Assembly (NCBI GenBank): GCA_044892525.1
Contig: CM097885.1
Span: forward strand, 28,398,001 to 28,462,000
Reading direction: 5' to 3'
DNA from: Schmidtea polychroa
Taxonomy: Eukaryota
Length of the DNA: 64,000 nt
Shown: positions 1-64,000 of the stretch, piece after piece
Layout of the letters: each line of letters opens with the position of its first letter
Position numbering within the stretch: position 1 is the first letter of the stretch
Translations under genes and position numbers: made by a program
Notes under the pieces: generated by a model
Seen by the model: the letters and a program-made list of their open reading frames with translations, nothing else
What the model was told of the DNA's origin: nothing
Database searches by the model: none

Positions 1-1177
1 ACTCGTGCTAGCTATTCAAGAACAAATAAGTATTTTCATCCCTGAAAGAAAAAAAGTGGGTTTAAAAAATGTGAGCCCAACGCTATGGATAGACCGCCAC
101 AATTCTGCAGAGATTATGATAGAACTTATGGAGCCAGTCATACATTCTTTGGAAATAATTGCAGAATGGTTAGACAGAGATTCATCTATAGTAGGAAAAA
201 TGTAGTCAAACTTGTAGTCTTAGAAGACATTTTCAGCCTTACGATAGGTCTATGTAAGGCATTGCAATCGACAAAAATTGAAATATGCAGAAGTTTGCAT
301 CAACCTGCTTCAAGAAAAAGGAAAAAATTGTGAAAATGTGTTTTCTGCACTATTTAGAGACGCAAATTTATTAGCTAATAAAGTATCTGAAACATACATT
401 GATGTACCACTAGTGAAAAAGAGACAAATGCATCGATGTAATGTTCCAACTATAAATTCAGAAGAATATTTTCGCATATCATGTTATATAACTTTTTTAG
501 ATCAAACCCGACTAAGTCAAATGTATGATAGATTTGTAACTCACAAACATATATTAGAATCTTTTCTCTACCTAATTCCATCGGATGCCAAACTAAAGAA
601 AATGGACGAAGAACTTCAAAATTGTAAGAACCTAATTGACTTCTATCAAAAAGATATTGATTGTAACAAAAAAACTCTTGAATATGAGTTTAAGCTGTGA
701 TACAAAAAATTTGAAGAAATTAAAATCAAACCGACTGCTGCTATAGCTACACATTAGCAATATGTGATCCAATTTTTTATAAAAATATTTATATTCTTCT
801 CACAATATTTGCTACTTTCCCGGTATCAACATCTACAACAGAGCGTTCTTTTTCATCACTTAAATGCCTGAAGTCATATTTAAGAAATAACATGCATGAA
901 AAAAGGTTAAACGGTTTGGCTTTGTTATATATTCATTTAGACATTAAAACAAGTCCCGATGAAATACTTTCTGAATTAATGAAGATCAAAGACGAATTAA
1001 TATTATATTGTAATATGTTCTATGTAATATACATTGTTAATAATTAATAATAAATTTGTTAATTATCTTAAAATATTTTTTCTATTTTTCCATGTCAACT
1101 TTTAACATTGCTCGATTAATTGCAATTATAAATAATTTTGAGCCCCTCCCCAAGCTGAAATCCTGGCTACGTCTCTG
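1..1177 (+). mobile_element. 3' part of a decayed hAT DNA transposon (ZMYM/PRKRIR-like transposase pseudogene) with its right end
   Basis: Broken ORFs. Translation at ~790-945 gives the hAT dimerization motif ILLTIFATFPVSTSTTERSFSSLKCLKSYLRNNMHEKRLNGLALLYIH. GC-richer hAT-type terminus CCTGGCTACGTCTCTG ends at 1177. Confidence 0.8.
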
Positions 1178-1619
1178 GTTAAAATAATATCTAAATTATT
1201 TAAATTGAAAATAAATTAATATTTCGACTCTTTTAAGAACTCATTAATGATAAACTATGTGAATAAACTCAAATAATTTCATATATTTTTGTTTTTATAT
1301 TGCGCCATCTATGAAAACCCAACTTGTTTATCTGGGTTAAATGAGATATTCGCGTGGAGGTAAAAACAATCAAATTACGTGTTTTTCCTTGACAAATGTA
1401 AGAAATTTTCTGGCTGGAATTTTTAAATACAATACACTTTTACTTGTTGTGATATTTTACAAATAATTTAAATAAAATTAAACAATTCATAATCTTTTCG
1501 GCAATTCTTTAAAAAAAATATATGAAATAAATTTATGAATTCTGAAACTCTTTTATGTGGTTACAATATGGAAGTTTATATCAATATCTCTGATCGTTTG
1601 CATAGTTAAATGAATTATT

Positions 1620-3031
1620 TCGCTTGTGCTCTAGAAAAGATGTGTCTATCCGGTTAGAAAGTTGAGAAGTTAATGCTCATGCATTACCCAAAGAAGAATC
1701 ATGTTCTTCATTGGTGACTACCTAAACTTTATTTTTAACTAGGTAAGTTATTAAGTTTTTTTTTTCATAGAACGATTGCTAGTGGGCAAAAAAGGACCCT
1801 CGCTGTTTTGAAAATACTTAGAACCGAGATTTATTATTTCTATTCTCAACGCATCAGTTACAATTGCCTTTCCCGATTCTTCACTAAACTTAAGAAAACT
1901 GATGTAGTGTTCTTCAATCGCTCTAGATATGGAATTTTTTATATTTTCTGCGTCTTTGGACATCAAGTCTTTATTTACTTCAACGTCATCAGTATCTATT
2001 TCTTTGTCAGACCCACCTTCTAATTCTTCAGAAGTAGCATACTTTCTAGAATTAGAATTCTATGAAGACCTTGTCAATATATTTTCAGTTATCTTTTCTG
2101 AATCATTAGATGTCGTATCCAATTCTTTTTCGGTTGAAATTGGCCCCAATCTTTCAATTCTTTAGAAATTCCAGAATTTCCAGGACATTCTGAAAAAATC
2201 GTGTTTGTGCTTGACTTTCTAAAAAACATACTAAAGATTTTGCTGCTTTTTTCTACTTCCTTTGCCTCTAACAAGCGTCTTTTTCGACTTACAGCTCCAC
2301 TTTCTTTCTTCTTCTCAAATGAACGTTTCAGAGCTCTCAATTCTCAGGTACTATTTTCTAAAGTATAAAAAAGAAAACATTTATTTATAATTTGCAATTT
2401 GCGGAAAATAATATCGTTTTAAATACGAACACTGATTAACAGCCATTTTTAAAAAACCACGAAATAAATTTAAAACCAATTTTAATTACTTAAAAAAATA
2501 AAAAAATATATATTTACCTTAATATTTCTTAGATTTATAAAAAACACTGGCCACTTTAACATTCAACAAATTTGTCATTTAAAACGTAATTTAGATATTA
2601 TTCAGGATTGATTCGATCGAAAAACTATCAACTATGTATCAACGAAAATCAAAAGCAAACGAATTTTGAATTGAGCAGCAGACTGCAAAGAGACCGATTC
2701 TCGTTTATCGTACCAACGTTAGAATACCGATGCACGTGCTACGCATCGGTGATTCCCCGTATTCCGAACGGCTTTAGCACAAAACACAACACACGCTACT
2801 ATTTTGTATTTCTTTTTTTCAAATACAAAATCACAGGCATTGAGAGCGCGGACAAACAAACGAAAAACGAAAACGTGCTTTTCCTAAGCAGTTTTTTAAT
2901 ACACATATTTATATCTATTAAAACATTTTTTTATTTTTCTTTGTGTATTTATACGTTAGGCTCTTTTTCGCACCCCTTCAGTTGGAACCCATGGCACGTG
3001 CCATGCCTGCCATACCCTAGTTACGCCTCTG
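1620..3031 (-). mobile_element. 5' end of a second decayed hAT-like element
   Basis: Minus strand begins CAGAGGCGTAACTAGGGTATGGCAGGCATGGCACGTGCCATGGG (hAT-type end) at 3031. ORF fragments 2089-2340 and 1751-1966 (SGAVSRKRR...; LGSKYFQNSEGPF) resemble ZMYM-type transposase N-termini. Inner boundary approximate. Confidence 0.55.
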
Positions 3032-3719
3032 AGTAGCTACAAATGGTTAATGAAAGATTGGATAGTAAAAATAAAGAAATAAAAAGTGCTCATTAAGAAA
3101 GCGAAAACCGTTAAAGAAATACATTAAAAAGAGAGAGTGTTATAGTGAATTAGATTCGTTAAGGTAATGATTTGATGCGGTAACTACCAAGTAATTATCT
3201 GCCCCCAGAGTTAAGTACATTCTATTGACAGTACTTGAAGAAAGAATTGTGAACTATGATATTAATAAAAGATGTCTGTGTTGAGTAAACATTATTTGAA
3301 AGTGTGCGTTTTTATTTTATTATTTTCTATTATATTTATCCCATTTTTAGTTCAGGTTTTAAATATTTTAAAAAGTTGTTTTGTCAAAATGGTTTGTATA
3401 TTTTCTCAATTAATGATATTTTGTCTCATATTCAAACAAAACAAGTTGGCTACTCCTAAGTCAGCTATATTCAGGATATTTTGACAAATAAATTATCTTT
3501 AAGTGTAAATAAGAACTGAACAATAATAATTATTTTTTATTATTGTTTAGAATTTCAAATAGCAACTTTTTAATATGTTACATTATGTTTCAAAAATTCA
3601 AACAGAATAAAACTTTTCTAGAAAATTAATAATGGAAACCTCATAAAATAAAAAACAAATACTTATTTTATGGCATCTTTTCATAAAGAAATGTTTTTAA
3701 TTACTAGAACTTATTGAAT

Positions 3720-3870
<151 letters not shown>

Positions 3871-4379
3871 TTATTTTTTATTATTTTTTTTATTATTTAG
3901 TAATATTAGTATTTGTTGGGTTAGAACCAAAGATTTTTAAAAAATTGTTTCAAGCGTCGAAAATAAACACAAATGAACCAAACAAAGTTGAATAAACTTA
4001 CACGATAATACATCAATAGAAACTAAGTAATTAAGACCCAATTAAAAAACTACTAAAACACATTTAAAAATATAAATGCAAAATGTTGCAAATATTTAAA
4101 TAAGATTTTTTAAAAATAAATTAAAATATCATAATTTATTGAAATATGTTTAATAAAATTTACCATTTCGAATTTAAAATTTATCATGACGACGAAATAA
4201 TAAAATAAAAAAGACTAAATAATTATAGTTCCATTAATATACAAAAGAACCATAATTAACTTCATCGTGTTAAATATAAAATAATTGATAAAAAAATAAT
4301 TAATAATTAATAAAAAATTAATTATTAATTATGGTATTAATTATCATTCAAAAATAATTGACTTAATAATAATTACTTT

Positions 4380-5470
4380 TGGACATTCTTTCTTTGGACA
4401 TTCAAATGAACAATTGTTTTCATTCAACTTCTTACTGTTATCCTCGATATATAAACAAGTTAAAGGTTTGCCTTTCGGTTCTATCAGATCAGGATTGTTA
4501 GCAATAATCTATATTGATAACCTCAAATGACAAACACTGAGAACCATACAATCCATCAATTTCTACGCATGATATGTAGATGATATCTTTATCACGGCCA
4601 AGAGCAGAAAGGAAGTGGAAGAAATATTTCGTACATTCAATGCGGCTCACCGAGATAATAAGTTTGATATCGAATATCCGGAAGAAGATGAACTCCTCAA
4701 TCTTCTGGATTTAGAAATTAAAATAGAAGTAGATACTCCAACTAAAAACCAGATCACAAATAAATATGTATGCACCAAAGATCAGCGCTTCCATACCTAT
4801 AGAAAGTACACATTATAAAAATCGAGAAACAAAGGATTTCAAATCGATGTATTGAAGAAAATGAGAATAATAAACAGCAATTAAACTTCAATAACGTCCT
4901 ACACAGAAATGGATATCACAATAAGGACATTGAAAGAATGAATGCAAACCCAAAAAGATCTAGACAACACCAAAAAAATAAGAAATATTTTTATCTGAAT
5001 ATTCCATTTATCAGTGACATACTCAACTTCAAGATCTTGAAAGAACTTAAACGCACTGGCATTACAATTCATATAGCACATAAATCTTGGACATTGAAAG
5101 AGGCTTTAACAAACAACACAAATAAAGAAATTTTTGCACAATGGAAAACTGCCGGACGCCGAAGAAAATATGCTTTTGAAAAAACGTTGTCTATTGCATC
5201 ACGTGCAATGTATCCAGGGACATATATATTGGAAGCAGGACCTTCAGGACCTTGTACCAAAGAGTTAAAAACATCTAGATCCTGATGGAAAATTCTTGGT
5301 ATACACACATCTCCAACAATGTCAACCAAGAAAGGAAAGAAAAAATATTAATTGAAATCTTAGCCAATGGAAACATCCAAAAGAAAAGCTTCAGATTTAA
5401 AGATGCAATTTTCATAATAAATAGATGACAAATAATCAACTCTAAAGAATAGATCAATGAAATCATTATT
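4380..5470 (+). pseudogene. Penelope-like retroelement relic: RT C-terminus plus GIY-YIG endonuclease
   Basis: YKQVKGLPFGS...LLAIIYIDNL and Y(A*)YVDDIFI RT motifs at ~4450-4590, LNLLDLEI thumb region, and VYCITCNVSRDIYIGS (GIY-YIG) at ~5189-5236. Many stops and frameshifts. Confidence 0.75.
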
Positions 5471-5969
5471 ATTGACCTTGAAAATAATTTCTTTTAAAAA
5501 ATAATAATTTAAAAATAGCATAAAAATCCATTTCAAATTTTAAGGAAGTAAAATTTTAGAGATCATTATAAACATAAAAATACAAACATTTTTTAAAAAT
5601 AAAGTTTAAATTGCGTATGTAAATAGTTGTTAAAAACGTTTTTTTATAGAAGAAATTTCTATGACCTGATTATAGAAGCTGTAAAAACTTAAAAGTTTTT
5701 TATGGTTTTGTTTTGAATTATAGAGGAAATTTAATTAAAAAAGATTTGTAAATTCATTTTGTTTCATTTTGATTCATTTTATTTTTAACCAATGAGAACG
5801 AGGAAAAAGGAAATATAATAGAAGATATAAAAGCATTTGAAAATTTAAGCAACTAAATTCCAGGAGATTGAAAAGGACTATTTTTATAAATGAAAAATCT
5901 TTCATTTTATAAAATAAATACTTCACAGCAAAAAGCTTAAATTATCATTTTTTTTTAAATTAAAAAAAA

Positions 5970-6001
<32 letters not shown>

Positions 6002-9000
6002 TAATAATAAAAAAAAATAAATATTACTATTTTTATTCTAATTATTGTATTGTTGTACTTTTAGTAATTTATTATTTTCTATTTATTTATTTATTAATAC
6101 TTTTTTTATTAATGCAATATTTAATGAATGAATGAATAAAGTTGAAACAAAATTTAATTTATCAATTGAATGGAAAAACAAAATAAATTTAGCATATTCT
6201 CATAACAGAATTCCATTAAATTTTACAAAGGCATTTTAATGAAAATTACTATATAAAACCACAAGAAAAGTGTTGAAAAAACAAATACCCATTAAATATG
6301 AAGGAAAAATTTATTTTAGATGACATTTTGGGATAATCATGATAATTGTAAAATCACCCTTTAGTCTGGAATCTGCTGAATTATTTCGAAAAATCAAAGA
6401 GTTATTGATTAAATTAATTTTCATTAAAAAATTCATTGTAAAAAAACGTGAAATTTTGTATAAATTTATTTTTGTAGTTATTTTTTTGTAGTATGAAAAA
6501 TATAATGAGATATGATTTTGCTGTAAAATGTTCTAACAGTCAGAATTACAATTTTTGGTGTTTAAATGATTAAAAATTATTAATTTAAAATTAACATAAT
6601 TAAATCAAAACTTGATTTTATCTTAAAAATTAAACTTAATTATTATGCAAAAGCAGTTTCAATATTTACAAAATCAAAAAGACTTTTCAAAAATAGCAAA
6701 ATATGTTTTAAAATATATTACTCACAATTTCAATAGTAGCATATATTTTTTATACGAGGTCATTTAAAATTTACTTTACATCTTTAAATTTTAATTAAAT
6801 TATATTTAAAGTAGATATTAACTTGACATGGTCTTAAATTTTTGAAATAATATTTATAATTTTTTTTGTTGCAAAGATGTGATTATGGAAATTATTGTTT
6901 TACCTGACAAAATTGAATCTCAAAAAGTTACAACAACAGGATTGGTCCCAAATGAAGATCTAATCAAAAATAATTTCATGTATTTTTTTACAAATTTTAA
7001 AGACACAGCAAAACGAGATTTATGATTTGTTATTAAATATATTACTAATAAATTATTAATAAAATTGTAATTAAATTTTAAAATATACTCATTGATGTGG
7101 GATTTACGTCAACAGTAAAAACTTATGTGTATGAGAATTTTAACCCTTTTTAGCCTAGGAGATTGTAGCAAAGGTAAATTAAACGGATATAAATTACAGA
7201 GAAATTACATTGCCGAGAGAAGGTGCAACATAGACCCAGAACACCAAGTGGGAATTGTTTCCAACAAACCGATAGCGCATCAATTGGTATGCCATGCCAA
7301 AGGGTATTCAAGGCATTTTAATTCTGAAAATATTTTTATAAGAATTTTTAGTGAGAAATTTATCATTAATTATTATTGTATTAACTAATGAAATTAATAA
7401 CTAATGAATAACTAAAATTATTGCAATTTGATAATTGAATTTCAAATATTATTAATTGTACAGAAAGACGAAATCATTCCACATTAAGATTAATTAAAAA
7501 AGAGAATAATTATAAATTTGTAAATAAAAATGTATCTCTGATTAAAAATGTTTATCAAAGATCTATTGCAAATAATACGCGAGTCAATTGTAAAGTCGCT
7601 GATTATAAAAAAATCCTTAGATCCTAAAATCAACGTTTTTAATTAATTAATTTGTTTTAATTTTATTTCACATTTCATTACACGTACAATTACATAATAT
7701 GATTTTATTGGGTATTTAAACAACGAGTAACCTGAAATCGACAGTTAATCTGAATTTTGTTAATAAATATAATAATAAATATTTACGTTTCTATTATTTA
7801 TTCTATTATTTGAAAGAGAAAGTGGAAAACTAAAAATAAAAAATTAATTTTTCAACCAAATAAAAGTTTTAATTAAGTAAACAAATATTTAAACAAATAA
7901 GAGCATTTATTAAATAGAGTATTAAAAAATTAATTAATTACTTTGAAATTAGCTATATTAAACAAAACTGAAATTACTTAAAATAAATTATAGATTTGCT
8001 TAGAGCGTTAAAATTATGCATTTTCCACAAATGCATTAAATTGTAATAATTGACATTAATTAAAATTTTAATGTTTAATTAAAAGGTTTGTACAAAATAC
8101 ATATTTATTTTTGTTGTTATTGTTATTGTTGATATTTTTGGAATACTGACATTAGGGGAAACTCTTCGGAACTTTTAAACAAAACATAATTCCCAACACA
8201 TAACAAATAAATCTGCATATATAGTTATTTCATTTGTTTTGTTTTAATATGAAAGCATAGTAGAGCTAGTGAAATCTTGAGTAACTAAAACATATATTTT
8301 TCGATTTACTTTTATAATATTTAAAATTGTCGTTGTTCCCATTGAAACCATCTCATGAGCTGAGTATTTCACTGACAATTTCACTGTCATAATTAGATAG
8401 AAACAAAAAATTATATAAATTTTAAATGTCTTATCTGAAAAACATAATAAAATTTTTTTAAAAATAAATTTTTTTTAAAACAATAAAAATATTTTTTTAA
8501 TTAAAAAGTTAAAAAAAGAATATTTTTTATTAAATTTAATAATTGTTTACATTTTTACCATAAATTTCTCAATATTTTTCCCAACTCACTTCATATTTCG
8601 TCGTGTCACTGTTGCATAGCCCATAAAACAGATAACTAAATAATAAATTTGTTAATAATAATTAATTTATAATAAATTAAAACAAAAACAAATCAGAGAG
8701 AAACAAAAAAATGAAGCATTTGAGTTATTATTTATAATGAATAAAACTATGTTAAAAAATGTTAAATATTATATTTTACAATTAAAAACAAGAAAAACAA
8801 AAGTCACTCAACTGTTACAAATAATTTCTCTGCTTATAAAATGTACAATTTATAAAAAATTTATTCTGAAATATTTTACTCCATCGAAATTCAAATTACC
8901 CTTCGATTATTGTGAGAATAATTTAATAAGTAGTAATTTTTATTAATTGCTAAAGTCAGTGAAAATTCGTTTACGAAAACAGTAAAACAACACCAAAGGT

Positions 9001-9715
9001 TTGACGGTAGATATTAAGAAATTTGAGATTCCAGGTCGTAAGTGAGAATAATTTGTTTTAAAATTTAATGGGAAATTCTAAAATTTGACCTCCATTAATT
9101 GCTAGTGTCACGTGACATGGGAAATTAGATCCCATCACTGGTTTTTTATTTAATTTTTATTCGAAATTTAATTACAAGGAAAATAAATTAGTTATTCATT
9201 CAAAATGAGTAGAAAAGATTATGTAAATTAGTATTTTCAAAGAAAAATGACAATTTCAATAATGTCCAATCGGAAGAAATGATAAAATTTAATCATTAAT
9301 TAATTTTTTTTAATTTATAGAAATTAAAAGAATAAATTATAAAAGAAGTAGAAAAAATAATTTTTAATTGAAATAATTCTTTATAGTAATTAAATAACTA
9401 ATTAACAAAACAAAAAGTTCAATATATGGCAGGCATAGAGAAATCATATGTCTTCATAATGTAATTCTTTTCTCTAGCAAATATTTCTTTCTCGTATTTA
9501 TACTAATTTGAGCATCTTTTGAGTTTGGTCAATTATCTTGTCTCTAATTAATGCTAGTTTTTATATATCTTGTCCACGGTAATGAATGCCTTTGGGACTT
9601 CCAGGCAACATTCATAAAAGATTATTTTTAAGAACTATAAATATACTAATTTTTCTGCCGTACTTTTATTTATTATATAATATATATAATACATAATATA
9701 ATAATACTATATATA

Positions 9716-10110
9716 TAGTGCTTTTTTCTGGAAAAAAAGATGCCGGAACGTATCTGTAATATCCTTTATATGCAAAAAAAGACGCTGACATTGATTATTT
9801 TACAATGTGAATTTACAACGCGGACGACAGGAAACGATTTTAATGACGTAGTATATTAATGGGGTATATTTACCGTGAGTGTGTTTTATATAATAGTAAT
9901 AAGTTATTACTAATAACACATCGGACGCACGGAGTTATGATTCACTCGCTTTGGCGTACGACTACTACTTTTAATTAGATTGTAATTGACTATTTCAAAT
10001 GTCAGAAATAGAAATATGACAAAAGACAAAAACCTATGTCAATTTTTTAAAATCATTCAGCGAAAAAGGTGCCGGAACGCCGTTCCGGAGCGTTCCGTCA
10101 GAAATATAAA
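9716..10110. mobile_element. hAT-derived MITE
   Basis: Left end TAGTGCTTTTTTCTGGAAAAAAAGATGCCGGAACG, right subterminal AAAAAGGTGCCGGAACGCCGTTCCGGAGCGTTCCG. No ORF; right TIR degraded. Confidence 0.5.
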
Positions 10111-12184
10111 AGAGAGCTTAAAGACTATAAATCAGTAATATATCAATGTTTTTTGATACTCACAAATTTTCGGCATTGCCTTTTTCAATTTATTTGTGGA
10201 TGACATCCTTAACATGATGGAACAAAACAAACACAAAATTTTAAATCAAAATATAAAGATAATTTCTTCAAACGAAATCTTCATAGTGATAAATTTGTAG
10301 GTCATTGGGAATCATAATGACCGGACAAAAGAAAAATATTTTCAAATTTGCTTATTCTGAAAAGCAATAAATTATATTTAATTAATCATAAAAATAAAAG
10401 TCTTTAATTCATTATTTTTGATTGTTAAAATAACTAATTTACAAAATCATGTTCAATTGACTAAACGATGCACAAGTATTGATTTAAACAAATTAATATG
10501 AATTAAAAAATTTAAATAAATATAAATAATAAACTGTTGCAGTAAATTAAAACAAAATATACAAGAAACACAATTTATCTAAATTAATATTTTTTCCTAA
10601 TTCTTTTAGCGATTTTTAACTCGTTGAATTTTGATCGGTTAATGAAAATTATTATCTGTTTCTCTCTTTATGATTTTAATTTTATCCATTTTTTCTATCA
10701 TTCGAAAAAAATATTTTAATGTACTTCTATTTATAAACAATTTTTGCATACGAGATGAAATGTATATAAATATTAATTATTTTATTTTCCTAAAAAAGAC
10801 ATTTTATAAATACCCAAATGAATTACTCGTTGTAATTTATTAGGTTTTTTATTAACTACTATAAAACTCATTTACTAATAAAATTAATTATTTTTATGCA
10901 ACATAAACATTGTTGACTTGTTGCAGCAAAATCAACAAAATTAATAAAAAAAATTGATAAGGACTGCAGAAAATCTGTCAAAAATATTGGTAGCACTTTT
11001 TGCTAGATTTTTTCTTCTGTAACGATTAAAATTATTATAGCAATAACATTTTTTTTATTTCAGTCAAAATTTTTATATTTTTTATGCATGTTTTTACTTT
11101 TTCACTCTTGAAATTTCAATATTGAAAAAAATAAAAAAAAAAAAAAAAAACACGAAAAACTTTTAACTGGTTTTCTTTAAAATACTTTCTTAAGAGTGAT
11201 ATCAATAGTAAAGTTTCGACCAGGACCTTGAGTCCTGCAAATGTTATGATGGCAAATGCCATTCATTACACCAAAATGCAAATGATTTATAATGAAGAAA
11301 CTTCAACGTTTACGTCAATATGTTGGAAAGAGGTAGATATGTGAATATGTTTAAAGCTTACAAATACTACAAAATATTACCAAATACGTACAGAGTCAAC
11401 GAAAATGTAAAAATTGAATAATAGTTGATGCGGAAGATTGGTAAGTGCTCAAATTCAGTGGGACATCATCTTATACAAATTGTATTTATGATCTACAAAG
11501 GTCAGTAAAATAAATTAATATTTAATTAAATTTTTAATTAAATGGGAAAAATAATGAAAAATGAAATTTCAAGTGTCGAAATTTTAGTACAAATATGAAC
11601 AAATTTTTAATAGTGTTCGACCTCATAAATTAGCGTAGAAGCTAATTCCAGAAAATCAGGTCTTCTTGAATCTCAAACTAAAGCGTAAATTTTTTTGATC
11701 AATTTAGCCAGCATTTGTTGTCTAATTTCTATCATATAGGATATTTAATTGTGATATTTTATTGTAATTATTGTTATTTGGTAAATAAAAGATTTACTAA
11801 TTAGCCAATTTAAGGAACCCTTATGAGTATATAATTATTTCGCCTAACCCGGGATCATAAATAATAGAATATTCACAATCAAGGTAGTACATCTAGGTAG
11901 TAACAAAAATGTTTAAATATTATTTTATTATTAGATACACAAACCAGTTTTGAGGATTTATCAAAAGATGGTGAAACTAGTATTGAATCGCATCGGACCA
12001 TCTGGTAACTCTATTAGTGCAAAAGTATAATCATTTTACTCTTAAAAATTAGTATGTGTCGTTTCGCTGAAGTGAGTAGGTAGATAGTGGCTTACGGCAA
12101 CAATTACCCCCCCCCCCGGGGGGGGGGTTGTTGCAACTTTTTTTTGTTGCCTTAATTTTTTTGTTGCAACTTTTGATTACGCAA

Positions 12185-12870
12185 TTTTTCACACTATAGT
12201 GAGGGGGTCTCGATGGTCCTGGGATTTTCAATGCAAAAAAAATTTTTCTATACAAAAACGATGGTCCTGGGATTTTCAATACAAAAAAAATTTTTCTATA
12301 CAAAAATCCGACTACCACCAAAAAAGCATGGAATTTTCACACTATAGTGAGGGGGTCTCGATGGTCCTGGGATTTTCAATACAAATAAAATTTTTTCTAT
12401 ACAAAAACGATGGTCCTGGGATTTTCAATACAAATAAAATTTTTTCAATACAAAAAGGCGGTCTCACTAAAAAAGCATGGAATTTTCATACTATAGTGAG
12501 GGGGTCTCGATGGTCCTGGGATTTTCAATACAAAAAAATTTTTTCAATACAAAAAGGCGGTCTTCAATAAAAAAGCATGGTAATTTAAGGTCTCAGGATA
12601 TTTTCTATACAAAAATCCGACTACCACTAAAAAAGCCAAGGATTTTTCAGACTATAGTGAGGTGAGTCTCCTTGGACCTGAGAAAAAGGTGGTCTACACT
12701 AAAAACGTGGTAAATTTTTCAATTAAAGTAAATATTTTCAATACAAAAATCCGATTATCACTAAAAAAGCATGGAATTTTCAAAGAAAATTAATGCGGGT
12801 CTCCTTGGTCCTGAGAATTTCAATAGAAAAAGGTGGTCTACACTAAAAAAGCGTGGTAAATTTTTAAAAT
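12185..12870. repeat. Subterminal modular tandem array (GATGGTCCTGGGATTTTCAATACAAAAA / ACTATAGTGAGGGGGTCTC / AAAAAGCATGG modules)
   Basis: Direct reading; mirrored and expanded at ~25440-26630. Confidence 0.85.
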
Positions 12871-13830
12871 AAAGTAAATAATGGGTCTAAAAATTAAATT
12901 ACAGTAAATTTTTCAATTACATTTAATTATGGTCCAAATTTTTGAATTACAGTAAATAATGGTTCTAAAAATTGAATTACAGTAAATTATGGTTCTTAAA
13001 AATTAAATTACAGTAAATAATGGTCCAAATTTTTCAATTACAGTTAATTATGGTTCTAAAAAAATTAAATTACAGTAAATAATGGTCCAAATTTTTGAAT
13101 TACAGTAAATAATGGTTCTAAAAAATTAAATTACAGTAAATAATGGTTCTTAAAAATTAAATTACAGTAAATAATGGTCCAAATTTTTCAATTACAGTTA
13201 ATTATGGTTCTAAAAAAATTAAATTAAAGTAAATTAAGGTTCAAATTTTTCAATTAAAGTAAATTATGGTCCAAATTTTTGAATTACAGTAAATAATGGT
13301 CCAAATTTTTGAATTACAGTAAATAATGGTTCTAAAAATTGAATTACTGTAAATTATGGTTCTAAAAAATTAAATTACAGTAAATTATGGTTCTTAAAAA
13401 TTAAATTACAGTAAATAATGGTCCAAATTTTTCAATTACAGTTAATTATGGTTCTAAAAAATTAAATTAAAGTAAATTAAGGTTCAAATTTTTCAATTAA
13501 AGTAAATAATGGTCCAAATTTTTTAATTAAAGTAAATTATGGTTCTAAAAAATTAAATTACAGTAAATTATGGTCCAAATTTTTCAATTAAAGTAAATTA
13601 TGGTTCAAATTTTTCAAATAAGGTAATTATGGTTCTAAAAAATTAAATTAAAGTAAATTAAGGTTCTAAAAATTAAATTACAGTAAATAATGGTTCTAAA
13701 AAATTAAATTAAAGTAAATTATGGTCCAAATTTTAAAATTAAAGTAAATTATGGTTCTAAAAAATTAAATTAAAGTAAATTAAGGTTCTTAAAAATTAAA
13801 TTACAGTAAATAATGGTCCAAATTTTAAAA
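12870..13830. repeat. ~31-bp AT-rich minisatellite (AATTACAGTAAATAATGGTTCTAAAAATTAA-like)
   Basis: Direct reading; shorter mirrored array at ~24945-25435. Confidence 0.85.
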
Positions 13831-14261
13831 TTAAGTAATCAAAGTAAAAAATAAAAATTAAAGTTAAATAAGTAAATTAAAGTAATAATTTTTTAAATAA
13901 GTAAATTAAAGTAATGTAATAAGTAAATTAAAGTAAGATTTTAAAATTTAATTACAAAATAATAGAAGGTGTTTGAGAATTGAAATTTTTTAATGAAAAT
14001 TTTTATGAAATAATTTTTAAGTAATTTTTAATAGAAATTTTAATGAAATATTTTTCAATGGTAATTTTTAATGGAAATTTTTATGGAATAATTTTTTAAG
14101 TAATTTTTAATGGAAATTTTTATGAAATATTTTTCAATGATAATTTTAGATGGAAATTTTTATGAAATATTTTTCAATGATAATTTTAGATGGAAATTTT
14201 TAAGATAATTTTTAATGAAAATTTTTATGAAATATTTTTCAAAGACAAATTTTAATAATAA

Positions 14262-15318
14262 TTCAACAACAAACCAACAACTTAGTACCAACAACCAGTA
14301 ACTTATGAACATGTATTAACAACCAGATACCTACAACTAGTTACTAACAACCAGTTACCTGATACCAGATACCTACAACTAGTTACCTGATACCAACTAC
14401 TAACAACCACCTACCCATTAACTAGCTACAACCAGCTAACAACTAGATACCACGTACTAAATAACTCTCAAACAACCAAGTACTTACAACTAATTACCAG
14501 ATACCAAGTACTATCAACCAGCTTACAACCTGATACCAACAACTAACAACCAACTACCAAGTACTTACAACTAGATACTAACAACCAGTTACCTGATACC
14601 AAGTACCTACAACTAGATACCACGTACTAAATAACTCTCAAACAACCAAGTACCTACAACTAATTACCAGATACCAAGTACTATCAACCAGCTAACAACC
14701 TGATACCAACTACTCACAACCAGATAACAACTAACAACCAGATACCAAGTACTTACAACTAGTTACTAACAACTAGCTACCAACTACTAAGTACTAACAA
14801 CCAACATCAACCAGGTACTAAGCATTATCAACCAAGTACTAACAACTAGATACCTAGTTACAAACAACCCGCTAACAACTAACAACTAGATACCAAGTAC
14901 CAGTAAATTACGAACATGTATTAACAACCAGATACCTACAACTAGTTACTAACAACTAGTTACCTGATAGCAACCAACTAGCTACCAACTACTAAGTACC
15001 TACAACCAACATCAACCAGGTACTAAGCATTAATTACCAACTACTAAGTACCTACAACCAACTAACAACCACCTACCAAGTACTAAGCATTATCAACCAA
15101 CTACTAAGTACCTACAACCAACTAGCTACCACCTACAACTAGATACTAACAACCAGTTACCAACTACTAAGCATTAATTACCTACAACTAGTTACTAACA
15201 ACTAGCTACCAAGTACATACAACCAGACACTAAGCATTATCAACCAAGTACTAACAACCAAGTACAAGATACCTAGTACTGTCAACTAGATACCAAACAC
15301 TTACAACCAGATGACCAC
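14262..15318. repeat. C/A-rich mosaic array of short words (CAACTAG, ATACC, AAGTACT, AACAACC)
   Basis: Direct reading; strongly G-poor on the + strand; mirrored at ~23455-24505. Confidence 0.85.
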
Positions 15319-15675
15319 ATTATTGGTTAAATATGAAAATAAGGGTTATAATTAGTTGTTTAGTAAATTATGGTGTAAAATTAAGTAATAAAGCATAAAT
15401 AGGTAAATTAAGGATAAGTAAATTAAAGTTAAAAAATTAAATTAAAGTTAATTAAGGTCCAAATTTTAAAAATAAGTAATCAATGTTCTAAAAAATTAAA
15501 TTAAAGTTAAATAAGTAAATTAAAGTAATAATTTTTAAAGAATTTAATTAAAGTAATAATTTTTAAATAAGTAATGTAATAAGTAAATTAAAGTAAGATT
15601 TTTAATTTTATTATCAAAAGATTGAATAACCACCAACTTTTTTGAGAAATGTAATTTATAATGAAAATTTAAATG

Positions 15676-15800
<125 letters not shown>

Positions 15801-18019
15801 CAACAGTTACCAACAATCGGTTACTGATTATTTTTTAACTAGGTGCTAACAAATACTTACAACTAGATACCACGTACTAACTAACTCTCAAACAACCAGA
15901 TACTTACAACTAACTACTAAATATTCTTCACTGTATTTTATGAAATGCTTTTTAAATTAATATTTTTTATACAGCTTCTATAATAATTTTAATTACAATC
16001 AGTAGAAAAACCTTTTCAAAATGTCTAAATTTAACAAAAATGTTGATTTTCATCAAAAAACCACAACTCAACCACTTTAAAACACCACGTGGAATTCAAA
16101 ATAATTACAATGAAAGACTAATGAATTCTAATTTACAAAACATTCTTCTTTTAAATGATAACTTATTATTGCAAAGTAAAAATCACATTCAATAAATACT
16201 TATTATTGATCAGTTTTATTATATATACTCTGAGTTTATCCGACAGGATGTTTTGACCCCCTAAGGGTACAGGTCGTAAGGGTATTAGTCGTAAGGGTAC
16301 TGGTCGTAAAGGTACTAGTCGTAGGGGTATTGGTAACACTTAACCACAACCTACCCATTAACTAGCTACTAAGTACTAACCACTAGGTTTCAAACAACAA
16401 CTACTAACAACCACCATCAAAACCCATCGAGAAATTAACAAATATCAACCTACAACTATATAACAATCAGTAAACAACACTGTACCAACTACCAAATACA
16501 AGATACCAACAACTTAGTACCAACAATCAACTAACAACACATAAAAATAATAGCAATTAAATACAAAATATTCTTCATCGCATACACTATTTTCTTATCA
16601 AAATCTAAGAAGTCAATCAGATACCAACTACCAAGTACCAAGTACTAACAACCAACTACCTAGAACCAACAACTATGTACTAACAAATTGATCTTTAAAA
16701 GCAAATACTCTTCACTTGAAAAATTGGATGAAAAATTATTTGAACTCAAGGCATCAATAACTTGGTAAAAATTGATTAAATAATTGTAAAAATTTAAATT
16801 ATTCAAAATAAATATCATAAAAATTTAATTAATGGACAAGAAAAAATTCTAATCATCCAATAAATAAAAAAAAATGCTGATCATTCAAGTTGAATCAACT
16901 AAGATAATAAATTAATAAGATAAGATCTAGTAGATAATTGATTAAGATTGAATAAATTAATTTAAATAAAATTAAATTTAATTATTTTTGTAAAAGTAAT
17001 ACATGTACTCAAATTGATTGACTGATTTCTCAATATATTCAAAAAAATCAGTATAAATTCATTACAATTATCAAAGTCAGCAATCTACAATAAAAATAAT
17101 TATCATAAAATTCCAAAAGAGACTAGATAACTAATGATAACATCTAATAAACCAGTAAATTTATTTAAATGACAATAATTGGTATATCCTAGTGAATTCT
17201 CCAATTTCTCATTTCCTCCCAAATATATCAATATGTAAAGATTAGTATTGTAATGATAAATACTTGTTAAAGATCATATATTCACCTCAAACTAACAAGA
17301 TTCCTTAAAATCCCCTTAAATGACTATATTTCTACCCTTAATTCATATTATTACAAATATTTCACTAAAATCATCTAAAAAGCATCAAATTTCCCTGAAA
17401 TAACTCTATCTTTTAAGATTGATATTTTAATGATAAGTACTTGTTAAAGATCATATATTCCCCTCAGACTAATAAGATTGCTCAAACTCCCCTTTAAATG
17501 ACTATAATTCTAACTTTAATTCCTATTATCATACATGTTTCACTATTGATAAAACCGGTTATAATTAACTTTTTGTTAATCACTGTACTCGAAATTTAAA
17601 ATAAATATAACTGACTAGGTCCCATTAAAAGATTAAATTTATCCATTCAATAAAATATATTTCTTCAAATGATCATTTTTACCAATATTCAACCGATTTA
17701 ATTACTAATTAAAATCAAGATTTCTTCCAATAAAGATCAATTTTATTTAGTCGATGTTTTAAGTCCATATTTCTAAACTTTTGTCATTCTCCGCCTAAAT
17801 AAAGATAAAAATAAATTAAAGTTGATATCAATCCCAATTATCTGTAAAGATTTCATTGTCAAAACCAAGTAAATCGATCATTATCCCTACTTAATAAAAC
17901 ATTGTTCTAAATTAATTTACTGTGCATTAATCACAACCTAATAAAACGATATAATTATTATTGATTCATAACTGACTAATGTATTGCAATTTCCTTAAAA
18001 AAACATTGATATTTTACCA

Positions 18020-18370
18020 ACATCACCCTTAAAAAATCATATATTCCCATCGAAACCCTTCCCTCATTAAAAGCAACCGACTATATCTCCCTTACAATAA
18101 TATATTCCCATCTTAACCCATCTCACATTAAATCTAACCGACTATATCCCCTTAAAAGATCATATTTTCCCCATCTTAACCGATCTCTCATTAAATCTAA
18201 CCAACAATATCCCATCTTAACCGATCTCTCATTAAATCTAACCGACTATATCCCTTTAAAAATCATATATTCCCATCTCTCATTAAATCTAATCGATAAT
18301 ATCCCATCTTATCCGATCTCTCAGCAAATATTTCTACCCTTTTAAACATCTATCCGATTATATCCCTTAA
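18020..18370. repeat. Tandem repeat CCCATCTTAACCGATCTCTCATTAAATCTAACC-like (mirror ~20405-20750)
   Basis: Direct reading. Confidence 0.8.
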
Positions 18371-19940
18371 TTTCCCTAAAGATTCCACCCACTTGAACCC
18401 TTTAATATATATCAATCCTCTTAATATCCTTAGAGAACTTCAAAAAGTATGAATTTTCATAAACTGTTAAAGACACCAGGCATTCTTCCATTGAAATAAT
18501 TTAGAAGCTAAATAATAAGAGCCCACTAAAAGATCAAAATTTACTAAAATTTTCTACAAATATTTACCATCAAATACTGGAGATGATATATATTGATTGA
18601 TCATAATTCTTCATCGATTCAACCAATCATTTTCAAGCAATAACAGCAAACTAAATTTCTGTATATCCTACAATAATTATCAAGTAAATTTAAAGTCATT
18701 GATAAATATTCTTAGAAAATTATTGAAAAAAATTATCTAGTCAAATATATTACAAAGTTATCATCAAAAATTTATTCTATCACTTAATTATTAACCTAAT
18801 TGTCAATGAAATTAATTTTTATTTAATAAACTAGTCGTGGCTTGTTACGTAATAAAATAGTTTAAATTACATATCCTTCTCACTTATATTCCACCGATTC
18901 TCATTATCCCACTATTTAATCTCCTATATTCCCCCGATTCTCCATTAATTATTCACTTATATCCCCTTTATTTTCCACTAATTATTCACTTAAAACATCC
19001 CCACAAATATTTGTTTTAAAAGTTTTTTTTTTATTAAATTTATGAATTTTATGAAATAATTTTAAATAAATTCAATTAATATACTTCCATTCTTATCCAC
19101 CTTCTTCTTATCTATGCCACTTCTCATTATCTACCTCCATTAATGGATTATTCTACCAATTATTTTCACCCATTTGAATCGAGTAATGAATAATTTCCTC
19201 ACTTTAATGAAGATTCTTACCACCTTCATTGCTAATTTTATCAAAATTTAAAGAATATTTCTCTTTACATTGCTTACCACTTTAGATTTTTTATCGAAAT
19301 TTGCGATAATTTGACTAATTCAATGATAAATGAGTTAATTAATATATACTCTGAGTTTATCCGACAAAATATTCTGTCCCCCTATGGGTATTGCTCACAA
19401 GGGTACTACTCACATTCAACATGTCGCAAGGGTATTAGTCGTAAAGGTATTTAATGTTTTTATTTGAATTTAGACAAATTTGTTGTTTAAGGTATTGATA
19501 ATTTTTTAGAGTTGATGGTTTTATTCAAGTAAATTTCTATCATTTTTATGAATTTCTATCATTTTTTGTAATTTTCTATTATTTTCATGAATTTCCGTAC
19601 TTTTTTGTGAATATGCGTAATTTTTGTAGATATCTATCATTTTCATGGATTTCTAACATTTTTGCAAATTTCATGTTTATTGAATGAATATTTAATAATT
19701 TCTTGATAATTGGATGTATTTTTATTGACTTGTTTTTTTTTTTTTAATTTTAAATAAAAATTATTTTCAATGAGGTTAATAATTAGAGATTTTACAATAA
19801 TGAAGTGGTAGGATAAATTTTTATGAGGATATTGAATAATTTTCTAAGAATTTCATGTTGACTGATTAAAAGTTTTAATGGTGATAAATTTAATTGATAA
19901 ATTTAGTTAATTTCTTGATAATTAGTTGTATTTTATTGAA

Positions 19941-26743
<6,803 letters not shown>

Positions 26744-27479
26744 GAAGTGTATATCAAACACCACTCAGATACGTTTGTATAATATAAGAAAAAATCAATA
26801 ATCTTACACCATTAAAATATACATGCTTACTTTGATTTAAAGTTGATGTTCTCATTAATAGTGCAATGAGATATAAATTACACTATCAAAATTTAAAAAA
26901 TAGTAGGAAAATTAAATATTGCACACAAACACAACACATACTAAAAAACATGCAACCTTTCAATATATAGAAATGCACCACTCAGTTTCGAAAAATTTAA
27001 AATTTCTATAATTTCAAATTATTTTATTATAAAAACTTTTTTCAATTTTCACCACTGATTTCTTTTCAATTGACATTTTATTTTTTAAAAACTTGGCTAT
27101 GAATCAATCAAGATATTGATGTTTTTTTATATCTTTACTGATTCATAGTCAAGTTTTTTAAAAAATTATTTTATAATTATAATGAATACTCAAAATTCGA
27201 AAATAAATACTTTATCTTAAGAACCTGTCATCTTATAGCAGCAATAAAATAGTTTACTTTTGCCCTGCAGAAATTATGGAATATTTATTTATTAAATAAT
27301 TAACATTAATTCATTTATTTTCAGTACGATTATAGATAAAAGAAATTGTTTGTATGTAAAATAAATTTTCGGCACTGCCTTTTTCAAATGTGAATAAAAA
27401 TATAAAAGATTTTGCTGATAATTAATATTATGAATTATTTGTGATTATGATATATTTTTATTTCAGCATTAAAGGTAAT

Positions 27480-27480
<1 letters not shown>

Positions 27481-27563
<83 letters not shown>
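27481..27563. repeat. (TTA)n microsatellite
   Basis: Direct reading. Confidence 0.95.
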
Positions 27564-27567
<4 letters not shown>

Positions 27568-27856
27568 CTTTATTGCTATTAATAATTATATTATCTTATT
27601 CACAATAATTGAAATTGAAATTAAAGCCTTTTTTGAAATTGCAAGTGACACTTTTCTTCAAATCAGAGTTATAACGTAAATTAGAGAAATCTTTAGTTGA
27701 ATTTCTGTTGGATTTTATAATTAATTTCAATTTTATCCAGTGAAATTAGAGATAACAACAAACGAGATATTTCTACTTATATTTCTACTTTATTCATGAA
27801 CAAAATTGGCCTTTACTTAGAAAAACATAAAAAAATTTCTCCTTCTACATAACTCA

Positions 27857-29445
27857 CAGGGATTGCAAATTTCGAGGAAAATAAAAAAATCGGAATTCGA
27901 AATTCGAAAGTTAAATATATTTCGGAATTCGATCGAATTCCGAAATATTGTAAATTTTTTAAAATCTATACAAATAATAAAAATAACTTATTTGAGATAA
28001 TTTATTGTTATATATTGCATAATATTACTTTTTTTAAAATAAAAATGGAACATAAAATTATATCATTCAAAATGTAATATAAACATGAATGTATTGTACA
28101 CAAATTCAATTATTACATAACAATATAATAATAGTTAAAAATATATTATTTAAAATGTTATATAAACATAAAATTATTGTACAAAAATTCAATTAGTACA
28201 GAAAAATTCTAATATGGCATATCATTTAATAATAAAAAATATAAAATTATTCTTGTGTTTGCCTAAAATATGCTTTAAGAAAGCAGAGATCACTTAAAGA
28301 TGTGTCTCCGAGTCTCGATCGAACTTTTGTACAAAAGATACCTGCAATTGAGAAGGCTCGCTTGGACTCCACGCTCGATGGAGGAATCAAAATCAAAAAT
28401 GAGTAGACAGACTCTAATATTTTGCCACGAACGCCGTTTTCTTCAAAGAATTTCATTTCAGATTTAATTTTTGAAATTAAGATCCGATTTGCTATTTGTT
28501 GAGTTTTGCTGGAATGTATGTTAGACGATAAATTCAATTGAATTTTGTTCTGCGACTTTTGCATTAACGACTGGGGATTGGTTTGTTCTTCCGACATCAC
28601 CTCTTCACATCTTCTGACTGCTCACCTGAGGAAGTTTCCATGTTAGTGTTAAATATCAATCTTTGTGCAAAGCTTTCAATAACTTTGGCTATTGCATTTT
28701 TCAATGTTCGTCTTTGGGTTATTCGGTTTTCTAATTCGTTCTTCAATTTTAATGAAAGTTCATCAGATCCCAAATTTTCAAGCATAAAAGACAATGCCGC
28801 ATCAGCAGAAAGCAGATTTGCATCTTCTCGACAAAGGGCGTCAATAGTAAGCTTCACTGGGAGAAGTGCAGAGATCATGTTGTTAATCGAGAAAATTTCA
28901 GCATCTAGAATAACGATATCAGACTCAATGTCAATCAATGCCTTTCTAACACAGCTTTTTAGTTGGTTAAATCTTTCAAGCATTTCGACTAAGCTATTCC
29001 ATCTAGTTCTAGTGTTCATAATAAGTTTCAACTCTTTTCCAAATTCTTGTTTCACGTATACTTGAAGGATATCATTCGATGTTCTCGAAAAACGAAATTT
29101 CTTTACAATCGAACGAACTTTTTTGATGAGAAAACCAAATCCAAATTCTTCAGTCTTAACATGCTCAGCTTCAATATAAATTTGTTCAATCAAGCCAACA
29201 CTTTCATCATCAATGTATTCCTCATCCTCTGATTTCTCGAAGTCACTTCCTTGTTCTTCTACGCTAACATTTTCTGTATCTGTGTGAGCCACCAATTCAT
29301 CAGTTGTATTCGAATTATTATACAGAACATTAACTACAGCTAAATATATCGCGTGTGCAAAGCACAACTGTTGATTACATAGTAAAAGCCGCCCAACCTT
29401 TTGCATCACAGCTGCCCCATCAGTTGTTATGGACGTAATATCTTT
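27857..29445 (-). mobile_element. 3' portion of hAT transposon interrupted by the Polinton
   Basis: Terminus CAGGGATTGCAAA at 27857 followed by TTCGA/CGGAATTCG subterminal repeats; transposase on the minus strand. Confidence 0.75.
28247..29445 (-). pseudogene. hAT transposase, central and C-terminal part (frameshift near 28600)
   Basis: ITTDGAAVM, CFAHAIYL, TRWNS and the hATC motif PPSSVESKRAFSIAG...KVRSRLGD...CFLKAYF. The first ~16 aa of ORF 28597-29493 are Polinton TIR sequence, not transposase. Confidence 0.9.
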
Positions 29446-30238
29446 AGTAGTGTGGTTATATACCCAACCAAAACAGCCCTCCCAACCAAACATGCCTCCA
29501 AATCACTTAAGCTATTAGAAAAACAACCTAAAACTTATACTTTTATAGTATTTTAACCCTATATTTTGAAAACAACCACCCTTAATGACTCTAACTGTTT
29601 TAATCTTTAAAGCCTCAAACTCAAAAGCTTTTTTTTTTCACTGTCCTCTCAACAGTTTTTTTGATCCGGATCATTTTTTTTTTTATTTCAACCTCTTTCG
29701 TTTATCAAATCTCTTCCAATATACAAGCTGGCCAGACTCATACATCAGAATCAATCCGATAATAGCAGCACGCCTTATTATTCGCTTCTCGCTCACGAAG
29801 TCGATTTCAACGGCGTTTTAAGCGTGCTGCTCGAAAGTACAAATGAATTCGAAAGCGAATCCGAAAGAGGTCCGAAAACAACTGAGAAATAAATGTGCAC
29901 ATTACCGGGATCGATCCGGGGGTGTTCGAAAGACAGGTGGCGATAATTACCGGTTCGCCACCATCACCCGTTTCAATATTTTTTTTTTCATATTTGTGTT
30001 TAAAAAATAATTAATTAATAAAAAAATAAAATAAAATAAAATAAATAAAATAAAATATACAAGTACTTTATAAATCTAAGATACCCACACTATTTTCAAT
30101 ATTATTTTCAAATTTTTAATATTATTTTATGTTGAAAAAAAACTAACCTCAGATGTGATTTGAACCACTATCCATTTGAACCACTGTGCCAGTCTATTCC
30201 CACTGCGCTATCTAGGATTGGATTTTTGTCATTTTTTA
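29446..30238 (+). repeat. Polinton left TIR (~790 bp; lacks a ~190-bp segment present in the right TIR)
   Basis: Reverse complement of 43210-44188 except ~43815-44003. Confidence 0.9.
30146..30217 (-). ncRNA. tRNA-like Pol III unit in left TIR
   Basis: Minus strand TCCTAGATAGCGCAGTGGGAATAGACTGGCACAGTGGTTCAAATGGATAGTGGTTCAAATCACATCTGAGGT: A-box TAGCGCAGTGG, duplicated B-box GGTTCAAAT, T8 terminator (30135-30142). Confidence 0.5.
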
Positions 30239-30464
30239 TACTATAAATAATCGATTCAAGTTCTTTAACTCTTTCCTGTAATTGTTTCATTTTCTTCAAT
30301 CTTATATCAGCAACATCTACAGCCTTCATATAAAAATGTCGATACTTTTCATTATCTACCATCAACTCTTTGATGTATTCTAATGGTTCTTCTTCTCTTC
30401 TTTTCATTCTCTTATGTTTAACTTCATTCAATTCATTTCTCATTCTTTCTTTTAACTCATCCAT
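30168..30464 (-). CDS. Small charged coiled-coil protein of unknown function (Polinton accessory)
   Basis: 98-aa ORF with AAAATG start context, E/K/R-rich helices; C-terminus runs into the TIR. Confidence 0.5.
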   Translation of the reverse strand: MDELKERMRNELNEVKHKRMKRREEEPLEYIKELMVDNEKYRHFYMKAVDVADIRLKKMKQLQERVKELESIIYSIKNDKNPILDSAVGIDWHSGSNG

Positions 30465-30634
30465 TTTTATAAATATTTTTTTATTGGATATATTAATTTT
30501 TGGTAGCTTAAGTTAAAACGTTTTTGATCTTAAATTTCCAAGAGTTGCCGTTGACCAATCTCCTTAAAAATTTGTACAAGTACTAAATCGAGTATGCTGA
30601 TCAATATTTCGTTAAAAAAAAATTTGAAAAAAAA

Positions 30635-30707
30635 TGACCGAAATGGGATTTGAACCCATTGGTATTGGCAATGCAGTCGAGTGCTATTACCACTAAGCTA
30701 TTAGAGC
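30635..30707 (-). ncRNA. tRNA-Cys(GCA)-derived Pol III RNA / tRNA-like gene
   Basis: Minus strand GCTCTAATAGCTTAGTGGTAATAGCACTCGACTGCATTGCCAATACCAATGGGTTCAAATCCCATTTCGGTCA (73 nt): A-box, D-arm, CT-GCA anticodon loop, perfect T-arm ATGGG-TTCAAAT-CCCAT, T8 terminator. The 3' strand of the anticodon stem does not pair. Confidence 0.7.
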
Positions 30708-30829
30708 TATACTCAATATAAAATAAGTTGTTAATGTGTGACTATTTATTGATGAAATTAATAATTAATTATTCATTTTCTCGACAACTACCACTCAGAT
30801 CCATCTGAAAATTTAAATATATACTAAAA

Positions 30830-32070
30830 TCAGTACGCTGAATCAGATTCCGTTGAAAAAAAATATCCCCCCCCAACTCTCCCCAACTTCAGGATCTATT
30901 GCAAACTTAAATCGTAGGGGTGATATAGTTTTTCAATCTCTTCAAACATCAAACCCTATAGATATTTGTAATGCCAAATTATATTATAAAATCGAATTAG
31001 AAATTGAAGCAAACAAAGATATAACCCTAGAAAATAATTTCTTTCCAAATTTATTCTCCAACATGAGATTAAAACTAGGATCATCAGAAATTGAAACTGT
31101 TTTGCATCCGGGAGTATATTCTACAATCTTAAATTTTATTTTGACTGGTTGTGATTATAAAAACTAATATGGTGAATTAACAGGTTGGATTCCTGATGTT
31201 AATAAAGGGGATTTAGATAAAGATGGTTTAGATGTAAACCATGGTTACCATAAAAGAGCTGAACTTTATAAATCTAAAAAATTTGAAGGTTATTTTGAAT
31301 TAAAACACTTGTTTGGATTCCTTCAAAACTATAATCGTATACTTCATAATGTTTTTATAGAATTCATCTGTAATAGAGTAGAAGGTGATAAAAGATTGTT
31401 CTATGGAGCTGTAGATACAAAAGCTAAATTAAAATTATCAACACTTGAATTACATATACCTGAATGGACATTAAACCCACATTCTGAGATTAAACTCCTT
31501 GAAAGATTAAATTCCAACAAGTCTATAAATGTAAATTATTTAAATAGAATCTGTAGTGAATTTAGTATGACAGAGGGTTCAACATATTCTATAAAGGTAG
31601 CAAATTTAGCATACCGACCAAGATATATCTTGATTGGATTCAAAGAAGTAGATTCATCTTTCCAAAAAAATAACAACTTGTTTATTCAAAAGATTGGAGT
31701 TGATAATTTAAAAACAATCCAAATTCAATTAAATAGTTCTTATTATCCAATAAATAGAATGGAATTTAATATTGAAAATAATGAAAACATATTCCCATAT
31801 CTAAATTATATTGAAACATGTTATGATTTCAAAGTTGAACCGCAATTAAGTTTAGAAGATTTCAAAAATTTATATTCTATATTTTGTATAAATGTTTCAG
31901 ACCAAGATGATCGCCTAGCCATAAATAATGTTGATGTTACACTTCATGTAACAAAGGATTCTAATTTTAAAGCTAAAGTATATACATTAATATTAGAAGA
32001 AAAGAAAATAGAAATGAAATTATATGGTGGAAAGATTTCAATAATCGAAAATGTTAGGGGAGATTCTTGA
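30830..32070 (+). pseudogene. Double jelly-roll major capsid protein (hexon-like), with one in-frame TAA at 31165-31167 and a probable 5' frameshift
   Basis: ORFs 30853-31167 and 31309-32070 are in the same frame. Read-through gives YGELTGWIPD...NHGYHKR...LKHLFGF, plus NFFPNLFSNMRLKLG, RPRYILIGF, QLNSSYYP, YSIFCINVS typical of Polinton MCPs. Confidence 0.8.
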
Positions 32071-32099
32071 TATAATCCCTGATATTTTAACATTTTAAA

Positions 32100-33509
32100 A
32101 TGTCTCTAAATAAATATTGGAGATGTGAAAGTTGTAATTGTCAAGTTACAAGACATCATAAAGCAAATCATTTAAAAACTAAAAAACATGCAGGAGGTGA
32201 TCTAATTCCACGAGCTGGAGGCGATTTGCAATCTTCAAAAACAACATCTTCAATATTAAAACCTTTTACTACAGAAAAATATCCAGGTGAAAGACATTTA
32301 TTTAAACACAACTATACTGGACCAGGAACACGTCTAGATATTAGATTAGATGAAAATAATAATCCCAAACAAGGAGAAGAACCAATAAATAGAATTGATC
32401 AAGCAGCTTTAAAACATGACATTGCATACAATTCAACAAATCTTAGAGATAGACATGTTGCAGATGTGAATTTAATACATGATTTAAATAGTATCCAAAA
32501 TCCATCAACCCAAGAAAAGATTCAAAGAGCTCTAGTTAAATTAGCAATGAAAGGTAAGATTTTCATAGGCTTAGGACACAGTCCGATCACCATGGGTGCA
32601 AGACTTCCTAGGAAAGCAAAAGATGTTGCTTATAAAAAGATTATCGAACAAGCAGAGATTGAAAGATCCCTCGAGAGTACAGCCAAGACTAGTTTACAAA
32701 CCCCAACAGAATCAGAAATAAAATATGCAAAGGAATTACACCATGAATTTAGAAAAAATAAAAAATATTTAAAAGTTCAAGTACATGAAAAAGATCAAAC
32801 ATGGTCTGCAGATTTAGTCTTTATGCCTAAATCATCAGACCCTGAAAAATATAAAATAATTTTAACTGTAATAGATTTATATACAAGATTTGCTTTTGCA
32901 AGATGTTTAGAAAATAAAACAGGATATTCTATTACAGAAGCATTTGAAAATATATTTGAAGAAAATCAAAGAATCCCAAAATATTTATGGTGTGATAAAG
33001 GAACAGAATTTTATAACAAAGTTTTTACAAAGTTTTTAAATGAAAATGATATTAAATTATATTCAACAGAAAACGAAGGAAAAGCAGTCGTAGTTGAAAG
33101 ATTAAATAGAACATTAAAAAATAAAATGTGGAAATATTTTACTGATATTGGAAAACAAAAATGGAACAATGAATTGTTACAAAAGATTGTAAATGAATAT
33201 AATAATGATGTACATAGTTCTATAAAATTAACACCTTTAAATGCTTCCATGAAGCCTGAAACCATTAAAGTGGTAAATATTGAAAATGATGTTATTGAAA
33301 AACCAAAGTTTAAAATTGGTGACCGAGTAAGAATATTTAAATATAAAAATAAATTTGAAAAAGGATTCACAGCAAAATGGACAAATGAAATTTTTATTAT
33401 AAATAAAATAAATTATACAACTCCAATAACATATAGCATCTTTGATTTAAATAATGAAAAAATATTAGGTAGATTTTATAATAATGAACTACAGAAAACA
33501 GATTTTTAA
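32100..33509 (+). CDS. Retroviral-like (c-)integrase with N-terminal C2H2-like Zn finger and parvovirus-type phospholipase A2 domain
   Basis: CESC...HLKTKKH; HNYTGPG...PINRIDQAALKHDIAY; DDE core WSADL / LWCDKGTEF / VVERLNRTLK; C-terminal KFKIGDRVRI...FEKG...WTNEIF. Confidence 0.92.
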   Translation: MSLNKYWRCESCNCQVTRHHKANHLKTKKHAGGDLIPRAGGDLQSSKTTSSILKPFTTEKYPGERHLFKHNYTGPGTRLDIRLDENNNPKQGEEPINRIDQAALKHDIAYNSTNLRDRHVADVNLIHDLNSIQNPSTQEKIQRALVKLAMKGKIFIGLGHSPITMGARLPRKAKDVAYKKIIEQAEIERSLESTAKTSLQTPTESEIKYAKELHHEFRKNKKYLKVQVHEKDQTWSADLVFMPKSSDPEKYKIILTVIDLYTRFAFARCLENKTGYSITEAFENIFEENQRIPKYLWCDKGTEFYNKVFTKFLNENDIKLYSTENEGKAVVVERLNRTLKNKMWKYFTDIGKQKWNNELLQKIVNEYNNDVHSSIKLTPLNASMKPETIKVVNIENDVIEKPKFKIGDRVRIFKYKNKFEKGFTAKWTNEIFIINKINYTTPITYSIFDLNNEKILGRFYNNELQKTDF

Positions 33510-33520
33510 GTCGACAAGCC

Positions 33521-34312
33521 CTAAAACAAACTTTTCCATATTTCAGCTTCTTCTCTATCCAAATAAATATAATTATATTTTTCTTTCCAATGATTATCAA
33601 CAAACATATCAAACATATTCTTATCAGGTTCAACATTTGAAAATAAATCATTATAAATCATATTCTTATCACGGCGATCTAATTTAAAAAATATAAAACA
33701 ATTGGAATTATTTCTTATTGAATTTTTATCTAAAGCATAATATGTTTGAGATATATAAATAACATTACAATTATTATGTCGACCTCGTGTAAAGTAACTC
33801 TTTTGAATCTCTTGATTTTTCATATTAACAACATCATCAAATATAACTAGATTCTTTTTATCTTTAGGAAGTAAATCACAATGTAAAACATCTTCAGGTT
33901 TATTAGAGAATAAAACTTGAATTGCCTCCTGCCCTTCTTCACAAATATAATCATTTTTATTACTAATATCTGATTCTAAAATCTTTTCCTTATACCAATC
34001 AACCATATCACAAGGTTGAAAAACTTCTTCAGGACACCTATGTTGATTTTTAAAAATATCAATTATTGCTTTTTTAGTTAATTTATTTTCAAATCCACAT
34101 TTCAAAAGTTGTAATTCTGGTTGATTTATGGTTGTAGAATAAAAGATTAAATTATTATAATCTAAAAAATCATCTTCAAGTAACATTCTCAAAACAAGTA
34201 CATTCTTTCCACATCCAGAAGAACCAACAATTAATAATCTAAAATTATCAGGAAATAACTTATTATTAAATTTACTTTTGTGTCGAGTTAAAATTGGTTT
34301 CCAAATATCCAT
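33521..34312 (-). CDS. A32/FtsK-like genome packaging ATPase
   Basis: Walker A GSSGCGKN, Walker B LVIFDD, FTRGRHNN..YISQ, IRNNS. ATG at 34312 (MDIWKP) preferred over the longer non-ATG start. Confidence 0.92.
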   Translation of the reverse strand: MDIWKPILTRHKSKFNNKLFPDNFRLLIVGSSGCGKNVLVLRMLLEDDFLDYNNLIFYSTTINQPELQLLKCGFENKLTKKAIIDIFKNQHRCPEEVFQPCDMVDWYKEKILESDISNKNDYICEEGQEAIQVLFSNKPEDVLHCDLLPKDKKNLVIFDDVVNMKNQEIQKSYFTRGRHNNCNVIYISQTYYALDKNSIRNNSNCFIFFKLDRRDKNMIYNDLFSNVEPDKNMFDMFVDNHWKEKYNYIYLDREEAEIWKSLF

Positions 34313-34327
34313 TTTGTTTATTATAAA

Positions 34328-34905
34328 ATGACAACTGAAGAATCTTTGCAAGAATTAATAAATTCAAATAAAAATAAATCAGTAGTAATTGATGGTAAAA
34401 AATATTTTATTGGAAAACATGTAAAAGAACAAGTTAGAGCGAAGCTCCACGAAGCTAAAGAAGGTGGCATTCTTCCATTAGCTGCTTTAATACCTGCAAT
34501 CATTGCTGGTTTATCAGGTGCTGCTGGAATAGCTGGAGGAATTGCAACTACAGTTCAAAAAGCTAAAGAATCTCAAAAGACAGACCTAGAAAAAGAAAAC
34601 TACAAACTGAAATCGATTCAATGAAGAAGGTAGGGCAAGCTAAAGGGGGAGTGTCCGTTGGAAAGGGTCTCTATCTTAATCCATATGAGGGGAGTCGGCA
34701 AAAGTCTCAGGGCAAAGGTCTCTATCTTGATCCTTATAAAGGTAGAGGTTTAAATGATTTTTTAAAAAATCAAATTTCTACATCTGAATCTTTATCTTCA
34801 AAAGATAAAGAAGATTTAAAAAAAATATGTAAATCTTTAAAGAATGGATGCCTTTGTAAAACTAAAAATGGTAAAGGATTATACTTGAAGCCCTTCGAAC
34901 TATGA
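34328..34905 (+). CDS. Adenovirus pX-like core protein precursor, split by a -1 frameshift at the A-run 34596-34599
   Basis: EGGILPLAALIPAIIAGLSGAAGIAGGIA hydrophobic segment and three GKGLYLxP(Y/F) repeats. Adding one A fuses both ORFs (DLEKEKLQTEIDSMKK). Confidence 0.7.
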
Positions 34906-34927
34906 TACCATTTTTGATACCATTAAA

Positions 34928-35809
34928 ATGGTATATGAAGAAAGATTAGCACTTTTAAAAAAATTACAATCTGAACAAGATAAATATAATAAAAAAGATA
35001 CAACTCAACATGCTGAATCTATAATATTAAATGAGGTAATAACACAACAACAGGGGCCAACAATTAAAGCTATAAAAGAGTTGGAAGATTTCAATGAGCA
35101 AGCAAAATTTAAAGAGTTAGAAGATAAAAAACAAAAAATAAAAGAACTAGAGTGGCAGGATAAAGAAAAAGAATCCAGTGAAAACCATCCTGAAAGAAAT
35201 CAAAGAAAACGCAGAAGAATTTCTAATGTGGAAGAAGAAGAAATGTTTTTAAAAACAAAAGCTCTTAAAGTTGATCCTAAAATTAGAGATGATTTACCTC
35301 CTTCAATTAGACCCACATTTAATACTAATACTGAAGGATATCAAATAATAACAATTAATAAACAAAACTTTACTTTATATTCAAATTCAGAAAATAAATC
35401 ACGTATTCATTCACAAAATGTTTATAATAATGAATATTTAGACTTTGAATTTACAGATGATTTTTATAGATTACTTTGTGGATATTCTTCAGATGATGTT
35501 GAAGAAATTAAAAAATATTTAAATTTAATAAGATTAATAAGAGCTAGTTCTAAAGCAAAATATATTCAAGATTTAAAGAATTATTTAAATAAAAATGAAA
35601 AGGGTTATGTTGTTACAGAGGGAGAGGGATTAATTAGTGAAGGTGGTAAACCAAATCCCATCAATCTTTTTATTGAATTAAGAAAACTATTAGCTGCAAG
35701 GAAAGCAGGACATAATAATTTAGATTCTGATATTTTAAAGATTTCTAAAGATTTGTTAAAACAAGGAATAATTTCAAAAGATAAATTTAATAAGTATACG
35801 AAGTTATAA
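34928..35809 (+). CDS. Conserved Polinton hypothetical (probable virion) protein
   Basis: 293-aa intact ORF; coiled coil, NLS-like RKRRR, C-terminal GEGL...NPINLFIELRKLLAARKAGHNN motif resembling other Maverick accessory proteins. Confidence 0.7.
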   Translation: MVYEERLALLKKLQSEQDKYNKKDTTQHAESIILNEVITQQQGPTIKAIKELEDFNEQAKFKELEDKKQKIKELEWQDKEKESSENHPERNQRKRRRISNVEEEEMFLKTKALKVDPKIRDDLPPSIRPTFNTNTEGYQIITINKQNFTLYSNSENKSRIHSQNVYNNEYLDFEFTDDFYRLLCGYSSDDVEEIKKYLNLIRLIRASSKAKYIQDLKNYLNKNEKGYVVTEGEGLISEGGKPNPINLFIELRKLLAARKAGHNNLDSDILKISKDLLKQGIISKDKFNKYTKL

Positions 35810-35831
35810 ATACGAAGTTTTAAAATACAAA

Positions 35832-36296
35832 ATGACTCCTTCAATATTAGATTTTTTAAAAACATTTGGAATAAATGCAAAAACAAATTTTGATTTAAAA
35901 GATTATGCAAATTATTTAAATTTAAAAATTAAAATATTAATGAATGATGAATTATCAAGTCTGGAGAGTCCCCTGAATATAATAATCAATTATCAAAATT
36001 CAAATGAAAAAGGATCTCATTGGGTTTGTATATATAAGAAATCTATCTACTTTGATTCTTTTGGGATTAAACCTACTAAAGAAGTTGAAGATTATCTCTT
36101 GAGGGGTTCTCCGATTGATTCCCCAAATGGTTATACTTTTAACTCTTTACAAGTTCAACCTTTGAATACTAAAATATGTGGTATTTTAAGTTTATATGTT
36201 TTGTATAGATTGAATAAGGGAGAGGGAAAGGGGCATACGCAGGATTTTGAATCTATAATTCAAGAAATTTATAATGATCTAGAATCTCTACTATAA
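35832..36296 (+). CDS. Adenain-like cysteine (maturation) protease
   Basis: GSHWVC, YFDSFG, QVQ....ICG (catalytic His/Asp/Gln/Cys). Confidence 0.9.
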   Translation: MTPSILDFLKTFGINAKTNFDLKDYANYLNLKIKILMNDELSSLESPLNIIINYQNSNEKGSHWVCIYKKSIYFDSFGIKPTKEVEDYLLRGSPIDSPNGYTFNSLQVQPLNTKICGILSLYVLYRLNKGEGKGHTQDFESIIQEIYNDLESLL

Positions 36297-36344
36297 GGAT
36301 TTTTACTATAAGGATTTTTACTATATGAATTTACTACTAAAGAA

Positions 36345-37109
36345 ATGGAGCTTCACAACCCTCCGGAAGATAATTTAAAAAAAATGGTAAACATAATGTC
36401 AGATAAATATTCAAGAACTTTATCTATAAATTCAAAAGAATCAGAGTTTACTATAAACTTTCAAGATTCAATTAAATTAGATCAAAATTTAAATTATGAA
36501 TTGGGGCTATTATGGTTTTGTGCTTATAATACTATTTTTAATATAACTAAAGATAATAATAAATTTACTATTCAAACTCGTGATGGGCATAAACCAGAAA
36601 TTATAACAATAGAACCTGGGGCATATGAGATAAAAGATTTAAATGATATACTTTCTAAAAAAACAAATGAAGGTATTAAAATTAAAATGGATATACCAAC
36701 TTCAAAATGTGTAATGACTTTGAAGAATATAAAAATTAGTTTTTTAGATAATTGTTTCTTTCACACAGTTTTAGGATTTAAACCTATGGATATAACAATA
36801 AAAGAAGATAAAATAATAACATCAGAAAATATTATAAAAATAATAAATACAAACACAATAAATATTCATTGCGATTGTATAACAGGTTCTTATAATAATG
36901 GTAAACAAACAAATGTTTTATATTTCTTTCCCTCAAACACAGTTCCTATGGGATATAAAATAGTTGAAAGAATGAATCCTCCAAATTATTTACCTTTATG
37001 TAGAAAATATATAATGGATATTAATTTTAAAATTCTTAATCAAGAAGGAGAATTGATTGATTTTAATGGAGAAGAGATTTCAATGTATTTACATTTGAAA
37101 CAGGTTTGA
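36345..37109 (+). CDS. Minor capsid protein (penton-like single jelly roll)
   Basis: IEPGAYEIKDLN, NIHCDCITGSYNNG, PMGYKIVE...YLPL, NQEGELIDFNGE motifs of Polinton minor capsid proteins. Confidence 0.85.
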   Translation: MELHNPPEDNLKKMVNIMSDKYSRTLSINSKESEFTINFQDSIKLDQNLNYELGLLWFCAYNTIFNITKDNNKFTIQTRDGHKPEIITIEPGAYEIKDLNDILSKKTNEGIKIKMDIPTSKCVMTLKNIKISFLDNCFFHTVLGFKPMDITIKEDKIITSENIIKIINTNTINIHCDCITGSYNNGKQTNVLYFFPSNTVPMGYKIVERMNPPNYLPLCRKYIMDINFKILNQEGELIDFNGEEISMYLHLKQV

Positions 37110-37133
37110 AGATTCATTTTAAATTATTAATTA

Positions 37134-38144
37134 ATGAGTTCTTATATTCCATGTAATAGAGGTGGTGGAACAATAAAAACAGGGTTTAATACAGAAGAAA
37201 TATTAACTTTAACAGAAAATAAATATATTAATGAAAGAGGTGATTCAATGAAGGGTGATTTAATTTTAAATGGACACAAGATAAAAGAATTATCTTTTCC
37301 AACTGATGAAGCTGATGCAGTTAATAAGAAATATGTAGATGGTGTTAAAAAATATACTGATTTAACAACAACAAGAATTGAAAGTTCATTAACAACAAAA
37401 ATTGATTCAATGGAATCAAAGCTTAATAATATCGAACAACGATTTAATGATAAATTTGACAAGTTACAAAGTCTGTTAACTGAACAAGTTGTAAAGTTAA
37501 ATACTGCTATATTAAATTCTAAAGATAAACAAATTATGAATACTAAATTTAATACAATATATAAAATAATAAATGAGATGATTACATCATTTAATAAAAG
37601 AATTTCAAATTTAGAGTCTCATGGAACACACATTAACACCACACGTAGTATTAGAAAAAGAGCTGCTGAATTAGAACAGAATAAAACATTATTACCCCAT
37701 ACATATAAACATTTTATAGAACCAAGTTTAATAACAACAAACAGTAAAGAATGGGGTGTTTTTATGGTTGTAAAAATTATTGATCCTTATTTCTTTTTGT
37801 TTGATGATGATAATGAAAGAATGAAATGGTTTGTGAAATGTGATTATAATAGTAAGCTTGAAAAGGGTGATGTTATAATGACTAGTTATGATTTACCACA
37901 CGGAGATTGGTATGTTAATACTCATTCACATGGACTACATAAAGTTAAAAGTAAGAATATTCATTTTTCTAGTTCACTTGTACAATATATAGATTTAATA
38001 TTTTATGAAAAAAAGGTTGATGTTGATGAAGTTCGTAAAGCATTGAGAGAATTGTATAAAGATATCCTCTCAACAAGAGTTTCTTTTGATATCCGAGTAT
38101 TGGTGCCAGATGGTGCTCAGAAGAATAAAGTCTTATTTTTTTAA
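37134..38144 (+). CDS. Putative fiber/spike protein
   Basis: GDSMKGDLILNGHKIKELSFPTDEADAVNKKYVD (tail-fiber / trimeric adhesin neck-like motif), long coiled coil, RSIRKR, then a globular C-terminal domain; directly follows the penton gene. Confidence 0.6.
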   Translation: MSSYIPCNRGGGTIKTGFNTEEILTLTENKYINERGDSMKGDLILNGHKIKELSFPTDEADAVNKKYVDGVKKYTDLTTTRIESSLTTKIDSMESKLNNIEQRFNDKFDKLQSLLTEQVVKLNTAILNSKDKQIMNTKFNTIYKIINEMITSFNKRISNLESHGTHINTTRSIRKRAAELEQNKTLLPHTYKHFIEPSLITTNSKEWGVFMVVKIIDPYFFLFDDDNERMKWFVKCDYNSKLEKGDVIMTSYDLPHGDWYVNTHSHGLHKVKSKNIHFSSSLVQYIDLIFYEKKVDVDEVRKALRELYKDILSTRVSFDIRVLVPDGAQKNKVLFF

Positions 38145-38152
38145 TTATTAAA

Positions 38153-38746
38153 ATGGAAGAAGTAAGAGAAGAAAAAATTTACCCAGAATTGAGATCATCA
38201 GGATATTATTCTTCCAAGGTCTCGGCTCCCACAGAACTTGAAATTATGAGAGTAAAAGAATTTAAATCAGAAACCTTACATTTACAAGATTTTTTAAAGC
38301 ATTATAAAAAAATTAAAAATAGATGGAATAAAGGGAATACAGTTTTAAAAGTTATAGGTTATTCTTTAGGATTTGCATCTGCAATATTAACAGTTATTTT
38401 ACCCATAACTTTACCAGTTGTTACTCTTGCACCTATAATACTTGGAAGTATTTCTGTGGCTGATGGTTTCTTAACTGAAATAGTTTCATTATCTTATACT
38501 TCTAAAAAGAAAAGTTTATATAGAGAAGTTTGTTTATCAATAGAATTAGGAATCTCTAAATTATTTTTATTTCAATTAAAAGCTTTAGAAGATGGAATCT
38601 TAACTGATGATGAAATAATGAAATCAAATCAAATAATTCAAGATATTAAAAATGAAGTTATAAAATTAAAAAGTGCAAATATTATAACTAATGAATATTC
38701 TAAAAAAATTAAACGAGACAAGTGGTTAAAGAATTCTTACTTATAA
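38153..38746 (+). CDS. Polinton membrane protein (hydrophobic hairpin)
   Basis: KIYPEL start motif, hydrophobic stretch VIGYSLGFASAILTVILPITLPVVTLAPIILGSISV, KALEDGILTDDE motif; 3' end may be frameshifted. Confidence 0.7.
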   Translation: MEEVREEKIYPELRSSGYYSSKVSAPTELEIMRVKEFKSETLHLQDFLKHYKKIKNRWNKGNTVLKVIGYSLGFASAILTVILPITLPVVTLAPIILGSISVADGFLTEIVSLSYTSKKKSLYREVCLSIELGISKLFLFQLKALEDGILTDDEIMKSNQIIQDIKNEVIKLKSANIITNEYSKKIKRDKWLKNSYL

Positions 38747-38832
38747 AATGGATGAATTTTTAAAAAAGTAGATCAAGTTGCTATAGTTGCTTAAATTAAT
38801 TGTCGACATTTTATTATTAAATATCGTTGGTT

Positions 38833-41800
38833 TCAGTTATGGTTGAAAGCCAACCTATGAATCATTAATTTATGATCTTTAAATTCTTTATCACTTAGAC
38901 CTTTTATATATTCAGAATCAGTATTAAAATATTTAAGTTCTAAACATATAGGATTAAAAACTTGAGAACATAAAGGTTTCTCGATTTCTCTCTCGGGATA
39001 AATAATTTCAACATTATAAATATCAAGATCAGTAATCTTTGTATCATATAACTTATTCAACTTTTCTAGATTTTTTATTATAGGGATTAAATTATTTCCA
39101 ATAGGTAGAGTTGTCTTTAAATCACTTAGTATGAATCTCTTATCATCATAATTTGATAATGATACTTTTTGAGATTCTATCAAGTGAATATCATGGTTTT
39201 CACTTTTAAGTTGATGTATTTCATCAATTTTATCTTTATGATTTGGATTCAATGTATCTATATAATCTTGATGAGAAAGATTCTTTGCAACCACTCTCTG
39301 TATTCCTTTACATCTCTTATCCTTTACAGGTTTTTCTTCTTGTCCCTCTGGTCCTTTAGGAAATATAGGATATCTATGTGTAATGGTTTCTTCTGTTTCT
39401 GGAGTTTTAAATATAAATGATCTAGTTATAAATTCAGGGTTTCTAAATGTTTCGTATGAATATTGTTTAGCACGAATAAATATTCCATTTTCTATAGGAG
39501 TAAAAGGTTTTTCATCTTTAAACGAAAATAGTTCTCCAGATGAATTTATTAAATTTGAAAGTATAGGATTTTCTTTCATATCTTTTTGTAAATCATGAGT
39601 TCTTATTGTTAAAAACATTGAATCTGTATCCATTGCATGCATTGATATATTTGCTCCGTATATAGGTTGTAAGATGTTATAATATGTTTCATACATTTGT
39701 AATTTTGAAAGTTCTAAAATTGTAAACCCTATAAATATTGGTTTGTTATATGTTTTCTCATAATTTTTTAATTCTACTGCAGTAAGATTTTCAGAAAATA
39801 CTTGTGCGTTTTTAAATGTAGGCTTTCCTAGCATGCGATTATAACGCTTAATATCTTTGGTAGTATTTGTTAGGAGTTCAATATGAGTATATTTATCAAC
39901 ATTCTCCATTGTTTTCCCAAATACTGAATTGTTTAAAAGTTTATAATTATTATCTTTAAAAAGGTTACCTTCTCTTTTTGCAATGTTTCGACACCTAATG
40001 TTCTCCTCGATGAAAGCTTTCATGAATGGAGCTTGTTTAAATCTTATGACACTATGAACTTTTTTTAATATCATTCCTCGTGAGAGATAAAATTGGAGGA
40101 GTCTATAGTGACAAAGATAAAACCTTCGATCTGTTTGATCACAAAGAAGTTTCATTGTTGGAGGTTTATCTTGTGAGATTTGCCATTCAGAAAGTTCGTT
40201 GATATCAATCTTTCTTCTTATGGGAGCTAAAGGAAAATATCTTGTTCCTGATTTTATATCATCTGGATAGTCGAGGTCACATTCTATAAAGTAACCTATT
40301 GGAGAATCTTTCGATGTTGAAAGTATTTCTTTCATAAGGTCATCTGTTGGGTTCTCTATTTCAGTGAAATCACTCATTGGTAAATATTGAGTCATAATTC
40401 CTGAATATAAAGCTGTTGCATCTATATAAAGTATAAATATAGGATTTTTCATTGTTTCTAATAATTCTTTTAATTCCTCATTGTTAATTTTCATATATGG
40501 ATCATCAGGGTGTTTAGATAGTCTTCGGCTAGTAGTTATTGCATTTCTAGCTTTTATTTCTCTATTCCCCATTACTGAAGAGACTCCTCTAATGTTTGTT
40601 TTAATTTGGTTAAACATATCGAGGTTAGTTAAAAGATCTATAATTTTATCAGCATCTTCTATATTTGAAGTGCAAATGGTATATAACATAGTATCCCAAG
40701 CTAAAGAGGGTGCAGTTATATAATTATAAGGTTTAAGAACAAAAGAGTTTGTAAATTCTTCAAAGCAATCTGCTAGAATATAAACATCTAAGGATAAATG
40801 CATGTTGGTATATTCTCCTAAAGTTTTACACTTGAATAATTCCCACATTTTAATGCTCGAGAATATTCTTGATCTGTAATCCCTGATTGTAGTAAGTTTG
40901 AAAAGAAATCTTCTTTGTTAGGAAGACTTGTTTCATTATATCTTTCAAACGAGTCAACATAGTCATAAGGATATATTCCTTTTGCTAAGCATGTAGGATA
41001 TTCTTCTGGAGGAATATTATTTTTTTCCAAGAATTCTCGAGTGATTTTAAAATTTTCTGGTTTCATTGTTTTTGCTACTGCATCTAGAGACATTTGGAGA
41101 AAGTTTAACGAGTCTATAAATTTTAATTTTCCATATTCAACTGATTTATATTTTTCCTTTGTTAAGCCGATAACTTTGAAAGAGTTTTTAGCATTTGCTG
41201 CTAAATGTTTAATAAATAGATGTATGTCATATCCAAAAAGATTATGAAATATAACAGGTATAAATTTAGGAGTATGGCAATTAAGATTGCAATTTTTATG
41301 AGCTGCTCCTCGATAATTATTTTCCTTTTTTAAATGATCATGATCTATAACTTTTTCATCAGGAAGAATATTCTGTTTACACATCCAACAGTTGGAAGTA
41401 TTTTCATATTCTTGTTGTTGTTGATTAGAAATATTTTGAGGATACTTTGTTTTTAATATTTTAAATATTTCATGTTCTAGATCATTTATATTTTTAGTAA
41501 AATGATTCAAGACTTCTTCAGGGGTACCTCCTAGAATTGAATATTCTCTAGATTCTATGAGTTCAGGATAATTACTTTTAAATAATAATTTATAAGCAGA
41601 TGGTAATTGTTTAGTTTTTTTAACACTATTAAATTTATTTCTTTTTCTTAGAAAGGCTTTCATCCTCTCTGGTTTCATCTTCTCTCCTGAGGAGTTCCAT
41701 AAATCCATGAGTTTATTTTTTTCTATTATTTTTAAATATTGATAAACCAAATCTTGTTTATGGTTTATAGATTCAAAGTCACCATAAAGAACTCCAACTG

Positions 41801-43163
41801 TTTGTAGTAAATTTGAAAAGTTTTTAAAATACATCTTGGGATTATTAGGCATTTTAATTAAAGCTGGATCATCTTTTTCACAAAATCTTGTATGTTTAAT
41901 CATAGAGTTTTTAGTTGTTGAATAATGAAGACATCTTTTACATGTTCCTCCTCCACTAGTTGGATTCTCTGGAGATGTAAAAGCTTGAAAGTTTTTTATT
42001 AAAACATAATGTTGATTATTTTCTTGTTCCAAGATTAAAAGATATATCTCGTTGTCCTGTGCTCCGTTATCCTTGGTTCCACTATCTGAAATATAAATTG
42101 GAATAATTTCTTTCCCTATAACATGTTCATAAATATTAAGTTTAAGATTATTTAATTTTTCAAATTCTGGAATGTCTTCTAGTTTCATTGGGTGTTTGAA
42201 TCCTTTGGGAAATATTAATTCATTTTCATATTGTTTGTATTTTGAAACTCTTTGGGGATTTGTTGCTTGAGGATGTAAATGTGCAAGTATTGACCAGATG
42301 AAACATTTGTTATCATTATTCTGTACATTTATAACATTTTTAGATTTAAAGGGTGTAGGAATATAAGATTTAGGATTGGGTGGTAATCCTCTCCAATAAT
42401 CAATCACTAAAGTTTGGAAAGAGTTGAATACTAAGTTTGAATCTCCTAATTCATTTTCTACTTCCTCTTGTTTTGCTTCTGCTGCTTTAATTATTTCTTT
42501 GATGGTTTTATCAAATCCTTTAATTGAAAATAAATATTTAAAAGGTATTCCAATTTCAACATCTAAGGGTGTTGTCTTTTCTTCTGCTCCTCGCCAGTAT
42601 TTTGCTTTGATTATAATTTTATATTTTATAACATTATACCTTGTCGGTTTATAATTTTTTAAAGCTTCAGTGAAAGAATTTTTAATATTTTCTTTATTTT
42701 TATTTATATATTCTCCAGGAGTTGCAGGCCCATTAATTTTTAATTGAAATTCATCTATATGATTAAAATTATCCCAGTTATATTTTTCTCTTTCAACATG
42801 ATCAGGTTCTCCTTCTGAATGACATTCCTCATCGTCAGAATTTTGTTTTTTATTTTTACATTCTTTTATATGTTCTAAATAATAGAAATTTAGTTTTGTT
42901 GAAAAGTTACAATGAGGACATGTAAATATTTCTCTATTTTTCCCGATACAATTTTCAAAATGTTTATTATATCCAGAATGTAGAAATCTTCCTTTACATT
43001 TAAGACAAAGTTTTGAATTTTTATCATTAAGATTATTTTCTTTTAATAAATGAGCTTTCGATTTTAAGTGAGAAATTAATCCAGTTTTATTTTTAAAAAC
43101 TTTATTGCAAATATTACAATTCATTTTTAGAAAAAAAATTTTTATTGGATACCCTGTTTTCAT
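38833..43163 (-). pseudogene. Protein-primed family B DNA polymerase (pPolB), split by a one-base frameshift at ~40848-40851
   Basis: ExoI YGDFES, ExoII FHNLFGYD, ExoIII DVYILAD, motif A YIDATALY, motif B KLLNNSVFGK, motif C DTDS. Adding one A restores RALKMWELF across the two ORFs. Confidence 0.93.
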
Positions 43164-43209
43164 TTTATTTTTTAAGATTTATATTATTCATTTTTTATAA
43201 TAAAAATTT

Positions 43210-44188
43210 TAAAAAATGACAAAAATCCAATCCTAGATAGCGCAGTGGGCTAGACTGACACAGTGGTTCAAATGGATAGCGGTTCAAATCACATCTGAGG
43301 TTAGTTTTTTTTCAACATAAAATAATATTAAAAATTTGAAAATAATAGTGTGGGTATCTTAGATTTATATTTTATTTTATTTATTTTTATTTTATTTTAT
43401 TTTATTTTATTTATTTTATTTATTATTTTATTTTTTAAACATAAATATGAAAAAAAAAATATTGAAACGGGTGATGGTGGCGAACCGGTAATTATCGCCA
43501 CCTGTCTTTCGAACACCCCCGGATCGATCCCGGTAATGTGCACATTTATTTCTCAGTTGTTTTCGGACCTCTTTCGGATTCGCTTTCGAATTCATTTGTA
43601 CTTTCGAGCAGCACGCTTAAAACGCCGTTGAAATCGACTTCGTGAGCGAGAAGCGAATAATAAGGCGTGCTGCTATTATTGGATTGATTCTGATGTATGA
43701 GTCTGGCCAGCTTGTATATTGGAAGAGATTTGATAAACGAAAGAGGTTGAAATAAAAAAAAAATGATCCGGATCAAAAAAACTGTTGAGAGGACAGTGAA
43801 AAAAAAAAAAAAAATACCACTGTCCTCTCAGAGCAGTTTTACTATTTTCATAAAATTTTTTATTCTTCAAGACATCAAGATTAAAATTTCATTTATTTTT
43901 TTTAATTAGCCAATTAGCAACTTGCTAGTTGGCATCCTCAAGTAGCCTTCTAACTTTTTCATAATACCATTTTCTTTTCTATTCTCTTTATGTTTTTAGT
44001 TTGAAGCTTTTGAGTTTGAGGCTTTAAAGATTAAAACAGTTAGAGTCATTAAGGGTGGTTGTTTTCAAAATATAGGGTTAAAATACTATAAAAGTATAAG
44101 TTTTAGGTTGTTTTTCTAATAGCTTAAGTGATTTGGAGGCATGTTTTGTTGGGAGGGCTGTTTTGGTTGGGTATATAACCACACTACT
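43210..44188 (-). repeat. Polinton right TIR (~980 bp)
   Basis: Reverse complement of the left TIR plus an extra ~190-bp segment. Confidence 0.9.
43231..43302 (+). ncRNA. tRNA-like Pol III unit in right TIR
   Basis: A-box TAGCGCAGTGG at 43238-43248, B-box-like GGTTCAAATCAC at 43281-43292, T8 at 43305-43312. Confidence 0.5.
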
Positions 44189-44194
44189 ATCTTT

Positions 44195-44490
44195 ATCGAT
44201 ATTTAGATTGTTGTCTTGCAATGTGATTTTCAGGGCCGTAATGCATTTCTCTGCAGGGAAACGTCCTTCAACACGAACTAAACCTAAATTCCAAACCTGT
44301 TTCTTGCCATGGACATTCAAATTTAAATAACATCGGTTTCTTGATGATGTCCTTTCATCTATAGTTAAGGAAAATCGTGTTCCATCTTATTTGATATTAA
44401 TTAAATCCTGCATAATTTTAGCACGCGTTTTTTGTGCGTATTCTAAAACCATTTTGCGAATTGAGTTAGGTGAACGTGACAAATTTGAAG
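44195..44490 (-). pseudogene. Upstream part of the interrupted hAT transposase
   Basis: RFSLTIDERTSSRNRCYLNLNVH...WNLGLVRVEG...LQDNNLNIDKD joins in frame to ITSITTDGAAVM once the Polinton and one TSD copy are removed. Confidence 0.88.
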
Positions 44491-47400
44491 TTGTTATAAA
44501 AATAAATGCTTGAAGAAGATTTGAATTTATTTGCGTCTAACACTATGAAATTATTATTTTTTTATCAAAGTTATAAAATTTACGATTTTCGAATTTTTTT
44601 CTGCAAATGTCGATGAACCTTGTTGAATATTAGAAATGCTACCTTCACACAAAGTTGTTTGACTAGAAATATCTGATATACTTTAAAATATTTTAATTAT
44701 TTGTAATTAAATGAAAAGGTTCTTACATTGTCAATTCTTCACCTTCGAAAAAGCTAGCGTTTCCAGAGAAATATCTGAAAATCTAAAGAAATAATAACTT
44801 CAAAAATATTTTATAAATAGATTTTACGATGTTTCGTCGTCCTTTTATCGATTGAAAATCCAAATTTTTTTCTGCCATGAATTTTAAAATATTAAAAATA
44901 ATGATATGTTAACAATATGTTAATTACTTTTAACTTTCGCAATAAAAAAAGCTATAATAAATTTGCGTGTATTTTATATTGTGTGTAAAATTATTTTTCT
45001 ATCACTTCCTCAACTTTCAGAGTATTAAAACTTTGCACACAGGTAAGTTTGTGTGTTCCTATATTATAATTTTATCGATTTTTTTAGATTATAGAAACTT
45101 TTAACTTTCGGAATTAGGTGTATGGGGTTTTCTGTGCAATTGACTTGCGTGCTTATATATTGATGTGTGTTCATTTACACCTAACTGCGAGAGTTAACAT
45201 TGTCTATAATATACGTTGGTGTGCACACCAGTTGAGGTGAGTCACCATTTATATGACAATGTTAACTTAATTTCATTTTTTCAACTTTTCAAAAATCGTT
45301 TTAAGGTAAGTTTGTGAATAAAAGTAATTTTTAGGACTTGAATTTTGATTTTATATAATTATGAGATCATTATTCAAGTTCTTAAATATTACTGTTAGTC
45401 AGCATTTATAATATAACATTGATAATTAAATTTCAGGTGTTTTTCTAGGAATTTTAAGATATTTTATTTGGATTTATTTCGTAAAACTGTAAGTTAGATA
45501 ATTTTATGATTATAAATAAATAAAGTAATCACCAAACATTTATTTTTTAAGACATTTAGGAAAGAATAGATAAAATAGTTTTTAAGTTTTTGTAATCTTC
45601 TTTCGAATTTTGTCTTTTTCTGCAATTCTATGAAAATATTAATTTGTTAAAATAATTTATTAAAATTTACGATTTGCGATTTCTTTTCTGCAAATTCAAA
45701 GATGTCGAAGGACCTTCTTCAATATCTGTAAATCTAAAGAAATTTTATATTCTAAATTATTTTATAATTAAATATTAAGATGTATTTTCTTCTTTTTCTC
45801 TAAAGCTCAAGGTAGAGCAGTCGGAATCTGATTCAAAAGTTTTTTTGTGCATAACTTTTTAAATAATTTGAAAATATTGATATGTTAATTATATTAAATT
45901 TTTTCACACATGTAAGTTTGTGTGTTCCTATAATATATATTTATTGATTTCTTTTATATTATAGACAATGTTAACTTTCGCAGTTAGGTGTATAATTTTG
46001 TTGCACCATGCGTTGAATTAATTTAAGTGTGTACATGCCTTTCTGCCTTTGTTTGACATTCAAATTTGGATTTATTCTGGAATTTCTTATTTATGAATTT
46101 TCCTAATGATTTGAGATTTGTTTTAATGGGTAAAATTTAGTGGTAATTAGAATATATATTTTCATCGAATCTTTTTCGGATTTCTTAAAAATTAATAAAA
46201 ACAAGTTAAATGAATTGACTAATTTTGCGCCATTAAATTGTGTGAGCAATTACAATTTCCGAGTTTCACTTTCGGGTGGGTTTGATTGGTAAAAAATATA
46301 CAATATTTTCAGACCATTTATATACATTTATTTAAATTTATTGATAAGTTAAAATTAATATCCAATTTTATTTTTATATTATCTATCTATTTATTTAGGA
46401 ATTTGTGGATTTTTTATATATTTTATGGAATTTATAAATGAATTGAGTATATTTATTATTTATAAATATTAATAAAATTTCATTGTTTATATCGAGTAGA
46501 GATTTTTGAAATATTTCATTAAATCTTTTAATCATTTAACATAAATAGCATAATTATTATATTACTCCTTTGTAATAATATTATTATAAATGTAATTCAA
46601 TATAAGTGAATATAAGTCACTGTTATGTCATTTTTACACAATTAAGTAATTAATATAGCAAGTTAATATATTTCATAATAATATATAAATTATATTTTTG
46701 ATATTTTGTCTCACTACTCATTGCGATTTAAAAAATATAGTTATAAGAAACGAGAAGATTAGATGGGATTTAGTTGTGAAATTAAATTTATTATATTTTT
46801 AGAAAAGAATGGAAGCCGACGAGAAAAGAGAAATTCAGAAATATTATTTCTGAAAATTATTGGGAAATCTTAACTATAAAAGAGGTGATATAATTTTTTT
46901 TACAATAAAGCTCTATGTAAAGGTAAAGAATGTCATTGTTTCCTCTAACTTGACATTTGCGCAGCTTTTTAGAATAAGAGTAAAATTTGGACCACATTGC
47001 CGAGTCAATGAAAAAATCATTGTTATTTTCAACTCATTGTGAAACAATTTTAAAAGATAAAAATAAAAATAAATAATATATAAGTATGACGATATATACA
47101 AGTTTAAGAGGTTTTATATGTAAAAATACATTTTTCAAACTTTAAAAAATGTTCATTTCGATGATTTATTATAAAACTGGGAGAAACAAATTTCTTTGCG
47201 TCTTCTCGCCCACGCCATGTGTATTCGCTCACAGCTTGGATGGAAGGCGGAATGGAGATAGAGTTTTGATTAACTTTGTTCTTCACAGAAAAAATTAATT
47301 ATTTGCGAGTAACATATTGGACCAGTTGAATTATTAATCATATACATTCATAAATCAGCTTGTCATTTTGAAGAAAATTAAATACATCCAGACGTAATTC

Positions 47401-50029
47401 CGACATTCAAAAGTAAATCAAAGAATGAAATCTGATAATCTGTAAACAAGCGAAACATTAGATAATTTTTTTCTGCGAATCTGAAATTTTCGTTTGAAGA
47501 ATGACAAAGATAATATATAAAAAATTTACATACAGTTTTATTTTTCTCAAATTTATTATTTATGTATTTCTAATTAATTAAATTTATTGGAATATTAAAA
47601 TTCATAATTAACTGCAAATTATAAAAATATTTTAAAGGGATTGACAATAAATCAAAAATATTATCACATCAAGTTATTTTTAGATAGAGATTTTTTAAAT
47701 TAGGCGCGAAAATATTATTTTAGATATCAATTAATTAAATAATATACGTAAATATTATTTTAGATATATTCTTATTAATTTATATAGAAAATATTAAATT
47801 AGGTATAAGTGTACTAAATTTAGGCGGTTACTCATTATAATTAGATTTTTTATTAAATTTAGTTAGTCGTAATATTTAAGGCGTATTTTAAATTAGACTT
47901 AATTAAAATTTTAAAATATAAAAAATCAAATTTCAACTTTAAACTTTTATAAAAAACAACATTTAAACGACGTTTTACTTTCGAGTTGGAAATTTCTTTT
48001 CAGTTTTCAAATTGTTTTTATTCTCAAATACACCAAGAAAATTACTCTCAATAAAAAGAAAATTATTTCATGTTATTAAAGAATTAAAGTATTGCAATAA
48101 ATTTAGAAAATGTTAGTAGGTATATATGAGCTTATGGCAGCAATTTGGTACCCCCCTTATTACTCAATAATTAATCATAATTTAACAAATATTTCCATTA
48201 ATTATTTCCTTTTATTTCATTATTTTTATTTAATTAATTAATTATTATAATTTTATTTTTTTATTAAGTTTTTTTTATTTTGTTATTTAATTTATTTTAG
48301 TTTAAATTTAAAACTTAAATTTAAAAGCTTATATATACCCACTAATGTATAATTTATAAAATTAGATATTTCATTCGTTTTAATTATTGGAAATAATATT
48401 GTTTTAATTTAACAAATCTGAAAAAATTAATTAAATAATTAAAATATAATATTTGTGGAGCGAGACAGTTATGGGTTGGTGGGAAACACTGAGACGAATA
48501 GGAATGCAATAATTTTAAATCGACGAAGGAGAGGGATGGGTACCTTGACAAAGTTATTCAAAACATATAAACTAATTAATTATTTAATTGATATTGATTA
48601 ATATACTCAATTAAAAACCAAATAAGCGAGATTTCCGCCATTCAAGCTAAAGTGAAGTTACTTTAAAATTTCCAAAATTTCAGTCAAAAATCAAACTAAG
48701 GGATATAACGGCTAAAGGAATGTCATATAAGAAAAGCCAAAAAATTGAGAAATCCGCTGGTAGTTTTGAAATTCAAAAAACAAATTTTATATGTTACTCA
48801 TTGGCCTGCCTACCTATATTATTAAAAAAAGAAAATTGTAGATCTTATTAATTTAGTGCGTGTAATGACGAGTGTAAATATAATTTACTTAAATAAACTT
48901 GCTGTTTTTAGTCTTCTTTTTTTAGTAAGTAGGAGTCAGCATCACCTACCGAATATTCATTAATAACCCAACATTAATAATAATTTTACTAATAATTAAT
49001 AATAGTCGTTTACAAAAACATTCTATTTATTTTTCACGCAAGATTTGCTTCTGTATCTGGTTGATTGCTTTATTTAATCTGTTAAATTTTAACATGCATG
49101 TCGTGTTGAAAACGTATAGAAAATCTTAATACAGCCTAAGCAGTTTTGAGTTGAATAGTTTTCTACGAAAATTATAATATCAAACGCATTAAGAAATTAA
49201 ATTGTCATTTTATATAATTGTTTGTGACAGAATGTTTTGTTATGTTTTGCTTTACGTGTCAATAAACATTCAGTGAATACATTTTGATCTTCTTTTTTGG
49301 AATTTTATTGATTAATAAGGATCATAAAACAATTTTAAAATTATAAAAATGAACTTAGCATAGGGGTAAGCGTAATGACGCATGATTCAATAACTGAAGT
49401 TTTGCTATCTGTAAATTACTTAAAAATTTTTAAACATGTTTTCTATGAAATTTTGTGTACAATAATAAGAACATTTTATATAAAATTAATTAATTTTGTT
49501 TTTTAATATTATCAGGAGCCTAACAGGGGGTTGCCATTTATAAGCATTGTGCTCAAGCCTACTGATGGTCAAAGGTAAAATACAAAAATAATCAAGAATA
49601 ATTATAATAATGTTACAAAGGCCCCCGACAAAAGGGCCTCTGATATAAGGACCCTTGGCAAAAACAACCCCTTTTAAAATGGCCCCCGCTAATAGGATCG
49701 CGTAGATAGAAAAGTGAATTGGATCACAGTGAATGGTGATAATACTCAACTTTATAACTACGTACTATTAGGCATTTCGTACAATTATTAAATGCCTGTA
49801 AGCAAGCCTGACTCGGTTTCTCCTTCTGTAAAAATGTTTTCACGCACATTAGAGGCCGTTATATTTTGCTTGCAAACAAATTTTTCTTCTAACCACGTAA
49901 ATCACATACAATAATTTATGCGTGCAACAAAGATTTTCTGGATTTCAGTTTGAGTTTGTAGAATCATTATCACTAATGCAAGGTTAAAATAATGTAGTGC
50001 AAGAAATAATAATAAAATAATGACGTTTC

Positions 50030-50075
<46 letters not shown>

Positions 50076-50567
50076 GTAACTTATAGCTTAATGCCGTTTC
50101 TTCGTCGAGAAGACGACATCGGGAGCGTCCCCAAGGCTATAAATATCACAATGTGGTGACGGTCGAAACCGAGGAGAATTTAGCAGGGCCGTCTTTAGAA
50201 TTGTGGTGGCCAACGCACCATTATTTATGGGGGCCCTTTATCGTAATAAAGGTCAGAAAAATATTCGATTTTTTAAATTATTATTAAATACATACATTTA
50301 TAAAAAATTAAAAATTCAATTTCCGTAATGAGTACGTTTCCGTACGGAAATTGAATTTACTTATCATTACTTATGCATTATTTCAGATTTATTTAAGTAC
50401 CATCGAATGACACATAGTTTAGACACGGTGCTTTAAGAAGTTTAATATTATTATTATTATTATTTTTTTTTAACGCAATCTATTATTACTACAAATTTCT
50501 TGCATGTATGATTTATAAACATGTATATAATGTCTTAATTTCTGGTTGGCGGGGGGGGGGGGGTTAA

Positions 50568-53103
50568 TGTTATATGGATTAAATTAATATTTAAATCATA
50601 TATTATAAGTTAAAGGTTTTTATTGTAAAGAATTTAAAATTAACATAATTTAAAATTGTTTTAATAATACTTATTTATTGAAATATGTATTTTGAACTAT
50701 TTCTTATATTATAATTTTATAGATATATAACATGGCGTCATTTGCAGGATAGGAATACTTACAAGAATTTCTGTTTAATTAAAGGCTCTCAGAGTTGAAA
50801 GTCTTCAAGAGATACAGTAACGAAAAGATTGAAGAACATTTGAAGAAAGTACAAGATTTTGTAAAGCAGTTCTGGGAACATCATTTAGTAACAGCAGACG
50901 AAGAAAAGGAGGTTTTCTTAAAGTACTTCGAAGAAGATGTCATAAAGGAAGTAGATTGCATGGCAGAAAAAGATGCAGAAAAGTCAATAGAGTGGTACAC
51001 TGATAAGATTACGAAATTACTGAGTGAAAAGAAGTCAAAAACGTCGGTTATAGTCGACATATTAAATGATACAATACAAGAAAGAAACGAAAGTACCGTT
51101 GATTTTGCCAAAAGAATACGATTATGATGTATTGCGTACGACGGAGACAAAGAAGGAATGATGACTCAAGCTTTTATCGAAGGGTTACGGCATAATTTGC
51201 TTTCAACAGTCCTGAGAATTAGACAGCCGTAAACATTAGAAGAAGCTGTTGAAGAAATAAAGACGGAAGACAAAGATATGACAACAATGGAAGAAGGACA
51301 TCAGCTCAGGAAGTTCAGTTCCTCGGATCAAAGAACAATAGTCGCATTAAAGAAAGAAATACAAAGATTGTAGTAGATTATAAAAAGTTTAAAGGCGCAA
51401 GGAACACGGCCTGGAAACGATGCGCCTCTTACAAGAATGGCGGATCGTAAGTGTTACAAATGTAATAAACTAGGTCACATAGCCCGATTCTGTAAGAAAC
51501 AAAAATGGATAAAACCAAAAGAAGAACGAACCAGTGCGACAAAAAAGGTTACATTTCTGCTAATTGCCGAGTTCATATGAACGCAGTAAAGAGTGGAATG
51601 AAATGTTTTAAATGTGGTCGAGCGCACCAAGCGAGATTCGGCGATAAAAGGAATAAGTTTAGGTATCTTCAAGAAGAATGCGAGGAGGATATAAAAATTG
51701 AAATTTCAGATACAGTAGATTTGGAAGAAAAGGAAAATAACTGTGCCACAATGACAACGGATAGTTGGAGTGAGCAAAAAACAGCAAAGTTGATAAGAGG
51801 TCTTGCAACAAAACCAACATTGGAAGAGAAATATGCTAACTGTATCAATGGTAAAGGTAAAAAACCAAAGAAACAGCTGAGGAAATACGAACCAAGGCTG
51901 ATTTCTGTTAACAGACCTGAGAAGGCCCGAAATAAACCAGTTACAGAATGTGTGCTTGGAAATTGACAGGTGAAAGTCATGTTTGATTCAGGAGCAGATC
52001 TGAATGTTATAGGTCAAGAGTTAGTGGAAGCTATTGTTAAAGATAACCCAGTACTAAGAGTTTACAATTCAACGACAAACGTCACATGCGCTAATGGAAG
52101 TACAGTACAATGTACCGGTAAGATTAAGTTAAATATTTCAATCTTGGGATTTTGCAATTACTACAGACGTTTTATTAAAAATTATGCATAGACTTCAGAG
52201 AAATTAGGTACGATGCTAAAAAATGAAAGCAGTTTCCAGCGGAATGAGGATAGAAAAGTAGCATTCTATGAACAAAAGCGTTTATTGTCCTGGCTAAAAG
52301 TATGACAGTTGCGGTGTTGGATGAAAGGAATGTGATGGATTGGAGCACTATTCTACCAACCATATAATTTGGACTAAGAACCACTAAACAGAAAACCACA
52401 AAACATTCCCCATATGAGATTGTATTCGGAAAGAAAGCAAGACTTCCAATCTGACCAACACGAGTACTAGGAGAGAAAGTTACAAATTATGATGTATAAC
52501 AACTACAAACAGATATACAGACAATTTAAGAGAAAGTTAGATGTATTATTGAAGAAAGTATGAAGAAAACTGCAGAAAGAGATAATTTAAATCGATGGAA
52601 TAAGGAAGCACGGACCGGAGACTTAGTGATGGTTAGAAACGAAGACAGAAAAGGTTTTGAAAGGAAATTCGTATGCCAATTTATTATTCAGGAAATAATA
52701 AACAAATGGACATTTATATTATATAATGATAAATTAAGGAAGACAATAAAAAGAAACTTCAATCAAATTAAAGTAATCTAAGAAATTCGAGATAGAGAGT
52801 ATTACAAAGAAAATCAATATTTGGTCAAGAAAATCGAGTGTAAAAACAAAAGAGAAAAAGATTTATCCAAAGAAAGAGACAAGAAATCCAAACCCACGAT
52901 ACTGTTTCGATTGTCGGCGAGGGGGATGTTATATGGATTAAATTAATATTTAATTCATATATTATAATTTAAAAGTTTTTATTGTTAAGAATTTAAAATT
53001 AACATACTTTTCAACATAATTTTAAATTGTTTCAATAATACTTATTTAGTGGAATATATATTTTGAACTATTTCTTATATCATAATTTTATAGATATATA
53101 ACA
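50568..53103 (+). mobile_element. Internally deleted Ty3/Gypsy LTR retrotransposon
   Basis: TG...CA LTRs at 50568-50732 and 52927-53103, PBS TGGCGTCATTTGCAGGAT (50733-50750, tRNA-Ser-like), purine tract before the 3' LTR. TSD not conserved. Confidence 0.9.
50780..52781 (+). pseudogene. gag-protease and residual pol fragments
   Basis: Zinc knuckle CYKCNKLGHIARFC and two degenerate knuckles, aspartic protease VMFDSGADLNVI, LGFCNYYRRFIKNYA (RT end), HSPYEIVFG (integrase end). Multiple stops. Confidence 0.85.
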
Positions 53104-56100
53104 TTTAGAAATTTGTGACATACTTATAAGGGGTCTAGGATTTGTGACATAGAGTGACTTTTATTGTATGTATGTTGACTTCAAAATGACATCAATATTG
53201 TATTGTGAATTTGCTATGATGACGTCATCCGTGACTTTTTAAGCGTCAACTGGTAAGTGCAAAAAGAATGCCTACCTATCTCTGGATACAAACTATTTAG
53301 ACTGCTTAAAATAGGTTCTATACGTTTGCTATTACACATACATATATGTAGGCATGAAATGGTTTTGGCGGGGGAGTAGTTGAAATTTTATATGGACCAG
53401 GAAAAGACGGAATAGTAAATTTGGCACGAATTCGATTAATCTTGTCAGTGAAGAATTCACAGAATGCGTTAGCAAGAAAAGATGTATCAGGCTGGTCAGG
53501 AAGAGACTATGTGGTGGTGTGGTGTAAAATAGAATTCCTGGCTTTCCAGAGTGAGTGGGGACAAGTGTATAAATGTTGATGGGGAGTAAAACTTCTGGAA
53601 ACAGTGTGTTTTTGTTTACTCGGTGTTTACACGGTTCTATTGACGGGGGCCCTTTTGACAGGGGTCGCTTTTGCCAAGGGCCCTTATATCAGAGACACTT
53701 TTGTCGGGGGCAGTTTTGACAGATCACCTTTTTAGTTCCATACTCTAACAACTGAGAAGGATGCATATATGATAAACGGGCACCACGACAAAACATTCCA
53801 ACAAAATTCTGATTAGTGAATTGGATGAGAAAGTCGAACAACAAAACGACATACAATGTAAATATTGATTTTAATAGCGATTTTGTCGGTTAACAAAAAA
53901 GCACGCTAAATGACATTGAAATATTTCCTTATATTTGGAATTTATTAAACTATTTTCTGTATTAATTTTAATACAAATAACTATTTTGTTTTTTCTTGTT
54001 TTTTGTAAATATCATAGTTTAAAATTTACATTACACTACTGACAAATTCACCCCAGCGTTTAATTTATGAAACATGGCAAAGCTAATAGTTTATATTACC
54101 AAAATAAATATTCATATTAATCAAAACTATAAAATAAATATTTCTTGTTTAATTTCTAATTGAGATAGAAATTTTTGAGAAAGAATTTACTGTTTATAAT
54201 TTTTATATTTTTTCAATAAACTTCCTTAAAAGAATGCTTCATTTAAACAGTATTTTCCAACTAAATTATTCTTTATAAAATATTCTAAATGAAATATTTT
54301 AATAATTAATGCCGTGAATAATTTAGACATTTGCAAAGGTAAATTTTCAAAGTAAAAATTATCCTTGAGTAGTACTCTTTGTACACTGGGTTAGAGTGAT
54401 TAACTTTCATTGATGTCAATTTTTTTCTTTATATTTTTCCTGTAATTATTTTTACTTTATAAATATAAAATAGAAAAATATGCATTTATATATTTATTAT
54501 CTTTATAACTCGATTTTTTCCAAAAATTCAAAAATTCAAACCCATTTTTATTCATTAAAATTAATTTTATTCATTCTGTTATTACAACGCTTGGCTATAT
54601 ACAATATATATTTATTTTTGAATTTTTGATTATTTTTCTCCCTAAAAAAGCTTAGGTATTTTTTCTCAAAAAAAACCTAGAAATACTTTCTCGCTACAAA
54701 AGTATAAAAATAAATTTTCAATGAAAAAGTATTATGTGATAAAAAACATTAAAATTTATTTTTAATTGAAAAATCTCAGGTAAGTTTTAAGATTATAAGA
54801 ACTTTTTTTTCCTTGAATTCACTTGAAAAAATTTCGTAAATATCGAAAACATCGATATATTTACTGATTTATAGTCATCAAGCTTTTTAATAAATATAAT
54901 TTTTAAAATTTTTTAAATTTGCAATTTAAAAAACTCTAAATATTTTTCACGATTAAAAATCAAATTAATTTTTCTGGATCCTGAGACTTATTTTGGTTTG
55001 AGTATATTCTATAAGTTTTTTAAATTCATTATAGTTTCACACATTTTTGTACATAATTTTAGTGCTAATATTTTTTGAATAAGATTGAATGTATTGATTA
55101 AAATTGATAAGTAATTATTAAATTTAAGCAAAATAAAGTATTTAAAATTTAGTGATAATTACTTTACTTATTTAAAAATTTTTAATTTACTTATTTAATT
55201 TTATTTATTTTAACTTTAAATTATTATTTATTTCAAAATTATCACTCATTCACGTTAATTTCTCTGACGACATTGTTTTTTCATTAATTTACTTTACATT
55301 AATTTACTTTTTTAATTAATATTTTAAATTAATATAATTAATATAAAAATTGTCAATTAAATAAAATTATATTGTTTCAATTAAAAATTAACCCCAAACA
55401 GTAATTGTCAAATATATCAATAAATTTTTTCATCCATATTTGGTATTCAAAAAGTGACAACCAATCAAAATCTCACAAATCTTGCAAATGTCACTTTAAT
55501 TATTTCACCTTTTAAACCATTTACAACTTTTTATTATCTATTAATAATACTTTCTTATTTTCTTAATTTTCTAATTTATTATTACAAACCATGATAGGAA
55601 AAACTTTTTCTGTCTATTTTACATCAATATCTAAAATGACCGGTGATTTACCGACATATAAAATTTACGAATATTGTTACGTAAAATAATAATTTCAAAT
55701 TAAAATCTCATCTTTTCCAGGTTAAATATTAGGTGAAATTAATATAGACATTTGCTTTTCACATTTTGTCATATATTATATATAGCAATCCCAGTAGAAT
55801 ATTCACGGGGAAGGCAAGGAAAATATATGAATAAACAATTTTGAAGACAGAATGAAAATTTTATTTAGTTACGATAAAATAAAAATTTAAAATTGTTAAA
55901 GATTTTAATATTTTTAATTTGATTTTTTTTCAAAAACATTGAATTTGAAAAAATGAAATAAATAAAATTGAAATCTAAAATAACTCAATTTATAGAAGAA
56001 GTCAAGGAAAAAATAACTGACAAATATTCAGACAGTTGTGGAAAACTGCAACTTTTCTAATTTATTTTAATGAGTTCTTAATAGTAAATGTCTTTTTGTT

Positions 56101-57709
56101 TATATTCTCAATTTAAAATAAATTTCTATAAACTCTATAATTAAATCAATTAGATTTGTTGATTTACTATATGAAAACAAATGAATATTTTGTGTTTATT
56201 GAAACAAAAAAATTATCCCATTTCCTTACTAACTGACACTTTATAGACAGGACGTTGAAAACGCTAAAATGATTTTATTCATCATTTTATTGTTAAATGG
56301 AAAAATATATTTATAATTTTATATAATAATTGAATTAGAACATTTTTACTGTCTTAATATTATATTTCATGTTATATTATTCACTGTATTGTCATATAAA
56401 TTAAAAAATGATATTCAAAATTCAAATTTTAAAAAATTTCTTAAAACTTTTTTATGAATAAAAATTTTTTCAAAAATAAATTAACTTTTAGTATGTTGCG
56501 CTTCATACGACAAGTATTTTTCATCAACAAACTATATCTCTAAAATGAAATAGTAAAAAGATAAATAGTTGTTAATGTCTTTATCAGTCATGATTCTGTT
56601 AATCATGCCATATTAATACTTAGTAAAATTAATAACAAATTTCATGGTAATAAATTTATTTAAATGATAAAATAATTCAAAATAAATCATGGAAATTTAA
56701 ATATTGATGATTTGTTTATCAATTTTTATGATACTAATTTCGTTCCATGGACCGATGACTTATTTTTCCAACTTTTTCATTACAAAATTGAACTGATAAA
56801 ATTGAACATTAAAATTAATATTATTATTAATTTTTTATTTAATTATTATTACATATAATTTTTAATATTATTATTATTGTAATAATAATTTTTTATTTTT
56901 AATATTAAGTTTTTATATATTTTTATTATATTATTACTATTGTTTCAAGTAAATGCATATTACTAAATTAATTAACTATTAAGTAGATATTTTTTGAAAC
57001 CATACTGATTTTTGTATGAAGGTACTGCCACGTTCGACATTATCATAATCGATATTTGTAACAGAAGTTCGGTTCATTGAAGCTTGGGGCTTATTAAAGG
57101 CTAAATCCATCAAAAATATTTAATTTACCCTATAGACATTACTTCGTGTTTGTTGAAAAATACTTATTTTAATAGTTTTATCGGGAAGGAATCAAATTAT
57201 TTTTTATAAGGTAAAGTAAATTCGGTTTTTGAAATCGTGGTTATTTTCACGGAACATTCAACAAAATCTTGAGTTATACAAGTATCAATTAGCAAATTCT
57301 TAAGCAATTAATGTTTATTTGTTAGAAATATATATGATTTATGTACATTAGTTAAATATTCCAGGACAATTATGTCACAAATATTTTAAAATTAAATAAG
57401 AAAATAAAAATGATTTAATTTTATATTTTATAAAACAATAAATTACAGGAAAATGGAAAATCGTTATTTTGATTTTAATGATGTTATTATTTATTTTGAA
57501 ATGTAAACAAGTAACGAATTAAAACAAAAAATAATCGCTTGTAATAAATAATTTGAGAAAATAAATCATTATTGGAAATACTTGAAAGATAATCTGTCAC
57601 ACATAAAACGCCCATATTATTTGTTTAGAAAATAAAAAAATCAATTTACTTTTATTAATAAATGATTGAAATTGAGTTGCAGATAATTGAAAACATTAAA
57701 CTAGTAACA

Positions 57710-57865
<156 letters not shown>

Positions 57866-58389
57866 TAAAAGTAAAGACAGTCAATTAAATATTAAATTAT
57901 TAAATTACCTAAAGTGTCAACAAATTTTTGATGATGAAATGGAAACAGACGATACTTAAAAATATAAAAACTTGTAAAATTCCCTAATAGCTTTGGATAA
58001 AAAACATTATCTAATTTCATATTTTAAATTTTTCATGAATGTTTCATTTATTTTCCAATGAATTTTTGAAATGAATTTCTTTTTAATTTCGTTTTCTCAT
58101 TTTTATATTATTTGAAATTTTATTGTCATTAAAAATCATAAAACCCAATTAATGCACGTTTTTCAAGAATTATCAAGAATAATAACTCTACTAATTGATA
58201 ATTACAAATTAAATGAATTTTTATAGAACTGTAATTTATTTCATTTTTTAGTTTTAACAATAAATAAAATAATTTTCTTTGTCAAATCAAGATTATTACA
58301 AATAATTTGTCAATTTGAGCGTTATGTTTCTGAATTATTTATCCATTTATTGTTTTCTTTATCATTATTGTTTTATTTGGAAAATCAAA

Positions 58390-59096
58390 TTTTAAATTTG
58401 TAGAAGTTGTTTTGGTTTATTTTGTTATTCCCAGCTGTAAAATATACATCAAAGGTTTTCAGCATGAAAAGAAAATAATATGTGGCAATTGTTCTCAGCT
58501 GGGGCTCTTCTTCTACCATATGAAACGAATGTCTCGAAGTTTATGAAAAACATTCCTGACTAAAATCAGAAATTATTATCAATCAAAAGGACCATTGACG
58601 ACTCACTTTCTTCAGTGATTTCCAAAATGGTGGCAAAAGATGGCTTGCCTTTCTAACAGCACGTGAAAAATGAATTTGGGTAAGAAATATGTTTTATTTT
58701 GGATAGTAGGACAAGATGGAACAATTAAAATCAGGTACCAGAAAGAGTCTTAATGATTTAAAAATTGATATGTCTTTTTCAGGAAATGAAGTTGATTTTA
58801 TTAACTCGATGATATCAGCAGGGGTGACATGCACAAAAATAAAATCCAGGTTTAGTGATACCACAATAGATACAATCTGTCTGCTCCGTGCATATTTCAA
58901 TGCACAAAAAGATTTTCTAATAGATATTTAAAAGATTTTTTTAATGTTTTTGTCTTGTTTTATTACTATTGAATAAATTAATGTAAATGTATTTCTATAA
59001 TTTTTAATTTAAAAGAATTTACCGGTGAAACGGTTTTTATTATAAATATTTACCGTTTACCAGTAAGAGCAAAACTCGGTAATTTTGCATTCTCTA
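58390..59096 (+). mobile_element. Highly deleted hAT remnant related to the 28-kb hAT
   Basis: DSLSSVISKMVAKDGLPF fragment (~58599) and SAGVTCTKIKSRFSDTTIDTICLLRAYF; terminus GGTAATTTTGCATTCTCTA ends at 59096 with TACCG subterminal repeats. Confidence 0.65.
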
Positions 59097-59879
59097 ATTT
59101 AAACAAACGAATAGAAGAAATAATAAATTCGCCAACACGATTCCTATAGTAAAAATTGCAAACATGATTGCCAAAATATTTTGCAATGCAAAATATTAAT
59201 TTTTGAATTATATCTATATCAATTATGTAAGAATTAAGACGACACATGGAAATTTTCCTTTTCCAAGAAAAAATTATTTTCCTGAAAATAATAATGAACT
59301 ATTTTAGTTTTTATTTAGAATTATAAAAATAATAATATCAAAGAATTCCCGATTTTTATAAAAAATCAAAAAAAAACATAATTGCGTTTCGAAAAATTTT
59401 AGAATTTTTATTGTTATTTAAAAACCTTATTAATATTTTTGATTTTTTATAAACTCCTAAATCTTTCTCGTATGTTTATATTGAAATTTTATGTATAGCA
59501 GCAGTTTAAATGTTTTTAATAAAAAGAAATCGTATCATGCATGAATATGATAATCATAAAGCAAAGTTAGTAAAACATAAAGATTTGAGAGATAATTTTA
59601 AATATTTATAAAGATTTTAAAATCGCTAAACATTTCTATGAAATATTTTAATTTTAATATCTTAAATGTTTTTAAGTAAGTAATTAAGTTTTACTAAATC
59701 TTAAACTAAATAATTTATAAATGTAATTAACTTTTAACTAAAAATATTTTTAGGTTTTTAAGCTTTTTCAGGATACTTGTGATGAACATTAAATTTAATG
59801 GATTTGAAATATTAATTTAAGAATAAATGCCGGAAAGATGCAAATTTTACTTAGAGGAAATATGAATATTTTTTTTTCG

Positions 59880-59881
<2 letters not shown>

Positions 59882-59918
<37 letters not shown>
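59882..59918. repeat. (TA)n microsatellite
   Basis: Direct reading. Confidence 0.9.
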
Positions 59919-59920
<2 letters not shown>

Positions 59921-62900
59921 AGATATCTTGCGGATTATTAAAATATAATTTTACTAATATAATTACATGCATTTTCAATATGTGTCTTAAAGTCACATCT
60001 TGGCGTTTTACGTAAGTATATCAACCTGGTAATAATAGGGTTAAAATGTAATTAAATAAAGGAAAATTAGAGATTTAATGATAATATTATTAAAAATCTA
60101 CAAATAATTAAATTGTTAACATAAAACAATTAAAATATCATATATTATAAATTAGATGAAATTAAATAAAATTTTTGTCTGGGATTTTCAATATAATTTT
60201 TCAAATATTAATTTATTTATTATTAATAATAATAATAAAAATAATAATAACAATATTAATAAAAATAGAAATTTTAACTTCTAAATTTTATCAAGTTAAA
60301 AAGATCAGTGGTATACATAATTTATTTTGTTGTCATAGTTAAAACAATACATCAACCTATCAAAAATAGTACTTTAATCAGAAGATCTGTAGAATAAATT
60401 CATAACCAAGAACGATAATAAAAATGATAGCAGTTGAATATTTTTAATTATCATCAGTATTAGGGAAAGACTTTGTTGATTAAGAAAAATGATGTGTCAC
60501 TAAGAAGTCTAAAAATTATCAAACCCATTCAGATCAAGTAATGTAATTCGGATTAAGTAAATTAGTCCACAAAGTTAATTGCATAATAAATAATTAAATA
60601 ACTTTAAAGCGTAGTCGTTAAATAAAAACCTAAATAAAAATTTTACTTAAAATCACTATCTCAACCTTTAAATATATTTTAAATTTATGAAATTATTTAT
60701 TTAATATTTTACAATAAATGTTTAGGTAGAATTTAAGAATTCAAAATTTTGAATCAGTGAAGGAAGTTCTTAGATAAAAGTAAATACTTTGAAAAAATTT
60801 TTATTGAAGTCAAAAATGAAATATATTAATTTTCAATGGAAAGCTCATTGTGATAGAAAAAACTCATTGAAGAAGGAATTGAGAATCTTTATAGAACAAT
60901 AAGAATTCCACTGAATAGGAAAATATCTACTAAAAATGCGGATATCCACTGAACAAGTGACTATCCACTGCAAATGGGTATTTCTATTGAAAAAGGAAAA
61001 TTTCCACTTTAAAAGGGAATATCCACTGAAGATGAGTAATTTCTCAGTCGACAGCACTTTTTAAAAATCTACTATTTATTTTAAATTATAACCCTAATTT
61101 TAAATACTTTATTTTACTTTATACGTATTTTTTAATCAGTTCACACAATCTTATTCAACCTAAACATCGTGAGACTATATTTATCTATAAAAAAAATATT
61201 GGAACTAAAATTATGTATAAAACTGTGTGAAACTATAATGAATTTATAAAACTTATAGAATTTACTGAGATCAAAATAAGGCTCATCATTATTAAAGCAT
61301 ATTGATTCAGAAAAATTATTTTGATTTTTAATCGTGAATTACCATATTTTTTTCAATTAAAATTAAATTTTAATGTATTTTAGCGAAAAAATATTTAGGC
61401 TTTTTTAAGGTGAATTTTTATAGGCTTTTCAATTGAGACTAAAACCCCTCTGACTATAGTGTGAGTTTCAGATTGACATTCAACCTAAAAATAATAATAA
61501 TTATAAAAATTATTTAATATTAAAAATAAATATTAATTTAAAAATTAATATTAAAATTAATTTATTTCATTTAAACAAATAATTTTAAATAATCCCACTG
61601 GGCAAAGTCCTCAAGGTCTTCCACGGTTATATTATCTATATAGTTTGTTATTCTACAATTTGATGCTAATTGTATTTTGATATTTAATATGCGTGTTATG
61701 TACCAAGGAAAATCAGCAGAGTCATCGTTAAAAAACTGTGGCGGGACAACATGAGGTATGCTTAGTGAAGTAATTATTCTTAACAATGAAAATTAAAGAA
61801 TAAAACTAATTAGAATCAAAATAACGCTTTCAATAGTACTTTGATTCAATAAAAAGGAAAAAAAAATAACCACAGTTGGCGATTGTTAACGGTTAATGTC
61901 TTTTGTGATTTCGGATTAACAGCTGGTTAGAGTTGAAATTCCCATTAGGAATTTTATCTTATTAATTTTATTATTAGCACTATTTTTCTATTTTTAAAAT
62001 ATTTAAAAAATTGATTTATTTATTTAATTAATTTTTTTCTTAAGGTAATTTGTCTTTACAGTAAATTTTTATTTTACTTTAGAGAATTCATTAAGTGTTT
62101 GATTGGTTATAATAAAAGTACACATTAAAATAATATATATGTATGTAAATAATAATAAAGACACAAGTAAAATAATAATAAAAACTAATCTCACAGCAAA
62201 ATTTTATACATGTAGCATTACTGATTAAAATTAGGTATTTTTTGTGTCCCTTTGACTTGTTTTAAAATTTTTTTTATTTCATTTATTTTCAGTAAGTCTT
62301 CATTATTTATTTTTATATTTTTAGTTTTAGGAATTATAATTATAATTTAAATAAATCTTATTTATCAATGAAATTAATTATGAAGTAATTTTTTTAGATT
62401 TGAATAAAATTTTCTTACTTTTGGCATTTCCTTTTAATAATTTGTTTTTCAAAATTTTTCTTTAAATTTTGCTGAATTTAAAGTTTGTTTACAGAATTTC
62501 ATTTACCAAAATATCACGAAAAAAAAGTTTTGAAAACTGTTAAAAGAAATAATTAATGTTAAATAATTTTAACACGAAACGTTGTAAATATAAGGGACTT
62601 GACATGGATTATAAAACATATATTTTTAGAAACATTAAATTATTTATTCATTACATAAATTATGACTATTAAAACAACCATCATCATTAAACAATTCGCA
62701 ATAAATTATAATAAATTCTGCATAAAATATTTCTATGTTAAAATTGAAATTTAATAATTCCGCCAGGTTAGGAAAATATAAATTATTATGTATTCAATCA
62801 ACATGAATTATTATTTTTAATTACTTAGCAATTATTATGCAGTGATTGTATAATATCATATAATTTGACAGAACATTGTTTAACTTGTTCAAGGGTTCTC

Positions 62901-63136
62901 CAAAATGAATGGCTTTGTCGAGGGTAAGGGCATGCACCTACTTGTCTGCCTTTTGTTAAAGATGTATACTAATATCTAAGCATAATAAACAAATCTTCAA
63001 TTTTCTATTTGAAATTTTATTTTTTATATTTATGAATTATAGAATTTTCTAAGTGGAAAAACAAAAAAATTCATTTATTTTAAGAATTACTATAAATAAT
63101 AAGAAAACAATTTATATGACTATAAATTTACTATTG

Positions 63137-63320
<184 letters not shown>

Positions 63321-64000
63321 ATTCCTGTTGGAGTTATGCAAAAGATACAAAATAAAAAATATTAAATTTTACAAATTTACAAAATTAATTAAAAATTTTG
63401 AAAAGATAAAAATCAATATTTTTCTGGGGAAAGTGGTAAATGGTGACATATGAAATTCTGAAGACGAATAAAATAATTTCAATTTCATCAGAGGTATTTA
63501 ATTAAGTTTCAACGAAAGCCGCTAATCAAAGGATATCCAGCTGATTGTCAGATCAATATGTTGTCGGGAATTAGAAGAATCAGCAGTGAAGCTTTCAGCC
63601 GGCTGATGGACAAATTAAAGACCACTAAAATATTATATAATCAGAAAACAAAAAACAGAAAACGCCAGTTGGTTGAAGAGAAAATTGTTAAAGAAAAATT
63701 ATTAAATTAAAGACAGAGAATGAGTCGAGGAGTGATTTCGGGAAAATAAATAAACAATATTGTTTTGTTTTAACAGTAATACCCATCGGGCATTTTTGCA
63801 CATTGTTAAACGTTATAATTGATTTGAATAGTTTGGAAATAAATATTTTGTTGGAATTTGAGTTTTATTCTTTTGATTGCGGAACACGAGAAGTCGGATT
63901 GAGATTTAGTTCCATCTACAAACATTTAAATATCCCAACATTATTTTTATTATTATTTATTATTATTATGTATTATTATTTACTATTAATTATTATTATT

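What the first reader, a model, noticed from the sequence alone, without database searches (positions are those of the whole stretch)
30635..30707. Polinton-borne tRNA-Cys-derived Pol III gene: possible VA-RNA analogue
Seen: 73-nt unit with A-box TAGCTTAGTGG, B-box GGTTCAAATCCC in a perfect T-arm, 5' half AGCACTCGACTGCA matching eukaryotic tRNA-Cys(GCA), and an immediate T8 terminator. Anticodon and acceptor stems are disrupted, so promoter and terminator are kept while decoding structure is lost. Established: adenoviruses express tRNA-promoter Pol III VA RNAs that antagonise PKR and Dicer. Inference: an adintovirus small RNA (RNAi decoy or miRNA precursor) or a TFIIIC-type chromatin barrier upstream of the capsid gene. 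I do not recall such RNAs being described for Polintons.
Basis: partly seen in the sequence, partly recalled or inferred. Interest (0 to 1): 0.8.

Follow-up and report, generated by a model that had tools for sequence, protein, structure and literature searches.

The report
Polinton-captured ribosomal spacer tRNA relic
The tRNA look-alike inside this virus-like transposon also sits, nearly letter for letter, in the spacer of the host's main ribosomal DNA repeat, so it is most likely a captured host signal for RNA polymerase III and not an adenovirus-style viral decoy RNA.

Summary
The 73-nt unit is real, on the minus strand: A box, B box in a paired T-arm, T8 terminator, broken anticodon and acceptor stems. 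It lies in a Polinton (29446-44188) but is not Polinton-specific. Window 30500-30867 is 97% identical to the spacer of the host's main rDNA type, where the unit sits in 1-3 tandem copies, antisense to the rRNA genes, in 10 of 10 spacers covered. Of 3,092 exact motif matches, 1,686 carry the rDNA-type letter. Only 28 of 80 capsid-anchored Polinton copies carry it. Spacer-to-Polinton capture is seen directly in another copy, where a 1,760-bp, 99% spacer piece splits PolB. An older Polinton has the unit at 86% in both ends with the boxes kept and the GCA changed, and a second rDNA type lacks it, so its ultimate origin is open. Verdict: a likely TFIIIC/Pol III cassette captured from rDNA; VA-RNA reading not supported; transcription untested. 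The scan noted this cluster and the spacer link before in this genome.

The parts
30635..30707 (-). Unit 1: degenerate tRNA-type (type 2 Pol III promoter) unit, 73 nt
   Evidence: Rfam RF00005 32.4 bits; stem check; 1 of 73 positions differs from the host spacer copy L112
30690..30700 (-). A box
   Evidence: Sequence; identical in the 86%-identical old Polinton L222; fits the A-box pattern in 33 of 42 Polinton copies
30646..30656 (-). B box in a 6-bp paired T-stem
   Evidence: Sequence, pairing; fits the B-box pattern in 42 of 42 Polinton copies
30627..30634 (-). T8 run, predicted Pol III terminator
   Evidence: Sequence
30500..30867 (-). Segment homologous to the host type-A rDNA intergenic spacer (L112:6859-7229, 97.3%); 497 bp long in sisters, where it also holds unit 0
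30867..30875 (.). Deletion junction in this copy; sisters have about 230 bp more here, including unit 0
30144..30217 (-). Unit 2: A/B-box unit with T8 in the left TIR; no match in the rDNA spacer
43231..43303 (+). Unit 2, right-TIR copy (ends approximate)
30168..30464 (-). 98-aa ORF between unit 1 and unit 2; no Pfam match
30875..32070 (+). Major capsid gene (double jelly roll), broken in this copy; the 3' 167 codons are open
   Evidence: PF21738 E 9.7e-11; ORF list
29446..44188 (.). Polinton/Maverick (adintovirus-like) with TIRs, 6-bp target-site duplication (29440-29445 and 44189-44194), PLA2-integrase, A32 ATPase and PolB in two ORFs

Best explanation
The unit is a worn-down tRNA-type promoter cassette that this Polinton lineage likely captured from the host's rDNA spacer and that is predicted to act as DNA, by binding TFIIIC, more than as an RNA. 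Shown: the sequence, its tandem array in the type-A rDNA spacer antisense to the rRNA genes, its patchy presence in Polintons with several different junctions, and one direct spacer-into-Polinton insertion. Inferred: TFIIIC binds the A and B boxes and may load TFIIIB and Pol III, giving a 75-80-nt RNA that ends in the T run and cannot decode. In rDNA the array would serve as a boundary or fork-pause site beside a conserved block that may be the Pol I promoter. A 497-bp piece entered the Polinton at a 6-nt microhomology, probably by template switching or recombination, and spread with a young burst of copies. In the Polinton it is accessory: a passenger or at most a weakly useful boundary.
For: Spacer identity 97.3% over 371 bp, 1 of 73 differences in the unit. 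Present in 10 of 10 type-A spacers covered, 1-3 copies at a 243-bp period, between 28S and 18S. 1,686 of 3,092 motif matches have the rDNA-type letter, and the 100 listed lie at places matching rDNA repeats. Polinton junctions differ (L112 6811/6831/6859/6870/6891 to 7140/7332/7355/7421-7445) but all nest inside one continuous spacer. The segment stays 95-97% identical between Polintons whose capsid genes are about 90% and whose PolB DNA is 72-75% identical. A 1,760-bp, 99.0% spacer piece interrupts PolB in a TIR-bounded copy at C1:245.23 Mb. In run X9 one 1,392-nt contig spans spacer 6337-7728 across all junction sites and has the Polinton-type letter at 4 of the 5 diagnostic sites; the fifth lies in a skipped repeat. 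A satellite holds an 85-86% copy joined to 118 bp of spacer-only flank. Window-type carriers sit on short branches of the capsid tree. A sister without the segment shows the empty site with the shared 6-mer. Boxes are kept while the GCA changes in the old lineage.
Against: An old Polinton (L222) has unit 1 in both ends at 86%, as diverged as the satellite offshoot, so Polintons held it long ago too. The second rDNA type (18S 91.7% identical) lacks the array, so it is not an essential rDNA part. Unit 1 is as close to the Polinton's TIR unit 2 as to host tRNA-Cys, which fits a Polinton origin. Old-lineage divergence in the unit is lower than rare-allele rates predict (8:22 against 26:25, Fisher p = 0.038, one uncorrected test), which fits some selection inside Polintons. 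The empty site could be a deletion between the 6-nt repeats. The capsid tree is blurred by recombination (window-type label needs 4 changes). No binding or transcription data were obtained.
Confidence: 0.55

Rival explanations
1. Two-way traffic with a Polinton origin: the unit arose as one of a family of Pol III units at Polinton ends, an old element end entered type-A rDNA and was fixed by concerted evolution, and modern Polintons re-took it from the spacer. This agrees with recent spacer-to-Polinton capture and differs on the first origin.
For: Units 0, 1 and 2 share an unusual D-loop and 3' end and score 47-59 against each other. L222 has unit 1 in both ends at 86%. Type-B rDNA has no such unit. 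The spacer array lies between old inverted repeats of 66-84% identity.
Against: No Polinton ORF remnant in the spacer (tblastn). No match between the spacer's inverted arms and 80 Polinton left ends. A third spacer unit lies outside every terminal Polinton segment. The satellite shows spacer flank at equal age.
Confidence: 0.2
2. Selected boundary in the Polinton: the captured cassette is kept because bound TFIIIC or Pol III shields the divergent capsid gene from heterochromatin, or tethers the element to Pol III or nucleolar sites.
For: At least three junction types, all near element ends. Carriers form a large young burst of at least 1,105 copies. Weak constraint signal. Planarian Polintons are targets of PIWI silencing (PMC8532177, passages; that the host is a planarian is my inference).
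Against: 28 of 80 copies reach a terminal motif without it. Rare alleles fall in the boxes as often as in the rest of the unit (0.36 against 0.37 per site). One sub-lineage has lost the unit's first 9-10 bases.
Confidence: 0.15
3. Dead relic in both places: a tRNA pseudogene array carried along by rDNA homogenisation and Polinton copying, with no binding that matters.
For: Broken cloverleaf; absent from type-B rDNA and from most deep Polinton branches; spacer-branch change in the unit (4 of 73) is about the same as in its flanks (9 of 149).
Against: A box, B-box core, T-stem and T run all survive 14% divergence in the old lineage, while the satellite copy loses them at the neutral rate.
Confidence: 0.15
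4. VA-RNA analogue: an abundant viral Pol III RNA that decoys Dicer, Argonaute or a dsRNA sensor, or yields microRNAs.
For: Intact type 2 promoter and terminator; folds into two hairpins with z = -2.85, 2 of 200 shuffles as stable; high copy number.
Against: The same RNA would come from more than 1,600 host rDNA copies. The fold is not kept in the old Polinton lineage. The unit is dispensable. Stems are 9-10 bp, short for a Dicer or PKR ligand, and PKR is a vertebrate protein (both recalled). No Rfam VA match in the element.
Confidence: 0.07

Closest known systems
A/B-box loci on the Dictyostelium extrachromosomal rDNA element (PMC5391098; abstract and section 17 read)
   Same: tRNA-type A/B-box motifs without a proper tRNA, in non-coding rDNA; proposed there as Pol III complex assembly sites, possibly fork-pause sites, without direct proof
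   Different: Here they keep tRNA size, a T-arm and a terminator, form a tandem array in a chromosomal rDNA spacer, are in one of two rDNA types only, and are shared with a Polinton
tRNA genes in Polinton-like viruses and MELD viruses (PMC12220804 and PMC8502044; passages read)
   Same: tRNA-model hits inside midsize capsid-encoding elements; host origin proposed
   Different: Those are reported as predicted tRNAs with a proposed codon-supply role; this unit cannot form anticodon or acceptor stems and its donor is the rDNA spacer
Adenovirus VA RNAI/II (recalled)
   Same: Intragenic type 2 Pol III promoter and T-run terminator in a PolB/double-jelly-roll element
   Different: About half the length, no conserved terminal, central or apical stems, not virus-specific, absent from many copies, expression unshown
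tDNA and ETC (extra TFIIIC) chromatin boundaries; yeast 5S gene in the rDNA spacer (recalled)
   Same: Box-bearing units in tandem; opposite orientation to the rRNA genes in the spacer
   Different: No occupancy or barrier test here; the units are degenerate tRNA-like, not 5S or functional tRNA genes
tRNA-derived SINEs (recalled)
   Same: tRNA-like head with A and B boxes, thousands of copies
   Different: No body, tail or own target-site duplication; 30 of 30 sampled matches lay in a Polinton (27) or in the rDNA spacer (3)

Membership tests
Functional tRNA gene (tRNA-Cys) | Cloverleaf with paired acceptor and anticodon stems | tested here: not met
   Acceptor 5 of 7, anticodon stem 2 of 5; ARAGORN default finds none
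Functional tRNA gene (tRNA-Cys) | Anticodon GCA kept across lineages | tested here: not met
   Changed in the old Polinton L222
Functional tRNA gene (tRNA-Cys) | Closest to host tRNA-Cys | tested here: inconclusive
   5' half Cys-like; full-length scores Cys 54, Lys 53, unit 0 58, unit 2 59; only two host tRNAs compared
Type 2 Pol III transcription unit | A box and B box at tRNA spacing | tested here: met
   both fit in 33 of 42 Polinton copies
Type 2 Pol III transcription unit | Downstream run of 4 or more T | tested here: met
   T8 at 30634-30627
Type 2 Pol III transcription unit | TFIIIC/Pol III occupancy and a transcript | not testable with these tools
   No listed run is on record as RNA and only contigs were available
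VA RNA-like viral RNA | Virus-specific gene, fixed in the viral lineage | tested here: not met
   In host rDNA spacer; in 28 of 80 capsid-anchored copies
VA RNA-like viral RNA | Long, conserved stem structure (about 160 nt, recalled) | tested here: not met
   73 nt; fold changes in the old lineage; no Rfam VA hit
VA RNA-like viral RNA | Abundant expression and binding to PKR, Dicer or Argonaute | not testable with these tools
   No read-level data
tRNA-derived SINE | Dispersed solo copies with tail and target-site duplication | tested here: not met
   0 of 30 sampled matches, the first 30 on C1, were solo copies
Polinton/Maverick (the carrier) | TIRs, 6-bp target-site duplication, PolB, integrase, ATPase, double-jelly-roll capsid | tested here: met
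rDNA intergenic-spacer sequence | Lies between 28S and 18S in tandem rDNA repeats | tested here: met
   28S ends at L112:4310, segment at 6859-7355, 18S starts at L113:414

The most novel reading that the evidence does not exclude
A Pol III cassette shuttles between the rDNA spacer and Polinton ends and is selected in both: Polintons take it up repeatedly because TFIIIC/Pol III binding shields them from PIWI-guided heterochromatin or docks them at nucleolar sites, and the host's main rDNA type may itself have gained the array from an older Polinton.
Probability: 0.15. Interest if true: 0.72.

Novelty: new variant of a known kind. Interest (0 to 1): 0.36.

Why it matters
It removes this unit as a VA-RNA candidate and points to two more testable things. 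First, an array of tRNA-like A/B-box units sits in the spacer of one of two rDNA types in an animal, so the two types give a natural with-and-without comparison of what such sites do in rDNA. Second, DNA passes repeatedly between rDNA and a very abundant virus-like element, with more than a thousand carriers and many non-carriers to compare. If the cassette proves selected in Polintons, it would be a way for a DNA transposon-virus to borrow a host chromatin boundary.

Tried and rejected
Relatives in viral contigs: the ATPase found none, so conservation in other organisms' Polintons was not tested. Host SINE: rejected, 0 of 30 sampled matches were solo copies. Excess conservation among close sisters (0.33 against about 1 substitution per 100): set aside because those 29 copies were picked by similarity to this region; in 42 copies picked mostly by capsid or flank motif the boxes had no fewer rare alleles than the rest of the unit. 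The rDNA rows of the distance table mix tandem duplicates with unit 0 and were not used. Expression: no RNA holder listed. Two runs guessed to be RNA (X15, X16) were laid as contigs; depth was thousands on 29668-29935 and under 10 on unit 1, but contig depth cannot rank parts and a 75-nt RNA is easily lost, so this is not counted either way. Conserved two-hairpin RNA: rejected, not kept in L222 or the satellite. Ancient rDNA feature: type-B spacer has no unit. ARAGORN at lowered threshold gave mostly noise. Literature: ten searches listed no paper on degenerate Pol III units in animal Polintons or on their capture from rDNA; none of the 15 listed of 228 papers contained 'VA RNA'. The library lacks most subscription papers, and no supplements or Repbase entries were seen. 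I recall tRNA genes reported in the Hydra rDNA spacer, but one search did not find that paper. PMC11067881 (passages) was not informative.

Full report
1. Observation. The unit reads on the minus strand, 30707 to 30635. Rfam's tRNA model scores it 32.4 bits, above the cut-off of 29; ARAGORN calls nothing in the window. The A box (30700-30690), the B box (30656-30646) in a 6-bp T-stem and a T8 run (30634-30627) are present. The acceptor stem pairs 5 of 7 and the anticodon stem 2 of 5. A strict box-box-terminator pattern occurs once in the window and never in 200 resamples. The Cys label fits only the 5' half: full-length scores are 54 against host tRNA-Cys, 53 against host tRNA-Lys, 58 against neighbouring unit 0 and 59 against TIR unit 2.

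2. Carrier. The unit lies in a Polinton at 29446-44188 with TIRs, a 6-bp target-site duplication and capsid, PLA2-integrase, ATPase and PolB genes; capsid and PolB are broken in this copy. A second A/B-box unit with T8 sits in both TIRs. Most sisters have a third unit (unit 0) upstream, lost here in a deletion at 30867/30875.

3. Where else it is. A 13-nt motif from the unit has 3,092 exact matches in the 781-Mb genome and the reversed control has 0. Of the first 30 on C1, 27 are in Polintons and 3 form a 243-bp tandem between two 5.8S genes. In 20 fetched stretches, 10 of 10 spacers covered at that position hold the segment, with 1-3 copies of unit 1 plus unit 0, antisense to the rRNA genes. 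Of the other stretches, one only begins the segment, five do not reach that part of the spacer (judged from coordinates) and two hold a truncated repeat with no 18S. One rearranged repeat at C1:29 kb has satellite DNA in place of a normal spacer. Window 30500-30867 is 97.3% identical to the spacer, and only this segment of the Polinton matches it. A third, more worn unit lies 150 bp further along the spacer. The rDNA-type letter gives 1,686 matches, a spacer flank motif 715, and the window-type Polinton junction 1,105.

4. Is it needed by the Polinton? I took 80 of the 126 copies scored with the capsid family, chosen without regard to the unit. 28 carry unit 1, 28 carry only unit 2, and 24 carry neither; 28 of the 52 non-carriers reach a terminal motif within the stretch held, and some of the rest may be truncated. 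On a capsid tree (81 rows, none left out) window-type carriers sit on short branches and deeper branches mostly lack the segment; recombination blurs the tree.

5. Direction. (a) Polinton junctions differ and all nest in one continuous spacer: window type L112:6859/6870-7355 between the capsid gene and the 98-aa ORF, long type 6811-7445 further out towards the end, and an old type 6891-7140. (b) The segment is 95-97% identical between Polintons that are about 90% identical in capsid and 72-75% in PolB DNA. (c) At C1:245.23 Mb a 1,760-bp piece of spacer, 99.0% identical, splits the PolB gene of a TIR-bounded element: direct spacer-to-Polinton transfer, although this piece starts just upstream of unit 1. 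(d) Both young Polinton types share letters that differ from most of this genome's spacers. In run X9 a single 1,392-nt contig runs through the whole spacer region without a break and carries the Polinton-type letter at 4 of these 5 sites, the fifth being in a skipped repeat; a capsid contig of similar depth is in the same run. I infer that the Polintons copied an older spacer allele. Contigs drop rare variants, so this shows presence in rDNA, not absence from X9's Polintons. (e) A 1,245-bp satellite (20 motif matches) holds an 85-86% copy joined to spacer-only flank. (f) The window-type junction has a 6-nt microhomology, and a sister shows the empty site.

6. Against a simple story. The old Polinton L222 has unit 1 in both ends at 86%; spacer, L222 and satellite are about equally far apart in the flanks (9, 12 and 11 private changes in 149). 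So Polintons have held the unit at least twice. A second rDNA type on C3 (18S 91.7% identical, six 18S genes in the stretch) has no such segment, and the one spacer scanned has no B-box core and no tRNA hit. Units 0, 1 and 2 look paralogous. The first origin, host tRNA array or older Polinton end, is therefore unresolved.

7. What is conserved. In L222 the A box, B-box core, T-stem and T run are kept while the anticodon region changes. Differences from the window copy are 8 in the unit and 22 in flanks, against rare alleles of 26 and 25 in 42 copies (p = 0.038, single test); the satellite follows the neutral ratio, 18 and 15. The window and spacer RNAs fold into two hairpins (z = -2.85), but L222 and the satellite do not keep that fold. 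This pattern fits weak selection on promoter DNA, not on an RNA structure.

8. Mechanism. Established knowledge (recalled): TFIIIC binds A and B boxes, loads TFIIIB, and Pol III stops at T runs; such sites can act as boundaries and fork pauses. Inferred: the cassette does this in the type-A spacer, where it lies 450-1,100 bp from a 169-bp block shared by both rDNA types, possibly the Pol I promoter, and points away from it. In the Polinton it is an accessory capture. Nothing here shows binding or transcription.

9. Known parallels. A/B-box loci without tRNA context on Dictyostelium rDNA (PMC5391098, abstract and section 17). tRNA genes in Polinton-like and MELD viruses (PMC12220804 and PMC8502044, passages). 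PIWI silencing of planarian Polintons (PMC8532177, passages); that this host is a planarian is my inference from genome traits and no call shows it. VA RNA features are recalled. Ten searches listed no paper on this arrangement; supplements and repeat databases were not seen and could bear on novelty.

10. Verdict. Observation confirmed, interpretation partly supported. New variant of a known kind, interest 0.36. The scan has reported this cluster several times in this genome; relative to the few lines shown of those notes, this report adds the direction tests, the old lineage and the rDNA type contrast.

Noticed in passing
L112:6996-7550 (G000:C97 type-A rDNA spacer): Array of three different degenerate tRNA-like A/B-box units, all antisense to the rRNA genes, between old inverted repeats (66-84% identity); unit 1 varies from 1 to 3 copies per repeat.
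   Followed up: partly
L223-L229 (G000:C3:144.545-144.615 Mb): A second rDNA type (18S 91.7%, 28S about 89.6% identical to the main type; period 11.57 kb) with no A/B-box array; two of its 28S genes are interrupted by insertions of several kb. It shares a 169-bp spacer block (86%) with type A.
   Followed up: partly
L211-L212 (G000:C1:245.223-245.235 Mb): TIR-bounded Polinton with a divergent PolB split by a 1,760-bp, 99%-identical rDNA spacer piece.
   Followed up: yes
window 29668-29990 and 43450-43770: GC-rich TIR region that earlier scan notes call a structured RNA candidate; it drew very high contig depth in two runs guessed to be RNA. Not evidence as it stands, but a better small-RNA candidate than unit 1.
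   Followed up: no
L219-L220 (G000:C1:145.9-168.3 kb) and L217: 1,245-bp macrosatellite containing a decayed 460-bp spacer piece with unit 1 and a short-period internal repeat.
   Followed up: partly
L077, L078, L090, L091, L159, L175, L176: Polinton copies with very short left ends (terminal motif 410-540 bp from the capsid anchor) and no Pol III unit; the family swaps ends and PolB modules (PolB DNA 68-75% identical among copies with near-identical ends).
   Followed up: partly
window 28597-29445 and 44189-44400: The Polinton appears to split a transposase-like reading frame with hAT-type motifs (label recalled; no Pfam hit for the 298-aa ORF).
   Followed up: no
window 12334-26626: Very large inverted repeat (arms up to 99-100% complementary over several kb, 1,114-bp centre) with internal 30-bp and 7-bp-unit tandem arrays.
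   Followed up: no
L031-L040, L071-L076: Host tRNA genes occur in long tandem arrays (Lys at 424-bp period on C4; Cys at 281-bp period on C1, 1,018 motif matches), a possible source of tRNA-like units.
   Followed up: no
window 30168-30464 (-): 98-aa ORF, few substitutions among close sisters (0.45 per 100), whose 3' end runs into unit 2; present in only some lineages.
   Followed up: no

Follow-up and report, generated by a model that had tools for sequence, protein, structure and literature searches.

In retroviruses and LTR retrotransposons, the integrase forms the C-terminal portion of a structural polyprotein, Gag-Pol, from which the viral protease frees it, and the link is either an in-frame fusion or a -1 frameshift at an X XXY YYZ heptamer with a downstream stem. 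A phospholipase A2 (PLA2) of the parvovirus VP1u type is present in the virion module of some Polintons, as PLA2X in Alpha (Mayetiola-class) adintoviruses (PMC8502044) and as 'CAP' in Sf Mavericks (PMC5803895), and the available text of both papers presents it as a gene of its own that ends in a pX-like C-terminus. Where PLA2 and integrase are mentioned in the accessible parts of the wider literature, they are separate genes (PMC8502044, PMC5803895, PMC3671162, PMC4642659, PMC11071296, 10.64898/2026.06.19.733378, PMC11296320, 10.64898/2026.10.13.758929, PMC6048507, PMC11161782, 10.1101/2023.08.22.554363, 10.1101/045088, PMC8097293 and PMC11131425). For the mavirus virophage, the available portion of PMC6048507 reports cleavage at GG↓X and GX↓G by the viral protease, together with the presence in virions of the integrase and a processed predicted hydrolase, MV13. 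Slippery -1 sites have been predicted for the adintovirus Penton and Hexon-Adenain (PMC11071296, section 16); these concern other genes, and a PLA2-integrase pair is unmentioned in that section.

We analysed a 64,000-nucleotide stretch (the window) of the AT-rich, 781 Mb genome of Schmidtea polychroa, in which a Polinton carries PLA2 and integrase in one open reading frame (Table 1). Unlike the described PLA2X and 'CAP' genes, as far as their available text goes, the PLA2 here is followed by the integrase, and the pX-like ORF (34328-34624; weak Adeno_PX match, E 0.014) lies apart. The element has the Polinton/Maverick (Polintoviricetes) gene set of pPolB, rve integrase, A32 ATPase, cysteine protease and DJR major capsid protein, with the capsid and PolB genes both broken in the window copy. 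The probable penton ORF gave no Pfam match. The 94-aa basic core protein contains five GG/GxG motifs, and both small core-type proteins are probable substrates of the element's own cysteine protease. ORFs at 28247-29502 on the minus strand, whose motifs we take to be those of a hAT-type transposase, reach the left end of the Polinton, so that the element was seemingly inserted in another transposon. A giant palindrome lies further upstream (13395-25375); its arms measure 3150 nt (100%) and 2402 nt (99%). The end motif and target-site duplication length of the element agree with the Polinton definition in the available text of PMC8097293.

Table 1. Features of the Polinton and its PLA2-integrase gene, in window positions.
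Feature	Position	Strand	Remarks
Polinton/Maverick, TIRs, (AGT)2..(ACT)2 ends	29446..44188		6-bp TSD at 29440-29445 and 44189-44194
Major capsid protein region	30817..32070	+	In-frame stop at 31165-31167 in window copy
Precursor ORF, Zn finger-PLA2-integrase	32100..33509	+	469 aa, 54.7 kDa predicted
C2H2-type Zn finger (C9, C12, H24, H30)	32124..32189	+	Read from sequence
Two AGGDL units (aa 31, aa 39), predicted GG↓D protease sites before PLA2	32190..32228	+	
Parvovirus VP1u-type PLA2 core	32295..32540	+	Pfam PF08398 PLA2-like, aa 66-147, E 4e-9
PLA2 Ca-loop YTGPG (aa 72-76)	32313-32327	+	
PLA2 catalytic HD (H106-D107)	32415-32420	+	
PLA2 second Asp, D122	32463-32465	+	
GLG (aa 157-159) at the PLA2-integrase boundary, predicted GX↓G protease site	32568..32576	+	
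Internal ATG (M165), good Kozak context, CACCATGG	32592..32594	+	Subfamily-specific
rve DDE integrase (D238, D299, E333)	32724..33506	+	Pfam rve, aa 229-321, E 8e-12
A32-type packaging ATPase	33521..34312	-	
Two small core-type ORFs	34328..34905	+	pX-like protein and 94-aa basic protein
Adenain-like cysteine protease, His/Asp/Gln/Cys motifs	35832..36296	+	Candidate maturation protease
Minor capsid (penton) protein, probable	36345..37109	+	Named by its position and resemblance to neighbours at related loci
Protein-primed PolB	38833..43163	-	Two ORFs, different frames, in window copy

The 469-aa ORF is a single open frame with zero internal stops, as the original prediction had it, and Pfam recovered PLA2 and rve as separate domains, with the GLG lying between them. 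The PLA2 part has the hallmarks of the parvovirus type (YxGPG Ca-loop, HDxxY, second Asp and three-helix fold); its top fold matches were densovirus/parvovirus VP1 and entomopoxvirus PLA2-like proteins (best E 8e-4), and a PDB sequence search with it returned weak capsid-protein matches alone (E 0.4). The predicted Zn finger is legible in the sequence, with zero Pfam matches on aa 1-33; this C2H2-type finger is found in only about one quarter of homologues, the remainder having a DUF5679 Zn ribbon or nothing in its place. The two AGGDL repeats are present as described, and the doubled GGD unit proved to be a polymorphic tandem duplication, with one unit in 13, two in 12 and four unscored among 29 copies. 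Two residues of the window copy, aa 23 and aa 31 (32168 and 32190), are unlike those of all 29 closest sisters, which makes the Ala in the first AGGDL a private change. The integrase had been called complete, which holds for its catalytic core and C-terminal beta domain, in a fold homologous to the retroviral integrase fold, but not for the chromodomain, for which Pfam gave no match in the window ORF and which many relatives' integrases carry. Four contig runs for which the RNA type was guessed gave one 103-nt contig over 32540-32642 (run X1) and one 94-nt skip without splice-type ends (run X3), and we count neither as evidence.

A whole-protein search returned 580 matches, from which the best 120 were used for counting. 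Both catalytic regions are spanned by 114 of these best 120 and both Pfam domains were counted by hand in 104, at identities to the window protein of mostly 37-59%, with one at 88%. The catalytic residues are kept throughout, both in PLA2 (H106 114/120, D107 113/120, D122 115/120) and in the integrase (D238 120/120, D299 120/120, E333 119/120). Because a whole-protein query favours fusions, the search was repeated with the integrase alone, and PF08398 was found on 71 of the 120 matches listed (hand count) and on 26 of the top 30. In an integrase tree of 112 rows (dereplicated at 85%, every second in-frame protein row dropped), the clade of the window protein comprises 37 in-frame fusions and two fragments (SH-aLRT 99) and is without chromodomain; a fuller integrase tree was built with FastTree. 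These comparisons indicate that the PLA2-integrase fusion is family-wide and old. Variant arrangements among the homologues include extra domains before PLA2 in P0090, labelled a coral protein, an insert of ~250 aa between PLA2 and integrase in P0103 and L067, and another protein before the integrase in P0167. The fusion is widespread, and no published description of it, or of a frameshift joining the two domains, was found in the openly accessible literature searched; the searched text of PMC8502044 describes none, and the map figures of that paper could show one. The fusion is a real, conserved variant that is apparently undescribed.

Within the genome, a first set of copies (30 loci out of the 40 best matches, the window's own included) is open across the fusion at 29 of 30 loci, the other having a stop at aa 93. 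As these had been picked by whole-gene likeness, copies were re-picked by the 3' half of the integrase alone; 28 of 29 sister copies are open and the remaining copy is interrupted by a stop at aa 218, which answers the proposed sister-copy check. A private mutation, the reading that this check addressed, is ruled out by the open copies together with the homologues that span both domains (114 of the best 120). The family is very large and young, with 2139 first-look candidates for the gene and 1078 for its 3' part, many copies being >99% identical, and it contains several subfamilies with open ORFs. Diverged subfamilies were reached with a distant homologue as query, and of 30 loci fetched out of 90 matches, 26 have the full fused ORF, three are broken upstream of the junction and one is unclassified. 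The full-length diverged loci, compared with the window ORF, gave dN 0.011-0.054 and dS 0.055-0.264 for PLA2, and dN 0.003-0.022 and dS 0.013-0.107 for the integrase, with linker dN near dS; the pairs share ancestry and are not independent. For the locus L157, for example, dN/dS pairs are 0.023/0.176 for PLA2, 0.008/0.061 for the integrase and 0.124/0.178 for the linker. These substitution patterns indicate that PLA2 and integrase are both under purifying selection in this genome.

The strong-Kozak ATG at 32592 noted in the original prediction raises the reading that a separate integrase is made by leaky scanning, internal initiation or an internal promoter, and that the open frame is incidental. 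This ATG is present in 28 of the 29 close copies, another linker Met occurs in 15 of the 29 classified diverged loci, and a Met is often present in the last PLA2 helix (position 150 in 29/120 homologues), all of which would suit such a start. The segment that holds this ATG, which itself looks like a second Gly site, is however absent from all 29 classified diverged loci, so the ATG is present but not conserved, and 14 of the 29 have no linker Met. In 92 of the 114 spanning homologues the stretch that leads from the Gly site to the first integrase helix contains no Met, and an internal Kozak ATG is ruled out as a general mechanism by these homologues and the 14 diverged loci. A separate start would also predict common stops or frame breaks at the junction, and none are seen in the clade of the window protein. 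We regard a separately started integrase as improbable.

The domains are flanked by short Gly motifs. Where PLA2 ends at the junction, the 114 spanning homologues have GxG (87), GG-X (15), Gx[S/A] (11) or another form (1), with G157 conserved in 119 of the best 120; in some subfamilies of this genome G-A-S replaces GxG. Ahead of the PLA2 start, GG/GxG is present in 84/114, and the remaining 30 either lack the region or start there (16) or have one Gly or none (14). A further Gly site occurs in 22 of the 114 linkers, which range from 3 to 252 residues, and the background for such sites is 0.08% of integrase 5-mers. In the AF2 model (pTM 0.54), pLDDT falls below 50 at aa 33-41 and 158-170, the positions of both Gly sites, and the window ORF thereby presents GG↓X or GX↓G in an exposed linker, a substrate feature of clan CE proteases. 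Free Polinton integrases have their own ATG just ahead of the helix that follows the linker in the window ORF. Stand-alone PLA2s (L201, L256, L257, L260 and L268) end in the same Gly site, behind which comes a tail that is basic or pX-like. On small contigs without a detected protease, five of nine PLA2s also have GxG three residues further on, which makes them an imperfect control for the cleavage reading. Viral contigs of ~3.3 kb (L262-L271) carry a stand-alone PLA2 of this type, with no Polinton gene detected.

The original prediction had proposed a virion-packaged polyprotein cleaved by the adenain-like protease, for which the Gly sites on both sides of PLA2, their flexibility in the model and the mavirus precedent speak as comparative support. 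On the strength of these motifs, cleavage of the 469-aa protein at the Gly sites flanking PLA2 is likely, with the element's cysteine protease as the enzyme. Alternatively, the fusion could work uncleaved as a bifunctional protein, with the Gly motifs serving to cap helices and as flexible hinges. In the model the last PLA2 helix is capped by G157, whose role may be structural; some linkers have only three residues after the Gly site, and the P4 residue is non-canonical. At P4 of the junction (position 155), Lys is found in 71/120 homologues and Phe in the window, so the M/I/L/N/Q of adenoviral protease P4 is not found at the junction site of the window ORF; the accessible text of PMC6048507, which gives the adenoviral preference, states no P4 rule in its mavirus passages. 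A purely structural role for the Gly motif fits less well with its presence before PLA2 and its doubling in 22/114 linkers, with its recurrence at protease-integrase joints (see below), and with the absence of the K+4 Gly from PLA2s of other viral contigs (L262-L271, L273-L277, L283, L285 and L286). An uncleaved, bifunctional fusion is improbable too, slightly more so than a separate integrase start.

Related elements offer a second form of the link. Viral and metagenome scans yielded 96 loci, from which 29 tandem PLA2-integrase pairs in different ORFs were taken and five were dropped (two with breaks inside the integrase, three with same-frame stops or gaps). Among the 24 out-of-frame junctions that remained, 20 are -1 and four are +1, counts that are not independent because the -1 loci share ancestry. 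A strict in-phase X XXY YYZ heptamer lies in the interval from the Gly site to the PLA2 stop at 15 of the 20 -1 junctions, where the loci's own background predicts 1.0, and in 14 it lies within five codons (0.53 expected); a strict or relaxed A-run is present in 19. In a separate replication scan of 65 MAG-contig loci, five junctions are out of frame, four of them -1 with the heptamer and one +1 without it, and two more are in frame; the prokaryote labels on these contigs are probably due to mis-binning. A viral scan with one -1-class PLA2 as query gave zero matches, and a scan with a -1-class integrase alignment gave only two contigs, both already in the set. The window's own junction is in frame, with no slippery heptamer between aa 159 and 218. 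In 21 of the 24 -1 loci of both scans together (20 by script, L124 by eye), no ATG precedes the first catalytic Asp, so that intact elements of this kind would score as having truncated or dead integrases.

From the placement of these heptamers, it is probable that the related elements join PLA2 to integrase by -1 ribosomal frameshifting. The competing reading is that the -1 junctions are decay or assembly errors in the A-run of an always in-frame fusion, with no programmed frameshift, in which case the gag-pol parallel alone would be lost and the polyprotein reading would stay intact. Homopolymer runs are prone to indels, +1 is found at four of the 24 junctions and once more in the MAG-contig set, and in-frame and -1 forms are interleaved in the integrase tree. 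Errors in A-runs would not explain why K-K/K-N pairs elsewhere have the strict heptamer in only 6/113 cases, nor why four of the five out-of-frame MAG-contig junctions are -1, all with the heptamer (two of these loci, L188 and L190, being near-duplicates). In L188 the ORFs for PolB, capsid, penton and ATPase are long and open, and the PLA2-integrase junction is the only place where the frame is lost. Five sequences from the clade of L188 have in common a 12-bp hairpin that starts 5 nt past the heptamer, and two of its pairs show compensatory changes. At most -1 junctions a stimulatory RNA structure 5-9 nt downstream is weak or absent (mean z of -0.72 against 0.02, p 0.03). We consider the error reading unlikely. 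At L091 (1395-3007), a -1 PLA2-integrase junction has a heptamer and a strong hairpin (z -4.7); its integrase is of the long-N-terminus type, far in the tree from the other -1 loci, and on this basis its junction is possibly of independent origin.

A third arrangement attaches the integrase to the protease, the two being fused in frame through a Gly site in L050, L075, L101, P0137 and P0158, and such fusions occur in at least three separate places on the integrase tree. In L050 (3982-5957), a pX-like ORF shares a -1 overlap with the protease-integrase fusion, and an A-run heptamer is present in phase, an arrangement that suggests a three-part precursor. With many in-frame fusions and others likely frameshifted, the integrase likely enters particles as the tail of one of their proteins and is released afterwards. 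The original prediction had the link couple membrane penetration with integrase delivery; because relatives use a probable -1 frameshift or a protease fusion, a special coupling to membrane penetration gives way to integrase packaging as the likelier purpose.

We therefore favour a model, which we think probable on sequence grounds, in which the Zn finger-PLA2-integrase polypeptide goes into the particle as a core precursor for the element's protease to process, a gag-pol-like packaging device. The three parts are encoded as one polypeptide, which would enter the particle as a core protein, possibly via the basic Zn finger. The cysteine protease would cut at the Gly sites before and after PLA2, releasing a ~13-kDa PLA2 for endosome escape and a ~37-kDa integrase for insertion, the latter with a new N-terminus like that of free Polinton integrases. 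Relatives with a -1 junction would make the same product at a low level, with little integrase per PLA2, and others attach the integrase to the protease, while in the window's clade the link is fixed in frame, which would give PLA2 and integrase one to one. The broader proposal, that a large Polinton lineage expresses its integrase like retroviral Pol, as the tail of a core precursor behind either the Zn finger-PLA2 or the protease itself, reached by -1 frameshifting in many elements and in frame in the window's clade, and released by protease at Gly sites, we see as evenly balanced. The element might instead now spread only inside cells and have no virion stage, with PLA2 acting on internal membranes or passively carried. 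The broken capsid and PolB of the window copy would fit this, as would the statement, in the accessible part of PMC8097293, that a Polinton virion has never been observed. Against it, PLA2 is under purifying selection among the subfamilies of this genome, and relatives keep the full set of capsid, ATPase and protease; strictly intracellular spread is very unlikely.

The fusion alone would be moderately interesting; together with the probable frameshift and the protease fusions, it amounts to a testable packaging strategy. Packaging would be the main reason to tie an integrase to a particle protein via protease sites, and if the model is correct the precursor would provide sequence-level evidence for integrase carried in real Polinton particles, and a convergent gag-pol strategy in a dsDNA virus.

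Compared with Alpha adintoviruses, as presented in the available text of PMC8502044 and PMC11071296, the window element shares a PLA2-like gene in the virion module, but lacks the pX-like domain that PLA2X has at the PLA2 C-terminus, and its integrase lacks the C-terminal chromodomain that is present in relatives. With mavirus it shares the clan CE protease type, which in mavirus cuts GG↓X and GX↓G, whereas the mavirus integrase and hydrolase are separate genes and MV13 is an alpha/beta hydrolase, not a PLA2; the integrase MV02 and processed MV13 are found in mavirus virions (PMC6048507, in its accessible portion). Compared with Gag-Pol, the Polinton is a dsDNA element whose integrase carrier is a Zn finger-PLA2 core protein or a protease, and its protease is adenain-type, with no reverse transcriptase, so the likeness is one of analogy and not of membership.

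Follow-up and report, generated by a model that had tools for sequence, protein, structure and literature searches.

Two distant families of Polinton (Maverick) elements in the genome of Schmidtea polychroa share, inside their terminal inverted repeats (TIRs), the predicted promoter signals of a tRNA-length RNA polymerase III (Pol III) unit, designated U1, and do not share a fold of the RNA that this unit would encode. The unit was analysed in a 64,000-nucleotide stretch (GenBank assembly GCA_044892525.1, contig CM097885.1, positions 28,398,001 to 28,462,000 of the forward strand), referred to as the window, and its features and those of its carrier are collected in Table 1. Since the Pol III signals are kept and the tRNA fold is lost, U1 likely acts as a landing pad on the DNA, next to a larger and folded candidate RNA gene that is probably transcribed. 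The reading we prefer, to which we give an even chance of being right, is that U1 is a cis-acting Pol III unit that would keep the TIR chromatin open, its short RNA being probably disposable.

Table 1 Features of the Polinton element and of its putative Pol III module, in positions of the window
Feature	Position	Strand	Remarks
Polinton/Maverick element (family W)	29446-44188	.	AGTAGT termini, 6-bp target duplication ATCTTT
Left TIR	29446-30238		about 270 bp shorter than right TIR
Right TIR	43210-44188		
U1, right copy	43231-43312	+	tRNA-length type-2 Pol III-like unit, 82 nt
U1 A box, TAGCGCAGTGG	43238-43248	+	at tRNA position 8; 81% mean identity to 21 old-family copies
First B-like copy, GGTTCAAAT	43265-43273	+	non-positional; part of 16-bp tandem repeat
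U1 positional B box, GGTTCAAATC	43281-43290	+	32 nt after A box; per-position identities average 94%
T8	43305-43312	+	predicted Pol III terminator
U1, left copy	30135-30217	-	A-B spacing 33 nt
Candidate structured RNA gene, ~370 nt	43468-43840	+	ends inferred; covarying helices, A-rich tail, hairpin, T4
A-like box of structured stretch	43478-43488	+	
B-like box of structured stretch	43521-43530	+	spacing 32 nt
Left copy of structured candidate	29629-29970	-	3' end cut short
U2, Cys-like unit	30635-30707	-	in segment 90-95% identical to host rDNA intergenic spacer
First ORF of split polB region	40818-43163	-	start 68 bp upstream of U1, head to head

The carrier has the four hallmark genes of a Polinton/Maverick, with Pfam matches to polB, rve integrase, A32 ATPase and double-jelly-roll capsid (PF03175, PF00665, PF04665 and PF21738), together with long TIRs, AGT-type termini and a 6-bp target duplication. 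It belongs to a family, here called W, that is present in more than a thousand copies in the host genome. An AT-rich motif upstream of the polB region (43170-43195) is also found 5' of the capsid gene start, in other copies as well as in sister elements with short TIRs, and is a possible shared promoter element. At 30867-30875 the window is missing about 230 bp of the other copies, with a tRNA-like unit (U3) and the capsid gene start. A 298-aa frame without Pfam match (28597-29493, minus strand) extends out of the left end of the Polinton, and is presumably a DNA transposase split by the Polinton insertion. The window also contains a large near-perfect inverted repeat (about 12300-26600; arms 13395-18829 and 19944-25375, 99-100%), which is full of short tandem repeats.

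Both copies of U1 lie where the initial annotation had placed them, with the A box at tRNA position 8 and T8 at the end, and their predicted layout is that of a type-2 Pol III gene, with A and B boxes at tRNA spacing followed by a T-run. The identity between the TIRs is continuous up to 43210/30238, i.e. 21 bp upstream of U1, in agreement with the roughly 20 bp first reported. The B box had been described as a tandem duplication, and the duplication is there, but only its second copy sits at the tRNA distance; this copy is taken as the positional B box because its distance from the A box (32 nt in the right U1 and 33 nt in the left) matches that of the host tRNA-Cys gene (32 nt). Of 40 sampled copies, 36 have two units of the 16-bp repeat that includes the first B-like copy, 2 have a single one and 2 have three, with a third B repeat; the A-B spacing is halved in 2 of the 40, and some TIRs contain two or three U1 copies in tandem. 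Nine aligned Polinton units all have an A-B spacing of 31-33 nt and a run of at least five T after the B box. The A-box/B-box/T-run pattern has three matches in the window (both U1 copies and the internal Cys-like unit, U2), whereas 150 local Markov resamples gave 0.0 matches on average, and reversed control patterns had no matches genome-wide. The sequence of U1 is distinct from that of the Cys-like unit, as had been noted, but the two have in common the spacing and a tRNA-derived D-loop signature, which is also present in U3.

In contrast to the promoter signals, the tRNA fold is not retained. ARAGORN called no genes in the window and 30 further loci, and an Rfam search of the window at E ≤ 10 placed only the Cys-like unit above the gathering score (32.4 bits), with no call for U1, for the downstream stretch or for the VA families. 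Set in the tRNA register, the window U1 forms 4 of 7 acceptor pairs and 2 of 5 T-stem pairs, and the nine aligned units reach at most 4/7 and 3/5, respectively. U1 was rejected as a tRNA gene on the basis of these missing calls and of the unformed acceptor and T stem of the cloverleaf. Its predicted fold is no better than that of shuffled sequences (z = -0.38 and -0.18). The pairing proposed between CCTAGAT and ATCT(G)AGG is possible in the allele of the window only, 11 of the 26 intact W copies having a different 3' sequence, and the 3' arm of the proposed stem occurs as three non-compensating alleles (in 15, 10 and 1 of these 26 copies). VA RNAs are described as molecules of about 160 nt with a terminal stem, a central domain and an apical stem (PMC7589676); with neither this architecture nor a stable or conserved fold, U1 itself is poorly supported as the VA-like RNA that it had been suggested to be. 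A 20-mer from U1 has 1691 exact matches in the genome, and the 40 places sampled (the first 40 non-tandem ones among 100 listed) are all in family W TIRs, so that U1 is not a free SINE; a tRNA-derived SINE was ruled out by this distribution and by the T8 directly after the tRNA-like head.

To compare the unit across families, we used an old family, O, which is decayed and whose proteins are about 40-60% identical to those of family W. The unit in family O is orthologous to U1, and behind it come a T-run, an AT spacer and the GC-richer cassette that family W also has. Between the window U1 and 21 O copies (30 were fetched, and 9 left out as near-duplicate or truncated), the boxes show identities of 0.81 (A) and 0.94 (B; from per-position values for 43281-43290, an interval shifted by one base giving 0.87), and the 7-nt 5' flank one of 0.73. 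The values are 0.30 for the middle of the unit, 0.43 for the first B-like copy and 0.44 for the 3' part, and the rest of the TIR lies at 0.50-0.61 (0.50 for the AT spacer and 0.52-0.61 for the GC part). The boxes are far better kept across the families than the U1 middle or the surrounding TIR; boxes conserved no more than their surroundings, which the initial annotation had named as counter-evidence, were not what was found.

Because family O was first found through the A/B pattern, the test was redone from the cassette side; the O copies had likewise been retrieved with a query containing the unit. A cassette-side pattern, selected against the commonest W variant, gave 28 places, in 21 of which both boxes are present, 28-38 nt apart; among these 21 are 6 near-identical duplicates and 7 W variants. 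In the remaining places the boxes are closer (1/28), the A box is cut (1/28) or the sequence breaks off upstream (5/28). In one place (L196/L286) the signals are the same but the middle differs again, which makes a third unit type. Another (L191) was considered as a cassette without a unit and rejected, since a family-W terminus immediately precedes it and the copy is probably cut off. A 24-mer from the downstream cassette has 2661 exact matches in the genome; in the first 30 family-W cassette places, a sample that overlaps the 40 above, the upstream U1 is intact in 26, damaged in 3 and interrupted in 1.

Units of the U1 type are present in both TIRs in both families, and the link between unit and cassette is constant, while the outward orientation is particular to family W. 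In family O the module reads inward, with the terminal AGTAGT hairpin shortly upstream in several copies, and the cassette stops just before the integrase start or points toward polB; some O copies have a polB-like fragment upstream of the unit instead. A gene-less O derivative of about 1.3 kb (G000:C1:222351307-222352253; L167/L168) has inward units at both ends, doubled at one. We also surveyed 15 capsid-gene loci chosen for divergent length or frame, covering 9.9 kb at the capsid-side end. Four of these are family W, and in the 9.9 kb of the other 11 the A/B unit is absent; the capsid proteins of these sisters are 90-98% identical to that of the window, and their ends are different and short. 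The outward-pointing units bracketing the viral genes, as first proposed, do not represent a conserved design, being inward near the terminus in O and absent from 11 sisters at the end examined. Since these 11 elements lack it there, U1 is dispensable and the module is optional for Polinton spread. The sisters (L106, L108, L109, L111-L117 and L120) have the capsid gene in common and differ in their short ends, most with an internal inverted terminal copy, and Polinton ends look interchangeable between lineages.

Searches were also made beyond this genome. No relative was found for the ATPase among viral contigs, and 58 ATPase homologues were retrieved without genomic context. The A/B pattern occurs in 2 viral and 83 metagenome stretches, of which 82 were fetched and none matched the element by tblastn or blastn; of the pattern matches in such stretches, 72 of 86 are ordinary tRNAs.

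About 160 bp after the T8 of U1, a second tRNA-type head begins on the same strand, at the start of the candidate structured RNA gene, and U1 and this stretch form a head-to-tail module that is conserved in families W and O. The predicted fold of its body (~305 nt) has a z of -4.3 on the U1 strand, versus -2.4 on the opposite strand. In an alignment of 13 W and O copies, 87% of the cells pair in the structure derived from W, and there are 24 two-sided changes, versus 9.6 in shuffles and 4-8 in slid controls. Because these cells reflect about five fixed between-family changes, and because the number of pairs with a two-sided change (10 versus 6.9; 41/500) is not striking, the covariation support for the predicted helices is good but not overwhelming. 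In a first alignment RNAalifold recovered only part of the helices, as the old copies are decayed. These results suggest that the structured stretch, rather than U1, is the better candidate for a VA-like or TMER-like RNA. Of the VA-I/VA-II-like pair put forward initially, the head-to-tail arrangement remains plausible, but the partner of U1 would be this ~370-nt stretch and not the Cys-like unit. The stretch also includes a pre-miRNA-like hairpin of ~60 nt.

The Cys-like unit is most likely captured host DNA, judged by its similarity to the rDNA spacer, and most likely not the VA-type partner of U1. All 7 rDNA repeats with a covered spacer contain the segment with U2 and U3; an eighth stretch that was retrieved (L305) has neither 18S nor this segment, and several W left ends are without U2 and U3. 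Neither the U1 core nor the cassette occurs in the rDNA spacer sequences examined. A single Polinton-born array of U1, U2 and U3 was also considered, and was dropped when U2 and U3 proved to be rDNA spacer. The spacer (L284, 7252-8300; L295, L297, L299, L301, L303 and L306) contains degenerate tRNA-like units in a row. These are of three types, have their boxes at tRNA spacing, and lie some 3-4 kb upstream of 18S, in the orientation opposite to that of the rRNA. Elsewhere in the host, the segment of the spacer that bears the Cys-like unit recurs in diverged form (about 82%) in a 1245-bp tandem array (L101, 7794-9345), and the tRNA-Lys, tRNA-Arg and tRNA-Cys genes are found in long tandem arrays (L071, L094 and L170; periods of about 424, 278 and 281 bp).

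Contig cover from sequencing runs was also inspected, including contigs of two runs from one study that we treat as putative RNA, which is a guess, as no run is recorded as such. In these two, the left U1 is covered at a contig depth of 270-2100, which drops to 0 in the next upstream bins (30220-30343), the cover stopping in the bin that holds the 5' end of U1 (30189-30219), whereas two DNA-like runs have the full TIR depth in the first bin upstream of U1 and lower depth beyond. At its peak in the putative RNA runs, the structured stretch exceeds the depth of U1 about 10-25 times, whereas the two are level in DNA. The putative RNA cover runs past T8 and, in run X2, is nearly continuous from the 5' end of U1 into the structured stretch, except for a repeat tract (30003-30064). 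Runs X3 and X4 have no cover over U1 and carry no weight either way. Since contigs cannot show strand, start or level, the edge at the 5' end of U1 is only a weak hint.

According to the mechanism that we propose, U1 likely binds TFIIIC and TFIIIB, and would be transcribed by Pol III into a short and probably disposable RNA. Selection would keep the 5' flank, the A box, the spacing, the B box and the terminator, which are read by TFIIIC, TFIIIB and Pol III on the DNA, and the sequence and fold of the RNA would be free to drift. A TFIIIC site with a B box alone needs less than an A box, spacing and terminator, and U1 retains all three of these beyond its B box. The boxes of the candidate structured-RNA gene downstream are weaker, and Pol III occupancy at U1 would help this gene to remain active once the element has integrated; in family W, such occupancy may also keep active the head-to-head polB promoter, 68 bp away. 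The same occupancy may hinder the spread of host silencing, with barrier activity as a compatible side effect. The structured stretch may not need U1, however, since it has predicted A-like and B-like boxes of its own, with a spacing of 32 nt.

U1 and the downstream stretch could also be two functional small-RNA genes, a VA-I/VA-II-like or TMER-like pair in which the U1 RNA serves as a decoy in trans. The head-to-tail order of two Pol III-like genes is that described for VA RNAI/II (PMC7589676), a single tRNA-like RNA of MHV68 is described as partly rescuing a TMER knock-out (PMC4337559), and the conserved terminator and the doubling or tripling of U1 in some TIRs count in the same direction. 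This pair is nevertheless unlikely, given that U1 has no stable fold, that its middle is 30% identical across families and that three non-compensating 3' alleles coexist in W. The near-continuous cover in run X2 would also agree with U1 serving as promoter for a longer read-through RNA that takes in the structured stretch, as a TMER-like single gene, but we regard this as highly improbable: T8 and further T-rich tracts lie between the two, and the structured stretch has a tRNA-type head of its own and the much higher peak contig depth given above.

Barrier activity of tDNAs is established, and U1 might serve chiefly as a chromatin barrier that separates the viral genes from host heterochromatin, independently of the RNA gene downstream. 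Its presence in both TIRs of both families fits such a role, as do the similar degenerate units with the same spacing that are fixed in the host rDNA spacer (7/7 covered repeats), some of which family W acquired beside its capsid gene. We consider this quite unlikely, because the position and orientation of U1 relative to the viral genes vary by family, its position relative to the structured stretch is fixed, and sister elements spread without the unit. The dispensability of U1 in these sisters and the capture of host spacer DNA by family W could rather point to a functionless passenger, left over from an ancient capture of a tRNA or of spacer DNA; the uniformity of U1 within W says little in this regard since the family is young. 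The box-specific conservation between families with proteins only about 40-60% identical makes a relic improbable; moreover, the third unit type keeps the same signals despite another middle, and U1 is not in the rDNA spacer.

The module resembles several known systems in part. The putative module resembles the adenovirus gene pair for VA RNAI and VA RNAII, in which two Pol III-type units with A and B boxes and a T terminator follow one another head to tail across a short spacer (PMC7589676), and the Polinton is similarly a PolB/double-jelly-roll DNA virus-like carrier; unlike the VA genes, U1 is about 80 nt long without a conserved fold, and its module is located in TIRs. The TMERs/vtRNAs of MHV68 are, in the account cited, tRNA-like Pol III units clustered at the genome end, with a tRNA-like head followed by long hairpins, an arrangement that has its predicted counterpart here in the downstream stretch and not in U1; they are mutually similar in sequence and structure and co-transcribed with miRNAs, whereas U1 has no cloverleaf and its T8 follows directly (PMC4337559). 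In Leishmania, the boxes of a transcribed tRNA-like unit are described to drive a neighbouring U2 snRNA gene, and U1 may similarly be a tRNA-like unit with boxes A and B serving an adjacent small-RNA gene in cis; the Leishmania case is a host locus with a tRNA-Ala gene divergent from that of U2 snRNA, whereas here the units are in tandem and inside transposon TIRs (PMC4950102). Helenus and Cassandra (TRIMp3) are reported to carry tRNA-derived Pol III boxes in both terminal repeats, mostly without a functional tRNA, but these are non-autonomous LTR retrotransposons, whereas the Polinton is an autonomous DNA element bounded by inverted repeats, and its U1 ends in a terminator (PMC10886601). Among Polinton relatives, tRNA-type sequences are described in Polinton-like and MELD viruses, where they are called by Rfam or ARAGORN, unlike U1, which is called by neither (PMC12220804, PMC8502044), and codon compensation has been proposed for such viral tRNAs (PMC12220804). 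In our literature search no paper described non-coding units of the Pol III type within animal Polinton TIRs, although Repbase entries could already annotate these repeats, and a search combining VA RNA and polinton returned nothing.

A bolder scenario, which we hold to be possible though doubtful, is that a VA-like Pol III gene pair evolved independently in the TIRs of animal Polintons, with U1 priming or partnering a hairpin-rich RNA of ~370 nt that would act against RNA silencing by the host. The module would have moved between distant families as an invertible cassette, and its gain would have helped family W to exceed a thousand copies, its module-less sisters being rarer.

If transcribed, the module parallels the design of adenovirus VA RNAs and herpesvirus TMERs, and would constitute a testable answer to the question of how a Polinton, once integrated, remains active in the face of host silencing. 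A natural comparison is available within one genome, with close sisters that have or lack the module and an older family in which it is inverted.
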